64,000 nt of DNA, taken from Polyangia bacterium. Lineage in GTDB: Bacteria; Myxococcota_A; Polyangia; Fen-1088. Shown here one piece after another: positions 1 to 64,000 of the stretch. The translations under genes and the position numbers were made by a program. Where the stretch lies: the NCBI GenBank assembly GCA_036267635.1, contig DATAVR010000139.1:211-64210 (forward strand), in the 5' to 3' direction. The notes under the pieces were generated by a model. The model saw only the letters and a list, made by a program, of their open reading frames with translations, searched no databases and was not told where the DNA came from. Position 1 is the first letter of the stretch. The number at the start of each line of letters is the position of its first letter.

Positions 1-112
1 CATCCCCACCACCGCCTAGGAGGGCGTTGCCGTAAGGCAACGGTGAGCGAAGCGAAACCATGCCCGACGACGTGCCGCCCGGAGGCGGCCTAGCGTCAGG
101 CGACGGAGCCGA

Positions 113-1081
113 TCAGGGCTCGCGGACGATGCAGCGGAATCCGAGGTGGCAGGTCGAGGTGTCGATCGCCTGCGCCATGCGCGCGGCCGGCCGGTAGCGG
201 CGACAGTAGTTCGGCGCGCAGAGAAACGAACCGCCCTTGATCACCTTGCGTGGGATGGGGAGCGCGACGGTGGGATCGTAGCTGCGCTCGCGGGCGGTCC
301 GTTTGTCGGCGCCGCCGCAGCAGGAGGCGTCCTCTTCGGGCTTGCGGTGCCCGGAGGTATACCAGTCGGTCGTCCACTCCCAGACGTTGCCGATCATGTC
401 GTAGAGCCCCCAGCCGTTGGGGGGGAATGTCCCGACCGGAGAGGTGGTCTCGAAGCCGTCGCCGAGCAGGTTCTCGTAGGGGAATTCTCCCTGCCAGGTG
501 TTGGCCATCGCTCTGCCTTCGGGCTCGAGCTCGTCCCCCCAGGCAAACTCCGTCTGGTCGAGGCCGCCGCGGGCGGCGAGCTCCCACTCGGCCTCGGTCG
601 GGAGCGCCTTGCCGGCCCATTGCACGAACGCGGTGGCGTCCTCGAAGCCGACGTGAACCACGGGGTGCTGCTCCAATCCGGCGATCGCGCTCTCCGGCCC
701 GGTCGGATGGCGCCAGTTCGCGCCCGGCACGAACGCCCACCAGTTGAGGAAATTTCTCATGTCGACGCGCCCCGCGGGCTTCACGAAGACCACCGAGGCG
801 GGGACCAGCAAGGCGGGATCGGCGCCCGGATATTGCGCGGCGTCGGGCGCGATCTCGGCCTGGGTCACGTACCCGGTCTCCTCGATGAATCGCCGGAACT
901 GCTCGTTGGTCACCGGCCAGCGGTCGAGCCAGAACCCGTCGACCGTCTCCAGGTGGGCGGGTGCCTCCTCACGGTAGTGGCGGTTGGAGCCCATCATGAA
1001 CTCGCCGCCGGGGATCCATTCCATGCCCAGCCGGTTGGCGCGCTCGACGGTCGTTTGGGGTGACAGGGTTCGCGTCGGCAT
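113..1081 (-). CDS. Formylglycine-generating enzyme (FGE/SUMF1 domain) family protein
   Basis: Last 322 aa of ORF 113..2158(-). Motifs MEWIPGGEFMMGS, RWPVTNEQF, AEWELAARGG, GNVWEWT and KGGSFLC are typical of the FGE-sulfatase fold. Start placed at ATG 1081 (alternative ATG 1024). The upstream part of the ORF is an Arg/Gly-rich shadow of the + strand gene. Confidence 0.85.
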   Translation of the reverse strand: MPTRTLSPQTTVERANRLGMEWIPGGEFMMGSNRHYREEAPAHLETVDGFWLDRWPVTNEQFRRFIEETGYVTQAEIAPDAAQYPGADPALLVPASVVFVKPAGRVDMRNFLNWWAFVPGANWRHPTGPESAIAGLEQHPVVHVGFEDATAFVQWAGKALPTEAEWELAARGGLDQTEFAWGDELEPEGRAMANTWQGEFPYENLLGDGFETTSPVGTFPPNGWGLYDMIGNVWEWTTDWYTSGHRKPEEDASCCGGADKRTARERSYDPTVALPIPRKVIKGGSFLCAPNYCRRYRPAARMAQAIDTSTCHLGFRCIVREP

Positions 1082-1246
1082 CGACCCCGAGCTTGCGGAT
1101 CGCCCTCGGCGGCGCAAGCTCGCCGGCGCAGGTTTAGGGCGTCGACGTAGGGTTGGTGCCCCGGCGCCCAAATGAGCCGAGGGACTACACCGCCCGCTCC
1201 AGCCCGTGGCCATCTTGCAGCCGGACCATTTGGCCCGGAGGCAAAC

Positions 1247-2026
1247 ATGAGAATGCACCTGTTGGCTGTCACCACCGTGGCGGCCGTGGCGCTGGGAACC
1301 GGACTCTGGTCGCGCCCGTCGCTCGCGAAATCCGCGGCGGCCAAGCCGGCGGTCGATCCCGACGCGATCGCGGCGCTTCAGAAGATGGGCGCCTTCTTGC
1401 GGGAGCAACAGAAGTTCTCCGTTCGCGCCAGCGTCACCACGGACGATCTGCTCTCCTCGGGACAGAAGGTGCAGTTCGGCGGGACGGTCGAGATGATGGT
1501 GCGCCGGCCGGACCGGCTGCGCATGAACGTGCGCGGCGATCGCCGGGACGAGCAGATCTACTACGACGGCAAGACCTTCACACTGTTTGGCGAGCGTGTC
1601 GGCTACTACGCCACCTTCCAGGCGCCCTCCACGCTGGCCGAGCTGAAGGAGGTCACCGAAAAGCGCTACGGCATCGACCTGCCGCTGGCTGACCTCTTCT
1701 ACTGGGGGACCGAGCACGACGGCACCGCCGACATCACCGCCGCCACCCACGTCGGGGTCGCCTCCGTCGAGGGGACCGCCTGCGACCACTACGCCTTCCG
1801 GCAGAAAGACGTCGACTGGGAGCTCTGGATCGAGCAGGGGCCGCACCCGTTGCCGCGCAAGATGGTCATCACCACCACCTCGGAGAGATCCCGCCCGCAG
1901 CACGGAATGGTCCTGACCTGGGATCTGTCGCCCCAGCTCGGCGACCAGCTGTTCACGTTCGCCCCGCCGCCCGAGGCGCACAAGATCGATTTCGACGTCG
2001 CGAGCCAGGTCGGCTCGCGCCAGTGA
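1247..2026 (+). CDS. Periplasmic DUF2092-like (LolA-fold) protein
   Basis: Signal peptide MRMHLLAVTTVAAVALGTGLWSRPSLA. Size and motifs (DRLRMNV, YYDGKTFTL, DLPLADLFYWG) recall DUF2092. Start moved to the in-frame ATG 1247. Confidence 0.7.
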   Translation: MRMHLLAVTTVAAVALGTGLWSRPSLAKSAAAKPAVDPDAIAALQKMGAFLREQQKFSVRASVTTDDLLSSGQKVQFGGTVEMMVRRPDRLRMNVRGDRRDEQIYYDGKTFTLFGERVGYYATFQAPSTLAELKEVTEKRYGIDLPLADLFYWGTEHDGTADITAATHVGVASVEGTACDHYAFRQKDVDWELWIEQGPHPLPRKMVITTTSERSRPQHGMVLTWDLSPQLGDQLFTFAPPPEAHKIDFDVASQVGSRQ

Positions 2027-2042
2027 GTGAAGGAGGAGCGCA

Positions 2043-2366
2043 ATGAGCAGCATGAACAAGATCGGATCGCGAGGGTTGGCGCTGGTGGTGTTCCTGGCCG
2101 CGACGGCCGTCGCGCCGCGCGCAGGAAACGCGGTGGTCGTGGTCCGCACCGCCGTCAACTATCACCCCGTGGCGCGGAGGGCGGTGGTCACCACGGCGGC
2201 GGTCGCCACCGCGGTGGCGGTGGGAACGGTGGTCCATTCGGTCCCGCCCTCCTGCAGCTCGGTGATGGTGGGGAACGTCGCCTACCAGCAGTGCGGCAAT
2301 ACCTGGTACCAGCCGCGCTACGCCGGATCGGCGGTCACCTACGTCGTCGTCAACCCGCCCCGCTGA
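2043..2366 (+). CDS. Small secreted hypothetical protein
   Basis: GGAGGA SD just upstream, N-terminal signal peptide (GLALVVFLAATAVAPRA), high GC3. Confidence 0.6.
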   Translation: MSSMNKIGSRGLALVVFLAATAVAPRAGNAVVVVRTAVNYHPVARRAVVTTAAVATAVAVGTVVHSVPPSCSSVMVGNVAYQQCGNTWYQPRYAGSAVTYVVVNPPR

Positions 2367-2384
2367 AGACCGGAGGAGGTCGCG

Positions 2385-2747
2385 ATGGAGAATCAGAGCG
2401 AAAGTCTGGCAACGACCGGGACCTCGGGGGAGGCCGACGCTCCCGGGCTGGTGGGGATCGTGGCGCGCATGCGTCTCATGGTCGGAGAGCAGGCGCTGGG
2501 GGTGCTGGTGGTCGACAACGGGCGCGTCAAGCTGGTGCCCGACGGGCCTCCGGTCGACGTGACCGCCGTGTGCAAGTCGCGCGACGTTCTCATTCGGCTG
2601 CTGCGCGGGCAGCTCAACCCGGTCTTGATGGCGCTCCAAGCGCTGGGCCGGCTCCACGGCGATCGCGAGCGCGGCGCAAGAATCCTCTACGGGCTGCGCG
2701 CGGGATCCCCGTTCGTGCAGACCCCCTTCGACGGAAAGGACGCATAA
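2385..2747 (+). CDS. SCP2 sterol-binding-domain-like protein
   Basis: GGAGGAGG SD upstream. C-terminal pattern LLRGQLNPVLMALQALGRLHGD resembles the SCP-2 fold signature. Confidence 0.55.
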   Translation: MENQSESLATTGTSGEADAPGLVGIVARMRLMVGEQALGVLVVDNGRVKLVPDGPPVDVTAVCKSRDVLIRLLRGQLNPVLMALQALGRLHGDRERGARILYGLRAGSPFVQTPFDGKDA

Positions 2748-2749
2748 CG

Positions 2750-4750
2750 ATGTCGCTCAACACGGTCAGCATCCTGGACGGAAATTCCTTCGTGGTCAGC
2801 GATCGGCGCGGCGACATCGACGCCAGCCCCGTCGACACGCAAGGGCTGTTTCTCGACGACACACGCTTCCTCTCGCGCTGGATCCTGACCGTGAACGGCG
2901 TGCGTCCGTCGGTGCTGTCTGTCGACGAGCAGGAATACTTTCAGGTGCAGTTCTTCGAAGCGGTCACCACCAGCACCATCTACGTCGACTCTCACCTCTC
3001 GGTCGCCCGCAAGCGCGCGGTCGGCAAAGGGTTTCACGAGGAGATCTTGCTCGAAAACCACGACAAGGAGCCGATCGACCTCGACGTCAAGCTGGACGCG
3101 GCCTGCGACTTCGCCGATCTCTTCGAGGTGAAGGACAAGCTGCAGAAGAAGGGGCAGCTCTACACCAAGACGACGAACGATCGGCTGACGCTCGGCTACA
3201 AGCGCGAAGGCTTCATCCGCGAGACGTACATCACCGCCAGCCAGAAGGCCGACATTGCCGAAGATGGGCTGCACTTCCAGGTTCATTTGCCACCGCGAAC
3301 GTCGTGGACAGTCTCTCTCGACGTGCAGGCCTCCGCGCGCGCCACCGGCGACGAGCCGATGCGCAGCAAGGCGGGCGTCGACGCCTGGGTGAACGCCGCA
3401 CCCCGGCTGGTCTCTTCTTGGGAGCCGTTGCAGCGGATCTACCGCCGCAGCCTGGTGGACATGGCGGCGTTGCGGTTCCGAACGGGGCTCACCCCCGGCG
3501 CGCTGCCGGCGGCGGGGCTCCCCTGGTTCATGGCGGTGTTCGGCCGCGACAGCCTGATCGCCAGCTTTCAAGCCATCCCCTTCGCGCCGGAGCTGGCGGC
3601 GTCGACGCTGCGTACGCTGGCGCTGTTTCAGGGCCGGGTCGAAGATCCGTTCCGCGACGAAGAGCCGGGCAAGATCCTGCACGAGCTGCGTCTCGGTGAG
3701 ATGACCGCCTTCGAAGAGCGGCCACACTCGCCCTACTACGGCGCGGCCGACAGCACCATGTTGTTCCTCATCGTGCTCGAGGAGTACGTCCGCTGGACCG
3801 GCGATCGCGCCCTGGCGCAGGAGCTCGAGCGCGAGGCGCGCGCGGCGGTGAGCTGGATCGATCGCTACGGCGACCGCGACCACGACGGCTTCGTCGAGTA
3901 CAAGCGCGGCAACGATCAGACCGGCCTCGACAACCAGTGCTGGAAGGACTCCTGGGACTCGATCGCCTTCGCCGACGGCACGATCGCACCGCTGCCGCGC
4001 GCCACCTGCGAGCTGCAAGGCTACGTCTACGACGCCAAGCTCCGCACCGCCCGGCTGGCGCGTGAAGTATGGAACGATCCGACCTGGGCCACACAGCTCG
4101 AGACCCAAGCCCTCGAGCTCAAACAGCGGTTCAACCGCGAGTTCTGGCTTCCGGAGCGGAATTTCTTCGCGCTGGCGCTCGACGGCCAGAAGCGCAAGGT
4201 CGACTCGCTCACCTCGAACATCGGCCACCTGCTCTGGAGCGGCATCGCCGACGACGAAAAGGCCGCCAGCTGCGTCAAGCACCTGATGAGCGACGCGCTC
4301 TTCTCCGGCTGGGGCATCCGCACCATGGCCAGCAGCGAGGGTTCGTACAATCCGATCGGGTATCACGTCGGCACCGTCTGGCCGCACGACAACTCGTTCA
4401 TCGCCTGGGGCCTGCGCCAGTCCGGTTACCGCGCCGAGGCGGCCCGCATCTCGCGGGCCATGCTGGAGGCGGCGGATCTGTTCGGCGGCCGGCTCCCCGA
4501 GGCGTTCGGCGGCTATCCGCGATCGGACACTCACTATCCGGTCGAGTACCCGACCGCGTGCAGCCCCCAGGCCTGGGCGACCGGCGCGCCGCTGCTCCTC
4601 ATCCGCACGCTGCTCGGTCTCGAATCCGACGGCGTTCACTTGATCGTCGACCCGGCCATTCCGGAGCCACTCGGGCGAATCGAGCTGCTCGACATCCCCG
4701 GCTGCTGGGGGCGCATGGACGCCTTCGGCCGCGCGCGCGCCGCCGACTGA
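2750..4750 (+). CDS. Amylo-alpha-1,6-glucosidase / glycogen-debranching-like (GDE_N_bis + GDE_C) protein
   Basis: Starts MSLNTVSILDGNSFVVSD. Contains PWFMAVFGRDSL, EPGKILHELR, GLDNQCWKDSWDS, GYHVGTVWPHDN and SPQAWA motifs of the (alpha/alpha)6 debranching family. ATG 2750 is in frame with ORF 2027..4750. Confidence 0.85.
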   Translation: MSLNTVSILDGNSFVVSDRRGDIDASPVDTQGLFLDDTRFLSRWILTVNGVRPSVLSVDEQEYFQVQFFEAVTTSTIYVDSHLSVARKRAVGKGFHEEILLENHDKEPIDLDVKLDAACDFADLFEVKDKLQKKGQLYTKTTNDRLTLGYKREGFIRETYITASQKADIAEDGLHFQVHLPPRTSWTVSLDVQASARATGDEPMRSKAGVDAWVNAAPRLVSSWEPLQRIYRRSLVDMAALRFRTGLTPGALPAAGLPWFMAVFGRDSLIASFQAIPFAPELAASTLRTLALFQGRVEDPFRDEEPGKILHELRLGEMTAFEERPHSPYYGAADSTMLFLIVLEEYVRWTGDRALAQELEREARAAVSWIDRYGDRDHDGFVEYKRGNDQTGLDNQCWKDSWDSIAFADGTIAPLPRATCELQGYVYDAKLRTARLAREVWNDPTWATQLETQALELKQRFNREFWLPERNFFALALDGQKRKVDSLTSNIGHLLWSGIADDEKAASCVKHLMSDALFSGWGIRTMASSEGSYNPIGYHVGTVWPHDNSFIAWGLRQSGYRAEAARISRAMLEAADLFGGRLPEAFGGYPRSDTHYPVEYPTACSPQAWATGAPLLLIRTLLGLESDGVHLIVDPAIPEPLGRIELLDIPGCWGRMDAFGRARAAD

Positions 4751-4836
4751 ACGTCCGCCGGCTCTATTTGCGCCTCTGACTCACAGCCGGGGCCGGCGAC
4801 CGCGAAGCACGCCGTCGTTAACTTTGGACGGGAGGT

Positions 4837-5433
4837 GTGAAGATGAAGAACCAGGGGAATCGGATCGAGGCGGCGATCGCCTTCGCGGGCTGCCTACTCA
4901 CCATGGCGTTTTCGACCGGCGTCGCGCGGGCCGACTCGGTCGCGGGACCGGCGGCGGCGCGGCAAATTCACGAGACGGTGGTGGTGACCGCCATCGACCG
5001 CGCCACGCGCAGCGTGATGTTGGAGAACGCCGCCGGCGACACCCGGACGATCGGCGTCCCGCCCGACATGACGTCGTTCGACACGCTCAAGGTCGGCGAT
5101 CACGTCGACGTCGACTATTACGAGTCGATCGGCCTCGCGCTGATGCCGCCGGGAACGAGGTCGAGCATGACCGACAGCGCCACGGGGGGCCGCGCAGCGC
5201 CCGGGGTATTCGCCGCCGGCCGCGAGATCACCGCCAACGTCGCGGTGATCAGCGTCGACGAGGTCATGAACAGGGTGACCTTCAAGGGCCCGAAGGGGAA
5301 CGTCCGGACGGTGACCGTCTACGATCCGGCGATGCAGAAGCGTCTGGCCACCCTGCAGCCCGGCCAGATGGTGCAGATCACCTACCGCGAGGCGATGGCG
5401 GCGGCGATCAAGCCGACCGCGGCGGCGAAGTAG
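4837..5433 (+). CDS. Secreted hypothetical protein with two internal beta-domain repeats
   Basis: GGGAGG SD and a signal peptide ending ARA. Two similar about 60-aa segments: VVVTAIDRATRSVML...KVGDHVDVDYYES and VAVISVDEVMNRVTF...QPGQMVQITYREA. Confidence 0.65.
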   Translation: MKMKNQGNRIEAAIAFAGCLLTMAFSTGVARADSVAGPAAARQIHETVVVTAIDRATRSVMLENAAGDTRTIGVPPDMTSFDTLKVGDHVDVDYYESIGLALMPPGTRSSMTDSATGGRAAPGVFAAGREITANVAVISVDEVMNRVTFKGPKGNVRTVTVYDPAMQKRLATLQPGQMVQITYREAMAAAIKPTAAAK

Positions 5434-5610
5434 CCGGCCCAACATCGACAACCAGCAGTGACATTTTCGCGCGGGCCGGCGGCGATGAGCCCACCGCCAC
5501 CGCGCGGACGTTTGTCGTTCGCGGGACGACCCACCGATGAATCGGCGCGGTCAATTTACGAAGGATCACCGGGGGGCGAGGCGACCGCCGCGGACCAACA
5601 TTGAACGTCG

Positions 5611-6357
5611 ATGAAGTCGAAGCGCGCGCCTGGAATCGCGACCGGAGCGTTGCTTGCCACGCTGCTGGCGAGCGCTTGCGCCCACGAGATGGGCAAACGT
5701 TCGGTGGTGGGCGCGACCAACGAGGTGGAGGAGCACCAAGCGGCGACTGTCGACGACCCGAGCAAACAGATCAGCCGCGTCGCCGCCGAGCGCGCCATCG
5801 AAGGCGCCGTCGCCGCGCTCGACGCGCCCGAGCAGCGGGCCAGGATTCAACAGGTCGTCAACGCCGCCGTCACCGAGGCGGTGGCGAGCGCGCTCCGGAC
5901 CGCCACCGAGGTCCCGCGGGGCGAGAACGCAGGTGTCGCCGGCGAACGGGGGGTGAGCCCCGTAGCGCTGCTGATGGGTCAGGCCGCCCGATCGGCGGTG
6001 GCGGACGCCATCCATCAGGTGGTCGTCGATCTCGGCAACGGCGGCGAAGGGCCGCTCGCGGCCAGCATCGCCGGCACCGGCAAGAACGTTTCGGCGGCGG
6101 TCGTGAGGAGCGCCCTCGATCAGCTGACCGAGCTCTTCCCCGGATGTCGCGGCCCCGACGCGGTCGCCTGCATCAACCGCCAGATCTACGGCATGAGCCA
6201 GTCGGCCGCCGTCGGCTTCTCGACCGGCGTCCGCAAGACCATCGGCTGGCAGCTGCTCGTCGTCGCCGCGCTCGTCGGCTTGCTTTTGGGCCTCCTGGCC
6301 GCCTGGGTCTGGTCTCAACGCGGACAGGGTCACGTGTTGCGCACGCGGACGACCTGA
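5611..6357 (+). CDS. Lipoprotein with C-terminal transmembrane anchor (paralog of 17082..17789)
   Basis: Lipobox LLASAC, Ala-rich helical body, C-terminal TM segment WQLLVVAALVGLLLGLLAAWVW. Confidence 0.65.
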   Translation: MKSKRAPGIATGALLATLLASACAHEMGKRSVVGATNEVEEHQAATVDDPSKQISRVAAERAIEGAVAALDAPEQRARIQQVVNAAVTEAVASALRTATEVPRGENAGVAGERGVSPVALLMGQAARSAVADAIHQVVVDLGNGGEGPLAASIAGTGKNVSAAVVRSALDQLTELFPGCRGPDAVACINRQIYGMSQSAAVGFSTGVRKTIGWQLLVVAALVGLLLGLLAAWVWSQRGQGHVLRTRTT

Positions 6358-7520
6358 GGGGCCGCGCGCCTGCTGGCGCCGACGATCGACAGCGCCAACA
6401 CCGCCAGCAGCAAGGCGATGCCGGCGGCGCCACCAAAGAGCGGGCGCAGGCCGAGCCCCGCGTGGTCGCGGAGCGGACCGATCCCGAACGCGGCCAGGCC
6501 ATATCCAACCTGATAACAGGCGATGAGATGGCCGGCCGGCGCCTCCTGGCGGCCGAGGCTGATGGTGAGGGGGAGCAGCGCCGAACAGCCGAGGCCTGCC
6601 AGGGCGAAGGTCGCGGCGCCAAGGTAGGGCGCAGAGGACGGAACGAGCGCCGTGCCGACGAAGGCGAGCGCGATCACCCACGGCAGCAGGCGGAAGGTGC
6701 TGGGGCCGGAGAGCCAGCGATCTATCGAGGCGAAGAGCACCCGGCCCGCGGTGGCCGCCGCCCAGAACAGCGTGAGCGTGACCGCGGCGAGCCCGGCCGG
6801 CGCGCGCAACACCCCCTTCATATAGAGGATCGCCCAGTTTCCGTTGAGCGTCTCGACGACCCCATAACAGAGCGCGAACGCCGCGAAGAGCCAGAACCCT
6901 CGCGAGCGACCAGCCTGCGAGGGTGAGCCACCCTGCCCGACGTCGACCTCGTGGGCGGCGAGAGGGAGCGACAGGCTCCAGGCAATGAGGGCCGCCAGCA
7001 GCGCACCGACGGTGAGCGGCAGCCCCCACCAGATGCCGAGGCCGACGAAGAGAGCGACGAAGACCGGCGCCAGCGCGGTCCCCAGGCCGAGCAGCGCATT
7101 GAGCGCCAGCACCGCCACGTCGACCCGGCGCGGGAACAGCGATGCCGCCAGCACGTTGACCACCGGGATCGTCAGCCCGAAGCCGATCCCCATGAGCGCC
7201 GTGGCGGCCAGCAGAAATGCGAACGCCGCCGCGTGCGATCCCAGGACGAATCGGCTCGAGACGAGCAGCACCATCGACGCCAGATCGGCGGCGAGCCCGA
7301 GGAGGAGGACGCGCTTCGCTCCCCAGCGTCGGGCGAGTCGACCGCCGAGCAGCGCGGCGGTCACCGCCAGCACGGTCTGGGGCGCGAACATGACGCCGTA
7401 CTCGCCGTCGGAGAGTCCGTGCGCGTGCGGGTCGGTGAAGACGGCGCTGGCCGCGGGAAACGTGACCAGCGCCAGACCTTGCAGGAGGCCGGCCGCATAG
7501 ACTGCGCCGACCTGCTTCAC
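6330..7520 (-). CDS. MFS transporter
   Basis: 396 aa with about 12 hydrophobic segments and an MFS-like loop GGRLARRWGAKR. Last gene of the dehydrogenase-GMC-MFS string. Confidence 0.8.
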   Translation of the reverse strand: MKQVGAVYAAGLLQGLALVTFPAASAVFTDPHAHGLSDGEYGVMFAPQTVLAVTAALLGGRLARRWGAKRVLLLGLAADLASMVLLVSSRFVLGSHAAAFAFLLAATALMGIGFGLTIPVVNVLAASLFPRRVDVAVLALNALLGLGTALAPVFVALFVGLGIWWGLPLTVGALLAALIAWSLSLPLAAHEVDVGQGGSPSQAGRSRGFWLFAAFALCYGVVETLNGNWAILYMKGVLRAPAGLAAVTLTLFWAAATAGRVLFASIDRWLSGPSTFRLLPWVIALAFVGTALVPSSAPYLGAATFALAGLGCSALLPLTISLGRQEAPAGHLIACYQVGYGLAAFGIGPLRDHAGLGLRPLFGGAAGIALLLAVLALSIVGASRRAAPQVVRVRNT

Positions 7521-7527
7521 CCGCGCG

Positions 7528-9078
7528 TCACCGCAGCCGCTCGCGCAAGTGGTCGCCGACCCGCAGCGCGTTCGCCATCGCCGTCAGGCCGGGGTTCACC
7601 GCGCCGATGCTGGGAAAGAAGCTGGTGTCGACGACGTAAAGGTTGTCGAGCTCGTGCGCCTTGCAGTTGACGTCGAGGACCGAGCTCCGGGGATCGGTGC
7701 CGAAGCGGCAGGTCCCCGCCTGGTGGCCGACCGCGCCGACCTCCATGTCGTTCTTCAGATAGAGATCGCGGGGCAAGAGGTGGTCCGGGTGCATCCCGAG
7801 CTGGCCGAGCATCGACTTGAGCTGCGCGTAGAGCTTCTGGGCCGGCACCTCGTTGCTCTTGGTGTAGCTGAGGCGGATGCTGCCGTCTTTCTCCAGCGTG
7901 ACGCGGTTTTCGGGGCGGGGCAGATCCTCGGTCGACAGCCAAAAATCGACGGCGTGGTTGGCCATCTCCTCGAGCGACCACATCGGCGCCAGCTTGGCGA
8001 TCTTCTTTTCCCCCCGAAACATCGGTGCCTGCGACTTGCCGAGCATCTGAATGTTGCCGAGAGGATAGTCGGCGCCGGGCCCGCTGAAGTAGAAGTCGTT
8101 GAGCCCGAGCGTCTTCTGGTAGCGGGTGGGGTTCGGTTCCTTGGAGACGGCGAGCACCGCCGAGCTGTTGTGGAACATGTAGTTGCGCCCCACCTGGTCC
8201 GAGCCGTTGGCCAGACCGCGCGGATGTTTGTCGTTGGCCGACGCCAGCAAGAGACGGGCAGAGTTGGCCGCGCCACAGGAGACGACGACGATCCCGGCCC
8301 GGTAGGTTTCGGTCCCGCCGTCCTGCTCGACGACCACCTCGGTGACGGCGGTGCCGGCCGCGTTGGTCCGCAGTTGCATGGCGCGCGCGTTCGTCATCAG
8401 CGTGACGTTGGGAAATGTCACCGCCGGGCGGACCGCGATCGTCTCGGCGTCGGACTTGGCGTGCACCAGACAGGGAAACCCATCGCAGTCCATGCAGCGA
8501 ATGCAGGTGGAGAACGGGGGCTTGCGCTCGTCGAGCAGGATGCCGCAGGGGGAGTGAAAAGGCTGATAGCCGGCGCGCACCAGATCGTCGTGAAGCTGCT
8601 GGATGCGCGGCTCGTGCGAGACGGCCGGGTGGGGATAAGGACCGCTGGCCGGTGGATCGAACGGATCCTCGCCGCGAGCACCGTGGACCTGATAGAGGTT
8701 CTCGGCCCGCAGGTAATACGGCTCCATCTCGGCGTAGGAGATCGGCCAGGCGGGAGAAAGACCGTCCTGGTGCCGGAGCTCCCCGAAGTCGCGCTCGCGC
8801 AGCCGATAGAGCGCGGCGCCGTACATCTTGGTCGCGCCGCCCACGAAGTAGTGAATTCCGGGCTGGAACGGCTTGCCCTCCTTGTCGAGCCAGGTCTCTT
8901 TCGAGACGTAGCGGTTCTCGACGAACACGTCGACGGAGCTCCAGTTCTGCTTCTCGCGCGGCAGCCACCCGCCGCGTTCGAGCAGGAGAATGTTCTTTCC
9001 GAACGGCGCCAGCTCCAGCGCCAGCGTGCCGCCCCCGGCCCCGGAGCCGATGATGATCAGGTCATAGTACTCAGACAC
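7528..9078 (-). CDS. GMC family FAD-dependent oxidoreductase
   Basis: N-terminal YDLIIIGSGAGGGTLA Rossmann motif. C-terminal HQAGTCRFG...LYVVDTSFFPSIGAVNP GMC signature. Confidence 0.9.
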   Translation of the reverse strand: MSEYYDLIIIGSGAGGGTLALELAPFGKNILLLERGGWLPREKQNWSSVDVFVENRYVSKETWLDKEGKPFQPGIHYFVGGATKMYGAALYRLRERDFGELRHQDGLSPAWPISYAEMEPYYLRAENLYQVHGARGEDPFDPPASGPYPHPAVSHEPRIQQLHDDLVRAGYQPFHSPCGILLDERKPPFSTCIRCMDCDGFPCLVHAKSDAETIAVRPAVTFPNVTLMTNARAMQLRTNAAGTAVTEVVVEQDGGTETYRAGIVVVSCGAANSARLLLASANDKHPRGLANGSDQVGRNYMFHNSSAVLAVSKEPNPTRYQKTLGLNDFYFSGPGADYPLGNIQMLGKSQAPMFRGEKKIAKLAPMWSLEEMANHAVDFWLSTEDLPRPENRVTLEKDGSIRLSYTKSNEVPAQKLYAQLKSMLGQLGMHPDHLLPRDLYLKNDMEVGAVGHQAGTCRFGTDPRSSVLDVNCKAHELDNLYVVDTSFFPSIGAVNPGLTAMANALRVGDHLRERLR

Positions 9079-10240
9079 GGGCCCCTCCCTTCGCCGACGC
9101 TGCTGCGGCTTTGGCTCCCGCCGCGACGCCGATCGGGGTCCCGAAGCGGATCACGTTCTTGATGCCGCCGTGGTCCGGCGACAGGACGTCGGTGATCTGT
9201 TCGGGCGGAAAGTGCCCCGTGATGAGCTCCCGCACCGGCCCCGGCCAGCGCGCGTTGAACTTCCCCAGATCGCGGATCGACGCCTCGAACGCGGGCGGTC
9301 CGGCGTTGACCGTCCCGTAAAGGAGCTGATTCGCCAGCACCAGATTGCGCATGATTCGCTCGGCGTCGAGGCTGACGGGCGTCTTGTGGCCCGGAACGCC
9401 CGTGAAGATGAAGACGCCGTTCTTGCCGATCGCGGGGAGGGCGGCGAAGGCCAGGGCCGCCGAGCCGGTCGCCTCATAGATGAGATCGACGTTCTTGATC
9501 TGCTTGCCGAGGTCGCCGACAGGAAGCTTGCCGGACTCGATGTAGCGAGCCCCGATCTTTTCGACCCAGGCAGCGCGCGGGCTGCTGGCGCTCTCGCGCG
9601 AATAGATCCAGGTGTCGAAGCCCCGCACGAGGAGCGCGAGCGCGCCGAGGAGGCCGACCGGCCCGGCGCCGAGCACCACGGCGTTCAGCCCCCGCTTCTC
9701 CTCCCTGGCCGGGTTGACCCAGGGCATGCGAACCAGGACGGACTCGAGCTCGATGAGCGCCTTCTCCGCGATGGTGAGCGGCTCCGTGAGGACCGCGATG
9801 TCGGCGATCTCCCGCGGCACGACGTGCATGTTGTCCGCCAGATCGACCACCTCGTCCGTCATGAAGCCGTGCCGGCGCATGATGCCGCGCTCAGTGTAAG
9901 CGCCGGTCACGCAGAAGTCCGGCCGGTTGTGGTGGCAGGGGCGGCACTCGGGATCGCCGCAGGGGCGGCGCACCGTCGTGACCACCAGATCGCCGGGCTT
10001 GAGGTTCGACACCGCGCTGCCGACCTCGACCACCTCGCCGAGTGACTCGTGGCCCATCACCAGGTACGGCTCGCCGGGAGGCGGGGAACCGTACTCGAAG
10101 CGCGCGATCTCGTGGTCAGTCCCGCAGACGCCGACCTCCAGCATGCGGACCCGCGCCTGCGCGTCCCCCTCGAGTTGGGGGGAAGGGCGATCGACCAGCC
10201 GAATCTTCTTCTCGGTCGGGAACATGGCAATTGCACGCAT
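9071..10240 (-). CDS. Zn-dependent medium-chain dehydrogenase (glucose-dehydrogenase-like)
   Basis: Motifs VGVCGTDHE and GHESLGEVVEVG (Zn site) and VLGAGPVGLL (NAD). ATG 10240 with GAGG upstream. 8-nt overlap with the downstream GMC gene. Confidence 0.85.
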   Translation of the reverse strand: MRAIAMFPTEKKIRLVDRPSPQLEGDAQARVRMLEVGVCGTDHEIARFEYGSPPPGEPYLVMGHESLGEVVEVGSAVSNLKPGDLVVTTVRRPCGDPECRPCHHNRPDFCVTGAYTERGIMRRHGFMTDEVVDLADNMHVVPREIADIAVLTEPLTIAEKALIELESVLVRMPWVNPAREEKRGLNAVVLGAGPVGLLGALALLVRGFDTWIYSRESASSPRAAWVEKIGARYIESGKLPVGDLGKQIKNVDLIYEATGSAALAFAALPAIGKNGVFIFTGVPGHKTPVSLDAERIMRNLVLANQLLYGTVNAGPPAFEASIRDLGKFNARWPGPVRELITGHFPPEQITDVLSPDHGGIKNVIRFGTPIGVAAGAKAAAASAKGGARV

Positions 10241-10296
10241 TGGTGAACCTCGTTGCAAATGTAGTTGCAGACTTCGAGTTGGGAATCGGAACCTCG

Positions 10297-12312
10297 TCAG
10301 GCGGGATGAGGCTTGAGACTTCGCCCGGCGACGACCGGGCCTGCCACCCGCTCTTCGCGCTTGTGAAAGGTCGTCTCCTCGTGCGCCGCCAGCGCCACCA
10401 AAAAGCGCCCGTCGACGAGCGCCGGGACCCGCTGGATCGCCTCGCCGAGAGACTCGAGTCCCGCGAAGAACGGCAGATCGTTCGCCTGCAGGTTGCGCTT
10501 GAGCCAATCGAAGGGATCGCGCGCCTCGATCCAGTCCATCTCCTTCTTGTCGGCGAACAGCGCCTGCACCGGATCGGAGGTGGCGCTCACCGTCCGGACC
10601 GGATGGCCGTGGGCGAAGCGGGGAGCGAGCTGCGCCGCGAGCTCGAGGCTCTGTCGCCCGGGGCGCACCAGGTTGTTCGGGTGGGCAATGATGAGGACCC
10701 GTTCGAAGTGAGCGACGTCGCCGTGGGCGATGAGCGTCGGCACGGGCGACCGCGCCAGCGCTTCGGACTGCTCACTGTCCGGCTGGATCCGGTCGCGGGC
10801 GTGCCATTCGTTGATGAGCAGGGTGGCCTTTTCACCAAGGATCGTCTCCAGCAGACCTTCGGGGACCGTCTCGGCGACGCGAAACAGCGTGCGCGATTCG
10901 AGCCCTTCCTTGGCCAGCCACCCCTCGGCCTCGGTCGTCAGGCCGCGCTGCGCCGCCTGCTCAGCCGGGGACGATTCCGTCCTCGCGAAGCTCGCCGCCA
11001 GGACGATGCCCCCGTCGCTCGTCGCCAGCTTCCCCGCCAGGTCGAGCGCAGGTCGGGTCGAATCGCCCCAGATCGGAACCAGGACGATCTTTCCGAGCGT
11101 CGCCGCCTCCTCGGTCACGGCGGTCACCCGCTTGCCGAAGTGGCTCACCAGCGCCGGCGTCACCACCAGCGACGCCAGGATGACGACCAACACCGCGTTG
11201 ATCGTCTGCTTGTCGAACAGGCCCAGCTTCGCGCCGACCAGCGTGGTCGCCAGCGTCGCCGCCGCTTGCGAGCCGGAGAGACCGGACATGACGCCGATCT
11301 CCGGCCAGGTGAAGTGGAAGGTCCGCCCGGCGATGATTGCGGCCAAGGCCTTGCCGCCGAGGACGGCCACCGTGAAGATGAGGGCGAGCCCCAGCGTCTT
11401 CGGATCGACCATCACCTTGGGCTCGAGGAGGATGCCGACCGAGACCAGGAAGATGGGGATGAAGAGCGTCGAGCCTATGAACTGCAACCGGTCCATGAGC
11501 GGGCTCTCCTCGGGGACGGCGCGGTTGAGCCCGAGGCCGGCGAAGAAAGCGCCCACGATGCCGTCGATCCCGGCGGCCTCCGCCATCACCGCGCCGACCA
11601 GAAACGCCGCGATGCCGAAGATGAAGCGGTACGAGCGATCGGTCCCCACGTGGGCGAAGAACCAGCGCGCCACGCGGGGTAAGGCGACCAACGACCAGAC
11701 GCCCAGCACCGCGAGCCCGACGGCGATCCCCAGCAGCTGCAGGCTCAAGGCGCCGCCCGGTTTGACCGTCCCCGAGATCACCGACAGCACGAGCAGCGCC
11801 GAGGTGTCGGTGACCGCGGTGGCCCCCACGACCGTCGCCACCGCGCGGTTGCGCGCCAGGCCCATCTGCCGGAGCAGCGGATAGGTGACCAGCGTGTGCG
11901 AGCCCCAGTTCGACCCCATCAGCACCGCCGCCGCCCAGTGGTAATGGAGCAGCCGCGCGCTGACGATCCCCAGCGTGAACGGGATGGCGAACGACAGCAG
12001 CGCGAAGGTGACGGCGGCCCGCTTCATCTTCATGAACAGCTTGAGGTCGAGCTCCAACCCGGCGCTGAACATCAGATAGAGCAGGCCGAACTCGCCGATC
12101 GACGACAGCGCGATCTCCTTCGAGGCGAGGGCGCGCGTGCCGTGCGGCCCCAGCGCCATTCCCGCCAGGACCAGCCCGACCATCGCGGGCAGCCGAAGAG
12201 CTTCCGCGATCTTGGGCGCCAGGATCAACGCCAGAATGAGGATCGCGTAGGCGAGGGTCGGCCCGGACGTGATCCGATGCAGGATGTCTCCGAGAACGTC
12301 GAGCGGGTGCAT
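10297..12312 (-). CDS. Cation:proton antiporter (CPA2-type) with large C-terminal cytoplasmic (USP-like) region
   Basis: N-terminal about 400 aa are polytopic (LPAMVGLVLAGMALGP, FSAGLELD). The C-terminal about 270 aa are soluble. Start placed at ATG 12312 (MHPLDVLGDI). Confidence 0.85.
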   Translation of the reverse strand: MHPLDVLGDILHRITSGPTLAYAILILALILAPKIAEALRLPAMVGLVLAGMALGPHGTRALASKEIALSSIGEFGLLYLMFSAGLELDLKLFMKMKRAAVTFALLSFAIPFTLGIVSARLLHYHWAAAVLMGSNWGSHTLVTYPLLRQMGLARNRAVATVVGATAVTDTSALLVLSVISGTVKPGGALSLQLLGIAVGLAVLGVWSLVALPRVARWFFAHVGTDRSYRFIFGIAAFLVGAVMAEAAGIDGIVGAFFAGLGLNRAVPEESPLMDRLQFIGSTLFIPIFLVSVGILLEPKVMVDPKTLGLALIFTVAVLGGKALAAIIAGRTFHFTWPEIGVMSGLSGSQAAATLATTLVGAKLGLFDKQTINAVLVVILASLVVTPALVSHFGKRVTAVTEEAATLGKIVLVPIWGDSTRPALDLAGKLATSDGGIVLAASFARTESSPAEQAAQRGLTTEAEGWLAKEGLESRTLFRVAETVPEGLLETILGEKATLLINEWHARDRIQPDSEQSEALARSPVPTLIAHGDVAHFERVLIIAHPNNLVRPGRQSLELAAQLAPRFAHGHPVRTVSATSDPVQALFADKKEMDWIEARDPFDWLKRNLQANDLPFFAGLESLGEAIQRVPALVDGRFLVALAAHEETTFHKREERVAGPVVAGRSLKPHPA

Positions 12313-12514
12313 GGCGGATCTCCGAGGCGCTGGGGTTGGCGACCTGGAGTTTGAGACTGGCCCGCCGATCCGCCATTCGAGCGATCGCAAATCAGTCTTC
12401 GCCGCACCTGCCGTGAGCGCGTCGATCTACGCCCCGGCCGCAATTGCCACCCGTCGATCGCTGGCCATGTTGCAGGCCGAGGGCCGCGGCGACGTGGTCA
12501 GGGGAGAGACTTCC

Positions 12515-13942
12515 ATGCAAGCAGGCGCGGCCGACGTTTTACTGGGAGCGAGCAACTTGCTCGCGGCGCGAAGCCAGATGGCCTTCACGCTGGGGTTCCA
12601 CATCCTGCTGGTCCCGTTCGGCGTCTGCCTGCCGCTCTTCACGCTGATCGCCAACGCCTACGGCCTGCGCCACGACGACCAGGCGGCGCTGCGGCTGGCG
12701 CGCCGCTGGTCGTACGCGATGGGCGTGACCTTCGCTGTCGGCGCGGTGACCGGCACCGTGCTCTCGTTCGAGCTCGGGATCCTCTGGCCCGGCCTGCTCG
12801 GCCGCTTCGGCGACGTCTTCGGGCTCCCCTTCGCCATCGAGGGGCTCGCCTTCTTTCTCGAGGCGATCTTCGTCGCCATCTACATCTTCGGTTGGAATCG
12901 CCTCACCCCGCGCCTGCACCTCTGGCTGGGCGCTCCCTTGCCGTTCTTCGCGGCGCTGGGCGCCTTTTCCGTCATCGCCGCCAACTCGTGGATGAACACG
13001 CCGCGTGGCTTCCAGGTCGACGCCTCCGGAAGGCCGTTCGCCATCGATCCCTGGGCCGCCATCTTCAACCCGGCGTTGCCGCACGAGCTGGCTCACTTTC
13101 TGCTCGCCGCGTTGCTCTGCGCCGGCTTCGTGCTGGCTTCGATCTACGCGGTCGGAATGCTGAAGGGGCGCCGCGATCGCCTGCACCGGCTCGGATTCAT
13201 CATCCCTTTTACCGTCGCCGCCATCGCCACGCCGATGCAGATGATGGTGGGTGACCGCGCGGTCCGCGAGGTGGTGAAGCTGCAACCGGTGAAGTTCGCC
13301 GCGATGGAGCTGCTCGCCGAGACGGCCACCCATGTCCCCGAGCGCCTCGGCGGGCACATGAAGGACGGCGTTCCGACCGGTGGCCTGAAAGTGCCGGACA
13401 TGGCCTCGTTCCTGACCGGCTTTCACGCCGACACCAAGATCGTCGGCCTCGCCGCCGTCGGCCCGGGCGATCGCCCGCCCGCGACCATCGTCCACTGGGC
13501 GTTCGACCTGATGATCTTCTCCGCCAGCGGGCTGGCGCTGCTCTCGGTCTGGTTCCTCTTCGTCTGGTGGCGGCGGCGCGATCTCCCGGTCACGCCCTGG
13601 TTTCTCCGCGCCTGTGCCGGCGCGGGCGCGCTGTCGCTGGTAGCGATGGAGGCTGGCTGGATCACCACCGAGGTGGGGCGTCAGCCCTGGGTGGTCTACG
13701 GCTTCCTGCACACCGCCCAGGCGGTCACCCACGCCCGCGGGATCTGGGGATCGTTCGCCATCGTGGTCGGGATCTACGCGGCGGTCGGCATCGGCCTCCT
13801 GCTCGTCTTGCGCGCCATGTCCCGCCGCTGGCGCTCAGGCGAAGGCGACGCGCTCCCCGGGCCGTATGCCCCGCGCGGTCCCATCATCGTTCCGGCGGCC
13901 TCGCCCGCGGCGGCGGCGGCGGCCGCAGGGAGGACGGCATGA
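12515..13942 (+). CDS. cydA: Cytochrome bd ubiquinol oxidase subunit I
   Basis: Motifs ARSQMAFTLGFHILLVPFG, NSWMNTP and GWITTEVGRQPWVV are hallmark CydA motifs. Start ATG 12515 after GGGGAG (alternative ATG 12467). Confidence 0.9.
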   Translation: MQAGAADVLLGASNLLAARSQMAFTLGFHILLVPFGVCLPLFTLIANAYGLRHDDQAALRLARRWSYAMGVTFAVGAVTGTVLSFELGILWPGLLGRFGDVFGLPFAIEGLAFFLEAIFVAIYIFGWNRLTPRLHLWLGAPLPFFAALGAFSVIAANSWMNTPRGFQVDASGRPFAIDPWAAIFNPALPHELAHFLLAALLCAGFVLASIYAVGMLKGRRDRLHRLGFIIPFTVAAIATPMQMMVGDRAVREVVKLQPVKFAAMELLAETATHVPERLGGHMKDGVPTGGLKVPDMASFLTGFHADTKIVGLAAVGPGDRPPATIVHWAFDLMIFSASGLALLSVWFLFVWWRRRDLPVTPWFLRACAGAGALSLVAMEAGWITTEVGRQPWVVYGFLHTAQAVTHARGIWGSFAIVVGIYAAVGIGLLLVLRAMSRRWRSGEGDALPGPYAPRGPIIVPAASPAAAAAAAGRTA

Positions 13943-16251
13943 GCACCGTGGTCGCCTTGATCCTCTGGTTCGCCGTCACCTGCTACGCGATCTTCGGCGG
14001 CGCCGACTATGGTGCCGGCTTCTGGGATCTGACCGCCGGCGGCGCGCGCCGCGGGGCCCGGGCGCGGGCGCTCATCGATCACGCGATGGCGCCGGTCTGG
14101 GAGGCCAACAACGTCTGGCTGATCTTCGCGCTGGTGGTGCTCTGGACGGCCTTCCCACGGGCGTTCGCCGCGATCACGTCGACGCTGTATCTGCCGCTGG
14201 CTCTGGCGGCCGCCGGCATCGTGCTGCGCGGGTCGGGGTTCGTGTTCCGCGACGCGACGCGGGCACTGACCGGACGCCGCCTGTTCGGAGCCGTCTTCGC
14301 GCTGTCGTCGGTGGTGACCCCCTTCTTCCTGGGCGCCAGCTTCGGCGCGATCGCCTCGGGGCGCGTGCGGGCCGGCGACCTGGCGGAGGATGCGACCTCG
14401 CGCTGGCTCGGACCGACGTCGATCCTGGTCGGCGTCCTCGCCGTCGCCAGCGCGGCTTTTCTGGCGGCGGTTTTTCTGGTCTTCGACGCCGGGCGGGTCG
14501 ACGAGACGCTCGACCGTCACTTCCGGTGGCGAGCCATCGGCAGCGGCGTGGCGACCGGGCTCATCGCCATCGCGGGGCTGTTCGTGGTTCGCGGCGACGC
14601 GCCGTTTCTGTTTCACGGGTTGGTGCACGAAGGGCTCCCCTTCGTGCTGCTCTCCGGGGCCTGCGGCGGCGCGGTCGTGGTCCTGCTCGCCCAGGACATC
14701 ACCCGGGGCACACGGGCGCTGGCGGTCATCGCGGTGGTGACCATGCTCGCCGGGTGGGGCGTCGCGCAGCACCCGTACTTGCTGCCGACCTCGCTGACGT
14801 TCGAGGCGGCCGCCGGCGCGCCGCGCTCGCTCGGCTGGCTGGTCGTCGTGTTCCTCATCGCCTGCGTCACCGCCGTGCCGGCGCTGGCGCTGCTGTTCGT
14901 TCTCGACCAGCGCAGCAAGCTGCAGCACGGTTCGGTTGTCGCGGGGGAGCATCCCGAGAGCCGCCACCGGGTGGTTGTCGTGGGCGGCGGCTTCGGCGGG
15001 CTGTTCGCGACCCGCGCGCTCGGCTGGTCGCCGGTCGACGTCACGCTCGTCGATCGCGAGCCTCATCATCTGTTCCAGCCGCTGCTCTACCAGGTCGCGA
15101 CCGGGATCCTCTCCGAGGGGGAGATCGCGCCTTCGCTCCGGCACATCCTGCGTTTTCAAGAGAACGCCGCCGTGCTGCTGGCCGAGGTGACCGGCTTCGA
15201 TCTCGAGCGCCACGAGGTGCAGGCCCGCCGTCCCGACGGCGCGTCGATCACCCTCCCCTACGACAGCTTGGTCGTATCGGCGGGTGCCGGCATGTCCTAC
15301 TTCGGCCACGACGAGCTGGCCGAGCACGCGCCGGGGATGAAGACGCTCGACGACGCTCTCCGCCTGCGGCGGCGCCTGCTGCAAGCGCTGGAGATGGCCG
15401 AGCTCAGCGAAGATCCCCGGAAGCAACAGGGATGGTTGACGGTGGCGATCGTCGGTGCCGGCCCGACCGGCGTCGAGATCGCCGGCCAGGTCCGGGCGCT
15501 CGCGGTGCGCAGCCTCGGCACCAGCTTCCGGCGAATCGATCCCACGCTGGTCCGCGTGGTGCTGCTCGACGCCGGCCATGAGCCGTTGAGTCAGTTCGGC
15601 GATCACCTGTCGGAGATCGCCGCGCGCGAGCTCGGCACCCTGGGCGTCGAGCTGCGGATGGGCGTCAAGGTCACGGCGGTCGACGCCGAGTCGGTCGTGC
15701 TCGAGGGCGCGAACGGCCCGGAGCGGATCGAGGCGCGGACCGTCATCTGGGCGGCGGGCGTGCAGGCCTCGCCGCTGGCGCGCCTGCTCGCCGAGGCGTC
15801 CGGGGCGGCCTGCGATCGCGCCGGCCGGATCGAGACCCGCCCCGACTGCACCCTGCCAAAGCATCCCGAGGTCTTCGCCATCGGTGACATGGCCAGCCTC
15901 GATCGGCTGCCGGGCGTGGCCGAGGTCGCCATGCAGGAGGGGCTGCACGCCGCGCGGGCCATCCGTCAAAGGGTGGCCGGCAAGCCGGCGACGACCGCCT
16001 TCCGATACCGAGACCTCGGGAGCATGGCGTCCGTCGGGCGCTTTCGCGCGGTGGTCAGCCTCAAAGGGCTGCGGGTGGGGGGCCTCCTCGGCTGGCTGAC
16101 CTGGGCGGTCGTTCACCTCACCTTCCTGACCGGCTTCGCCAACCGCTTCGCCACGATGTTCCACTGGACCCGCACCTTCCTCGGCCGCAACCGGAGTCAG
16201 ATCGCCTTCAGCGCGCGCTTCACGCGGACGCGGCCGTCCAATCCACGCTGA
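13939..16251 (+). CDS. Fusion protein: cytochrome bd oxidase subunit II (CydB) + type II NADH:quinone oxidoreductase (NDH-2)
   Basis: ATG 13939 overlaps the cydA stop (ATGA). Residues 1 to about 330 are CydB-like (YAIFGGADYGAGFWD, WEANNVWLIF). Residues from about 344 are NDH-2 (VVVVGGGFGG, HLFQPLLYQV, VAIVGAGPTGVE, IGDMA). There is no stop codon between the halves. Confidence 0.85.
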   Translation: MSTVVALILWFAVTCYAIFGGADYGAGFWDLTAGGARRGARARALIDHAMAPVWEANNVWLIFALVVLWTAFPRAFAAITSTLYLPLALAAAGIVLRGSGFVFRDATRALTGRRLFGAVFALSSVVTPFFLGASFGAIASGRVRAGDLAEDATSRWLGPTSILVGVLAVASAAFLAAVFLVFDAGRVDETLDRHFRWRAIGSGVATGLIAIAGLFVVRGDAPFLFHGLVHEGLPFVLLSGACGGAVVVLLAQDITRGTRALAVIAVVTMLAGWGVAQHPYLLPTSLTFEAAAGAPRSLGWLVVVFLIACVTAVPALALLFVLDQRSKLQHGSVVAGEHPESRHRVVVVGGGFGGLFATRALGWSPVDVTLVDREPHHLFQPLLYQVATGILSEGEIAPSLRHILRFQENAAVLLAEVTGFDLERHEVQARRPDGASITLPYDSLVVSAGAGMSYFGHDELAEHAPGMKTLDDALRLRRRLLQALEMAELSEDPRKQQGWLTVAIVGAGPTGVEIAGQVRALAVRSLGTSFRRIDPTLVRVVLLDAGHEPLSQFGDHLSEIAARELGTLGVELRMGVKVTAVDAESVVLEGANGPERIEARTVIWAAGVQASPLARLLAEASGAACDRAGRIETRPDCTLPKHPEVFAIGDMASLDRLPGVAEVAMQEGLHAARAIRQRVAGKPATTAFRYRDLGSMASVGRFRAVVSLKGLRVGGLLGWLTWAVVHLTFLTGFANRFATMFHWTRTFLGRNRSQIAFSARFTRTRPSNPR

Positions 16252-16278
16252 CCGGGGACCGCGTTTGGGGGCGAACGC

Positions 16279-16653
16279 ATGTTGCGACGGATTGTCGAGC
16301 TGACGGCCTTGCTGTTCGAGGCCGGAGGGACCTTCGCGATGTCGATCGGCGCCCTCGTCGCGCTGGGCCTGGCGCTGCGGGACAGGGCCGGCGGGGCGCG
16401 AATGGTCTTCCGCGGCTTCCGGAACCGGCTGGGGCGCGCGATCATCCTCGGCCTCGAGCTGCTGGTCGCCGCCGACATCCTGCGCACGATCAGCACCGAG
16501 CCGACCTTGCAGCAGGTGCTGGTGCTCGGCGTCGTGGTCCTCATCCGGACCTTCTTGAGCTTCTCGCTGGAGATCGAGCTCGAGGGGCGCTGGCCCTGGC
16601 AGGGCGGCCGCCGCGAAGAGCCTGTCGCCCCTCAGCAGACCGAGGCGCGATGA
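16279..16653 (+). CDS. DUF1622 family membrane protein
   Basis: The motif GLELLVAADILRTI and the about 120-aa size match my recollection of DUF1622. Confidence 0.7.
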   Translation: MLRRIVELTALLFEAGGTFAMSIGALVALGLALRDRAGGARMVFRGFRNRLGRAIILGLELLVAADILRTISTEPTLQQVLVLGVVVLIRTFLSFSLEIELEGRWPWQGGRREEPVAPQQTEAR

Positions 16654-17057
16654 GCGACGCCGCGAGGCCGTCGACGTCGGACCGCCTCGCTCACGAGAGG
16701 ACCGACCTGGCCGGCAACCGCACCATGATGGCGGCGGATCGCACCCTGATGGCCTGGATCCGGACCGCGCTGTCGATGATCAGCTTCGGGTTCACCATCT
16801 ACAAGTTCCTGCACGCTTTCGCGGAGTCGGGGGCGATCCATCTTCGCCGTCCCAACGCCCCGCGCGATCTTGGTCTCTTCCTGACGGTGCTGGGGACGGG
16901 ATCGTTGGTGGCCGGCCTCATTCAGTACGTGCAGATGCTGCGGCAGATCCACCTCTCAGTGCTGCGAACGAGCGTCACCTTCTATGTGGCCTGCGCGGTG
17001 ATCGTCTTGGGGCTGGCGGTGCTGCTCGGAATCGTGGCCAAGGCCGGACCCTTCTGA
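16650..17057 (+). CDS. DUF202 (YidH-like) membrane protein
   Basis: The LAHERTDLAGNRT...DRTLMAWIRTAL pattern plus 3 TM segments. ATGA overlap with the preceding gene. Confidence 0.75.
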   Translation: MSDAARPSTSDRLAHERTDLAGNRTMMAADRTLMAWIRTALSMISFGFTIYKFLHAFAESGAIHLRRPNAPRDLGLFLTVLGTGSLVAGLIQYVQMLRQIHLSVLRTSVTFYVACAVIVLGLAVLLGIVAKAGPF

Positions 17058-17081
17058 TCCATGCTCGACCAGACCGTCAAG

Positions 17082-17789
17082 CTAGGCCGTCCGGAAGCTG
17101 CGGCGCTCGTGGCGCAGGGACCAGAGCCAGGAACCGAAGGCGCCCCCGCCGATTCCGAGCGCGAAGGCCACCAACAGCAGCTGCCAGCCGAGGCTGTCGC
17201 GCACCCCCTTCGAGAACGTGGCGGCGGTGGTTCGGGTGGTCTCCTGCAGGCGTTGTTCGAGGCAGGCGGCGCGGTTCGGCCCCGTGCACTCGGGCACCAG
17301 CGCGGCCAGCTGGTTTCCCACCCCGCCGACGACACCTCCCACCATGCCCCCAGCGACCGACGCGGACACCCGCTCGCCAGTCCGAGAGAGACTGACCGCC
17401 AGCGGACCCGATCCGTCGGCGCCCAGCTCGGTGACCAGCTGGTCGCTGGCGTCTCCGACGGCGGTCCTGGTCATCGCGGCGACCGTCTCCGAGACCATGC
17501 GCTGCATTCGTGCCTGCTGCTCCGGATCTTCGAGCGCCGCCGTCGCCCCGGCGGCGGCCTTTTCGACCAGGCGTTGAATCCGCGCTTGCTGCTCCGGCGT
17601 ATCGAAGGCGGCCATCGCCCCGGCGACGGCGTTCTCCGCCGCGACGCTGGCCGGCGGCGCCCCTTTGGCGGATTGTTGCCTCATCTCGGCCATGGCGCCC
17701 GCGGCGGCGTTCTTCCCGATGCGCGCAGCGCAGGCGAGCGGGAGAGTCGCCAGCAACGCCAGGATCATGAGGCTCCGCGGGGCGCGCAC
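17082..17789 (-). CDS. Lipoprotein with C-terminal transmembrane anchor (paralog of 5611..6357)
   Basis: GTG 17789 gives MRAPRSLMILALLATLPLAC (lipobox); alternative ATG 17768. Shares DTPEQQARIQRLV, GSGPLAVSL, PECTGPNRAAC and GWQLLLVAFALG with the 5.6 kb gene. Confidence 0.65.
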   Translation of the reverse strand: MRAPRSLMILALLATLPLACAARIGKNAAAGAMAEMRQQSAKGAPPASVAAENAVAGAMAAFDTPEQQARIQRLVEKAAAGATAALEDPEQQARMQRMVSETVAAMTRTAVGDASDQLVTELGADGSGPLAVSLSRTGERVSASVAGGMVGGVVGGVGNQLAALVPECTGPNRAACLEQRLQETTRTTAATFSKGVRDSLGWQLLLVAFALGIGGGAFGSWLWSLRHERRSFRTA

Positions 17790-18010
17790 GGAGACCGACC
17801 GTCCCGTCACGCCGATCTCCTCGCTGCTGATTGTCGGAGGCGCATCATGAACGACAAGCTGCGTTCCCAGATCGGGGAACGCCATCGGGGAACTGCCTAT
17901 TCACCGGTGCGCCGCCAATGACGCGAGCTATTTGTGTGCGGGGTTTTCGTATTCGATCCCGGCCTCGGTCCGCGCGGTCCCAGATTCGGGTTCAGGGAGG
18001 TACGAACACC

Positions 18011-19195
18011 ATGCGCAACATCGGCAACAGAATGTGGCGGGCGGGGGTAGGCGTTGCGCCGCTCGCCGTCCTCATCATGGGCGGGGTGGCAACGGCGGAA
18101 CCGATGGAAGGGGCGTCCTCGGCGGAGACCACGACGTCAGCGCCGGTCTGCAAGAATTCGGGCGTCACGGTCAGTTTCAAAACCGGGTCGACCGAGATCG
18201 ACACCAACGGACAGGGCGCGCTGAGCGGCGTCGCCACCTGGGTGCAGAACGGTGACCAGCGCACGGTCCGGCTCGAGGGCTTCACCGACAGGAAAGGCAG
18301 CGCGACCGCAAACCAACGGTTGAGCGAGCGGCGCGCGCAGGCGACCGAGGACTTCCTTCTCGGCAAAGGGGTCACGGCGGATCGAATCACCGTCGCAGGG
18401 CATGGGGAAGAGACCGCGCCCAACCTCACGGGGGCCGACGCCCGGATCGTGAAGGTCGAGACTTGCGACGTTCCCAAGACGGTCGTCGAGGCCGTGCCGC
18501 CGCCGGAGCCGGTCGCCCCGCCCGAGCCGGTCGCCCCGGCCGAGCCGGTCCTGCCGCCGGCGCCGCCCCCGATCGCCATCGTGCCGCCGGTGGCGCCCGC
18601 GGCGCCGCCCTCGGAGCCGATGTACGAACCGGTCCCGGCACCCGCGCCGGTGGCTCGACACAGTGGGCCGCCTTCGCGGTTGGGCATCGAGGCGACCGTC
18701 GGCGGTGGCGCGGTCGGCTTCATCGATACCGCTGCGCGGAACACGGTCAACACCGGCGGGACCTGGGACGCCCGGGTGACCTTCGGCTCGCGGCTTCCGA
18801 TCGCGATCGAGGCCGCCTACATCGGCTCGTCACAGACCATCGACGCGCTGGGGCTCGCCACCAACGCGCGCCTCATGGGGAACGGGGTAGAGGGGGATCT
18901 GCGGCTCAACTTCACCAACTACAACGTGCAGCCCTACATCTTCGGCGGCGCGGGGTGGACCCACTACCAGATCTACAACAGCGCCACGAACACCTCGAGC
19001 ATCATCAACGCGGACGACGTCGGGACCATCCCGCTCGGGGCCGGCATCTCGATCCGGCCGTCAAAGGTGTTCCTCATCGACATCCGCGGCACCTACCGCG
19101 CCGTCTTCGACGACAACATGTTCAACCAGATTACGAACACCAACAACTCGATGCAGAACTGGACCGCCTCGGGCCGCGTCGGGTTCGAGTTCTGA
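18011..19195 (+). CDS. OmpA-family protein with inverted domain order (OmpA-like domain, Pro-rich linker, C-terminal beta-barrel)
   Basis: GGGAGG SD and a signal peptide. OmpA_C-like segment RLEGFTDRKGSATANQRLSERRA, PPPEPVAPPEPVAP linker, then a barrel-like alternating pattern ending GRVGFEF. Confidence 0.8.
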   Translation: MRNIGNRMWRAGVGVAPLAVLIMGGVATAEPMEGASSAETTTSAPVCKNSGVTVSFKTGSTEIDTNGQGALSGVATWVQNGDQRTVRLEGFTDRKGSATANQRLSERRAQATEDFLLGKGVTADRITVAGHGEETAPNLTGADARIVKVETCDVPKTVVEAVPPPEPVAPPEPVAPAEPVLPPAPPPIAIVPPVAPAAPPSEPMYEPVPAPAPVARHSGPPSRLGIEATVGGGAVGFIDTAARNTVNTGGTWDARVTFGSRLPIAIEAAYIGSSQTIDALGLATNARLMGNGVEGDLRLNFTNYNVQPYIFGGAGWTHYQIYNSATNTSSIINADDVGTIPLGAGISIRPSKVFLIDIRGTYRAVFDDNMFNQITNTNNSMQNWTASGRVGFEF

Positions 19196-19201
19196 GAGCG
19201 C

Positions 19202-19222
19202 GCGTGCCCTGCTGAGGCACGC
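19202..19222. terminator. Candidate hairpin between convergent genes
   Basis: GCGTGCC-ctgctga-GGCACGC, a 7-bp stem starting 7 nt after the OmpA-family stop. No T-tract. Confidence 0.35.
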
Positions 19223-19295
19223 CAGAGCCGAGGCTTCGGGTCGCCGCGCGGAATTGCTCCCTCACGCGGCGGCAGGAGCCTCGGTCGTTTTCGCG

Positions 19296-22055
19296 TCAAG
19301 AGTGCCGCTCGCGTCGCGGGTCCTTGCGATGCGGGCCAGGAGTCGTCGCCGGCGAGGGCCCCCCCGCGGCGGGCGACCAGAGGTCGAGCGCCTCCGTCGC
19401 GGAGACGGTCGAGAAGTAATGGAGCAGCGAAGCGATGAGCCCCGTCCAGCCGGTCTGATGACTGGCGCCGATGCCGGCGCCGTTGTCGCCATGGAAGTAT
19501 TCATAGAACAGCAGGTGATCGCGCCAGTGCGGATCGTCGGCAAACTTCGCGGTGTGCCCGTAGAGCGGCCGGTGGCCGCTCTTGTCGATGAGGAAGATCC
19601 GCGCCAACCGGTCGGTGATCTCCTGCGCCACCTCGTAGAGCGTCGCCTGATGTCCCGATCCGGTCGGACACTCCACCCGGAAGCTCGGACCGTAGTACCC
19701 GTAGTAGTTGATGAGCGCGCGGATGACCAGGGCGTTGACCGGCATCCAGACCGGGCCCCGCCAGTTCGAGTTGCCTCCGAACATTCCGCTGTCTGATTCG
19801 GCGGGGAGGTAGCCGACCCGGAGCTGCTGGCCACCGAGGTCGAGGCGGTACGGGTGCTGGAGGTGGTAGCGGGAGAGCGAACGAATTCCGTACGGGCTCA
19901 GGAACTCCTCTTCGTCGAGCAGGTGCCCCAATACCCGGCGCAGCCGCTCCTCACTGAGCAGCGACAGCAATCGCCGATCGCGATATCCGGGGCGGCGAGG
20001 GTCGTGGATGTGGCCCACCAGATGTGGACGATGGTTCGCGAACCAGCTGGCGCGCTGTTGCAGCTCCGGCAGCGCCGCCACCACCTGTTCGTTCAGGACC
20101 GCGGCGGCGCAAAGCGGAAGCAGACCGACCATCGAGCGGACCTTCAGCTGTTCCGCGCGGCCGTCGGGCGTGCGCAGGACGTCGTAGAAGAACCCGTCCT
20201 CCTCGTTCCACATCTCCCCCTCGCCCCCGATGTGGATCAGCGCCGAGGCGATCCAGACGTAATGCTCGAAGAACTTGAGCGCCATGTCGACGTAGGCCCG
20301 ATCCTCGAGGGCGAGCTCCAGCGAGATCTGCAGCATCGCCTGGGCGTAGAAGGCCATCCAGGCGGTGCCGTCGGCCTGTTCGAGGTGGCCGCCCGTCGGC
20401 AGCGGGACGTTGCGATCGAAGATCCCGACGTTGTCGAGCCCCAGGAATCCACCCTCGAACACGTTCTGTCCCTTGGGGTCGCGGCGGTTCACCCACCAGG
20501 TGAAGTTGATGAGCAGCTTGCTGTAGATCGCCTTCAGGAACCGAAGATCGCCCCGCCCGGAGCGGCGCTTGTCCAGCTGGTAGAGGAAATAGGCGCCCCA
20601 GGCGTGGACGGGGGGATTGACGTCGCCAAAGTTCCATTCGTACGCGGGCACCTGTCCGCTCGGGTGCAGATAGCGCTCCTGCAGCAGCAGCAGGAGCTGC
20701 TTTTTGGCGAAGTCCGGATCGACGAGCCCCAGGGGAACGGAATGGAACGCCAGATCCCAGGCCGCGTACCAGGGGTACTCCCATTTGTCCGGCATCGAGA
20801 TGACGTCGTCGCTCACCATGTGCGACCAGTCCGAGTTGCGCCCCCGGTGATGCCCCGAGCGCGACGGCGCGGTGCCGTGCTCCACCAGCCAGGCGTCGAC
20901 GTCGTAGTCGTAGAACTGCTTGCTCCAGAGCATCCCCGCCAACGACTGGCGCATGACCGCGCGGCGATCGTTGGAGAGCGAGGCGGGGATGACGGTGGCG
21001 TAGAACTCGTCCGCTTCCCGCCGGCGCATCTCCAAAACGCGGGTGAATTGCCGGCCCCGCAGGCCGTCGTCGCCGGGCTCTGCGCTGGCGTTGGTCAGGC
21101 GCAACCGCAGCGTTTGCCGCTGACGCGCCGGGATGTCGAAGGTGTAGTGCGCCGCGGCCTTGGTCCCCGTGCAATCCGGATTGACCGTCCCCTCACGACC
21201 ACCGACGACGCAGTCGTTGATCCCATCCTTGAAAAAGCCCGCGGCGCTCCGCCGATCGTCAGATCCGACCGCTGACCAGCGGGCCAGGTTGGTTTCGTTG
21301 TCGGCGAAAAGGAAGGTGGCGCCCGGCTCGCAATGGAGCAGATAGGTCCCGAGCGAAGGGCTGGTGGCGGCCAGCGCCGGCCGGCTCCCGGGCGCGACGC
21401 GGATGAGGGGGCGGGGCGCGCTCCCCTTCCACCAGGTGTTCCGGAACCAGAGCGTCGGCAGGAGGTGAAGCGTCGCGGCCGTCGAGCCTCGGTTGTAGGC
21501 GGAGATCTCGATCAGCAGATCTTCCGGCGAGGCCTTGGCGTAGTCGACGAACAGATCGAAGTAGGCGTCGTCGGCGAAGATGCCCGTGTCGACGAGCTCA
21601 TACTCGAGCTCGTCGCGTGAGCGGCGGGCGTTGGTCTCGACCAGGCCGAGATAGGGGAACGGCCGCTGCGGATACTTGTAGAGGTACCGCATGTACGAAT
21701 GCGTCGGCGTGTTGTCGAGGTAGAAGTAGTACTCCTTGACGTCCTCGCCGTGATTCCCTTCGCGGTTGGTGAGGCCGTAGAGGCGCTCCTTCAAGATCGG
21801 ATCGCACCCGTTCCAGAGGGCGAGCCCGAAACAGAGGGACTGCCGATCGTCAGAGATGCCGGCGATGCCGTCTTCGCCCCATTTGTAGGCGAACGAGCGG
21901 GCCAGGTCATGGCTGAGATAGCTCCAGGCGTCGCCGTTGGCGCCGTAGTCTTCCCGCACCGTCCCCCACTGACGTTCGCTCAGGTAAGGTCCCCATTTTT
22001 TCCAGGGCGCCGTCCCCGACTGCGCCGCCCGCAGTCGCCTCGCCTCTGCGGTCAT
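19296..22055 (-). CDS. GH63-like (MGH1-type glucosidase) glycoside hydrolase
   Basis: N-terminus WKKWGPYLSERQWGTVREDY...AYKWGEDGIAG and about 900-aa size match the GH63-like glucosidase family. Confidence 0.8.
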   Translation of the reverse strand: MTAEARRLRAAQSGTAPWKKWGPYLSERQWGTVREDYGANGDAWSYLSHDLARSFAYKWGEDGIAGISDDRQSLCFGLALWNGCDPILKERLYGLTNREGNHGEDVKEYYFYLDNTPTHSYMRYLYKYPQRPFPYLGLVETNARRSRDELEYELVDTGIFADDAYFDLFVDYAKASPEDLLIEISAYNRGSTAATLHLLPTLWFRNTWWKGSAPRPLIRVAPGSRPALAATSPSLGTYLLHCEPGATFLFADNETNLARWSAVGSDDRRSAAGFFKDGINDCVVGGREGTVNPDCTGTKAAAHYTFDIPARQRQTLRLRLTNASAEPGDDGLRGRQFTRVLEMRRREADEFYATVIPASLSNDRRAVMRQSLAGMLWSKQFYDYDVDAWLVEHGTAPSRSGHHRGRNSDWSHMVSDDVISMPDKWEYPWYAAWDLAFHSVPLGLVDPDFAKKQLLLLLQERYLHPSGQVPAYEWNFGDVNPPVHAWGAYFLYQLDKRRSGRGDLRFLKAIYSKLLINFTWWVNRRDPKGQNVFEGGFLGLDNVGIFDRNVPLPTGGHLEQADGTAWMAFYAQAMLQISLELALEDRAYVDMALKFFEHYVWIASALIHIGGEGEMWNEEDGFFYDVLRTPDGRAEQLKVRSMVGLLPLCAAAVLNEQVVAALPELQQRASWFANHRPHLVGHIHDPRRPGYRDRRLLSLLSEERLRRVLGHLLDEEEFLSPYGIRSLSRYHLQHPYRLDLGGQQLRVGYLPAESDSGMFGGNSNWRGPVWMPVNALVIRALINYYGYYGPSFRVECPTGSGHQATLYEVAQEITDRLARIFLIDKSGHRPLYGHTAKFADDPHWRDHLLFYEYFHGDNGAGIGASHQTGWTGLIASLLHYFSTVSATEALDLWSPAAGGPSPATTPGPHRKDPRRERHS

Positions 22056-22128
22056 CTGGCCACCTCTGGGCGGTCAAACTGACGATGGGCGCCGGCCCGG
22101 CAACGGTCGACCCCGCGCGTCTCCTGGA

Positions 22129-23331
22129 ATGCGCCGGGCACTTACAGGCCTCGGCGTTGCGGTGAAGGTCCGACGGATTCACGTTGTCCGCGTGTCGACC
22201 GAAGAGGAACCGGCGGCGCGCATCCTGGTGGTCGAAGACGATTCCCAGGCGCGGGCCACGTTCGATCTGCTCCTGGGTGCACGCTGGTCGGTGACGCTCG
22301 TCGATCGCGGCGACGAGGCGCGGGATCGGGCGCTGGCGCTGCCCTTCGACCTGGTGATCGCCAACGCCGAGATGCCGGGGCTGAGCGGGATCGAGCTGGC
22401 GCGCTTGCTGCGGACCCATCGGCCGACGCAGGACGTGCCGCTCATTCTGATGTCGCTCACCGCCGGACAGCGCGAGACGATCGCCGGCCTGGAGGCCGGC
22501 GCCGACGATTTCCTGGTCAAGCCGTTTTCGGGACGCGAGCTCCTGGTGCGGGTGCAGACCCGTCTGGAGCTGACGGCGATGCGCCGGCGCAACGCGCAGC
22601 AGACACAGGACCTCGCCAGCCTCACCCGGACGCTCCAGGCGCGCGACGAGTTCCTCTCCGCCGCGTCGCACGAGCTGCGCACGCCGATCACCACCTTGAG
22701 CCTGCAGACGGACGGGCTGCTCAACGCCGCCGACCTCCCGACCAACGGACACAACGCCCCGATCAACGACCGGCTGCGGCGGCGGCTGACGGCCATCCGG
22801 CGGCAGGTGGTACGGCTCAATCAGCTGGTCGATCAGCTGCTCGACGTCTCGAAATTCATCGAGGGGCGCCTCGACCTGCACCCCGAGGAGATCGATCTGC
22901 AGGCGCTGGTGATCGAGGCGATCGATCTGATGCGCGACTCCGCGAGCAACGCAGGATCGCCCCTGCTCTTCCGCCTGCGCAACGAAGTGGTCGGGCACTG
23001 GGACCGCATCCGGCTCGGTCAGGTGGTCACCAATCTGCTGTCCAACGCGATCAAGTTCGGGTGCGGGCGGCCCATCGAGGTCGAGCTGGACGCCGACAGC
23101 ACTCGGGCGCGCCTCGAGGTGAAGGACTCCGGCGAGGGGATCCCGCGGCAGGAGCAGGAGCGGATCTTCGAGCGCTTCGAGCGGGCCACCTCGGTACAGA
23201 GCCACCCGGGCCTCGGGCTCGGCCTCTGGATCTGCAAGCAGATCGTCGACGCTTGTCACGGGACGATCTCCGTCCAGAGCGAGCCGGGCCAGGGCAGCGT
23301 CTTCAGCGTGCAGCTTCCGAGGGCGTCGTGA
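22129..23331 (+). CDS. Hybrid response-regulator receiver / histidine kinase
   Basis: Receiver domain (ILVVEDD...DLVIANAEMPGLSG...KPF), followed by H-box SHELRTPIT and HATPase motifs (NLLSNAIKF, DSGEGI, GLGLGLWI). Confidence 0.85.
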   Translation: MRRALTGLGVAVKVRRIHVVRVSTEEEPAARILVVEDDSQARATFDLLLGARWSVTLVDRGDEARDRALALPFDLVIANAEMPGLSGIELARLLRTHRPTQDVPLILMSLTAGQRETIAGLEAGADDFLVKPFSGRELLVRVQTRLELTAMRRRNAQQTQDLASLTRTLQARDEFLSAASHELRTPITTLSLQTDGLLNAADLPTNGHNAPINDRLRRRLTAIRRQVVRLNQLVDQLLDVSKFIEGRLDLHPEEIDLQALVIEAIDLMRDSASNAGSPLLFRLRNEVVGHWDRIRLGQVVTNLLSNAIKFGCGRPIEVELDADSTRARLEVKDSGEGIPRQEQERIFERFERATSVQSHPGLGLGLWICKQIVDACHGTISVQSEPGQGSVFSVQLPRAS

Positions 23332-23500
23332 GCCGCGGCCGCTCGGCGCGCTGACCGCCGCCGACGACGATCTCCGTCGGTATCCAGGATGATCACTCGC
23401 CGGGCGCGATCCGAATGCGCCGGCTGCGGAGAGAATCAGCGATTGACTGAGCAGACGCTCTGCGGGTCCGCCTTACCATCGGGCGAGAGGCGAAATGGGG

Positions 23501-24646
23501 TCATTGAGACACTTGGAACGGCAGCTCCACGAGGAACGTCGCACCGGATCCGGGGCGGCTGTCCACGCGGACCGCGCCTCCCAGCTGCTCGACGATCCCG
23601 CGCACGATGAAGAGACCGAGCCCCAGCCCTTCGCGATGACCGATCGAGGTCCCGCGTTTGAACGGCTCGAAGATCCCCTCGTGCAGGTGGGCCTCGATGC
23701 CGAGACCTTGATCGGCCACCGCCAGCCAGGCGACGCCTCGCTGCGGGTCGGCGCCGGCGCGAATCACCACCGGACGCCCCTGTCCGTACTTGACGGCGTT
23801 CGCCAGCAGATTCGAGACAACCTGGTCGAGGCGCGCGCGGTCCCAACGACCAACGACAGGTCCATCGAGCTCCATATTGAGCGTCGAGCCGGTGTCCACC
23901 GTTTGCGCTTCCATCAGCGTGCCGACGTCCCGTATGACATCGCACAGATCAAAAGAAGACAATTCCAGCTCCAGCTGCCCGGAACGAATTCGTCCCAGGT
24001 CGAGGAGATCGTCTATCAAGCGAGCGATCTTGCGTTCGCCCCTGGTCATGATCTCGACCATCCGGGCCGCCTGAGGGGCGAGAACGCCGCCGGTTCGCTC
24101 CAACGTTTGCAGACAGAAGCGAACCGAACAGAGGGGATTTCGAAGCTCGTGGGCCGCGATCGAGATCAATCGCTCCCGATCGCCCAGAGCGGCGGCCATG
24201 CTCATGTGCTCGCGGGCGTTGCGAATGGCCAACGACAGCCGGTCGCCGAGCTCCTGGGCCAGCGCCAGATCAGCCGCGCTGTGGGCGGCACCGTCGAACT
24301 TGGCGAAGCTCAAAACGCCAAATCGATCGGTTCGCATTCCGATTGGAACGCTGATCCGCGAGCGATCGCCGTCCAGGCTGACCTCGCCTCGCACGGTCAC
24401 CGCGAGATCGACCGGCGCCTCCATCCAGGCACCCGGCGAGGTCCTGACTTCCAGAATCCGAGTTGGGGGAGATTCGGAAACACGATCGACGACGCAAACA
24501 TCCCCGAGCACGCCGAGCGACGCGCGCCCCACCGCTTCGAGCATCGGATCTATTTCGAGAGAAACAAAATGACGGCTCACATTGGCAAGAAACGCGGCAT
24601 GAGTCGTTACGTTTTTGGCCGACGCAATTCCTTGGGTGATTCGCAT
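23501..24646 (-). CDS. GAF-domain sensor histidine kinase
   Basis: GGAGGAACA SD before ATG 24646. GAF-like N-terminal half, H-box AAHELRNPL, and the G-boxes DQGLGI and GLGLGLFI. Confidence 0.85.
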   Translation of the reverse strand: MRITQGIASAKNVTTHAAFLANVSRHFVSLEIDPMLEAVGRASLGVLGDVCVVDRVSESPPTRILEVRTSPGAWMEAPVDLAVTVRGEVSLDGDRSRISVPIGMRTDRFGVLSFAKFDGAAHSAADLALAQELGDRLSLAIRNAREHMSMAAALGDRERLISIAAHELRNPLCSVRFCLQTLERTGGVLAPQAARMVEIMTRGERKIARLIDDLLDLGRIRSGQLELELSSFDLCDVIRDVGTLMEAQTVDTGSTLNMELDGPVVGRWDRARLDQVVSNLLANAVKYGQGRPVVIRAGADPQRGVAWLAVADQGLGIEAHLHEGIFEPFKRGTSIGHREGLGLGLFIVRGIVEQLGGAVRVDSRPGSGATFLVELPFQVSQ

Positions 24647-24960
24647 TGTTCCTCCGTCCCCTCCGTTCCTCACTCGGCTACATGCCAGATCGGTACATCG
24701 ATCGCTAGCCTAGAAACGTCGGCGCGTGCGCGGCTTCTCCTGTTTGGGGCGATCCCTTACCGGGCTCTTCAGCGGCGAACGTCGTTCGTTGAAAATAGAC
24801 AACTCGGCCCCTGTCGTTGTAAGAGATCCACGGGTCGTACGGCGTCTCCCAAGTTTCACAGGGGGGGGAGGGGCGGGACAGCGGAGAACGTGAACCACAT
24901 TGGAGAGTCGACAGAGCGCCGACCGGGCGCCCCATTGCCCGATGCTCCGGGAGATCGTCG

Positions 24961-25674
24961 ATGACCACCAAGATCTTCTTGGTCGAGGATCACCCGCTGT
25001 TCAGAATGGGGATCCGCCAGAGCTTGGCCAGCTATGCCGAATTCACCGTTGTCGGCGAGGCCGGAAACGCGCGCGACGCCTTTGCGGCGATCGACGCGCA
25101 CCCTCCCGACATCGTCGTGATGGACGTTTCGCTGCCCGGCATGGACGGCGTCATCGCGACCCGCGAGATCCGCAGGCGCGCGCCGAGGACGCGGGTCTTG
25201 CTGCTCTCGGTCCACGACCAGATCAGCGACGTGCTGGAGGCCCTGGATGCCGGCGCGGCGGGATACGCGCTGAAGACGGAGGGGACCGAGGCGTTGGTGG
25301 CGGCCCTGCGGACGATCATCCGCAACGATCGCTACGTCGCCCCCCCGCTGGCGGCGCTCCTCGGCAGCTACGAATCGAGGCGCAAACGCCCACTGGGCAC
25401 CCTCTCGATTCTCTCCCTGCGGGAACGGGAGGTGTTTCGACTGGCCGCCGATTGTCTGCTGACCCGTGAGATCGCGCGCGAGCTCTGCATCTCCCGAAAA
25501 ACGGTCGACACCCACCTTTATCGCATTCATCGCAAGCTGGGCCTGCGCACCTCGGCGGAGCTGGTGAGGATGGCCTGCAACCTCGGCCTCGTGCGCCGCA
25601 GCGGTGCCCGCGAGATCTTTCCCGCCGACACCGGGGCCCAAGGGCTGACGAGTGAAGGGATGGAGGGTGGATAG
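24961..25674 (+). CDS. NarL/LuxR-family response regulator
   Basis: Receiver domain (IFLVEDHPLFR, VVMDVSLPGMDG) plus LuxR HTH (LSLREREVFRL...ISRKTVDTHLYRIHRKLG). Confidence 0.9.
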   Translation: MTTKIFLVEDHPLFRMGIRQSLASYAEFTVVGEAGNARDAFAAIDAHPPDIVVMDVSLPGMDGVIATREIRRRAPRTRVLLLSVHDQISDVLEALDAGAAGYALKTEGTEALVAALRTIIRNDRYVAPPLAALLGSYESRRKRPLGTLSILSLREREVFRLAADCLLTREIARELCISRKTVDTHLYRIHRKLGLRTSAELVRMACNLGLVRRSGAREIFPADTGAQGLTSEGMEGG

Positions 25675-26589
25675 ATGCGGAACGGGACGGGGCGGAACCA
25701 GGACATCGTGAGACTGATACGGCACGAGCTGAACACACCGCTGGCGACGGCGCTGCTCTACATCGGAATCGCGGAGGGCTCCGCCGCGGAGCTGCCCGAG
25801 GGAATCGTCAAGTCGGCGTTGCGCGTGGCGCGCTCGGAAGTGCAGCGGCTCAAGACGCTGATCGACACCCTCACAGAGCTGGAGTGTGTCGGTTTGGCAA
25901 CGTTGAGACCACGATCAATTGACCTGGTGGAAACAGTGCGCGCAACAGTTCAACGAACGATCGCTTTGCGGGACGCGGAGCGGGTTCGGATTGTCGCGCC
26001 GGGAGAGCTGAAAGGGTGGTGGGATCGACCAAAGGTGGAACAGGTCATCGGCAATCTCCTCTCGAACGCGTTGAAATTCGGCCTGGACCGGCCGATTCGG
26101 GTCGAAGTGAAGCCGGCAGAAGACGGGGTCACCATCGCGGTTCGCGACCACGGGATCGGCATCTCTCCCGCCGAGCGCGAATGGGTCTTCGAACGCAACG
26201 CGCATGCGTCGCCTGAGCGGGGAGGCGGACTCGGACTTGGGCTTTGGCTCGTGCGGGAGCTCGCCGAAGCGCACGGCGGCTGGGTGACGCTCGAGAGCCG
26301 CAAGGGACGCGGGACCACCTTCACCGTGTTTCTGCGCGATCAACGGCCCCTGATGGGGTCGGCGACGATGGCGGTCGCCAGCGCCCGATTGCCGGCCAGC
26401 GCCGGATCAGCGGGGAGCTCCTGGCACGACAAGGCGGTCAGATCGCACAGGAAGGTCCCGTTGCTGCCCCGCAACGTCACCGACGATCCGGAGCCCAACT
26501 CGGCGACGATGTCTCCGTTGCTCACCGGAACCCTGAGGTCGAGCCGGCCGTCGAAGATACGGAAGTCGATTGAAGAATTCAGCATCTGA
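25675..26589 (+). CDS. Soluble histidine kinase (no sensor or TM domain) with about 80-aa C-terminal tail
   Basis: H-box RHELNTPLAT plus NLLSNALKF, DHGIGI and GLGLGLWL. The start abuts the regulator stop. The tail beyond TFTVFLRDQ overlaps the convergent gene. Confidence 0.75.
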   Translation: MRNGTGRNQDIVRLIRHELNTPLATALLYIGIAEGSAAELPEGIVKSALRVARSEVQRLKTLIDTLTELECVGLATLRPRSIDLVETVRATVQRTIALRDAERVRIVAPGELKGWWDRPKVEQVIGNLLSNALKFGLDRPIRVEVKPAEDGVTIAVRDHGIGISPAEREWVFERNAHASPERGGGLGLGLWLVRELAEAHGGWVTLESRKGRGTTFTVFLRDQRPLMGSATMAVASARLPASAGSAGSSWHDKAVRSHRKVPLLPRNVTDDPEPNSATMSPLLTGTLRSSRPSKIRKSIEEFSI

Positions 26590-27212
26590 TTGGCGATCGC
26601 GATCTTCCCGCTGAAGGTGAACAGGAATCGCGCGTTCGAGACGCTGGTCGGCAGCGGTCCCAGCAACAACAGGATCAAGGCACCGTCGAGCGTTCCGTTT
26701 CCGCTCAGTGCCCCGTTGAGCGAGGTCAGGTCGATCTTGCAGGCGATCGCGGTCCCCCAGACCTCGGCGTCCAGGCGACCGTTCTCCACGATGGCTGTGG
26801 CGTCGATCGTGCCGTTGGCGGCTGCATTCGGGGGCCCGGGGGGCGAGTCCCAGCCGGCGCAAATGCGCTGCAGGTCGACGACGGCGCTGAGGGTGAAGTG
26901 GTGGAACTCGACCGACGCGTCGGGATTCGTGGGGAGCCCGCTCCCTTGGATGCGCTCATCGAAGCTGGTCAGCAGACCGGCGGCAAAATCGGGGAGCCAG
27001 TCCAAGAAGAGGCTCGGGACGACCACGTTGACGGCGCCCAGAGTTTCCCCGACGTTGCTGATGTCGACGCTGCCGATCGGGTTGTCATAGCTCGCCGCGA
27101 TGGCCTCGGTCTCTACCTGCATCGGCGGCACCGGGGTGTCGAGCTTCGCGATGCAGCCCGACAGCGCGCAGGCGGACAGGGCGGCGATTGCCGTGGCCGG
27201 CGAAGACTTCAC
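26340..27212 (-). CDS. Lipoprotein, hypothetical
   Basis: GTG 27212 gives MKSSPATAIAALSACALSGC (lipobox) and overlaps the upstream stop as GTGA. High GC3. Confidence 0.6.
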   Translation of the reverse strand: MKSSPATAIAALSACALSGCIAKLDTPVPPMQVETEAIAASYDNPIGSVDISNVGETLGAVNVVVPSLFLDWLPDFAAGLLTSFDERIQGSGLPTNPDASVEFHHFTLSAVVDLQRICAGWDSPPGPPNAAANGTIDATAIVENGRLDAEVWGTAIACKIDLTSLNGALSGNGTLDGALILLLLGPLPTSVSNARFLFTFSGKIAIANQMLNSSIDFRIFDGRLDLRVPVSNGDIVAELGSGSSVTLRGSNGTFLCDLTALSCQELPADPALAGNRALATAIVADPIRGR

Positions 27213-28033
27213 AGCACCACCGAAAGCGAGGCGTCGGGGACGAAGGTGCGTTTCGGGTAAGCGAGATCGATCCCCGGAAGGAAGTAGTACCCGTACCCCG
27301 CCCCCAGAATCAGGTGAACGTGCTTCCAGAGCAGCGCGATGCCGCCGATGGCCTCCCACGGGTGCGAGACGGAGGCGACCGCCCGCCCGTTGACGTCGAC
27401 CGTGGTGAAGGGGTCGACGTTCCCCGAGCCGTCGAACGCCAGATCGGCGGTGTAGACCTGGTATCGGCCTGTCGCGGTGAGGGAGAAGGTCCGCGTTAGT
27501 CGAAATTCGAGCATCCCGCCCAGCTGGACGGTCTGGCTGGCGACCGCCCCGCCGAAATTGGCCTGATTCAAGTCTCCGGCCCCGAAGGCGCGCGCATAGA
27601 CGTAGGCCCCTTCCGTGTGGAGCCAAACCCGATCTTGTAGGCGAAACGAGGCGAAGAGCGACAAAGGAGCCGCGATGAGAGAGCCGGAGACCGCCTCGCT
27701 GGTCTTGAGATCGGCGTAGTAGCCGGCGACGCGCACCGAGACCGTCACCGGCGGCCTCTCGAAGATGATCTGCTTGATGTGCAGGTTGGGGACCAGGACG
27801 TCGACCGCCGCCCGGGCCGCCCAGAAGGGGGGATCGCTGCCGATGTCGAGACGGTCGGAGAGGCCGTAATCGAAGGCCAGAAGGCCCAATTTGAGCGTGC
27901 GGGCGCCGACCAGATAGGCGGTCCGTTCGTCCAGCTGGGGGAGGCCATCGGCCGTCTCGGAAGCCCTCGCCACCGCTCCGGCGGCGATGAACATGACGAT
28001 CAGCGCCGTCCATCTGACTGTTGCGCGGCCCAT
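27209..28033 (-). CDS. Putative outer-membrane beta-barrel protein
   Basis: ATG 28033 gives the signal peptide MGRATVRWTALIVMFIAAGAVARA. Alternating hydrophobic beta-strand pattern with aromatic-rich strands. Confidence 0.55.
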   Translation of the reverse strand: MGRATVRWTALIVMFIAAGAVARASETADGLPQLDERTAYLVGARTLKLGLLAFDYGLSDRLDIGSDPPFWAARAAVDVLVPNLHIKQIIFERPPVTVSVRVAGYYADLKTSEAVSGSLIAAPLSLFASFRLQDRVWLHTEGAYVYARAFGAGDLNQANFGGAVASQTVQLGGMLEFRLTRTFSLTATGRYQVYTADLAFDGSGNVDPFTTVDVNGRAVASVSHPWEAIGGIALLWKHVHLILGAGYGYYFLPGIDLAYPKRTFVPDASLSVVL

Positions 28034-28227
28034 CGACGCCTCGGGAATCCCAAGCCCTTCGGACACACCATGCGGTTGCCCGAAGGGCAGCGGATGTCGG
28101 TCGGCTGCTCAATCGGCGCGGACATGTAAGGAATTGCCTGATCTTCCGGTTGCCCCGGGCTAATCACCCCGTTAGTTGGCTATAAAGTGGGACCCCAAAT
28201 TGACGTTCGACCCTGGAGCCACCTGAC

Positions 28228-28917
28228 ATGAAAATTGTTTTGGTCGATGATCACACGTTGTTTCGCGTTGGCGTACGCCACGTCCTCGCCTCGCCGCCCG
28301 GCTTCGAGGTGATAGGAGAGGCGAGCACCGCGCGCAGCGCGTTCCGAGTCATCGACGCCATGGTCCCCGACCTGGTCCTGATGGACATCGCGCTGCCCGG
28401 GATGGACGGCGTGCTGGCGACGCGCGAGATCGGCCGCCGGGCTCCGCGGGCGCGGGTGCTCATCGTGAGCGCGCACGATCAGGTCAACGACGTCCTCGAC
28501 GCCCTCGATGCCGGCGCGGCCGGGTATGCGCTCAAGAGCGACGGTCCGGAGACGCTGGTCGAGGCGATTCAAGCCGTCAGCAAGGGACAGCGATACGTGG
28601 CGCCGACGCTGGCGCCACGGCTGGCGGCGTTTGAAGCCCGTCGGCGCAACGCCAACGACGTTCTAGGAATCCTGTCCCCGCGCGAACGAGAGGTCTTTCG
28701 ATTGGCCTCCGAGTGCGTGATCGCCCGCGACATGGCGCGCGAGCTGTGCATCGCGCGGAAGACCGTCGACAGCCACCTCAACCGGATCAATCGCAAGCTG
28801 GGGCTGCGGAACATGGCCGAGCTCGTGCGGCTGGCGGCCAACCTGGGGATGCTCCACTCTGCCCGAACACCGGGCCCCGGAGCGCTCCTCGCCGGCGACA
28901 AAGAGGCGGACGCTTAG
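28228..28917 (+). CDS. NarL/LuxR-family response regulator (paralog of 24961..25674)
   Basis: Same architecture as the 25 kb regulator, with long identical stretches to it (LPGMDGV.ATREI.RRAPR.RVL, LDAGAAGYALK, RYVAP). Confidence 0.9.
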   Translation: MKIVLVDDHTLFRVGVRHVLASPPGFEVIGEASTARSAFRVIDAMVPDLVLMDIALPGMDGVLATREIGRRAPRARVLIVSAHDQVNDVLDALDAGAAGYALKSDGPETLVEAIQAVSKGQRYVAPTLAPRLAAFEARRRNANDVLGILSPREREVFRLASECVIARDMARELCIARKTVDSHLNRINRKLGLRNMAELVRLAANLGMLHSARTPGPGALLAGDKEADA

Positions 28918-28922
28918 CTGCC

Positions 28923-30137
28923 TCAGTACGCCAAATTGAGCTGCAGGGTCAGAACCTGCGATCGCCCGGGCTCGATGGGGAGCACCACCGGTCCGAGCGC
29001 CGCGACTCCGGGGCTCTGCTGGTCGGCGAGGCCGTAGCGAAGCTTGAGCACCAAGATCGGCGCGTGGATGTAATACGCGACCTGCGCCTCGCCGATCAAC
29101 GTGCGAACGTTCGTCAGGCTGGTGCTGGGATCGATCCAGTTGCCGCGCACGGCGACGTCGACCCAGCGAGGGACCACCAACACGCCAACCTGTCCCCAGA
29201 CGCCGGCGGCGTCGTATCGGGCGGAGCCGTCGCTCGGCTCGATGCGCTGAAAGTAGCCTTCCCCGAAGACCACGAACCGGCTCCCTTGCAGGAAGAGATC
29301 GGCGCCGGTCGTCCCCTTTTTCGTGGGGTTCATGTTCGGCACGAAGGTGAACTGGAAGCTGTTGGCGTCGAAGTTCTCGGTGCCCGAGGTGATCTTCCCG
29401 TAATAGCCCTGGACGGTGAACGAGAACCGAAACGGGGCCGGTGATTGGGAGATGTACGGATATTCCGTGCCGCCGACCGGTCCGAGCGGGCTCACGGTGA
29501 GGCGTGCCAAGACGACGTAGTTTCCGGAGACCGCCGTGAACTGACGCAGCGGCGTGCCGCTGTAGATGCCGAGGTAGCCTTCGACCTTCTCGGCGTCGGT
29601 CAACGAGATCACCGTCGCCCCTTTGTCGTGCCCGCTCCAGAAATACTCGGCGGTGACGGCCCAATCGGGGAACAGGATCTCCTGCGGGTGGAACGCCTTG
29701 TGGCGTGAAAACGGCGTCGACTGCAGGCCGGCGCGCAGGCCGAACGCGCGAATCGGCCGCAGCTCGACGTACGCGCTCAGCAAAAAGGGGGGATTTCCCA
29801 CCAGGTCCAACGTCGTATTGAACCTGATCCAGGGCTTGAAAACGTACCCCTCCATGAACGGACGCAGCACGAAGAACTCGTTCCGATCCTGAAAGCTGCC
29901 CTTGCTGTAGTCGGGCTCGATCTTGTAGCCGCCCACGAACCCGATCCGCAGCTTGTAGTTCCCGTCGGGCGAGCCCAAAAAGAATCCCTGGTCGGGCGCG
30001 TATCCGCTCGTCAGCTGCGCCGGGTCGGCGCATAGCAAGAAGAGGGCGATGGGGAGGAGCGACACCCGGGACCTCGATTCGGTGGACGGCTCAGTCTTGG
30101 TCCGTCGGGAGCGTTGAAAAGTGAGGCGGCGGCGCAT
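28923..30137 (-). CDS. Porin, OprO/OprP-like (phosphate-selective porin family)
   Basis: Signal-like N-terminus. The pattern FVLRPFMEG...LLSAYVEL...GLQSTPFSR resembles the Porin_O_P family consensus. Beta-rich throughout. Confidence 0.65.
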
Positions 30138-30186
30138 TCGCCCGGCCCCACCTTCGTGGGCGCGTTCGGCGGCCTACCTTGAGCGC

Positions 30187-30975
30187 ATGTCACTTCTGCG
30201 GCGTTCGACGGCCGAGTTCGTGGGGACGTTCTGGTTGGTGTTTGGCGGATGCGGGAGCGCCGTGCTCGCCGCCGGGTTTCCCGGCCTGGGGATCGGATTC
30301 GCGGGGGTGGCGCTGGCGTTCGGGCTGACGGTCCTGACGATGGTCGCCGCCCTGGGGCCGGTCTCGGGCGGACACTTCAACCCGGCGGTGTCGGTCGGCT
30401 TGTGGGCGGGCGGGCGGTTCACCGGACGCGATGTGCCGGCCTACGTCGTCGCGCAGGTGGCGGGCGGCGTCGTCGCCGGCGCGGTCCTCTATCTCATCGC
30501 CGCCAGCGCGCCGGGCTTCAACCTCGCGGGGGGATTCGCCGCCAACGGCTACGGCGCGCACTCGCCCGGGCACTACGCGCTGCCGGCGGCGGCGCTGTGC
30601 GAGACGCTGCTGACCGCCGGGTTCGTGCTGGTGATTATGGGCGCCACCGATCCGGCGCGGTCGATCGCCGGTTTCGCGCCGATCGTCATCGGGCTCGCGC
30701 TGACGCTGATCCACCTCATCAGCATTCCGGTGACCAACACCTCGGTGAATCCGGCGCGCAGCACGGGGGTGGCGATCTACGCAGGGGCGTGGGCGGTGCG
30801 CCAGCTCTGGCTGTTTTGGTTCGCGCCGCTGCTCGGCGGTGCGCTCGGGGGGCTCGGCTACCGCGCGCTGGTCGAAACGCGGAGCGCGCCGCTTCAGAAC
30901 CTGCGCTCGAAACCGAAGGCGATGGTCGGCCCGAAGGACATCGCCGAGGGGCCGCACGGGATATCGGCGTCGTAG
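30187..30975 (+). CDS. aqpZ: Aquaporin Z
   Basis: Two NPA boxes ([16 protein letters not shown]) and [15 protein letters not shown]. Start at ATG 30187. Confidence 0.9.
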
Positions 30976-31736
30976 TTGCAGCCCGACCGATCGCTGACCC
31001 AGGCGGCGCCCAACCCCGCGTTGACGAACCAGGTGCCCGGGCCGCCGTCGCCGCGCAGGCGCTGGCGCAGCCCGACGGTGGTGAAAATCCAATCCTGGAG
31101 GTTCAACCCGCCGTCGATCTGCAGCGCCAACCGCTCCGTGAGCGGCACCCGCAGGGTTCCGATCACGTTGGAGAACCCGATCGTCCGCTGTCCGGTGTAT
31201 TGGTTGGCGGCGACCGAGTAGGCGTACTCGATCGACAAGCTGAGTCCGTCGCGGCGGCCGAGCCGCAAGGTCGGCGCGATCGACAGCCCGTTGCGCCCGA
31301 AGCGCTGCAGCTGGCCGCCGACGCCGAGCCCGACCGCCAGGTAACGGGTGGAGAAGGCCGCGGTGAGGCGGGCCTCGGCCAGCGCGCCCGGCCCCTCACC
31401 GCTCGCCGCCAGCGCCACCGGTGAGAGCTCGACGCCGAGCGTGAGCGGAAAGCGAAAGTCGTGCTCGAACCGCGCCTGGCCGAGGCTCCCCCAGCTGTTC
31501 CCGGTGAGCCCGAGGAACGGCTGCAGGGTCAGCTCGAACCGGTTCAGCGCCGGTCGATCGGGCTCGGGCTCGGGCGCCGGCGCCGGCTCGCGCGCGATCG
31601 TCGGTGCTCCCTCGAGATCGGCAGCGGTCGCCGAGATCGGCGCCAGCACCGCCGCCAGCGCGAGCGCGAAGGCGCCGGTCAATCTGATCTTGCTGATCTT
31701 GCCGATCTTCCCGATCTTCCCGATCTTCCCGATCAT
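30894..31736 (-). CDS. Putative outer-membrane beta-barrel protein with (IGK)n repeat at the N-terminus
   Basis: ATG 31736 overlaps the upstream stop (ATGA). Begins [39 protein letters not shown]. Beta-strand pattern ending FGFERRF. Confidence 0.65.
31683..31736 (-). repeat. 9-bp tandem repeat, about 6 units (ATCGGGAAG x3 perfect, plus degenerate units)
   Basis: Read directly on the minus strand: ATG ATCGGGAAG ATCGGGAAG ATCGGGAAG ATCGGCAAG ATCAGCAAG ATCAGA. In frame, it encodes (IGK)n. Confidence 0.9.
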
Positions 31737-33184
31737 CCCGAGCTTCCGATCACCCGAACCGCTTCCAGCGCCTGCGCGTGGCGCAGCCAGCCCCGCAACC
31801 GCTCGCCCGGCGTGCGGGGATCGACGTGGTGGGCCGGCACGCCGCCTGCCCGCGCCAGGGCCTCCAGCTCGGGTTGGCTGGTCGGCCGAAACGGCGCGCT
31901 CCGAATCACCGAGGCGGGGATCTCGATGGTCGGCGGCAGGAACGCGGCCGGCGCCATCGCCGAAGAGCGATCGGGATCGAGGCAGGCCGACAGATCGGCA
32001 GCAGCGTCCATGCGCGGCCCCAGGCTGGCGATCCCGAACCGCGTCGCCAGCGTCGCCAGGATGGAGACGTGATCGTACGGCGTCGAGACGACGGCGCCGG
32101 CGCGCACCTGCGGCCCCACCACCACCGCCGGGACCCGAAAGCCAATCTGGCGGAAGTCGGGGTTGGGATCGGGGACGGTCGGCGGCGGCACGTGATCGTA
32201 ATAGCCGCCGTGCTCGTCGAACACGATCACCAGCAGCGCGCGTGGCCAGTGGACGCTGGCCGCCAGCGCGCGGTGGATGCTGCTCAAAAACGCCTCGGCC
32301 AGGCCGAAGTCGTAAGGAGGATGGCCGTCGTTGACGCCGAAGTCGGGGTCGATGATCGAGAAGCTGGGCAACGCGCCCCGCGCGGCATCGGTGAAGAAGT
32401 GATCGATGGTCTGCGGCGCGACGGCGTCGTTGCCGGAGAAGCTGTTGGCGGGGAAGGTGACGCTGTACCAGGGGACGCTCCCCGCGTAGTAGTAGCTGGC
32501 CGGGACGCACTGCTCGGCCAGCCGCTGCCAGACCGTCGTCGGCGGATTGAGCCCCATCGGCAGGTTGGTCTTGTGCCCGGCGGCGGTGGCGGCGTGAAGG
32601 TAGTAGCGGTTGGGCCAGGTCGGGCCCATCACCGAGGAGAACCAGCGATCGCAAACGACGTACTGGTCGCACAGGCTGTAGAGAAACGGCGCGGTGGCGC
32701 GCTGGTGATAGCTCATCACCTCGGCCTGATTCGCACCGGGGTTGACGATCACGAAGCCGTCGTTGCGGCCGCCGTTGAAGGCGCGATGGGACGAATCCCA
32801 GTCGTGCTTCGGATCGAGCTTGGAGATCTCGGCAGGCGCGAGGTTGGCGGTCACCGGGAGGCCGCTGCTGTCGAGGTTGCACTCGGTCCCGGTCAGGCCG
32901 TCGACCAATCTCGCGCCGGGATAACCAGCGTCTGTCTCGAGGCTGCCGAACAGATGATCGAAGGAGCGGTTCTCCATCATCACGACCACGATGGTGTCGA
33001 TCCCCGAGAGGAGCGTCTGCGCCGCCGCCGTCGCGCTCCCGTCGGGGCCAGGGATGGGGGGGACTGGCCCCGCGGAACAGCGATCGGCGCCCGAGCCGCA
33101 GGCGTCGAGGCCCACGGCGAGCGCCCCCAAGCCGAGTCCGACCTTGAGGGCCGCGCGGCGGGTGAGCTGGCTTCCTTCCGACAT
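31733..33184 (-). CDS. Phosphoesterase family protein (phospholipase C / AcpA type), Tat-exported
   Basis: Twin-arginine signal SQLTRRAALKVGLGLGALA. Motifs VVVMMENRSFDHLFG, DPKHDWD, GPTWPNR and FDEHGGYYDH. Alternative upstream ATG at 33277 would include the (RIG)3 repeat. Confidence 0.85.
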   Translation of the reverse strand: MSEGSQLTRRAALKVGLGLGALAVGLDACGSGADRCSAGPVPPIPGPDGSATAAAQTLLSGIDTIVVVMMENRSFDHLFGSLETDAGYPGARLVDGLTGTECNLDSSGLPVTANLAPAEISKLDPKHDWDSSHRAFNGGRNDGFVIVNPGANQAEVMSYHQRATAPFLYSLCDQYVVCDRWFSSVMGPTWPNRYYLHAATAAGHKTNLPMGLNPPTTVWQRLAEQCVPASYYYAGSVPWYSVTFPANSFSGNDAVAPQTIDHFFTDAARGALPSFSIIDPDFGVNDGHPPYDFGLAEAFLSSIHRALAASVHWPRALLVIVFDEHGGYYDHVPPPTVPDPNPDFRQIGFRVPAVVVGPQVRAGAVVSTPYDHVSILATLATRFGIASLGPRMDAAADLSACLDPDRSSAMAPAAFLPPTIEIPASVIRSAPFRPTSQPELEALARAGGVPAHHVDPRTPGERLRGWLRHAQALEAVRVIGSSG

Positions 33185-33211
33185 CCGTCTTTCACCGCTC
33201 GAGCTCGACCT

Positions 33212-33256
33212 CTTGCCAATTCGGCCAATCCGGCCAATTCGGCAATTCGGCAATCG
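33212..33256 (-). repeat. Degenerate 9-bp tandem repeat, about 5 units (CCGAATTGG family)
   Basis: Minus strand reads CCGATTG CCGAATTG CCGAATTGG CCGGATTGG CCGAATTGG. It lies 28-72 nt upstream of ATG 33184. In the gene's frame it would read RIGRIGRIGK. Confidence 0.85.
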
Positions 33257-33544
33257 GATCGACGGGCGGCGTCCCATTGTTCGAGACGCCCGACGGCGTC
33301 GCAAGCTCGTCCGCCGCTGTTTCCTCGCCGATCGGACGATCTGGTCGTCGCGATCTACCTCCTCGGCGCGGTCCTCCTCGGCCTCCACTGCGGGGCGCGG
33401 GCGGCGGCCCTGACGGGCGCGGCGATCCACTTCGCGCTCACCCGGCTCACCAACGACCCGCAGGGAACGTTCAAGCTGATCCCCTTCCACACCAACGCCT
33501 TCGTCGAGCTCGGCGAAGGGCTCGGCGTCGCCGCCGCCGCCGGC

Positions 33545-35218
33545 TCAGAACGTGCTGAGGTACGCGGCGCTGACGCCTCCGGCTCCGACCTGGAAGCAGT
33601 AGCCGCCGTTGAGCTTAGGCGGAGGCGTGAGGTTGCCGGCGCAGGTGACGGGCTGGCCGTTGACCGAGAACGTCCGACCGCTCATGTTGCCGCAGTTGTA
33701 TCCATTGAGGGGGAAAGTCGACTCGTAGCAGACAGCGCCGGTTCCGAAGTTGGTCGCACTATAGCTCTCGGTGGTCATCTCGATGGGGTTCGCGCAGAGC
33801 GCCGCGCAGGGAGTCGTGCCACCGGTCCCGCCGGTGCCGCCGGTCCCGCCGCCGCTGCTAGCTGTGTAGTAAGTCGCCTGGATATTGAACTCCTGGCTGA
33901 TGCGGGCGGAGCTGCAATCGTCCAGCTCCATGACCGTTCCCGCGGCGGTGTTTCCGCCCCGGACGTTCATGCAGCGGCCGGTGCTGGCAGCGGCGACGTT
34001 GAAGCTTCCGTTTTGCGGGTTCGCGGTGATGTTCCAGCTCTGAGACGCAGACGCGTTGCAACCGGCGAGCACGATTCCGGTGCCATTCGCGCCGGCCCCG
34101 GCGTCGAGACAGCGGCCCGGACCGTTCAGGGGCGAGATGGTCCAGCTCGCCCCTTTGGGCGCCATCGTGAAGACCGAAGTCACCAGATTGGCCGACTGGT
34201 TCCACTGCTGAATCGGCGAGGTGCCGGTGTCGACGAGCATGGGGTTGCTCTGCGTGAGGACGGCGGAGAACGTGTACTGATAGCTGGTGTCGAACGCCGG
34301 CGTATAGCTGTTGCTGCGCCACACGGTGATGCCGTGGGTCCAGGGAACCGACGCGCTCCCGTAGGGGAACTGCAACTGTTGGTATCCGTCCGGACAACCC
34401 TGGTTGGGGTTCGAGTTGGAGCCGCTCGGGCAGCTTCCCGCGATGCCCTTGCTGAAGTAACCGATGTTGACGGGGCTGTTGGAGTACATGATGCCCTGGC
34501 ACAGAGCGCCGGCGCCGAAAGGATTCTTGTACGGCGCCCCGACCTGGTTGGCGCCGAGGCGGCCGGCGACGACGCCGGCGGCGCCCGCCGGAAAACCGGC
34601 GCCGTCGCAGTAATACGCGGCGGGAGCGGTGGCTGACGGCTTGCCGATGTTTGCCAGAGACCCCGTGTCGAGGATGTCGCCGAAGAAGGTCCCCTCCTGC
34701 ATCGGGTAGTTGACGCGGTCGATGCCCCAGCCGATGGCGGTGTCGTTCGAATCGAGCCAGATAGGAACGTGGACGCCCGACGTGTTGACGTGGGCCATGA
34801 GACAAGCCGAGATGCTCTCGATGCACTGCGCGCTGCTGGAAACGCCGCCGTTCTTCCAAGCGGGGCAGAGGCCGACGCCGCCCGCGAAGGTATAGCTGGT
34901 CCCGTTCTGGTCCTGTTTGACGAGCGAGTCGTTGGCGGCGAGCGCGCACTTGACCAGATAGGCGACGGTCTTGCGACCAGCCGCGGTCGTCATGAGACCG
35001 CTGGTCGAAGCGAGTCCGTTGATCGACGAGAGCCCGTTCGTCAGCGCCAGCCCGTTCGTCAGCGCCAGCCCGTTTATCGCGGCCAGACCATTCGTCAACG
35101 CGAGCCCTGCGCTCGAATCCGTCGACACGGTCGAGGGAGCGTCGCCGCAACCCACGCCCACGATCGATCCCGCAGTCAAAAGAAGCGCAACCCGGTGCCT
35201 CGCCGACGCTCGTCTCAT
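33545..35218 (-). CDS. Secreted lipoprotein with hexapeptide repeats, ricin-type lectin domain and C-terminal Cys-rich putative carbohydrate-binding module
   Basis: Lipobox IVGVGC. (L-x-x-x-N-G) repeats. Ricin beta-trefoil-like segment (QQWN, QSWNI, RCMNV, CLDAG). GGGTGGTGGTGG linker. The C-terminal about 90 aa carry 6 Cys and end YLSTF. Confidence 0.75.
   Translation of the reverse strand: MRRASARHRVALLLTAGSIVGVGCGDAPSTVSTDSSAGLALTNGLAAINGLALTNGLALTNGLSSINGLASTSGLMTTAAGRKTVAYLVKCALAANDSLVKQDQNGTSYTFAGGVGLCPAWKNGGVSSSAQCIESISACLMAHVNTSGVHVPIWLDSNDTAIGWGIDRVNYPMQEGTFFGDILDTGSLANIGKPSATAPAAYYCDGAGFPAGAAGVVAGRLGANQVGAPYKNPFGAGALCQGIMYSNSPVNIGYFSKGIAGSCPSGSNSNPNQGCPDGYQQLQFPYGSASVPWTHGITVWRSNSYTPAFDTSYQYTFSAVLTQSNPMLVDTGTSPIQQWNQSANLVTSVFTMAPKGASWTISPLNGPGRCLDAGAGANGTGIVLAGCNASASQSWNITANPQNGSFNVAAASTGRCMNVRGGNTAAGTVMELDDCSSARISQEFNIQATYYTASSGGGTGGTGGTGGTTPCAALCANPIEMTTESYSATNFGTGAVCYESTFPLNGYNCGNMSGRTFSVNGQPVTCAGNLTPPPKLNGGYCFQVGAGGVSAAYLSTF
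34994..35107 (-). repeat. 18-bp tandem repeat, about 6 units, encoding (LALTNG)-like hexapeptides
   Basis: cccgttcgtcagcgccag occurs twice perfectly, with flanking degenerate units. Peptide: GLALTNGLAAINGLALTNGLALTNGLSSINGLASTSGL. Confidence 0.85.
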
Positions 35219-35416
35219 CCTCGGTCCCTCCCCTTCGGACGAGACATATACAAGCCGTATGCCGCATTACTGTTTTGTCATCGCATAAATTTAACTTTCG
35301 GTAATCGCGTCGCTTTCTGCCCAGGCCCCCGCAGTGGAACTGTTGCCCTCGACACAACACTCTGTAGACGACCGAGCGGCGACTGTTGCTCAGACCGCAA
35401 CGATGGCCGATGGCGA

Positions 35417-38005
35417 TCAGCCCGGAGCGTGCGCCGCTTGCCACGCGTCGATGTCGTGGATCAAGCGGGAGGCTCCCGGCTCTTTGGCGATTCCCTCGCG
35501 GGTGCTTCGAACGAGAGCGGCCGATCGCCGGTGCTCGCGAGGTGAGGCGCTCCACAGGGCGCGCGAAAGAGCAAACCGGGCCTGGGCGGCGATCAGCGGA
35601 TCCTGATCCCCGAGAAGCGCAGCCGACCTTTCGAGTGTGCCGACCGCCGCGCGATCGCGGTGCTCGGCCAGCTCGAGGGTCCCACGATCGAGCAGGGCGT
35701 AGCCGAGGTAGAACGCCGTCGCTCCCTGCCTCCCGAAGGTGGCCAGAGCGTCGTCGAGGGCTCGGTGTGCTTCGGCGAACCGCCCCAAGCCGGTGAGAAT
35801 CTCGGCCTGATTCACCGACGCCACAGCCACCAAGGTGCTGTCTTTTCCTGAAAGCTTCGAGAAGAGATCGACAGCCCGGAGGATGAGCGGCTCGGCGTCT
35901 GCATCGCGATTGAGCGCGTGCAACTTGAGAGCGACGTTCGACGCCGAGACGGCGACGTCGAAATGAGAGGAGCCGAGAACCTTCTCCTTGAGGGCGAGGA
36001 CCTTCTGGGTCTGACGAAGCGCTTCCTCTAGATGCCCTTCGTCGAACGAGACCTGGGCGTCGTCGTCTGCCAGCCACGCTTCCAAGATCGGATGATCTGG
36101 AAACCGCGCCAGGACGGCCTGGCCGTGCCTCAGGGCGTTTCGTGCCATTCGCGTATCGTGAAAGCGGCTCGAATAGAGCGTCCCGAGGTAGAGATTCGCC
36201 TCGATCGAAACCTGGTCGTGCCGTGAGGCGTCGGCGGCAAACACCGCGCTGTCGAGCTCGCTGATCGCCTTCTCGGCATCGATACAGGTCTCGCCCAGCC
36301 GGCCGAGCGTGAGGTGCGCTTCGGCCTCGAGTGGGAGGTAACCGATTGCCTTCGCCGTCGCTACGGCGGCTGCGCCGGCAGCAGCGGCCTGATTGCACTG
36401 TCCGGAGTCTCCCAATGCCTTGACTCGCGCCACCGCCTCGCGGGCGGCGCCGACCTTGGCGCGCACCGCCGGATCGTCGGGCGGCTTGATCACGGCGCGC
36501 AACATCGGGACGTCGGCGCAGCGATCGAGCGCCGGAAGCGCGCTGGCGGCGCCGACGGCGTTGTCGACCACGCCGCGATCGGCGGTCAGGAAGACGTCAC
36601 CGAGGGCGCGCACACCGGAGAGCCGTTCGCCGAGGCATCCCATGCGCAGGTCGAGCACCTCGGCCGACTGCTCGCCGCGGACCTGCGTCGCCTCGCAGCT
36701 GTCGGCGTACATCCCAGTCCAGCGCGCGACGTACTGATCGACGAGCGCCGAGGCGTTGGCGAAAGCGCGTGCCGCGTTGCTGTTGCCGGTCGCCGCGAAC
36801 GCGCGCGCGATCGCCGCCCGCCGGTCGGGGCCCCAGACGCTCGCCGCGCGGCCGGGACCTCCCGCGCACATCGCCCGTTGGCCCGCGGTGAAACGATGCG
36901 CGCCCGCCGCGCCCGCGGCGACGAAGATCGCGGCGGTGGCCGCCGCCAGCCATCGCCGGCGGCGCACCGCCGGGTCGTGGCCGAGCGCGGTCAGGAGCTC
37001 GGTCATCGCCGGAAAGCGATCCTTGGGATCGGTGGCCAGGCCGCGCAGCAAGATCTTCCGGATCCAGGCCGGCACGCGAGCCTCCGACGGCGGATCGGTC
37101 ACCGTGCCGGCGACGACGTTGGCCATGAGCGCGAGGGCGTTCTCCCCCGCGAACGGGCGGCGGCCGTAGACACCTTCGTAGAGCGCCACGCAGAACGAAA
37201 ACTGATCGGAGCGCGCGTCGCCGCCCGTCCCGGCGAACTGCTCGGGCGCCATGTAGGCTGGTGTCCCCAGCATCGCGCCGGTCTGGGTCAGCTTGAGCCG
37301 CAGGTAGCCGCCCGACGCGCTCGGCACCGCTCCGTTCAAAGCGCCGCCACCACCGAGCTTGGCCGTCGCGTCGGGATCGACGCCGTCGCCGAAGGTGTCG
37401 GCCAGCGCGGCGGCCAGCGCGGCGGCGTCCAGCGCCAGCTGCCCCGCCGGCGACGGCGCGTCGGCCGTCATCTGCTCGCGCGCGAGACCGAAGTCCATGA
37501 CCCGGACCTGGCCGGCCTTGGTGATCATCACGTTCTCGGGCTTGAAGTCGCGGTGGACGAGACCGGCGGCGTGAGCCGCCACCAGGCCTCGGCCGGCGGC
37601 GACGTAGACGTCGAGCACCTCGCGCCAGCGATGCGTCGCGGCCTGCAGCCAGTAGCCGAGCGTGTGCCCTTCGACGAACTCCATCGCGATGAACACCGAC
37701 TCGCGGAACGTGCCGACGTCGTAGACGACGACGACGTTGGGGTGCGACAGCCGCGCGATCGCCTGCGCCTCGCGCAAGAGGCGCGTCTTGCCGTCGGCGG
37801 TCGCCTCGCCGCTTCCGCCCCGGGCCCGCAACAGCTTGACGGCGATCTTGCGATCCAGCTCCGGATCGTAGGCGGCGTAGACCTCGCCCATACCGCCGCG
37901 GCCGAGGAGGCCGAGCACCACGTAGCGGCCGATGGTCGCCCCCTTGGCCAAGCCGGTCTCCTCGCCGGCGGCGTTGGGCGGGGGGCGCCTCGGCTCGATG
38001 GACAT
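35417..38005 (-). CDS. Ser/Thr protein kinase with large C-terminal TPR-like region
   Basis: Motifs GRGGMGEVY, VAVK-like AVKLL, HRDFKPENV, DFGLA and APE, followed by about 500 aa of helical repeats. Confidence 0.9.
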   Translation of the reverse strand: MSIEPRRPPPNAAGEETGLAKGATIGRYVVLGLLGRGGMGEVYAAYDPELDRKIAVKLLRARGGSGEATADGKTRLLREAQAIARLSHPNVVVVYDVGTFRESVFIAMEFVEGHTLGYWLQAATHRWREVLDVYVAAGRGLVAAHAAGLVHRDFKPENVMITKAGQVRVMDFGLAREQMTADAPSPAGQLALDAAALAAALADTFGDGVDPDATAKLGGGGALNGAVPSASGGYLRLKLTQTGAMLGTPAYMAPEQFAGTGGDARSDQFSFCVALYEGVYGRRPFAGENALALMANVVAGTVTDPPSEARVPAWIRKILLRGLATDPKDRFPAMTELLTALGHDPAVRRRRWLAAATAAIFVAAGAAGAHRFTAGQRAMCAGGPGRAASVWGPDRRAAIARAFAATGNSNAARAFANASALVDQYVARWTGMYADSCEATQVRGEQSAEVLDLRMGCLGERLSGVRALGDVFLTADRGVVDNAVGAASALPALDRCADVPMLRAVIKPPDDPAVRAKVGAAREAVARVKALGDSGQCNQAAAAGAAAVATAKAIGYLPLEAEAHLTLGRLGETCIDAEKAISELDSAVFAADASRHDQVSIEANLYLGTLYSSRFHDTRMARNALRHGQAVLARFPDHPILEAWLADDDAQVSFDEGHLEEALRQTQKVLALKEKVLGSSHFDVAVSASNVALKLHALNRDADAEPLILRAVDLFSKLSGKDSTLVAVASVNQAEILTGLGRFAEAHRALDDALATFGRQGATAFYLGYALLDRGTLELAEHRDRAAVGTLERSAALLGDQDPLIAAQARFALSRALWSASPREHRRSAALVRSTREGIAKEPGASRLIHDIDAWQAAHAPG

Positions 38006-38071
38006 GCTTCACGGTCCAAATCGGCTGGCGACCGCCGACGATTGAGCGGTGGGGCGGGATATCATGCGCCC

Positions 38072-39643
38072 GTGCGCCGACCGGAGTGGCTGACGCGGGA
38101 CTACCTGACGATCGACTCCCGGAGCCTGGGCGCCGGGAGGATCGGCCTCGGGCTCGTGCTGCTGCTCGATCTGTTGCGGCGGATCTCGGTCCTGCCGCTC
38201 TGGTACTCGAACCTCGGCCTCCTGCCCAACCACACGGTCCTCTGGCGGCCGCCGTTTCCTCGGGCGTTCTCCCTCTTCTTCATGGCGTCACTGCCCTCCG
38301 AGGCGGCGGTCGGCTTCGTCCTCTGCGCGGTCGCCTACCTGATGCTCCTCTTCGGCAACCGGACGCGCGCAGCCCATCTGGCCAGCCTGATCGCGGTCTT
38401 GAGCCTTCACGGGCGCGTCCTCTTCGTTCAAAACGGCGGCGATGTGGTGCTCGTCGAGCTCTGCGTCTGGACGTTGTTCCTGCCGACCGGGCGCCGATTT
38501 TCGCTGGATTCGCTGCGCGCCCGCCGGGCGATCGTCCCGCCCGACGACGGGCCAGTCGTGTCGCTGGCGGCGCTGGCGGTCGTGGTGCAGCTGGCGGTGA
38601 TCTACTTTTTCAACGCGCTCCAGAAGAGCGGCCCCACCTGGCGCGGCGGCGGCGCCGTCCACTACACGCTCTACGCCGAAGGGGTGGTGACCAAGCTGGG
38701 CGTCTGGGTCCGGGGCTGGCTGACCCTGGGCCAATCGCGCCTCCTCACCTGGTCGACGCTGACGATCGAATCGATCCTGCCGCTGCTCATCCTGACGCCG
38801 GTGGGGCGGCGGCCGGCGCGGCGGCTGGCGATCGCGCTCATGGTCGGCCTGCACCTCGGCTTCGCGTCGTTCCTCAACCTGGGAATTTTCGTCCCGGCGA
38901 TGCTCGCCTTCACACCGTTCCTGGTGCCGGCCGCCGATTGGGACGCGCTCGAGCGCTGGTGGCGGCGGCGCCAAACGAAGGAAGGCGATGCCGCGCGCGG
39001 TGACGGCATCCGGCTCCGGGCTCTCCAGGCGCTCGCCTTTCTCGAACGGCGCGGTTTCCTGCGCCTCGACCCCCGGCCCCCCAAGCCGGCGCAGTGGCGC
39101 GAGTGGCTGCGCACCTGGAGCGGACCGCTGCGCGAGTGGACGGTGGCGCTGCTCATCGTTTGCGCGACCGCCCGCCTGCTGGTCGACAACCCCGCCGTCA
39201 CGCGGGTCAACGCCCGGCGCCAACCGCGCATCGTCGCCGCGACCACCAGCTACCTTCAGATGCTGCAGGCCTGGCTGCTCTTCGCTCCGGATGCGCCGCT
39301 CACCGACGCCGCCGTGGCAGTCGACGCCGTCACCACCGACGGGCGCCACGTCGATCCGCTCAACGAGGCCCTCTCGCCCGAGCAGCCCTGGCTCGGCACG
39401 GTCATTCCGGCGCGCCTCGGCCAGAACGCCTTCGCCGCCGCCTACATGTTGCGGATCCCGTTCCACCCGGAGTACTTCGGCGCGCTCACCGAGTGGATCC
39501 TCGGCTACCCCGATCGCACGGAGCGCCCGGCGGATCGCATCGTCTCCTTCGAGGTCACCGCCCTCGAGCGCGACAACCCACCACCCGACCAGCACGAACC
39601 CGGCGAAACGCGGGCGCGGCTCCTCTACAAATACCCGCAGTGA
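38072..39643 (+). CDS. HTTM-domain (vitamin K-dependent gamma-carboxylase-like) integral membrane protein
   Basis: GTG 38072. N-terminal pattern SLGAGRIGLGLVLLLDLLRR...LWYSNLGLLPN and a multi-TM core match the HTTM domain as I recall it. The C-terminal about 220 aa are soluble. Confidence 0.75.
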   Translation: MRRPEWLTRDYLTIDSRSLGAGRIGLGLVLLLDLLRRISVLPLWYSNLGLLPNHTVLWRPPFPRAFSLFFMASLPSEAAVGFVLCAVAYLMLLFGNRTRAAHLASLIAVLSLHGRVLFVQNGGDVVLVELCVWTLFLPTGRRFSLDSLRARRAIVPPDDGPVVSLAALAVVVQLAVIYFFNALQKSGPTWRGGGAVHYTLYAEGVVTKLGVWVRGWLTLGQSRLLTWSTLTIESILPLLILTPVGRRPARRLAIALMVGLHLGFASFLNLGIFVPAMLAFTPFLVPAADWDALERWWRRRQTKEGDAARGDGIRLRALQALAFLERRGFLRLDPRPPKPAQWREWLRTWSGPLREWTVALLIVCATARLLVDNPAVTRVNARRQPRIVAATTSYLQMLQAWLLFAPDAPLTDAAVAVDAVTTDGRHVDPLNEALSPEQPWLGTVIPARLGQNAFAAAYMLRIPFHPEYFGALTEWILGYPDRTERPADRIVSFEVTALERDNPPPDQHEPGETRARLLYKYPQ

Positions 39644-40170
39644 CCATCTGGGCGTCGATCCTGGCCGTCGTATTGGCCGCGGAGCTTCCGGCACCGGCCG
39701 GCGACCCGCCGCCTGACGATCCGCCTCCCGTCGGTCTCTGCGCCGGCGCCGCCACCGCCATCGTGCCGTTCGTCGTGGGCGGCGCGCTGATGGCGCACGA
39801 CCAGGCGCCCCACCTGGAGGCGACCGGCGTCATCGTGATGGCCTCGGGGTTCGCGCTGGCGCCCTTCGTGGCGCACGGCCTCGAAGGGTCGTGGCGGAAG
39901 GCCGCGATCTACGGCGGCGTCTCGCTGGCGTTGTCGACGGCCGCGGTGGTGGAGATGGAAGAGAGAAACCTGTTCGATCCGCACGTCGGAAACGATCGCC
40001 GGATCCCGATGAAGATCTTCCTGCCGCTCAGCATGGTGAGCTCGGCCTTCGGCGTCGTCATGAGCGTGTTCGATCGCCGCGGCCTCGAGCCAGTTCCGCA
40101 GCTCTCGCTCTGGTTGGCTCCCGCGCCGGGCGGCGTCGCCAGCGGCGTCGGCTGGAGCGGGCTGCTTTGA
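39640..40170 (+). CDS. Hypothetical membrane protein
   Basis: GTG 39640 overlaps the HTTM stop (GTGA). Signal-like N-terminus and 3-4 hydrophobic segments. High GC3. Confidence 0.55.
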   Translation: MTIWASILAVVLAAELPAPAGDPPPDDPPPVGLCAGAATAIVPFVVGGALMAHDQAPHLEATGVIVMASGFALAPFVAHGLEGSWRKAAIYGGVSLALSTAAVVEMEERNLFDPHVGNDRRIPMKIFLPLSMVSSAFGVVMSVFDRRGLEPVPQLSLWLAPAPGGVASGVGWSGLL

Positions 40171-40394
40171 AGCGCGTAGCGGCCCGCGCGCTCTCTGCCC
40201 TCGCGCTGGCCGCGCTCCTCTGCGGCGGCTGCGCGATGGTGCCCCAGAATCGGCGCAAGCACCTGGGCGATCCGATGATGAGCCCCGACGGAGACGCCCT
40301 GCTGACGGCAGGCCAGCGCAAGCTCTACACCTCGCGCGAGTCGGCGGCGGGCGGCGATGCCGCGCCGGCGGGTGGCGGATGCGGCTGCCAGTAG
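40167..40394 (+). CDS. DUF4266-like small lipoprotein
   Basis: TTG 40167 overlaps the upstream stop (TTGA) and yields MKRVAARALSALALAALLCGGC. About 75 aa, with the C-terminal GGGCGCQ motif I associate with DUF4266. Confidence 0.65.
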   Translation: MKRVAARALSALALAALLCGGCAMVPQNRRKHLGDPMMSPDGDALLTAGQRKLYTSRESAAGGDAAPAGGGCGCQ

Positions 40395-41593
40395 CCGGGG
40401 CCGCGCTCCTCTTTCTCGTCGCGCCGGCGGCGCGCGGCGAGCCGGTCGGCAACCCCTTCCTCGCGCCGCCACCCTCGGATCTCGATCAACCCGCGCTCGT
40501 CTCGGCGCCTCGCTACCGGATCGAATCGGTCGCGGTGCGCACCACCACCTTCGATCAGGATGGGCTCGGGTATCAATCGGCGGCCGGACCGGTCTTCGGG
40601 CCCGGTTCGGAGCGGGCGACCATCCTCGAGCCCCAATGCGAGATCGTGGCCGCGCTCGGCGATCGGCTGATCGAGCGGGTCGTCACCTCGGTCGATGTCG
40701 TCACCGCGGCCTCCCCCAACCACCGCCTCTACGGGCTGCCTGTCGGCACGCCGGTCGACGTCGTCAGCTCACCCTCCCGCATCAACGAAGCGGAGGAGAT
40801 CGACTCGGACTCGACCTACGCCTGGAGCCGCACCGCCACCTTGGGGATCCACGCCGACTACCACCTGGAAGAGCCGCTCGAGTCGTGGGGGCTCGGCGCC
40901 CTCGCCACGCGCTCGTTCGCCGGCGACAACACCGTCCTTTCGGGCAGCCTCTACCAGATCGTCGACTGGTTCGACAACTTCAACCTGGCCGGCAAACGCT
41001 TCGGGCGCGACGTGCGCACCACGACCAACGCCAACCTGGGATTTTCCCAGCTGCTGACGCCGACCACCATCGTCCTCGGCAGCTACGGCTTCACGGTTCA
41101 GGCAGGGACGTTGACCAACACCTGGAACAGCGTTCCGCTCTCCGACGCGACCCGCGGCACCGAGGTGGTCCCGCGCGAGCGCCTCCGCCACGCGGTCAGC
41201 GGGCGGCTGCTCCAGTGGCTCCCCTGGAACGGCGCGCTCAAGCTCGGCTACCGGCTCTACGCCGACAGCTGGGGCTCCCTCGCGCACACCGCCGACGCCG
41301 AGCTGTCGCAGCGGCTGGGCCGCCTGACGCTCGACCTCGGCGGGCGCTATCACCGGCAGTCGGCGGTCAGTTTCTTCGGCACTCTGTTCGATCCGGCGGC
41401 CCTCGGGCTTCGCACCGCCGACAGCGATCTCGCCCCGCTGGTCGCTCACGCTCTCTCGGCGGGCGCGCGCTGGGATCAACCGATCGGCCCCCAGGGACAT
41501 CGCATCTACTTCGCGATCAACGGCGAGCACTACTGGCGCACCAACAATCTGCACGTCGACTTCGTCAGTGGCGCGCTAGGATGGCAGCAATGA
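40379..41593 (+). CDS. DUF3570-like putative outer-membrane beta-barrel protein
   Basis: Signal peptide MRLPVAGAALLFLVAPAARG. About 400 aa and beta-rich. Its position directly after DUF4266, with a 16-nt overlap, is the usual pairing. Confidence 0.75.
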   Translation: MRLPVAGAALLFLVAPAARGEPVGNPFLAPPPSDLDQPALVSAPRYRIESVAVRTTTFDQDGLGYQSAAGPVFGPGSERATILEPQCEIVAALGDRLIERVVTSVDVVTAASPNHRLYGLPVGTPVDVVSSPSRINEAEEIDSDSTYAWSRTATLGIHADYHLEEPLESWGLGALATRSFAGDNTVLSGSLYQIVDWFDNFNLAGKRFGRDVRTTTNANLGFSQLLTPTTIVLGSYGFTVQAGTLTNTWNSVPLSDATRGTEVVPRERLRHAVSGRLLQWLPWNGALKLGYRLYADSWGSLAHTADAELSQRLGRLTLDLGGRYHRQSAVSFFGTLFDPAALGLRTADSDLAPLVAHALSAGARWDQPIGPQGHRIYFAINGEHYWRTNNLHVDFVSGALGWQQ

Positions 41594-42159
41594 GGCGGCG
41601 TGGACTGCGAGGGTTGTCGCTCGCGCTCGCGGTCGCGCTCGGCGGCTGCGGAAACGCTGGCTTGCGGCGGGCGAGCGCGCCGACGGCCGTGCCGCCGACG
41701 GCCGTCGACGGTTGGCAGCAGATCCCGCTCACCGATCTCGACGGCCGCCAGGTCACGCTGGCGCAGGTCCTGGCCGGGCGGCCGGCGCTGGTGAACTTCT
41801 GGGCCCCCTGGTGTGAGCGCTGCAAGACCGAGCTTCCCGATCTCGATCGCCTGGCGCGGCGGCTCGACGGCTGTGGTGTCATCGTCGGTGTCGCGGTCGG
41901 CGAGGACGCCTCCCACACGGCAGCCTTCGTGCATGAGCGAGGCCTCCTCTATCCGCAGGTCGTCGACGAGGAATTTCACCTGGCGGACGCCCTTCGACAG
42001 AGCCGCGTCCCGACCACGCTGGTGATCGACGGTGCGGGAGCGATCGTCCACGCCGGGCTGGCGCTCGATCAGGCGGCGCTCGGCGCGCTCCAGGCGGCGC
42101 TCAGCCGCGCGGACGCCGACGGACACTGCAAGGGGAGCCACCGTGCGGGTACGACCTGA
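41590..42159 (+). CDS. TlpA-family thiol:disulfide oxidoreductase lipoprotein
   Basis: ATG 41590 (ATGA overlap, AGGA 8 nt upstream; alternative ATG 41581). Lipobox ALGGC. Thioredoxin motif NFWAPWCERC. Confidence 0.85.
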   Translation: MRRRGLRGLSLALAVALGGCGNAGLRRASAPTAVPPTAVDGWQQIPLTDLDGRQVTLAQVLAGRPALVNFWAPWCERCKTELPDLDRLARRLDGCGVIVGVAVGEDASHTAAFVHERGLLYPQVVDEEFHLADALRQSRVPTTLVIDGAGAIVHAGLALDQAALGALQAALSRADADGHCKGSHRAGTT

Positions 42160-42293
42160 CGAACCACGAACCCTCGTGGGCACGCCCGCGGGATTTCGTG
42201 GCCACGACGCGTCTCAAGCATTAGGATGGCAGCGGAACTGCCGTTCTCGTGGATGAGTGGAATTGAGTACGCGGTTTGCAGATTGATCGAAAC

Positions 42294-42482
42294 ATGTTTA
42301 GAGGCGTGAAGGTGTTTTCGGCGACGAAGGCGAGAGATCGCGAGGCGCTCGGCGAGAACGTGACGAGATGGCTGGTCGAGCATCCGCAGCTCGAGGTCGT
42401 GGATAAGACGGTGACCCAGAGCTCGGACGCCGAGTTCCACTGCCTGACGATCACTCTGTTCTACGAAGCGCCAGCGGTCTGA
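42294..42482 (+). CDS. Small (62 aa) hypothetical protein
   Basis: ATG 42294 in a locally AT-richer leader. No signal peptide. Coding status is uncertain. Confidence 0.45.
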   Translation: MFRGVKVFSATKARDREALGENVTRWLVEHPQLEVVDKTVTQSSDAEFHCLTITLFYEAPAV

Positions 42483-42579
42483 CGAAGCTGGTCGCCGCTC
42501 GCCGTTCAGCTACCACCGCGCGGGACAAAAGTGTCCTCCGCGCGAACAGGCGTCCAGATTCCCGACACTGCGCGGTGAG

Positions 42580-43197
42580 TCAGACCCAGTTGTAGTTGAA
42601 GCTGATGCTGACGCGTTCGCCGCGCGTCGGATTGGAGGCGACCTCGTGCCGCAGCCAGCTCTCGAACAGGATCAGCTTGCCAGCGGCGACCTCGTAAGAG
42701 ACCTGCTGCCTGTTCTCCGGGCGGCAGTCGGGACGCTTGGGGGGCGCGCCCATCGTCTTGTCGAGGCGCGGGTCCTCGAACCGGATCCGCGAGCAGCCGC
42801 GCGGCGTGGCGACGTAGTAGGTCCCGCTCACCACCGCCAGCGGGTGCAGGTGCAGCGGGTGAACCGCGTGGCGCGACATCACGTTGACCCAGCAGTCGGT
42901 CATCACCAACCGGCCGCTTTGCAGGTTCATGTCCAGCCGCCGCGCGAACCGGTTCACGTGGCGGCGGATCTTCACCTCCAGGTCGATGAACGTCGAGAAC
43001 GTCTGGTGGAGGTTGGTCATCGTCCCGTACGACGTGTAGCCGGCCGGGTAGTTCTTGCGGCACCAGCGCTGGCCGGCCCGATCGTGGGCGCGGATCTTGT
43101 GGCAGTCGTCGAGCAGCGCGCGCGCGAAGGCGTCGGTGCCGCGCGGCTGCAGCGGCGAATCGTAGATGAGCGTCGGGAACCAGGGGTTGATGGGCAT
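42580..43197 (-). CDS. TIGR02466 / 2OG-Fe(II)-oxygenase-like (PF13759-type) protein
   Basis: Starts MPINPWFPTLIY. Contains the HPLHLHPLAVVSGTYYV and LFESWLRHEV..N motifs of this family. Starts 2 nt after the radical SAM stop. Confidence 0.8.
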   Translation of the reverse strand: MPINPWFPTLIYDSPLQPRGTDAFARALLDDCHKIRAHDRAGQRWCRKNYPAGYTSYGTMTNLHQTFSTFIDLEVKIRRHVNRFARRLDMNLQSGRLVMTDCWVNVMSRHAVHPLHLHPLAVVSGTYYVATPRGCSRIRFEDPRLDKTMGAPPKRPDCRPENRQQVSYEVAAGKLILFESWLRHEVASNPTRGERVSISFNYNWV

Positions 43198-43199
43198 GG

Positions 43200-45155
43200 T
43201 CAGGCGGCGGCGAGCGCCTTGGCGATCAAGTCGGCGGGGACCTGCGCGGCCGGGACCTTCCGGCGCGGACGTCGGGCCGCGCCGCCAGAAAACCAGGACC
43301 GCACGTCGAGGTCCAGCCCCACGCCGTGCATGTAGTTGTAGAGCGCCTTGCGCAGCCCCTCGCCGAGGAAGTCGTGGTCGGTGCCGGTCGGATCGGCGAA
43401 CGGCAGCTCGTTGCGCGCGAAGGCGGCCGGTTCCCCGAAGGCGGCGGCCGGTTCCTTGAAGAGGCGAATCCCGAACTTCTTCGGATGCAGCCCGATCGGG
43501 CTGTGCACCGTGGCGGCGAAGCGGTGCCAGAACGCCGACTGGATGCACCCCTCGTCGAACAGCTGCCGCACCCGCTCGAGCGCGTCGATCGTCTCCTGCT
43601 CGGTCTCGGTCGGAAAGCCGTACATCAGGTAGGCGTGGACCATCACGCCGGCGTCGGTGAAGGCGCGGGTCACGCGCGCCACCTGCTCGACGGTGACCCC
43701 CTTCTGCATCAGCGCCAGCAGCCGATTGGACGCGACCTCGAGGCCGCCCGTGACGGCGATGCAGCCCGCGCGCGCCATCAGCTCGCAGAGCGCGGGGCTG
43801 AACGTCTTTTCGAACCGGATGTTCCCCCACCAGGTGATCTCGACGCCGCGCTCGAGCAGCCGCTCGGAGAGCGCGCGCAACATCGCCGGCGGGGCCGCCT
43901 CGTCGACGAAGTGAAAGCCGGTCTGGCCGGTCTCGGTGACCAGCGCGACGACGCGGTCGACGATCAGATCGGCCGAGGCCGCCTCGTAGCGGCCGATGTA
44001 GGGGAGCGAGACGTCGCAGAAGCTGCACTTCTTCCAGTAGCAGCCGTGCGCGAGCGTCAGCTTGTTCCAGCGCCCGTCCGACCAGAGGCGGTGCATCGGG
44101 TTCAGCATCTCGAACAGGGAGACGTAGCGATCGAGCGGCAGCCCGGCGTAGGTCGGCGTCCCGGTCTCCGTGTGCGGCACGTCGCTCGCCCTTGCGTCGG
44201 TCTTGAGGACCACGCGGCCGTTCTCGCGCACGAACGTCCGGTGCAGCGGCGCCGGCTGGCCCACCTGGCCGCCCGCGCCGAGGTGCCGCAGCAGGCTCAG
44301 GAGCGGGCGCTCCCCGTCGTCGAGCGTCACGTAGTCGAAGCTGTCGAACACGCGCGGCTCGCCGAGCTCGCGCAGCTCGGTGTTGACGTAGCCGCCGCCC
44401 AGGACCAAGCGCGCCGCGGGGCGCGCGCGCCGGATCGCCCGCGCCAGGCGGAACGCGCCGTAGACGTTGCCGGGGAAGGGCGCGGTGATCCCCACGACGT
44501 CGGGGCGGTGCTGGGCCGCCAGCTCGGCGCCGATCGTGTCGGTGAGCTCGTCGACCAGCGTGGCCGGTCCCTCCAGCGCCGCCGCCAGCGGATCGAAGCT
44601 GGCGGCGCTGGTGGCCAGCTTTTCGGCGTAGCGTGACAGCTCGAAGCGCGGGTCGATCCCGTCGCGGATGGCGTCGGCGACGTCGTCGACGTAGAGGCTG
44701 GCGAGGTGTTTGGCCCGATCGGCGAGCGGCAGCGCGCGGTAGGCGGTGGCCAGCGGCGCGTCGCCCGCGTCAGCCTGCTCGAGCGCGCGCGAGAGCGGCG
44801 CGAAGCGCGGCCCTTCGGGCAGGAGCCGCCGGCGGGCGATGCGCGACGCCAGCTTCGGATCGCGGCCCTGCAAAAAGCTGACGGCGGCGTCGACCGTCTC
44901 GACGTAGCGTTCGCCGTTGCGGGCGAACGCCTCGACCGAGGCCGAACCCCGGCGGGAGAGCGCCGCGCGCACCCGCCTGAGCCCTTCGCGGCAATAAAGA
45001 CGCAGAAACAGCTCGAGCGCCGGATCGGCCTGCGCGATCTCCAGCCCCAGCTCGTCCGCGTGCAGTCGCAGGAACCCCGCCAGATACGCCGTCGCCGGGT
45101 AGGGCGTGTTGAGCTGCACCATCGGCGCCGTCAGCAGGAGTACGCGCATCGGCAT
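43200..45155 (-). CDS. B12-binding-domain radical SAM protein
   Basis: N-terminal Rossmann-like B12 domain (VVGITAPFPGN...LVLGGGY). Cluster motif HGCYWKKCSFCD (CX4CX2C). GGLE and the downstream TIM-barrel pattern. Confidence 0.9.
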   Translation of the reverse strand: MPMRVLLLTAPMVQLNTPYPATAYLAGFLRLHADELGLEIAQADPALELFLRLYCREGLRRVRAALSRRGSASVEAFARNGERYVETVDAAVSFLQGRDPKLASRIARRRLLPEGPRFAPLSRALEQADAGDAPLATAYRALPLADRAKHLASLYVDDVADAIRDGIDPRFELSRYAEKLATSAASFDPLAAALEGPATLVDELTDTIGAELAAQHRPDVVGITAPFPGNVYGAFRLARAIRRARPAARLVLGGGYVNTELRELGEPRVFDSFDYVTLDDGERPLLSLLRHLGAGGQVGQPAPLHRTFVRENGRVVLKTDARASDVPHTETGTPTYAGLPLDRYVSLFEMLNPMHRLWSDGRWNKLTLAHGCYWKKCSFCDVSLPYIGRYEAASADLIVDRVVALVTETGQTGFHFVDEAAPPAMLRALSERLLERGVEITWWGNIRFEKTFSPALCELMARAGCIAVTGGLEVASNRLLALMQKGVTVEQVARVTRAFTDAGVMVHAYLMYGFPTETEQETIDALERVRQLFDEGCIQSAFWHRFAATVHSPIGLHPKKFGIRLFKEPAAAFGEPAAFARNELPFADPTGTDHDFLGEGLRKALYNYMHGVGLDLDVRSWFSGGAARRPRRKVPAAQVPADLIAKALAAA

Positions 45156-45168
45156 TCGGATGGATCGA

Positions 45169-45831
45169 TTACCTCGAAACGCGCAGCCGCGCCCGTTGCG
45201 GCGCCAGGCCCGCGCGGCGGAGCGTGGCGGTCACCACCAGCCCGTCGCGCATCGCCGCCGGGAACGACACCTCGACCGGGACCGTCTCCGTGACCCGACC
45301 AGCGTGCTCGCAGCGGCGGCACCAGACGCCACCCGGCCTGGCCACGCCGCCGCAGGTGGGGCAGAGAATCAGGAGCGGCATCTCGACGACCGCGGTGCCG
45401 CCCCGGAGCGCCTCGCCCGCGCTCAGCTGGAGCTCCAGCACACCGTCCGCGTCGAGCCGCGCGGCCCCGGCCGCGACCAGGCGCTCGAGCGGCCCCGAAA
45501 GCCGCGCGACGAGATTGGGGATCGGCCGCTGCCAGGAAGCGCTCCACCCGACCGCCCCGACCGTCCAGGAACGGCCGTCCGACTCCGACGCCGCCCGACC
45601 GAACGCCCGCTCGCGCTCGAACAGGTGCGCGTCGTACGCCGTGCGCGCCGTCGGATCGGACAGCATCCGGTAGGCCTCGGCGATCCGTGCGAAGGTCTCG
45701 CCGCTGGCCGCGCCGGCACGATCGGGGTGATGTTTCAGCGCCAGTTGGCGGTAGGCGCGCCGGATCTCCGCCCCGGTCGCGGCGCGCGCCACGCCGAGAA
45801 GAACGTAAAGGTCGTCGGGCCCCTCCCGCAC
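45169..45831 (-). CDS. J-domain protein with single Cys4 zinc-ribbon-like motif
   Basis: J-domain DLYVLLGV...[12 protein letters not shown] (HPD). Later CPTCGG...WCRRCEHAG. Lies 13 nt upstream of the radical SAM gene. Confidence 0.85.
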
Positions 45832-46071
45832 GCGCCGATGTTAGCGCCGGAACGACCGTTGCGGCGGCCGCACCACGAAGCCGACGCGCCGTTGATTTTT
45901 AGCCGAAGCCCGTCGAGATCAGTCAAGATTCGGCGTCGCCGACCGCCTCGCCGTCTGCTGATTCCGTGAAGATCCGCCCCCTGCCCCTCCCTCTCACGTC
46001 TTGAGCTCGAAGTCCGAGCCTCGCCTCAGGTTCTTTTCCCCTTTCATTAACTCCTTCGCTTCGGAGAGACC

Positions 46072-47583
46072 ATGAAGAGACCCCGGGCCCTCCTTCTGTT
46101 GGCCAGCCTCGCCGTCGCCGCGTGCGCCAACTCCGAACCTGCTGGCGGGGGAAGCGGGGGAGCTACCGCCTCGGGGGGAACCAACGGCAGCGGTGGGGCC
46201 AGCGGAAAAGGCGGTTCCGGTAGCGGCGGCACCACCGCTTCGGGCGGCGCGACCGGCAGCGGCGGCGCCACCGCCACCGGCGGAACCACCGGCGCGGCGG
46301 GAATGAAGGGGACCGGCGGCACCACCGCCACCGGCGGCGCGACGGGCACCGGCGGCGCGACCGGCAGCGGCGGATCGGCGGGCGCCACGGGAACCGGTGG
46401 CGCGGTCGGCAGCGGAGGCGCCGTCGGCAGCGGCGGTGCTGGCGCCACGGGCGGCGCGACCGGCGCCGGCGGCATGGCGGGAGCCAAGGGAACCGGCGGT
46501 GCCGCTGGAACCACGGCCAGCGGCGGAACCACCGGCGCGGGCGGAACGACCGCCACGGGCGGCGCCACCGGCGCTGCCTCGAGCGTGCACGTGGTCGGCA
46601 ACCAGATCTACGACGGCACGACCGTGATTCGCCTGATGGGCGCCAATCGCCCGGGGGGCGAATACTCCTGTGTGAAGGGCACCAACGTCTGGGACCCCGC
46701 CGACGGCTCCGGCAACAACCAGGCGACCATCACTGCGATGCTTTCGTGGAAGATCAACGCGGTGCGGATTCCGCTCAACGAAGACTGCTGGCTATCGCTC
46801 AACGGCGTCAAGACCGGCGGCACGACCTACCAGAACGCGATCCAGACCTGGGTCAACCTGCTGCTGCAAAACAACATCTACCCGATCCTCGATCTGCACT
46901 GGACAGAGAACAATGGGGCCCAGGCGACCGGCCAGCAGCCGATGCCCGACATGGCGCATGCGCCGACGTTCTGGGGTCAGGTCGCGGCGGCGTACAAGAA
47001 TTCGCCCAAGGTGATCTTCGACCTCTTCAACGAGCCGTACCCCGACAGCAACACCGAGGCCACCGCCGCCTGGACCTGCTGGCGCGACGGTGGCACCTGC
47101 ACCGGGATGTCGTACGCGGCCGCCGGCATGCAGTCGATGCTGACCGCCGTCCGCAACGCCGGCGCCGACAACCTGATCCTGCTCGGCGGCATCGAGTACT
47201 CGAACGATCTGTCGCAGTGGCTGACCTACAAACCGACCGATCCGGCCAACAACTTCGCCGCTTCCTGGCACGTCTATCCCAACAGCAACTACACCAACAG
47301 CCACACGTTGATGATGGACGCGATGGGGGTCGCGGGGATGGTCCCCATCGTGGCGACGGAGATCGGCGGCGTCCTCAGCGGCTGCACTGCCACCAGCGGT
47401 ACCGACGACGGCTCGTTCATCACCATGGTCATGAGCTACCTCGACGGGCTCAGCCCGCCGCAGAGCTACGTCGGCTGGTCCTGGAGCACCGACGACACGC
47501 CGGTCCTGATCTCGAACTACAACGGCACCGCCGTCTGCAGCGGCCCGACATACAAGGCGCACCTGCTGGCGACGCCCCACTGA
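46072..47583 (+). CDS. Glycoside hydrolase family 5 (cellulase-type) lipoprotein with long Gly/Thr/Ala-rich linker
   Basis: Lipobox LAVAAC. About 150-aa GGxxGxGG low-complexity region. Catalytic-type motifs FDLFNEP and VATEIG. Confidence 0.85.
   Translation: MKRPRALLLLASLAVAACANSEPAGGGSGGATASGGTNGSGGASGKGGSGSGGTTASGGATGSGGATATGGTTGAAGMKGTGGTTATGGATGTGGATGSGGSAGATGTGGAVGSGGAVGSGGAGATGGATGAGGMAGAKGTGGAAGTTASGGTTGAGGTTATGGATGAASSVHVVGNQIYDGTTVIRLMGANRPGGEYSCVKGTNVWDPADGSGNNQATITAMLSWKINAVRIPLNEDCWLSLNGVKTGGTTYQNAIQTWVNLLLQNNIYPILDLHWTENNGAQATGQQPMPDMAHAPTFWGQVAAAYKNSPKVIFDLFNEPYPDSNTEATAAWTCWRDGGTCTGMSYAAAGMQSMLTAVRNAGADNLILLGGIEYSNDLSQWLTYKPTDPANNFAASWHVYPNSNYTNSHTLMMDAMGVAGMVPIVATEIGGVLSGCTATSGTDDGSFITMVMSYLDGLSPPQSYVGWSWSTDDTPVLISNYNGTAVCSGPTYKAHLLATPH
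46129..46590 (+). repeat. Low-complexity GGC/ACC-rich coding repeat (Gly-Thr-Ala linker)
   Basis: Seen directly. It generates Ala/Pro/Gly-rich shadow ORFs on the opposite strand. Confidence 0.85.
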
Positions 47584-47602
47584 TCGGGGATATCATCGCC
47601 GG

Positions 47603-48049
47603 ATGGCGACCCCCGACGAGACGATCGACGCGGCTTGGGAGACGGTCTTCGGTACGCTGGCCCGACTGCGCGAGCGCTGGCCCTCGACCGACTGGTCGTA
47701 CGACCGCCGGCTCCGCTGCGTCGCCTCTTCGATCCCACTCGCCGGCGCGGCCGGAGCGCGGACCGCGTTCGCCGAGGCGCTCCCCACCTCCTGGTCCGCG
47801 GAGACGCTGAGCGGCGCACCGGCCAGCGTCCAAGCGCTCGCTGAGTCGTGCGGCGGGCTGCGGGCGTCGCAGCAACTCCTCTGGGGCGGCGACGCCGACG
47901 GAGCAGGCGCGTTCGGCCTCTGGTGGCCTTGGGGCGACGGGACGACAGTTACGTTACGAATCGGTCTGCACGGCCTCGATCAGCCGAAGGTTCGCTACCC
48001 GCGGCTGCGCGATGTTTTCGGTATTCCGCAGTCGCCCGGACCGGCCTAG
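47603..48049 (+). CDS. Hypothetical protein
   Basis: 148-aa ORF with high GC3, lying 20 nt after the GH5 stop. No recognisable motif. Confidence 0.5.
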   Translation: MATPDETIDAAWETVFGTLARLRERWPSTDWSYDRRLRCVASSIPLAGAAGARTAFAEALPTSWSAETLSGAPASVQALAESCGGLRASQQLLWGGDADGAGAFGLWWPWGDGTTVTLRIGLHGLDQPKVRYPRLRDVFGIPQSPGPA

Positions 48050-48247
48050 TCGGGCGCGATAAGACTCGCGCTCACCGAAATCCGGAACGCGACTGTTCGA
48101 TCTTCGGAGACCGCGATCTCGTTCGTGCGTGGCCTCACTGGACGCGGATCGTGAGATCACGCTGGTTTCCCACGCGCGCCCACCTGTCGGTGCGCTGGCG
48201 CGATGTTTGAATAGGTGCTGCGCGGTTCCACTACCTCGGAGGGCACC

Positions 48248-50473
48248 GTGTTTCGAACAATCCGTAGAGCAACGATTTTGACGATCCTTTCTTCCACCGC
48301 ATTCATCGTCGGCAGCTGCGGCGGCGAGCGCTCGACCTCAACCACCAACAACGCGGGGCTCGGCTCCGTCGACATCGCGCTGGTTCAAGGCGGCGTGACG
48401 CTCACGAGCGTGGGCTACGCGATCAGCGGCCCCAACGGCTTTTCGAAGTCGGGGACGATCAACGTCGCTTCCAGCACCACCGTCTCGGCGGTCATCGGCG
48501 GCCTTCCCGCCGGCAACGGCTTCACCATCACGCTCACCGCGACCGGCACCGATGGGACGACGAGCTGCGGCGGCAACGCGATGTTCAACGTGACCGCGGG
48601 GACCGTCACCAAGGTCAACGTCACGCTCGACTGCCACCAGCCGGCCAAGACCGGCAGCGTCGCGGTCAACGGCACGATCAACGTCTGCCCGAACCTCGAC
48701 GCGCTCTCGGCCAGCCCCGCCGAGGTGGCCGTCGGAGGGAGCCTGTCGCTGTCGGCCGTGGCGGACGATCCCGACAACGGCCCGTCGCCGCTCAGCTACA
48801 GCTGGACGACCAGCAGCGGCACGCTCGCCGGCGCCAACACCGCCAGCCCGAGCCTCGAATGCACCGGCACCGGCACGGCGACCGTGTCAGTGACGGTCTC
48901 CGACGGCGACGCGCAGGCCAGCTGCGCGGCGCATGGCTCGGTACAGGTGACCTGCAGCGGCCACAACGACGCGGCCCTGCTCGTTCCCACCGCCACGCCG
49001 ATCAAGCACGTGGTGGTGGTGTTCGGCGAGAACATCTCGTTCGACCATTACTTCGGCACCTACCCCGGCAGCAACAACCTGCTCACACCGCTCGACACCA
49101 CCAACGGCTTCGCGCCGCTGGCGGGGGTCGACCTCCTCAACCACAACCCGGTCGCGGCCAACGCGGCCAACGGCACGGGGGCGGTCAACCCGTTCCTGCT
49201 CACCGGGCCGGCGCAGGCCTTCACCAACGACATGGGTCACAACTACAAGCCCGAGCAGCAGGCCTCGGACAACGGCGCGATGGACCTCTTCCCGGAGTTC
49301 ACGGGCACCGCGGGACCACCGCCGGGCTCGCCGGCCGCCGCGCTGACCAAGGGGCTGGTGATGGCGTACTACGACAGCGGCACCGTCGGCGAATACTGGA
49401 GCATCGCGCAGCAGTTCGCGCTCAACGACAACTCCTGGACCACGATGTTCGGCCCCTCCACGCCGGGCGCCATCAACCTCATCTCCGGCCAGACGAACGG
49501 CTTCGGCGCCACCAACAAGGACCCGGCGACGTTCTCCACCAGCCACGTCTCGCCCGACGGCAATGGCGGCTGGACGATGATCGGCGACACCGACCCGCTG
49601 CACGACGTCTGCTCCACCTCCACGGAGCAGAATCTCTTCGTCGGGCAGAACATCGGTGATCTGCTCAACGCCAAGAGCCTCACCTGGGGCTGGTTCGAGG
49701 GCGGCTTCGACCTGACGGCCACCAACGCCAACGGGACGACCGGCTGCCAGCGCGAGACGGATCCGACGGTGCCGTTCCCGGCCGGCGAGGTCTCGGCGGA
49801 TTACATCCCGCACCACGCGCCCTTCCAATACTACGCGTCGACCGCCAACCCGACCCACGCGCGTCCTGGTTCGATCGCCGCGATCGGCTCGACCGACGCG
49901 GCCAACCACAACTACGACTCCACGGACTTCTTCGCCGCGCTGGCGGCGGGGAACCTGCCGTCGGTCGTCTACCTGAAGGCGCCGGCGTTCCAGGACGGCC
50001 ACGCCGGCTACTCCGACCCGGTCGACGAAATGAACTTCGTCACCAAGGTGATGACGGCCCTCCAGGGCAGTCAGGAGTGGGCATCCACGGCGGTCATCTT
50101 CGACTACGACGACTCGGACGGCTGGTATGACCACCAGGCGCCCCCGGTCGTGAACCCGTCGACCGCCGCGATCGACGCCCTCAACGGCCCCGGTGTCTGC
50201 ACGCATGGGGCGCAGCAGACCGGTCCCGCTCCGGCGACGCCGCTCCTCGGCGCCGACGGCAAGCCGGCCATGGGCCGCTGCGGCTACGGGACGCGCGTCC
50301 CGATGCTGGTCGCGTCGCCGTTCGCCAAGAAGGGCTTCGTCGACCACACGCTGACCGACCAGACCTCGGTCCTCAAGTTCGTCGAGGACAACTGGCTCGC
50401 CGGGCAGCGCATCCAGGCCGGTGGGTCGTTCGACACCGTCGCCGGCTCGATTCAGAACATGTTCAGCTTCTGA
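48248..50473 (+). CDS. Phosphoesterase family (phospholipase C / AcpA type) lipoprotein with N-terminal Ig-like domains
   Basis: GTG 48248 after GGAGGG gives MFRTIRRATILTILSSTAFIVGSC. About 230 aa of beta-rich Ig-like repeats. Then VVVVFGENISFDHYFG, MGHNYKPEQ and YDDSDGWYDH. Confidence 0.85.
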   Translation: MFRTIRRATILTILSSTAFIVGSCGGERSTSTTNNAGLGSVDIALVQGGVTLTSVGYAISGPNGFSKSGTINVASSTTVSAVIGGLPAGNGFTITLTATGTDGTTSCGGNAMFNVTAGTVTKVNVTLDCHQPAKTGSVAVNGTINVCPNLDALSASPAEVAVGGSLSLSAVADDPDNGPSPLSYSWTTSSGTLAGANTASPSLECTGTGTATVSVTVSDGDAQASCAAHGSVQVTCSGHNDAALLVPTATPIKHVVVVFGENISFDHYFGTYPGSNNLLTPLDTTNGFAPLAGVDLLNHNPVAANAANGTGAVNPFLLTGPAQAFTNDMGHNYKPEQQASDNGAMDLFPEFTGTAGPPPGSPAAALTKGLVMAYYDSGTVGEYWSIAQQFALNDNSWTTMFGPSTPGAINLISGQTNGFGATNKDPATFSTSHVSPDGNGGWTMIGDTDPLHDVCSTSTEQNLFVGQNIGDLLNAKSLTWGWFEGGFDLTATNANGTTGCQRETDPTVPFPAGEVSADYIPHHAPFQYYASTANPTHARPGSIAAIGSTDAANHNYDSTDFFAALAAGNLPSVVYLKAPAFQDGHAGYSDPVDEMNFVTKVMTALQGSQEWASTAVIFDYDDSDGWYDHQAPPVVNPSTAAIDALNGPGVCTHGAQQTGPAPATPLLGADGKPAMGRCGYGTRVPMLVASPFAKKGFVDHTLTDQTSVLKFVEDNWLAGQRIQAGGSFDTVAGSIQNMFSF

Positions 50474-50535
50474 TCGACCGACCTCGTTCGTAACCGCACG
50501 GCGGCAGACCGCAGGGTCTGCCGCCGCTCTTCATT

Positions 50536-52227
50536 GTGATTCATTCGTCACTATCGACACCTGCCGTTCGGAAATATGTTGGGCGCTTGATTCGCCGCCG
50601 GAAATTCCTGGCTCTCGCTGCGGCCTCGGTCCCGGCCTGGGCTTGCCGCCGGAGCGTGCTCGCCCCGGCGCCGCCCACCGAACGGCCGCCGGCGGCTCCG
50701 CCCGCCGGGACCGGCGAGGGCCCGCCGCTCCACCCCGACGCGCTCGCGCGCTTCGTCGACCCGCTGCCGATCCCCCGCACGCTGGCGCCGCAAGGAACCC
50801 GCCCCGACCCGCGCGATCCGACCAAGCAGGTCGCCTTTTACAAAGTCGCCATGGCCGAGGTGCTCGCCAAGATCCACCGCGACGTCCCCGCCACCCGCTT
50901 CTGGGGTTATGCCGGCAGCTTCCCCGGCCCGACCATCGAAGCCCGCGGCAGCCAGGGCGTCCTCATCGAGTGGGTGAACCAGCTGCCCACCCGTCACTTC
51001 CTTCCCATCGACCACACCCTCTGCGGCGCCGGCAAGGATCGCCCGGACGTCCGCGCCGTCACCCACGTGCACGGCGCGAAGGCGCCTCCGGAGAGCGACG
51101 GCTATCCCGAAAACTGGACGACGCCCGGACAGTCCTCGCTGTTTCACTACCCGAACCAGCAGGAGGCGGCGACGCTCTGGTACCACGACCACGCGATGGG
51201 AATCGAGCGCCTCAATCAGTACGCCGGCCTCCTCGGCGTCTACCTGATCCGCGACGCGGCAGAAGAGACGCTCGACCTGCCGCGCGCCCCTTACGAGCTG
51301 CCGCTGGTGCTCTGCGACCGGCTGTTCGGGCAGGACGGCCAGCTTCGATACTCGACCTCCGGCGCACCTGACGCCCCCTGGATCCCCGAGATCTACTGCG
51401 ACGCCCACCTGGTGAACGGGAAGTTGTTCCCGTACCTGGACGTCGAGCCGCGCCGCTACCGATTTCGCGTGGTCAACGCCTCGAACTCGCGGTTTTACGA
51501 CCTGTCGTTTTCGAACGGCGGCGCTTTCCATCAGATCGGAACCGACCAGGGCCTCCTGCCGGCGCCCGTTCCGCTCACCGCGCTGACGTTGGCGCCGGCC
51601 GAGCGCGCCGACCTGCTGGTCGATTTCAGCGCCGGCGCCGGTCAAAAGATCCTGCTCGAGAGCCAGGCGTTCGAGCTCATGCAGTTCCGCGTCGCCGCCG
51701 GCCCCCGGGCACGACCGACGCCGCTGCCGCGGAAGTTGCGCCCGGTCCGGAAGATCGCCGAGTCGGCGGCGGTTGTCACCCGAACCCTGAAGCTGAATGA
51801 GTACCACGACCCTCAGGCCCACCGGATGCTCATGCTCCTCGACGGCAAGCACTGGCACGACCCCGTGAGCGAGAAGCCCGAGCTCGACAGCGTCGAGATC
51901 TGGCAGCTCATGAACCTGACCGAGGACAGCCACCCCATCCATCTGCACCTGGTGCGCTTCCAGATCCTCAACCGCCAGCTGTTCGACGCCGACGAGTACC
52001 GGACTTCCGGAAAGCTGGAGCTGGTGCGCGCGCCGATGCCGCCGGCGCTCAATGAGGCGGGGTGGAAGGACACCGTCCGCGTCGATCCCGGAACGATTAC
52101 CCGAATCATCGTGAAGTTCGAGGGTTACACCGGCCGCTACGTCTGGCACTGCCACCTGCTGGAGCACGCCGCCAACGAGATGATGCGCCCCTTCGAGGTG
52201 GTCGCCCGGCCGACCTCAGCGGGATGA
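50536..52227 (+). CDS. Multicopper oxidase (CotA / bilirubin-oxidase-like), Tat signal
   Basis: RRRKFLALAAA twin-arginine region. Copper motifs HVHG, WYHDH, HPIHLHL and HCHLLEHAANEMM. Start uncertain (GTG 50536 or TTG 50587). Confidence 0.9.
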   Translation: MIHSSLSTPAVRKYVGRLIRRRKFLALAAASVPAWACRRSVLAPAPPTERPPAAPPAGTGEGPPLHPDALARFVDPLPIPRTLAPQGTRPDPRDPTKQVAFYKVAMAEVLAKIHRDVPATRFWGYAGSFPGPTIEARGSQGVLIEWVNQLPTRHFLPIDHTLCGAGKDRPDVRAVTHVHGAKAPPESDGYPENWTTPGQSSLFHYPNQQEAATLWYHDHAMGIERLNQYAGLLGVYLIRDAAEETLDLPRAPYELPLVLCDRLFGQDGQLRYSTSGAPDAPWIPEIYCDAHLVNGKLFPYLDVEPRRYRFRVVNASNSRFYDLSFSNGGAFHQIGTDQGLLPAPVPLTALTLAPAERADLLVDFSAGAGQKILLESQAFELMQFRVAAGPRARPTPLPRKLRPVRKIAESAAVVTRTLKLNEYHDPQAHRMLMLLDGKHWHDPVSEKPELDSVEIWQLMNLTEDSHPIHLHLVRFQILNRQLFDADEYRTSGKLELVRAPMPPALNEAGWKDTVRVDPGTITRIIVKFEGYTGRYVWHCHLLEHAANEMMRPFEVVARPTSAG

Positions 52228-52322
52228 CCGGGATGACTTGTGACACGACCCCGGCTTGCTGGCGCTCCGGGTGTGGAGTAGCTTTCAGGCGCTTTCTGCA
52301 GGACTTCTAGGACTTCGCCCCC

Positions 52323-52868
52323 GTGTTTGGACTCGTCCTCACCCTCGCCGTATCCGTGGTGCCGGCCATGCCGTCGGCCGTGGCGGGCATGCCTTCGGCG
52401 AGCGTGACCTGTCCCGGATGGCCGGCCAGCTGCGACGGCGCCTGGGGGGCCATGCCGGCGAATGCGCCGGCCGACGCGGCGACGGACGACGGTCCGCACG
52501 ACTACGCCACGCCCGCCGAGATCGACTGCCCGACGCCACCCGAGCCGGCCCCGGTGCTGCCGGTCGCCACCGGCGAGTGCAGCGAGCCGCCGCTCAACCT
52601 CTGGTACCGCGTTTCGCGGTTCCCCGAGAGCGAAGCGCCCACGGGCTCCCTCGCGCCGGCGCCGCGCCGCACCCGCGCGGGCAAGGGCGTCTCTGCCGGG
52701 GGCGCGCAGGACGTCGGCGGCCATCTGTCGGCGCCCGACCTTCAGCCGCTGGCGCTGTTCGCGCTGCCCGGCCTCGTCCCGACCAGCGGGCGCGATCTCT
52801 CGGACGTTTCGACGCGGGTCATTCCAGCCCGTGCGCTCGCGCCGCCCGATCGGCCGCCTCGCGCCTGA
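52323..52868 (+). CDS. Pro-rich secreted hypothetical protein
   Basis: High GC3 in this frame and a hydrophobic N-terminus. Competing ORFs exist on both strands, so this call is weak. Confidence 0.4.
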   Translation: MFGLVLTLAVSVVPAMPSAVAGMPSASVTCPGWPASCDGAWGAMPANAPADAATDDGPHDYATPAEIDCPTPPEPAPVLPVATGECSEPPLNLWYRVSRFPESEAPTGSLAPAPRRTRAGKGVSAGGAQDVGGHLSAPDLQPLALFALPGLVPTSGRDLSDVSTRVIPARALAPPDRPPRA

Positions 52869-52975
52869 CCGCGGTTCGAGGTCCTTCGATTTGACGCGCG
52901 TGTGGGGCGTGCCGCGCCCCCGCAAGCGCCAGGTTTTCGTCGCGCGGCGTTTTCGATTGGGAAATGGAGCTGATC

Positions 52976-55582
52976 ATGAGCAAAGGAACAGTATTGGTAC
53001 TGCTGGTGGTGGTGCTGGGAGGCGGATATGGCCTCGGGCGCCTGGCGACGCGTGACAAAGACGGTTCGTCCTCGGCGGCCGTCGCGATGCCGACCACGCA
53101 AGGTCCGAGCGACGGCGTCGACCGTCTCCGAGTGCCGCTCGAGGGCCCGTCCAGGGGTCCGGCCGACGCCAAGGTCACGATCGTCGAGTTCTCCGACTTT
53201 CAGTGCCCGTTCTGCAGCCGCGTCGTCCCCACGGTCGACAAGATCATGAAGGACTACAACGGCAAGGTGCGGCTCTACTTCCGCCACAACCCGCTGCCGT
53301 TCCACCAGAACGCGCCGCTGGCCGCCGAGGCCGCGGTGGCCGCCGAGGCGCAGGGGAAGTTCTGGGAGATGCACGACAAGATGTTCGCCAATCAGGGGGC
53401 GCTCGACCGGGCGGGCCTCGAGAAGGACGCGCAGGAGATCGGTCTCGACATGAACAAGTTCAAGACCGCGCTCGACACGCACGCGGGCAAGACGCGCGTC
53501 GACGCCGACCTGGCGGCCGGCAAGCAGATCGGCGTGCAAGGGACGCCGAACTTCTACATCGACGGGCGCAACGTTCAGGGAGCGCAGCCGTACGAAGAGT
53601 TCAAGAAGGTCATCGACGACGAGATCTCGCGCGCGGACAAGCTGATCGCCAAGGGAACGCCGACGAACATGCTCTACGCGACGTTCATGAAGGGGGCCAA
53701 GGCCTCCCCGGGCGCGGCCGCCGGGGCCGGCAAGGGCCCGGGCGCCGGGACCGAGGTCTACAAGATCGCCGTCGGTGATGCGCCGACCCGGGGCAGCAAT
53801 CAGCCGAAGGTCACGGTCATCGAGTTCTCCGACTTCCAGTGCCCCTACTGCGGCCGCGCCGCCGGAACCGTCGACACGCTGCTCAAGAGCTACAGCAACG
53901 ACGTCGAGGTCGCCTACAAGCACAACCCGCTGCCGTTCCACCCCAACGCCATGCCGGCCGCCCTGGCCTCCGAGGCGGCGCGCGCGCAGGGGAAGTTCTG
54001 GGAGATGCACGACAAGCTGTTCGCCGGGCAGGCGAACCTCGATCGCCCCACGCTCGACAAGTTCGCCCAGGAGATCGGGCTCAACATGGCGAAGTACAAG
54101 GAGTCGATGGACAAGGAGCAGGGGAAGGATCGCATCAAGCGCGACATGGCCGACGCCGAGAAGTTCGGCGCCCGGGGCACCCCCAACTTCTTCATCAACG
54201 GGCGCAACCTCCGCGGCGCGCAGCCGATCGAGGCGTTCAAGGGCGTCATCGACGAGGAGATCAAGAAGGCCGACGCCAAGATCGCCGCCGGCACGCCGCG
54301 CGGGATGGTCTACGCCGCGCTCACCCAGAACGGTCTCGACAAGGCGGCCGCTCCGCCGCCGGCGCCCGCGCGCGGCGGCGAGGCCGACCCCAACACGCGT
54401 TACCGCGCCGAGATCAAGGGCGCCCCGATGAAGGGGGCCAAGGACGCGCCGGTCACGATCGTGCAGTGGTCGGACTTCCAGTGCCCGTTCTGCAGCAAGG
54501 TCGAGCCGACCGTCTCCAAGGTGATGGAGGACTACAAGGGGAAGGTGCGCGTCGTTTGGCATGACCTGCCGCTGCCGTTCCACCCCAACGCCCTGCCCTC
54601 CGCCATCGCGGCCCGCGCCGCCGGCGAGCAGGGGAAGTTCTGGGAGATGCACGACAAGCTGTTCGCCGATCAGGCGCACGAGGATCGCGCGACCTTCGAG
54701 AAGTACGCGCAGGAGCTGGGCCTCAACATGGGCAAGTTCAAGGCGGCGCTCGACGCGCAAAAGGGCAAAGAGGCGATCGAGGCCGACTCGGCCGCGGGCG
54801 GCAAGATCGGCGCCCACGGCACGCCGGCCTTCTTCGTCAACGGCAAGTTCCTCTCGGGCGCGCAGCCCTACGAGGTCTTCAAGGGGAAGATCGACGAGGA
54901 GCTGAAGATCGCCGACTCGATGATCGCCAAGGGGACGCCCAAGTCGAAGATCTACGACGCGCTCATGAAGGACGCGAAGACCGAGGTGCCGGCCGCGGCG
55001 GCCGCCCCCGCGCAGGCGCAGGGTGCGGAGAAGACCCCCGATCAGGACACCACCGTCTACAAGGTGTCGGCGGCGGGCGGCCCGGCCAAGGGGTCGAAGA
55101 ACGCGCCGTTGCAGGTGGTGATCTTCTCGGACTTCCAGTGCCCGTTCTGCAAGCGGGTCGAACCGCAGCTCTCGCAGCTGGAGAAGGAGTACGGCAGCAA
55201 GATGCACATGGTCTGGAAGAACTACCCGCTGCCGTTCCACCCCTTCGCCGAGCCGGCGGCCGAGGCGGCCATGGCGGCCAACGCGCAGGGGAAGTTCTGG
55301 CAGATGCACGACAAGCTGTTCGAGAACAACACTGCGCTCGATCGCCCGAACCTGGAGAAGTACGCGCAGGAGCTGGGGCTCGACATGGCCAGGTTCAAGG
55401 CCGACCTCGACGCCCAGAAGTACAAGGACGCGATCCAGTCCGACACCAAGGAAGGCCAGGGGGTGGGCGTGAACGGGACGCCGGCGGTGTTCATCAACGG
55501 GCGCAAGATCAACGGCGCCTACCCGTGGGAGACGTTCAAGAAGATCGCCGACGACGAGCTGGCCAAGAAGAAGAAGGGATAG
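52976..55582 (+). CDS. Membrane-anchored protein with four tandem DsbA-like thioredoxin domains
   Basis: GGAG 6 nt before ATG 52976, and an N-terminal TM segment (VLVLLVVVLGGGYGL). The module FSDFQCP(F/Y)C...NPLPFH...QGKFWEMHDKLF...GTPxFFINGR occurs four times. Confidence 0.9.
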   Translation: MSKGTVLVLLVVVLGGGYGLGRLATRDKDGSSSAAVAMPTTQGPSDGVDRLRVPLEGPSRGPADAKVTIVEFSDFQCPFCSRVVPTVDKIMKDYNGKVRLYFRHNPLPFHQNAPLAAEAAVAAEAQGKFWEMHDKMFANQGALDRAGLEKDAQEIGLDMNKFKTALDTHAGKTRVDADLAAGKQIGVQGTPNFYIDGRNVQGAQPYEEFKKVIDDEISRADKLIAKGTPTNMLYATFMKGAKASPGAAAGAGKGPGAGTEVYKIAVGDAPTRGSNQPKVTVIEFSDFQCPYCGRAAGTVDTLLKSYSNDVEVAYKHNPLPFHPNAMPAALASEAARAQGKFWEMHDKLFAGQANLDRPTLDKFAQEIGLNMAKYKESMDKEQGKDRIKRDMADAEKFGARGTPNFFINGRNLRGAQPIEAFKGVIDEEIKKADAKIAAGTPRGMVYAALTQNGLDKAAAPPPAPARGGEADPNTRYRAEIKGAPMKGAKDAPVTIVQWSDFQCPFCSKVEPTVSKVMEDYKGKVRVVWHDLPLPFHPNALPSAIAARAAGEQGKFWEMHDKLFADQAHEDRATFEKYAQELGLNMGKFKAALDAQKGKEAIEADSAAGGKIGAHGTPAFFVNGKFLSGAQPYEVFKGKIDEELKIADSMIAKGTPKSKIYDALMKDAKTEVPAAAAAPAQAQGAEKTPDQDTTVYKVSAAGGPAKGSKNAPLQVVIFSDFQCPFCKRVEPQLSQLEKEYGSKMHMVWKNYPLPFHPFAEPAAEAAMAANAQGKFWQMHDKLFENNTALDRPNLEKYAQELGLDMARFKADLDAQKYKDAIQSDTKEGQGVGVNGTPAVFINGRKINGAYPWETFKKIADDELAKKKKG
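53090..55582 (+). repeat. Four intragenic tandem repeats of about 640 bp (DsbA-domain units)
   Basis: First Cys codon of each CPxC site lies at 53204, 53840, 54482 and 55139 (spacings 636, 642 and 657 nt). The repeats are diverged, not identical. Confidence 0.85.
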
Positions 55583-55591
55583 CGCTCGCTG

Positions 55592-55654
55592 CGTGGGAGG
55601 GGTTCCCCCTCCCACGGGCCCGTCGACAGAACAGGAACCCTCAAAGGGTTCCTG
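55592..55654 (+). terminator. Two strong GC-rich stem-loops downstream of the tetra-DsbA gene
   Basis: CGTGGGAGGGG-ttc-CCCCTCCCACG (55592..55616) and CAGGAACCCT-caa-AGGGTTCCTG (55632..55654). No U-tract. Confidence 0.45.
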
Positions 55655-55769
55655 AAACCTCCCGCGAAGAGGTCGCTCGAGCCAAGCTCGCGCTCCCTCA
55701 CGCGAAAGTCTCCGGCGGGCGGAGCCCGCCTGCGATATACACTCGCATCTGTTTGAAGATGGGAAAGCT

Positions 55770-56378
55770 GTGAAGGCTCGAGCCACCGCACCTGAGGCCG
55801 CAGAGGGCGGGTCGCGGTGGCGCCGTTTGTGGCCGTCGGCGCTCACGGCGCTGGCGATCGCCTTCGTGGCGGTGCGGTTCCTGGGCGCGACGCATGACAC
55901 CTTGGCCCGCACCCGCGGGGGAGCTTGCAAGGCGTTGCAGCCGGATCCACTGCCTGGCTTCTTGCAGAGCGGGCCGACGCCCGACTTTCAGCTTCCGGAT
56001 GCCGGCGGCCGCACGGTGTCGCTGAGCGCGCAGAAGGGGCACCCGGTGCTGCTGAACTTCTGGGCCACCTGGTGCCCGCCCTGCGTCGACGAGGTCCCTT
56101 CGCTGGAGGATCTCGCCCGCAAGCTCGACGGCACCGACCTGCGGATGCTGGCGGTGAGCGTCGACGACGACTGGGGCGCCATCCGGCGGTTCTTCCCGAA
56201 AGGGAGCAGCATCGGCGTCCTGCTCGACACCTCGCACGACATCCCCAAGAAGTTCGGGACCGAGAAGTTCCCGGAGAGCTTCCTCATCGACGCCGCCGGT
56301 CGCGTCCGCTACTACTTCATCAACAAGCGCGACTGGTCGCGCCCCGAAGCCGTCGCCTGTCTGGAAAGCTTGCGATGA
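55770..56378 (+). CDS. TlpA/ResA-family thiol:disulfide oxidoreductase (membrane-anchored)
   Basis: GTG 55770, an N-terminal TM segment, and the NFWATWCPPC motif. Confidence 0.85.
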   Translation: MKARATAPEAAEGGSRWRRLWPSALTALAIAFVAVRFLGATHDTLARTRGGACKALQPDPLPGFLQSGPTPDFQLPDAGGRTVSLSAQKGHPVLLNFWATWCPPCVDEVPSLEDLARKLDGTDLRMLAVSVDDDWGAIRRFFPKGSSIGVLLDTSHDIPKKFGTEKFPESFLIDAAGRVRYYFINKRDWSRPEAVACLESLR

Positions 56379-57619
56379 GCTCCGCGCCGTTCCTCGCGCC
56401 GGCGCCCCAAGCCACGCCGGGCGCTCGACGGCGCGGGATCCCGCCGCTGCCGCTGCTGACGCTGATCAACTTTTTCAACTACGTCGACCGTCAGGTCGTC
56501 TATGGGATGACGCCGCACATCGGCGAGGCGTTCCACCTCTCCAACTCCAAGCTCGGGCTCCTCGCCTGGGCGAATCTGTTCGTGTTCGCCGTCGCCTCGT
56601 TGATCTCCGGGCCGATCGCCGACCGCATCGGCCCGCGCAAGGTGATCTTCACCGGCATCCTCGTGTGGTCGATCGCCACCATCGGCTCGGCGCTGTCGAC
56701 CTCGTTCCCGATGCTGCTGTTCTTCCGCGCGCTGGTCGGCGTGGGCGAAGGGGCCTACGGGCCGTCGGCCAACACGCTCCTCTGCGCCGACGCTCCGCCC
56801 GAAAAGCGCGGCCGGGCGCTCGGCATCTACAACGTCGGCATGGCGCTCGGCGGGACGAGCGGCCTCGTGCTGGGGGCGATGCTGGCGCCCGTCCTCGGCT
56901 GGCGCGGCGTGTTCTGGATCGCCGGCGGTCCCTCGATCCTGCTGGCGCTCTCCTCGGCGTTTCTCTCCGCCCCCGATCACCTGGAGCGGCCCAAGGCGGA
57001 GCGCGCCCGCTCCTACCTGCTGTCGCCGACCTATCTGCTGGCGCTGGCCGGAGGGATCCTGGCCACCTTCGGCGCCAGCTCGCTCATCTTCTGGATTCGG
57101 ACGCTGGTGATCGAGGAGCGCCACTTCAGTGTCAGTGCGGGGAGCGGTTTCATGGCCGTGGTGGGTCTCGTCGCCGGGGTGGGGGGCGTCATCGTCGGAG
57201 GCTACGCGGGCGACGCGTTCAACCGGCGCAGGAACGGCGGCCACGCGCTCACCATCGGCCTGTCGATGCTGATCGGCGCGCCGGTGGGCGCCGTGGCGCT
57301 GATGGTCTCCGGCCAGGCGTTCTTCATGGTGATGACCTTCAGCGCCGCTTTTCTCTTCTCCGTCTACAACGGCCCCTCGGCCGCCGTGGTCGACGAGCTC
57401 GGGCCGCCGCAGTATGGCGCCACGCTGCAAGCGGTCTTCATGTTCGGTCTCCACGTCCTCGGCAATGCGCCCGCCCCCTCGGCGGTCGGCGCGATCTCCG
57501 ATCACTTCCACACCTCGATCGCGACGTCGCTTCAAGCGGCCAACATCGCCTTCGCGCTCTCCGGCGTTCTTTTTCTGGTGGTCGCCAGCCGCCAACGCAA
57601 GGCCCCCGCCTTTCACTGA
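56375..57619 (+). CDS. MFS transporter (Spinster-like)
   Basis: ATG 56375 overlaps the TlpA stop (ATGA). Contains NFFNYVDRQV, GPIADRIGPRK and FRALVGVGEG MFS motifs. Confidence 0.85.
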   Translation: MSSAPFLAPAPQATPGARRRGIPPLPLLTLINFFNYVDRQVVYGMTPHIGEAFHLSNSKLGLLAWANLFVFAVASLISGPIADRIGPRKVIFTGILVWSIATIGSALSTSFPMLLFFRALVGVGEGAYGPSANTLLCADAPPEKRGRALGIYNVGMALGGTSGLVLGAMLAPVLGWRGVFWIAGGPSILLALSSAFLSAPDHLERPKAERARSYLLSPTYLLALAGGILATFGASSLIFWIRTLVIEERHFSVSAGSGFMAVVGLVAGVGGVIVGGYAGDAFNRRRNGGHALTIGLSMLIGAPVGAVALMVSGQAFFMVMTFSAAFLFSVYNGPSAAVVDELGPPQYGATLQAVFMFGLHVLGNAPAPSAVGAISDHFHTSIATSLQAANIAFALSGVLFLVVASRQRKAPAFH

Positions 57620-57626
57620 GCCCGAC

Positions 57627-58376
57627 ATGTCGACACCCGCTCCCACCACGCCGCCCACCACACAGGACTACTACGACCGCTTCGCCGCCGGATACGAGGA
57701 CGAGCGGCACCACGGCTACCACCGGCTGATCGACGAGCTCGAGCTGGAGCTGGTGCGCCGCCTCGGCAGCGGCAAGGACGTCTTCGAGGCCGGCTGCGGC
57801 ACCGGGCTTCTGCTGCGCGAAACCGCCCGCGTGGCCCGCTCCGCCGTCGGTCTGGATCTCTCGCGCGGGATGCTGCAGCCGGCGCGGGCGCGTGGCCTCC
57901 GCGTCGTGCAGGGCTCGCTCACCGACGTGCCGCTGCCGTCGGCGTCGTTCGATCTCGTCTACAGCATGAAGGTGCTGGCCCACGTCCCGCCCATCGAGCA
58001 GGCGGTCGCCGAGCTGGCGCGCCTGGTCCGCCCCGGCGGGCACCTCCTGCTCGAGTTCTACAATCCGCTGTCGTTGCGCTACCTGGCCAAGCGCGTCGGC
58101 GGCCCCGGAAAGATCGCCACCGACGGCACGACCGAGAAGGACGTCTACACCCGCTTCGACACGCTGTCGCGCGCGCGCGGCTACCTGCCGGCGGACGTCG
58201 ATCTGGTCGCCGTGCGCGGCGTGCGCGTGCTGACGCCGAGCTCGCTGGTGTTCCGCTCCTCGACGCTCGGCCGTCTCTTCAGCTGGGCCGAGCACGCCGC
58301 CTGCGATCTGCCGCTCCTGCGCAATCTGGGGGGCTTCCTGATCCTGGTCGCGCAGAAGCGCGCCGGCGCGACCTAG
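57627..58376 (+). CDS. Class I SAM-dependent methyltransferase
   Basis: YYDRFAAGYE, VFEAGCGTG (motif I) and PGGHLLLEF. Confidence 0.85.
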   Translation: MSTPAPTTPPTTQDYYDRFAAGYEDERHHGYHRLIDELELELVRRLGSGKDVFEAGCGTGLLLRETARVARSAVGLDLSRGMLQPARARGLRVVQGSLTDVPLPSASFDLVYSMKVLAHVPPIEQAVAELARLVRPGGHLLLEFYNPLSLRYLAKRVGGPGKIATDGTTEKDVYTRFDTLSRARGYLPADVDLVAVRGVRVLTPSSLVFRSSTLGRLFSWAEHAACDLPLLRNLGGFLILVAQKRAGAT

Positions 58377-58379
58377 GCG

Positions 58380-59024
58380 ATGACCGTCCGCCTCGAGCTT
58401 CCACCCCGCGGCGTCCTCAAGCCCAACGACGCCGTCGATCCGCTCCCCTACTACTATCACCCCCTGGTGGGCTGGCTGTATCGCCACCGCCTCCAGATGG
58501 GCCTCGATTTCTTGCCCGCGGGCGGGCGGCGCGTGCTGGAGATCGGCGTCGGCAGCGGCATCCTCGTCCCGACGCTGACCAAGCACTACGCCGAATACAC
58601 CGGCACCGATCTGACGCTGGCGCCGGGGCTGGAGGCGCTGGTGGCGCCCGGCTGCCGCGCCGAGTTTCGCCGCGCCGATCTGCTGAGCGACGCCGACCTG
58701 CCGGCCGCGCACTACGACGCCATCGTCTGCTTCTCGGTGCTCGAGCACATTCGCGACGCGGAGGGCGCCGCGCGCGGCCTCGCCCGCGCGCTGGCCCCCG
58801 GCGGCACGCTGGTGACCGGGTACCCGATGGTCAGCCCGCTCATGACCCGCGCCTTCGCGTTGATCGGCTTCGACAGCATCGACGACCACCACGTCAGTCC
58901 GCCGGTTCGGATCGCCGCCGCGCTCGCCGGCGCGCTGCGACCGGTGCGGCGGGCGGCGTTTCCGCCGGCCGCGCCGGTGCCGGCGGCGCTCTACCAGTGC
59001 ACCGCCTGGACCACGCTCGGTTAG
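58380..59024 (+). CDS. Class I SAM-dependent methyltransferase
   Basis: VLEIGVGSG (motif I), CFSVLEHI and PGGTLV. Confidence 0.75.
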   Translation: MTVRLELPPRGVLKPNDAVDPLPYYYHPLVGWLYRHRLQMGLDFLPAGGRRVLEIGVGSGILVPTLTKHYAEYTGTDLTLAPGLEALVAPGCRAEFRRADLLSDADLPAAHYDAIVCFSVLEHIRDAEGAARGLARALAPGGTLVTGYPMVSPLMTRAFALIGFDSIDDHHVSPPVRIAAALAGALRPVRRAAFPPAAPVPAALYQCTAWTTLG

Positions 59025-59043
59025 CGGCGCCGTCCGGCGACGG

Positions 59044-59550
59044 TCACGGCGGCGGCGACGAGCCGCAGTCGGCGTGGCGGGTCTTGAAGCGCGCCAGCCA
59101 GAAAGGCTGACCGTCGCGGGTGCCGACGAGGTGGCCGGTCTTTGGGTTGAGCCGCAGATCGTACTTGATGATCGTCTGGCCGGTCTCTTGCGAGCCGTCG
59201 GGGACCGAGGGGAAGGCGTAGCCGGTGGTCACCGCCACGTGTCGGCCGGTCAGCACGAGGTGGTCGCCCTGGCGCGTCCCGGCCAGCGTCTCCGATTCGT
59301 CGCGCGACGAATTCCGCGCCACGCCCCCCGACGGCTCGATCCAGCGCGCCTTTCCGGTCACCTTCTTGCCGTTCTCGCTGAGCGTGAAATCGACGCCGCC
59401 GTTCCAGCAGCGCTGGGGAGTCGACACCACCGCCTCTTTCGGTTCGGGCGAGTCGGCGCCGAACAGCCAGCCGCCGGAGAGCGAGTTTGGCGCAGCAGCG
59501 ACGGCCGCCGGCGAGATGGCCAAGACGACGGCTGCGGCGAGGCAGCGCAC
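59044..59550 (-). CDS. Secreted hypothetical protein
   Basis: Signal peptide MRCLAAAVVLAISPAAVAA. Last gene of the minus-strand string. Confidence 0.6.
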   Translation of the reverse strand: MRCLAAAVVLAISPAAVAAAPNSLSGGWLFGADSPEPKEAVVSTPQRCWNGGVDFTLSENGKKVTGKARWIEPSGGVARNSSRDESETLAGTRQGDHLVLTGRHVAVTTGYAFPSVPDGSQETGQTIIKYDLRLNPKTGHLVGTRDGQPFWLARFKTRHADCGSSPPP

Positions 59551-59552
59551 GG

Positions 59553-60323
59553 TCAGCGCTTCTCGATCACGATCAGCATCCGGAAGCCGATGGCGCGGAA
59601 GATCGCCTCCGGCAACCGCGCCTCGATCCGGTGCAGCGCCGACCAGAGCACGCGCGGGAGAAACGCCCGGCGCGAGAATCCGCCGGAGGCCGGGTAGCTC
59701 AGCCCCGACAGGTGCGTCACCCGCTCGACCGACAGGGAGGGAAATGTCTCGGCGAACAGCTGCCGGCGACGGCCGAACAGCAGCGTCGGGATAGCCTGAT
59801 TCGAGTCGAACGGATCGCGCGCCCGGTCGGTCGCCTGCGGCTCGAACCCGGCCAGCGGATCGATCCCCAGCGCCAGCTGCTCCTGATGGAAAAGTTTGTA
59901 GACCGGGTACGACAGCGGGCTCACGTACGGCTCACACATCACGACCCGCCCGCCTGGACGCAGGACGCGCGCCGCCTCGGCGAAGAAACGCCGCGGCGCC
60001 GGCAGGTGGTGGAGGACGTCGACCATCACCAGCGCCCCCACGGTCGCGTCCCCGAACGGCAGCGCCTCCGCGCTCACCTCCCGATCGTGCCAGGGGGCGC
60101 GCACGATGTCGGAGAGCTCGAGGTCGGGGATGAACGCGCGCGCGAAGCCTGGCCCCGAGCCGAGCTCGATGCGCGGACCGAGCGTCGGCGGCGGCAGCGC
60201 GGCCGCGACCTGCCCGTACCAATCGCCGTAAAGGTCGCGCAGCGCGGGATTCGCCTCCCAGGCACGCCGGTGCTCCTCGAATCGCGTCAACGTGCGCGCC
60301 TGAAGCTCCTCGGAGAGCGGCAT
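59553..60323 (-). CDS. Class I SAM-dependent methyltransferase
   Basis: IELGSGPG (motif I), VDVLHHL and PGGRVVMCEP. Confidence 0.8.
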   Translation of the reverse strand: MPLSEELQARTLTRFEEHRRAWEANPALRDLYGDWYGQVAAALPPPTLGPRIELGSGPGFARAFIPDLELSDIVRAPWHDREVSAEALPFGDATVGALVMVDVLHHLPAPRRFFAEAARVLRPGGRVVMCEPYVSPLSYPVYKLFHQEQLALGIDPLAGFEPQATDRARDPFDSNQAIPTLLFGRRRQLFAETFPSLSVERVTHLSGLSYPASGGFSRRAFLPRVLWSALHRIEARLPEAIFRAIGFRMLIVIEKR

Positions 60324-60328
60324 CGTCG

Positions 60329-61825
60329 CTACACGAACTTGATCTTGCGCGCGGCCACCGCCGACATCTGCAGCAGCAGGAAGCCGTGCTTCCAGCGCGA
60401 GATGTTGGTCTCACCGTAGGTGCGGTCGCGGTAGCGCACGGGGATCTCGGAGATCTTGAGGTTCAGGCGCGCCGCTCCGAAGATGAGGTCGAAGTCGCCG
60501 AACGGATCGAAGTCGCCGAAGTAGCTGCGCCCGGCCGCGATCCGCTCGTAGTCCTTGCGCCAGAGGACCTTGGTCCCGCAGAGCGTGTCCTTGATCGGCT
60601 GCTGCAAGAGGTAGGTGAAGAGCTCGGAGAAGGCGACGTTGCCGATCTTGTTGAAGAAGCGCATCGCCCCCGGCTCCATCGGATAGACGAGGCGGGTGCC
60701 TTGCACGAAGTCGGCGTGCCCGCCAGCCAGCACGTCGTAGAAAGTCGGCAGCTCCTCGGGCGGGACGGTCAGATCGGCGTCGAGGATCATGAGGACGTCG
60801 CCGGTGGCGTGCGCGAAACCGAGCCGCACGGCGTCCCCCTTCCCCTTCCCGGTCTGCTGAAACGCTCGCAGCTGGAGCGGCCCGTCGTAGGCCTGCACGG
60901 TCCTCTGAATCGCGGACCAGGTGTCGTCGGTCGAGTGCCCCTCGACGAAGATGAGCTCGGTCGCCGATCCCATCACCGGGGTGCGGGCCACCGCCGCGGC
61001 GACGTTCCCCGCCTCGTTGCGGGTCGGCACGATCACGCTGACGCTCGCCCTGCGCGGCGCCGGCATCGCCCCCCGATCGCGCAGCATGTAGATCCGGTAG
61101 AGCGAGGCGTGCTTCATGAACGGCGCGCGCACCGCGTAGCGGTTGAGCGCCGTCGAAACGACCGGCAGATCAGCCGGGAAAAGCAGCCGGTCCTCGAAGC
61201 GCACGACCTCGAGACCGGTGATGTCGTAAAGGTTGCGAAAATCGGAGTCGGACAGCCAGTTGGCGATCGGCGCCGGGCGCTTGAGCCCGGCCAGCTCCGC
61301 CAGGCGGACCGGGACCTCCCACAGGTAGCTGAAGGCGGTGAGGTAGATCCGCCCGTCGGGCGCGAGACGCCGCTTGAGACCGGCGAGCAGCGCCTTGACG
61401 TCGAGGACGCTGTGGCACAGCCGATCGCAGATGACGGCGTCGGCCCGGTGCAGGAGATCCGCCGGCGGCGCGATGGCGTCGCCCACCTCGAAGCCGATCT
61501 CCGGATGTCGGGCCCGCGCGCTGGCGACCATCTCCGGGAGATAGTCGATCCCCTGACGGCGCGCGTTCGGCAGCGCGGCCAGCAGGTCGCCCGCGCCGCA
61601 CCCGACCTCCAGCACCGAGGCATCGGCCGGGATCAGCCGGGCCAGCGCGGCCGCCAGATCCTGGTGCAGGAAATCGCGGGCCGCCGGATTGCGCGGCGCC
61701 TCGCCCGCATGCCGGTAGTATTCGCGCCAGGTCGCCTCCAACGCCTCCGCGCGCGACGGCGGGCGCTCGGTCCCGTCAAACAGCGGATGAACGGAGGTCG
61801 GCTCAGGGGGAATCTGTGGCGCCAT
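60329..61825 (-). CDS. Bifunctional SAM-methyltransferase / family 2 glycosyltransferase
   Basis: N-terminal half has VLEVGCGAG and PDGRIYL. C-terminal half has VSVIVPTRNE, DADL and a GT2 (Dpm1-like) pattern. Its ATG shares one base with the kinase TAA stop (TAATG). Confidence 0.85.
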   Translation of the reverse strand: MAPQIPPEPTSVHPLFDGTERPPSRAEALEATWREYYRHAGEAPRNPAARDFLHQDLAAALARLIPADASVLEVGCGAGDLLAALPNARRQGIDYLPEMVASARARHPEIGFEVGDAIAPPADLLHRADAVICDRLCHSVLDVKALLAGLKRRLAPDGRIYLTAFSYLWEVPVRLAELAGLKRPAPIANWLSDSDFRNLYDITGLEVVRFEDRLLFPADLPVVSTALNRYAVRAPFMKHASLYRIYMLRDRGAMPAPRRASVSVIVPTRNEAGNVAAAVARTPVMGSATELIFVEGHSTDDTWSAIQRTVQAYDGPLQLRAFQQTGKGKGDAVRLGFAHATGDVLMILDADLTVPPEELPTFYDVLAGGHADFVQGTRLVYPMEPGAMRFFNKIGNVAFSELFTYLLQQPIKDTLCGTKVLWRKDYERIAAGRSYFGDFDPFGDFDLIFGAARLNLKISEIPVRYRDRTYGETNISRWKHGFLLLQMSAVAARKIKFV

Positions 61826-64000
61826 TATTCGTCGGTGGCGAGCGTGTAGCGCTGCTTGAAGTTCTGCCCTGGCTTCACGGTGATGCTCTCGCTGTGGTCA
61901 ATCTGCATGTCGGACCGCTTGAACGCCAGCTTGTGCTTGCCGCAGGGGATCTTGTAGTCGACGACCGGCGTGTGCTGGGTGGTGTTCTTGCCGTCGATCC
62001 AGACCTCCGACCAGGGGACGGAGTTGACCGTCATCGTGCAGTCGCCTCCCTTTTCCGGTTTGGTGTCCGGCTTGGCGCCGCTGTCATCGTCGTTGCTCGC
62101 GGTCGCATCGGCGCCGTCGTCGGCCGCCACGTCGCGTGGCTTCTTGTGCCGCGCGACATGCGGTGCGGGCGGCACCATCGCCTCTTGCGCCACCGGCGGC
62201 GGGCTGGGCGGCTCGAGGTGGGACGCTGCGTGGGGCGCTGGCCGCTCGAGGTGGGACGCCGCGTGGGGCGGCGGCGGGGGGAGCACGTCCGCCACCTCGG
62301 CGTGCGCGGGCGTCTTTCCCGACGACGCTCCCCCCGACAGCGCACCGCCCGACGGCGCTCCGCCCGACGCGGGGATCAACATGGCGTGAACCTTCTGGAT
62401 GGCGTTCGGCTCGACCTCGACGTCCTGGCGCCAGGGCTTGAAGCGATTCTCGCCCTTGATCTCCAGCACATGGTGTCCGGGCGCGATCCGGAAGGCGCGG
62501 AAGTCGGTGCGCGCCTGCTGGCCCGAGGCACCTTTGATGGCCGACCCGTCGAGCCAGACCAGGCCACCAGGCGGCTCGCTGGTCAGCTCGAAGCCGGTGT
62601 CGGGCGATGGCTCCAACGTCACCGCCAGCGACACCGGCTGGCCGGCGTGGACCGCGACGTTCTGATCGTTGCGGTCGTAACCGTCGCGCGTGACCGACAG
62701 CGTGTAGGAGCCCGGGGGACGCTCGAGCGAAACGGGGGAGTGGCTCCCCATCTTGGTGTTGTCGACCAGCACCGTCGCGTCGCCCGGCATCGTGGTGATC
62801 TCGATCCGGCCGGCCTTGTTGGTCGTCGACCAGTACCAGTAGCCACCGCCCGCGCCGGCGACCAGCAAGAGGGCCAGCGCGACCTTGAAAAAGCCGCCGC
62901 CCCCTTTCGACTTCGACCGGGAGAGCTCGTCGGAGAAGTTGCCCGCACCGAACGGCGCGGCCGCGGGAGGCGCAAAGATCTGGCGCGGCGGCGGCCGCAT
63001 CGGCATCACCGGCGGCGGCAACGGCATCGCGAGCGGCGGCGGCCCCGATGGCGCAGGCGGCATGAACGGGGCGGGCGGCGGCGCAACGACGTGGACTGGT
63101 GGGAGGTTCAGACCCGACCGGCGCAGCTGCGCGGGCGTCGTCTTGGGAGGCGGCGCGGGGGGCGTCGACAACGTCGCCAGCGGGCGGGTCGTCGATCGCA
63201 GCGGCGTCGGCGGAACGCCGGTCAGCGTCGGCCGGCGCGGCATGGGCGGCTTGGGAACCGCCACCGGCGGTGGCGTGGGGGCGCCGATGTCGTCGCGCTT
63301 CACCTTGACCGACCCCGGCTTTCGCTGCGGCTTCGGCGTCGCCAGCACCTCGGGCGGGCGCGCCTGCTCGAGGATGTCGGGGGGCGGCTCGTTGGCGACG
63401 GTCCGGTCGTCGTCCTCGAAGAAGAGATCGGCGGCGCTCTGCTCGACGGTCTTCTCCTCGGCGTTCTCGTCGGTCTTGTCGAAGATCTGCGTGTCCAGCT
63501 CTTCGTCGTCCCACCCCATCGCCGAGGGGACGTTCTTGTCTCTCTTCTTGTCGTGAGCGGCCGCCGGAGACGGCGCCGGCGGCGCCCCGGCCCGCGCGCT
63601 GGCGCCGGCCACCGCCGCGCGGCGCGAGACCTCGTTCGACGCCGCGACCGGCGGAGCGATCTGCCGGTACTGTTCGAGCTTGGCGTTGTCCTCCTCGATC
63701 TCGGCGGCGAAGGTCTTCTTCATCCAGCCGGCCAGGTCCTTGCGCGAATAGAACTCGCCGATCGAATAGAGAAACGACTGCAGGTCGTCGTGCAGATCGA
63801 TCGCGTTGCTGTAGCGGTCCTCCGGATCGCGCGCCAGCGCCTTCATCATGAGGCGCTCGAGCTCCGCCGGGATCTTCTTGTTGTAGGAAGACGGGGGGAC
63901 GATCTCGACGTTGCGGACTTTTTCCAAGGTGGAGAAGTCGGTTTCGCCCACGAACAGCCGCTCGCCGGTGAGCAGCTCATAAAGCACGATCCCCACCGCG
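61825..64000 (-). CDS. Ser/Thr protein kinase (5' end outside the window) with Pro-rich linker, TM segment and three PEGA domains
   Basis: The reading frame is open to the window edge (..AVGIVLYELLTGERLF = kinase C-lobe). TM segment FFKVALALLLVAGAGGGYWYW. PEGA-like units GRIEITTMPGDATVLVD, GFELTSEPPGGLVWLDG and CTMTVNSVPWSEVWIDG. Confidence 0.85.
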   Translation of the reverse strand, partial: AVGIVLYELLTGERLFVGETDFSTLEKVRNVEIVPPSSYNKKIPAELERLMMKALARDPEDRYSNAIDLHDDLQSFLYSIGEFYSRKDLAGWMKKTFAAEIEEDNAKLEQYRQIAPPVAASNEVSRRAAVAGASARAGAPPAPSPAAAHDKKRDKNVPSAMGWDDEELDTQIFDKTDENAEEKTVEQSAADLFFEDDDRTVANEPPPDILEQARPPEVLATPKPQRKPGSVKVKRDDIGAPTPPPVAVPKPPMPRRPTLTGVPPTPLRSTTRPLATLSTPPAPPPKTTPAQLRRSGLNLPPVHVVAPPPAPFMPPAPSGPPPLAMPLPPPVMPMRPPPRQIFAPPAAAPFGAGNFSDELSRSKSKGGGGFFKVALALLLVAGAGGGYWYWSTTNKAGRIEITTMPGDATVLVDNTKMGSHSPVSLERPPGSYTLSVTRDGYDRNDQNVAVHAGQPVSLAVTLEPSPDTGFELTSEPPGGLVWLDGSAIKGASGQQARTDFRAFRIAPGHHVLEIKGENRFKPWRQDVEVEPNAIQKVHAMLIPASGGAPSGGALSGGASSGKTPAHAEVADVLPPPPPHAASHLERPAPHAASHLEPPSPPPVAQEAMVPPAPHVARHKKPRDVAADDGADATASNDDDSGAKPDTKPEKGGDCTMTVNSVPWSEVWIDGKNTTQHTPVVDYKIPCGKHKLAFKRSDMQIDHSESITVKPGQNFKQRYTLATDE

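Follow-up and report, generated by a model that had tools for sequence, protein, structure and literature searches.

A myxobacterial protein with four tandem DsbA-like domains and its conserved TlpA-like gene neighbour

Bacterial disulfide-bond formation has so far been studied mainly in DsbA oxidases that act as monomers and in oligomeric isomerases of the DsbC/ScsC type. In eukaryotes, PDI-type chains both form and reshuffle disulfides, and members of the PDI family (a-b-b'-a'; ERp72 and ERdj5, with 3-4 active domains) combine many CxxC thioredoxin-fold domains in one chain. In ScsC (Proteus, Caulobacter), BcfH (Salmonella) and alpha-DsbA2 (Wolbachia), several DsbA-like domains are flexibly joined by non-covalent association through an N-terminal helical trimerisation domain, and these proteins are reduced by ScsB/DsbD. 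It has been reported that multivalency gives isomerase activity to PmScsC, CcScsC, StBcfH and WpDsbA2 (PMC8900818; PMC5524982). A 2009 survey listed PDI-type enzymes carrying between two and four thioredoxin domains and mentioned in passing DsbA-like proteins with "up to three" domains (PMC2757866). Our literature search found no functional study of multi-domain DsbA-like proteins.

Here we describe a gene for a four-domain DsbA-like protein in what we call the window, the whole 64-kb stretch of DNA that was analysed. The gene and its parts are as follows.

52976..55582, + strand: four-domain DsbA-like gene, 868 aa from ATG 52976
52988..53038, + strand: N-terminal hydrophobic segment TVLVLLVVVLGGGYGLG, the sole hydrophobic 19-mer in the protein
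53123..53695, + strand: DsbA-like domain 1 (D1), CPFC at 53204-53215, Gly-Thr-Pro loop (cis-Pro position) at 53540-53548, AF2 pLDDT ~90
53696..53746, + strand: linker 1, AKASPGAAAGAGKGPGA, Ala/Gly/Pro-rich and predicted disordered, pLDDT <50 at residues 244-255
53747..54331, + strand: DsbA-like domain 2 (D2), from Pfam and AF2, CPYC at 53840-53851, Gly-Thr-Pro loop at 54176-54184
54332..54397, + strand: linker 2, GLDKAAAPPPAPARGGEADPNT, pLDDT <50 at residues 460-467
54398..54973, + strand: DsbA-like domain 3 (D3), better conserved than D1, D2 and D4, CPFC at 54482-54493, Gly-Thr-Pro loop at 54818-54826
54974..55075, + strand: linker 3, beginning AKTEVPAAAAAPAQAQGAEKTPDQD, pLDDT <50 at residues 674-685
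55076..55579, + strand: DsbA-like domain 4 (D4), CPFC at 55139-55150, Gly-Thr-Pro loop at 55475-55483, C-terminal end KKKKG

The ORF call for this gene is 52964..55582 (+, 872 aa), with an in-frame ATG at 52964 that adds MELI to the protein. ATG 52976 is the likelier start because GGAG lies 6 nt upstream of it and homologue N-termini read MNKGT or MSKGT, in agreement with the start given in the original prediction. That prediction of a single membrane-anchored polypeptide with four DsbA-like domains also matches the one hydrophobic segment and the four Pfam stretches found here. The segment spans residues 6-24 from the 52976 start and has a mean Kyte-Doolittle value of 1.99, compared to a maximum of 0.75 elsewhere in the protein. 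TVLVLLVVVLGGGYGLG is a signal-anchor or uncleaved signal peptide, from which we infer an inner-membrane tether with the protein on the periplasmic face. The cytoplasmic tail comprises 4-5 residues, and the protein has no signalling domain. Distant four-domain homologues carry a similar anchor, or a lipobox in its place (LTAC, VSAC).

Pfam detected Thioredoxin_4 (PF13462) in four stretches (E 4.9e-118, 391.6 bits, cut-off 23.2) and DSBA (PF01323; E 1.3e-96, 322.4 bits, cut-off 25.6). The protein contains eight Cys in total, which make up CPFC, CPYC, CPFC and CPFC at residues 81, 293, 507 and 726, and the corresponding starts (nt 53204, 53840, 54482 and 55139) coincide exactly with those at which four intact CPxC sites had been predicted. 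No site is degenerate: the four CP[FY]C motifs and the four Gly-Thr-Pro loops are all intact and conserved. These loops align with the Thr-Pro of Corynebacterium diphtheriae TsdA, whose cis-Pro loop is T248/P249 (PMC9974433), and they presumably adopt the cis conformation. In the AF2 model the four domains have a pLDDT of ~90, the three linkers and the N-terminus fall below 50, and the pTM is 0.37. Each module is modelled as beta-alpha-beta, 4-5 helices and beta-beta-alpha, a thioredoxin fold with an alpha-helical insert, in which CP[F/Y]C directly precedes a predicted helix. The linkers are flexible Ala/Pro/Gly stretches of ~17-34 residues, and between anchor and D1 lie ~25 residues of low complexity, for which pLDDT is <50 and no helix is predicted. 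As modelled, the domains are independent beads on flexible linkers with no predicted inter-domain packing, and AF2 gave no evidence of domain cooperation.

A Foldseek search returned DsbA-class structures with TM scores of up to 0.84 (target-normalised). The best PDB matches were TsdA/'DsbA' 4pwo/7unn (34-37% identity over 171 columns), 3gyk and BdbD, with CcScsC, StScsC, PmScsC and Wolbachia DsbA2 also among them; by sequence, the nearest solved relatives were TsdA (E 5e-33), BdbD (E 1.9e-23) and ScsC (E ~3e-20). The modules are DsbA-class thiol-disulfide oxidoreductase domains of the BdbD/TsdA/ScsC type, and scores above the curated Pfam cut-offs, a helix-interrupted fold and a CxxC with a cis-Pro loop place them in the DsbA-like/Thioredoxin_4 superfamily. 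C. diphtheriae TsdA (PDB 7UNN, the 'DsbA' of 4PWO) is the best match by both sequence and structure. TsdA and the actinobacterial MdbA-type enzymes share with the window protein a DsbA fold with a helical insertion, CPFC, a Thr-cisPro loop and an N-terminal tether (PMC9974433). However, TsdA, from a Gram-positive envelope, has just one domain and no TlpA-like partner described, whereas the window protein has four domains in one chain in a diderm; an identity of about one third thus denotes resemblance within a family rather than orthology. Bacillus subtilis BdbD (PDB 3EU3; TM 0.83, target-normalised) is a membrane-associated Thioredoxin_4-type domain, single and with a CPSC site. Its gene is paired with that for the DsbB-like BdbC, whereas no DsbB-like gene was found in the window.

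Several named families do not accommodate the protein. In contrast to the trimeric ScsC, BcfH and alpha-DsbA2, its valency is covalent, and membership of ScsC is further ruled out by the absence of a predicted trimerisation helix between anchor and D1 (AF2), by the lack of scsB in the window and by a copper link that is not conserved. Scores for the DsbC/DsbG isomerases were low (NCBIfam DsbG 46.9 bits, cut-off 124; DsbC 38, cut-off 215), with short matches around CxxC or in the C-terminal part alone. The Rcas_1661 thioredoxin-like (seleno)lipoprotein family (NF041057, a 247-position model) was also rejected: each domain scores ~105 bits against a 190-bit threshold, and the total of 422.6 bits exceeds it only because four stretches add up. 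Moreover, with all eight Cys placed in CxxC sites, the window protein has none left for a lipobox, which some of its homologues do carry. Eukaryotic PDIs are built of plain thioredoxin folds that lack the helical insertion of DsbA, and include non-catalytic b domains for substrate binding, whereas the window protein has DsbA-type domains with the insert, CP[F/Y]C instead of CGHC and no b-type domains; with an independent origin, PDI is an analogy and not a family to which the protein belongs. UGGT (PDB 5N2J) carries four tandem DsbA-like domains, TRXL1-4, in one chain and was matched by Foldseek over ~850 columns, but a TM of 0.14-0.25 and an rmsd of ~25 A confine the resemblance to the repeat units. 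In UGGT the TRXL domains, which have no CxxC, serve to sense misfolding.

The modules show 46-56% protein identity to one another, with 56 invariant columns that include SDFQCPxC, PLPFH, QGKFWxMHDK and GTP. In DNA, the four copies are spaced at 636, 642 and 657 nt and are 69-75% identical over 300 nt; no long exact DNA repeats were found within the gene, and Tandem Repeats Finder detected no array in it. These values put numbers to the earlier description of the repeats as related yet diverged. An assembly artefact or a decaying repeat expansion is almost certainly not the explanation, because the DNA copies have diverged so far, because an identical 872-aa protein is present on contigs of three separate JGI samples (three independent metagenome assemblies), and because four domains are the rule in close homologue clusters (119 of 120) and dN/dS is <0.6 for each domain. 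The independent assemblies and the diverged copies exclude an artefact as far as sequence data allow.

It had been implied that proteins with three or more DsbA domains are rare. This proved wrong: 147 of the best 150 50%-identity representatives carry 3-6. One homologue has seven, and related proteins are known with 2, 3, 5, 6 or 7 domains. Proteins with at least three DsbA domains are a large family in Myxococcota and relatives, and the four-domain layout is common and old in myxobacteria. Within the four-domain orthologue clusters, all four CPxC sites are kept in 118 of 119 and all four GTP loops in 115 of 119. Per-domain dN/dS values of 0.2-0.58 indicate purifying selection on each domain, with the lowest in domain 3 (0.215-0.284). 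D1-D4 are positionally orthologous with distant loci, both in comparisons with L016, L018 or L025 on one side and among L009, L017, L019 and L022 themselves; the four-domain order is ancient. Nine long three-domain representatives were tested: seven join a Ser/Thr kinase to three DsbA domains (Ser/Thr-kinase-(TM)-3xDsbA), and one has Sigma70_r2. A Ser/Thr kinase gene lies <=6 kb away in 9 of 44 loci. Hundreds of database entries that now bear only the label 'thioredoxin domain-containing protein' could be divided among three or more classes: four-domain proteins with a TlpA-like partner, three-domain proteins that are free, and three-domain proteins fused to a kinase.

The surroundings of the gene in the window are as follows.

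52323..52868 (JGI: 52452-52868), + strand: small conserved ORF directly upstream of the four-domain gene, from an alignment of the window, L004, L005 and L006
55593..55652, + strand: two perfect hairpins between genes, read from the sequence
55827..56378, + strand: TlpA/ResA-like membrane-anchored thioredoxin gene, WCPPC at 56073, alternative GTG start at 55770
56375..57619, + strand: MFS transporter gene (Pfam MFS_1, 8.8e-51), ATGA overlap with the TlpA-like gene

The multicopper oxidase (MCO) and TlpA-type genes given as flanks in the original prediction were found at 50536-52227 (CueO/PhsA-like, upstream) and 55827-56378. The product of the latter has an N-terminal hydrophobic segment and matches Pfam Redoxin (1.8e-23) and AhpC-TSA, and its NCBIfam scores are all under the cut-offs (ResA 76 bits, cut-off 170; TlpA 61, cut-off 230; DsbE 60, cut-off 123); it is TlpA-like and not a named orthologue. 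A TlpA-like gene on the same strand comes directly after the four-domain gene in 12 of 15 loci (Bradymonadia included), that is, in 7 of 10 independent lineages, the exceptions being L022, L025 and L054. It also follows all four Nannocystis-type 2+3+2 gene clusters, but none of 16 evaluable lone three-domain genes and none of 31 single-domain loci (Fisher p ~2e-4 on lineages). By this linkage the TlpA-like gene is a conserved partner specific to the four-domain form. In the window the two genes are separated by a 245-nt gap containing two hairpins, GTGGGAGGGG-TTC-CCCCTCCCAC at 55593-55615 and GGAACCCT-CAA-AGGGTTCC at 55634-55652, so their co-transcription is not assured. The hairpins have no T-run and were therefore not called by a consensus terminator scan; they may be a terminator, an attenuator or an mRNA-stabilising element. 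The conserved pairing of the TlpA-like gene with the four-domain form had gone unnoticed in the original prediction. As predicted, there is no DsbB or VKOR nearby: the DsbB, VKOR and DsbD/CcdA/ScsB families had no match in any scanned ORF of the 64-kb window, and DsbB/VKOR Pfam families had none in the ten neighbouring ORFs scanned at seven distant loci.

We give an even chance to the reading that the four-domain protein is a multivalent envelope disulfide oxidoreductase, probably isomerase-capable, that works with the TlpA-like partner. Its substrates would be exported Cys-containing proteins, which it would meet on the outer side of the inner membrane. Four DsbA-like sites on a flexible chain would be the covalent equivalent of DsbC dimers and of ScsC/BcfH/alpha-DsbA2 trimers, and a multi-cysteine substrate within reach of several sites could have its disulfides formed and reshuffled in a PDI-like manner. 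The TlpA/ResA-like CPPC protein may feed reducing equivalents into some or all of the four sites, or carry out corrective reduction. TlpA-like proteins are not always reductases: M. tuberculosis DsbE and DsbF have TlpA-like folds, yet show oxidase behaviour in vitro. Nor did the ORFs scanned in the 64 kb include a DsbD/CcdA/ScsB from which the TlpA-like protein might draw electrons. Sequence cannot tell an oxidase from an isomerase, as CPxC with Thr-cisPro is found both in oxidases (BdbD, SaDsbA, overexpressed TsdA) and in isomerases (ScsC); the authors of the TsdA study regard CPFC, a motif without His, as 'not primarily an oxidizer' (PMC9974433).

A real, if somewhat unlikely, alternative is a plain oxidase, in which the modules would be redundant DsbA/MdbA/TsdA-like donors re-oxidised by an unlinked DsbB/VKOR, the tandem copies would raise local concentration, and the TlpA-like neighbour would rescue apocytochrome c or Cu-centre proteins, like ResA versus BdbD in Bacillus. 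Partner genes of the dsbB type are often unlinked to dsbA, AF2 predicts no cooperative packing, and three-domain paralogues occur without a TlpA-like neighbour. The nearest solved relatives by sequence, TsdA and BdbD, are moreover tethered and support oxidative folding, but the His to which DsbA owes its strong oxidising power is missing from CPFC (PMC9974433). A plain oxidase also leaves unexplained why four separately conserved, positionally orthologous domains are kept up and why it is the four-domain form in particular that the TlpA-like gene accompanies, and the scanned ORFs of the 64 kb yielded no DsbB/VKOR. An intramolecular electron relay from domain to domain, as in DsbD alpha-beta-gamma, is very improbable. 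What speaks for it is confined to four co-linear redox sites and a thioredoxin-like neighbour possibly at one end, whereas the near-identity of the sites (CP[F/Y]C, Gly-Thr-Pro) means that no graded chemistry is apparent, the low pTM and disordered linkers offer no inter-domain interface, and relatives with other domain numbers fit interchangeable modules better. The original suggestion of a multivalent or relay protein thus holds in its first half, a multivalent tethered oxidoreductase being reasonable because sites and loops are conserved, each domain is under purifying selection and the domains are independent beads; its second half finds no such support.

We consider it improbable that the array is a sensor, holdase or scaffold that binds unfolded Cys proteins or reports the periplasmic redox state. 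Models for this would be the presumed sensor role of the kinase-fused three-domain arrays and the catalytically dead TRXL domains of UGGT. The kinase and Sigma70_r2 fusions, the kinase genes within 6 kb at nine loci and the Foldseek match to UGGT are consistent with it. It has been previously reported that an M. tuberculosis receptor kinase carries a 'redox-sensitive DsbG homolog' as its sensor domain (PMC1847690). Among such kinases with Dsb-like sensors (M. tuberculosis PknE, the myxobacterial kinase-3xDsbA proteins), the myxobacterial fusions use the same tandem modules, with CPFC intact, as their periplasmic part, but beyond its short tail the window protein carries neither a kinase nor any other cytoplasmic domain, all four catalytic sites are strictly conserved, and the conserved partner is a thioredoxin-fold protein and not a kinase. 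Slightly less probable still is a ScsC-like copper-stress system that, together with the MCO, repairs copper-induced mis-oxidised disulfides or binds Cu(I). ScsC proteins are among the closer relatives by sequence and structure, CcScsC is an isomerase that binds Cu(I) (PMC8900818), and the window has the MCO upstream and a ScsD-like TlpA-type gene downstream. However, the MCO and a phosphoesterase are missing at the orthologous loci L004 and L005 (81% and 73% identity) and so resemble a lineage-specific insertion; the MCO recurs in just 4 of 44 loci, a number that the window plus its near-identical copies could account for. A functional role for it is thus not supported, and neither ScsB/DsbD (in the window) nor a ScsC-type trimerisation helix was found.

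Returning to the multivalent oxidoreductase, we tentatively extend it, as a rather unlikely proposal, to a self-contained bacterial counterpart of PDI, in which the chain and its TlpA-like partner would merge the DsbA and DsbC pathways in one tethered polypeptide that introduces and proof-reads disulfides; more broadly, the tandem-DsbA array would be a periplasmic module of Myxococcota for 'cysteine-client binding'. Different domains of the chain might be held in different redox states, and the array may have been put to use repeatedly, both in free enzymes of 3-7 domains and in Ser/Thr kinases and sigma-factor regulators, where it would be the sensor. If the protein is PDI-like, bacteria too evolved multi-active-site foldases, which myxobacteria may need for very large Cys-containing secretomes. 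A natural four-site single chain would allow valency to be dissected cleanly without disturbing an oligomerisation domain, and could help the production of disulfide-rich proteins; the conserved TlpA-like partner provides a concrete, testable electron-flow hypothesis.

Two further neighbours are conserved among close relatives. The MFS transporter is, judging from the ATGA overlap, translationally coupled to the TlpA-like gene; it is present in L001, L002, L004 and L005 (a contig end cuts L003), and it was not found adjoining distant four-domain genes, so that its conservation is limited to the close (Polyangia) orthologues. The small upstream ORF matches no Pfam family and is called as a gene in L001, L003, L004 and L005. 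Its product has an N-terminus resembling a signal peptide, four conserved Cys and a C-terminus, PARALAPPDRPPRA, that is likewise conserved, and it might be a substrate or an accessory protein.

The four-domain gene occupies an open reading frame at 52964..55582 on the forward strand (872 aa). Of the two ATG codons at its 5' end, that at 52976 appears to be a better start than that at 52964, since a GGAG lies six bases upstream and close homologues begin with MNKGT or MSKGT; the original prediction had used the same start. Pfam recognized four Thioredoxin_4 stretches (E 4.9e-118) and DSBA (E 1.3e-96) in the product, and we found a single strongly hydrophobic segment, at residues 6-24 counted from the 52976 start, with none elsewhere in the protein, which bears out the predicted arrangement of four tandem DsbA-like modules behind a transmembrane anchor. 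More distant four-domain homologues carry a similar signal-anchor or a lipobox (LTAC, VSAC), and membrane tethering is therefore a family trait. The protein contains exactly eight cysteines, all of them within four CPxC sites spaced by 212, 214 and 219 residues; these sites are intact, and all four positions match those predicted:

53204, forward strand, CPFC of the first domain (D1)
53840, forward strand, CPYC of the second domain (D2)
54482, forward strand, CPFC of the third domain (D3)
55139, forward strand, CPFC of the fourth domain (D4)

By score, fold, CxxC motif and cis-Pro loop, the protein is a member of the DsbA-like/Thioredoxin_4 superfamily. It does not belong to DsbC/DsbG, as its equivalog scores are far below cut-off and the dimerization domain is missing, nor to ScsC in the strict sense, as it lacks the trimerization helix and a conserved copper link and the window shows no scsB; it is like PDI in principle only. 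The NF041057 threshold was passed only through the summing of four sub-threshold stretches.

The repeats had been judged by eye to be clearly related but diverged, and computed pairwise identities agree: D1-D4 are 46-56% identical in protein and have 56 invariant positions in common, including SDFQCPxC, PLPFH, QGKFWxMHDK and GTP. Over 300 nt the corresponding DNA copies reach no more than 69-75% identity, and the gene showed no tandem array at the DNA level. Furthermore, contigs of three separate JGI samples carry a gene for exactly this 872-aa protein. The divergence of the DNA copies, the three independent assemblies and the conserved architecture together reduce the probability of an assembly artefact to practically nil, and this explanation was discarded.

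An AlphaFold2 model built with 69 orthologues (mean pLDDT 85.4, pTM 0.37) reached about 90 pLDDT in each of the four domains, each of which was modelled as beta-alpha-beta, a helical insert and beta-beta-alpha. Values fell below 50 in the first 44 residues and in linkers at 244-255, 460-467 and 674-685; the linkers comprise 17-34 residues and are rich in Ala, Pro and Gly. In this model the protein is a beads-on-a-string chain with no predicted inter-domain packing. Profile searches of PDB sequences, and Foldseek, placed C. diphtheriae TsdA/'DsbA' (7unn/4pwo; E 5e-33, 34-37% identity) at the top, with 3gyk, BdbD, the ScsC proteins of Caulobacter, Salmonella and Proteus, and Wolbachia DsbA2 among the further best relatives; E. 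coli DsbA is distant (E about 5e-4). It has been reported that TsdA is a membrane-tethered oxidoreductase with a Thr-cisPro loop and a CPFC motif, the latter shared with the window protein, and that overexpressed TsdA can replace MdbA; its authors suspected that it is 'not primarily an oxidizer', since it lacks the His of CPHC (PMC9974433). Foldseek also returned fungal UGGT (PDB 5n2j, 6trt, 5mzo) over ~850 aligned columns, because the N-terminal half of UGGT likewise consists of four tandem DsbA-like domains; the TM scores were very low, and the resemblance is therefore at the level of the repeat only.

At a cut-off of E <= 1e-10, a word-indexed search with the four-domain protein yielded 6119 proteins. 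Their best 120 clusters, named 'thioredoxin domain-containing protein [Polyangia bacterium]' or 'protein-disulfide isomerase' in the database, are 68-100% identical and 851-910 aa long, save for a 769-aa fragment and a seven-domain protein. Our own domain HMM found four domains in 119 of the 120, with all four CPxC sites kept in 118 and all four GTP motifs in 115 of these 119; in the remaining cluster (P0047), one chain of 1506 aa contains seven domains, each with CPFC. The original prediction had implied that such architectures are rare, and this did not hold. When the four modules were searched as a profile against 1.84 billion 50%-identity representatives, the best 150 of the 66,910 matches were all multi-domain, with at least 118 having three domains, at least 26 four, at least two five, at least one six and at least three two. 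The survey of domain number and neighbors covered 85 loci and these 150 representatives, against roughly 12,000 strong matches in all. Among one-genome-per-species contigs, genes with three or four domains occur in Polyangia, Myxococcaceae, Vitiosangium, Anaeromyxobacteraceae, Sandaracinaceae and Bradymonadia, and almost every match in Acidobacteriota and other phyla outside the myxobacteria has a single domain. MAGs with the window's gene include the ENA assembly ERZ25039594 (2.24-Mb contig_1268) and the NCBI Polyangia MAG DASZVW01. In Nannocystis-type genomes a TlpA-like gene comes after a run of three neighboring genes that encode 2+3+2 DsbA domains, and some Polyangiaceae have two adjacent three-domain genes. 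Adjacent multi-DsbA genes were found at loci L040, L047 (Nannocystis radixulma), L051 and L073, and also at L014 (three genes, 3+3+2 domains), L034, L050 and L074.

Each of D1-D4 gave a dN/dS of 0.2-0.58, ratios in which high GC3 codon bias probably lowers dS and inflates omega; D3 is the most constrained. These values come from comparisons with orthologues at 73-89% identity, because the repeats themselves are ~50% identical in protein and their synonymous sites are saturated. Compared domain by domain, the family of the window protein and L016 match best in order, D1-D1 to D4-D4, as L018 and L025 do in part, and a second clade (L009 from Bradymonadia, L017, L019, L022) displays the same positional orthology among its own members. 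The four-domain order is thus older than these lineages and did not arise by recent expansion. This orthology is limited to the four-domain family; the correspondence dissolves for distant three-domain proteins, and mapping of D1-D4 onto all multi-domain representatives with position-specific HMMs gave small margins and inconsistent orders in distant proteins. The four-domain architecture is real, ancient and well conserved and belongs to a known enzyme class; we found no paper characterizing a multi-DsbA-domain protein in open-access papers and bioRxiv.

The TlpA-like gene is a newly recognized conserved partner of the four-domain gene. It lies immediately downstream on the same strand at 12 of 15 four-domain loci, including the distant L009, L011 and L016-L019, and follows all four Nannocystis-type 2+3+2 clusters. 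None was found after single-domain genes or after lone three-domain genes, where one doubtful opposite-strand match was seen (L048). With near-identical loci collapsed, the gene is present in 7/10 four-domain lineages versus 0/16 evaluable three-domain loci (Fisher p about 2e-4). When all neighbors at the 44 loci carrying a gene of three or more domains were clustered all-against-all, two families alone recurred, the TlpA-like protein at 13 loci and Ser/Thr kinases at 9; the downstream placement came from a more sensitive search. In the window, 245 nt separate the two genes, which abut or overlap in L009 and L016. This interval contains two perfect GC-rich hairpins, which the terminator scan did not call because they have no T-run:

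55593-55615, hairpin with a 10-bp stem
55634-55652, hairpin with an 8-bp stem

Close orthologues also keep a small upstream ORF, an MFS transporter and two methyltransferases. The positions of the small ORF, the transporter and two phosphoesterase genes in the window are as follows:

48215-50473, forward strand, PF04185 phosphoesterase (phospholipase C/acid phosphatase-type)
31733-33544, reverse strand, PF04185 phosphoesterase of the same type
52323-52868, forward strand, small ORF directly upstream, conserved in L001 and L003-L006
56375-57619, forward strand, MFS transporter (L004 13235-14470; L005 9926-11158)

The original prediction had placed the gene between a multicopper oxidase and a TlpA-type reductase. 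The oxidase is absent from the orthologous loci L004 (81% identity) and L005 (73% identity), as is the phosphoesterase at 48215-50473 (with weaker K319L-like_PKD, E 6.7e-5, and PKD, E 5.8e-4, both below Pfam's cut-off), and the two therefore look like an insertion beside the DsbA gene. Their adjacency is incidental, and a copper link through the multicopper oxidase was rejected as a conserved feature. The small ORF, for which no Pfam family was found, starts like a signal peptide; four of its cysteines are conserved, as is its C-terminus (PARALAPPDRPPRA), and its product is a candidate substrate or accessory protein. In close orthologues only, the MFS transporter is translationally coupled to the TlpA-like gene (ATGA overlap); no confident subfamily was assigned to it, and export of a small-molecule reductant would be one speculative link. 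At distant four-domain loci we saw no other conserved partner, the neighbors being unrelated (TrkA-type channel, MscS, GreA, UbiA, several without family). DsbB, VKOR and DsbD/CcdA were missing from the ten neighboring ORFs scanned at distant loci and from ~45 ORFs compared with Pfam over 64 kb, a scan that short or mis-framed genes may escape; the predicted lack of a nearby DsbB or VKOR was thus upheld.

These results demonstrate four intact, individually conserved DsbA-class active sites on a flexible, membrane-tethered chain with a conserved TlpA-like partner gene, and the multivalent oxidoreductase first proposed is the best available account of them. The protein would face the periplasm and act on exported proteins. 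A TlpA/ResA-like thioredoxin fold usually works on the envelope's reducing side, and the specific linkage to one suggests that some of the chain, at the least, stays reduced; the enzyme would then be isomerase- or PDI-like and not purely an oxidase. Its closest working analogues would be the oligomeric DsbA-like isomerases PmScsC, CcScsC, BcfH and alpha-DsbA2, whose isomerase activity arises from the flexible grouping of three DsbA-like domains (PMC8900818; PMC5524982); here gene fusion may have hard-wired that valency. Confidence in this reading is moderate. The main rival, possible and clearly the less probable of the two, is a plain multi-headed oxidase re-oxidized by an unlinked DsbB or VKOR. 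ResA protects particular substrates against BdbD, and the TlpA-like protein would do likewise in such a system. A relay of electrons along the four domains, also raised originally, is very improbable.

Besides the multivalent isomerase- or PDI-like enzyme, a sensor or holdase was considered, for tandem arrays do occur in signaling proteins. Long three-domain representatives are fusions, and 7 of the 9 tested have an N-terminal Ser/Thr protein kinase domain (P0158, P0177, P0183, P0212, P0224, P0235, P0268); another (P0227) is fused to Sigma70_r2 (sigma-70 region 2). The kinase fusions have kept each of their three CP[F/Y]C sites, and in several the kinase domain is without canonical HRDLK/DFG motifs. 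In addition, at 9/44 loci an independent gene for a Ser/Thr kinase sits no more than 6 kb from the multi-DsbA gene (related loci L007, L014, L037, L041, L047, L048, L051, L063, L074). These bacteria thus put tandem DsbA arrays to use as periplasmic sensor modules as well, echoing an M. tuberculosis receptor kinase with a 'redox-sensitive DsbG homolog' sensor domain (PMC1847690), and the basic property of such an array may be to bind or react with cysteine-containing clients. However, the window protein has no kinase or Sigma70_r2 domain, so that this role is unlikely for it. A copper-related, ScsC-like role is about as unlikely, if not slightly more so, given that the multicopper oxidase link is not conserved, that the trimerization helix is lacking and that no scsB was found in the window.

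Elsewhere in the window, CydB (cytochrome bd oxidase subunit II) appears to be fused in frame to a type-II NADH dehydrogenase (Pyr_redox_2 + NDH2_C), with the junction reading ...LFVLDQRSKLQHGSVVAGEHPESRHRVVVVGGGFGG..., and an HTTM domain, a vitamin-K-dependent carboxylase-like transmembrane domain, was detected (E 1.2e-7):

12269-13942, CydA, just upstream of the CydB fusion
~13939-16251, forward strand, CydB-NADH dehydrogenase fusion, within the stop-to-stop ORF 13255-16251
36227-39643, forward strand, HTTM-domain ORF, domain at about nt 38110-38940

The 5' part of the HTTM ORF overlaps, in antisense, a Ser/Thr kinase-TPR gene (35417-38008, reverse strand), and its true start is therefore probably near 38000.
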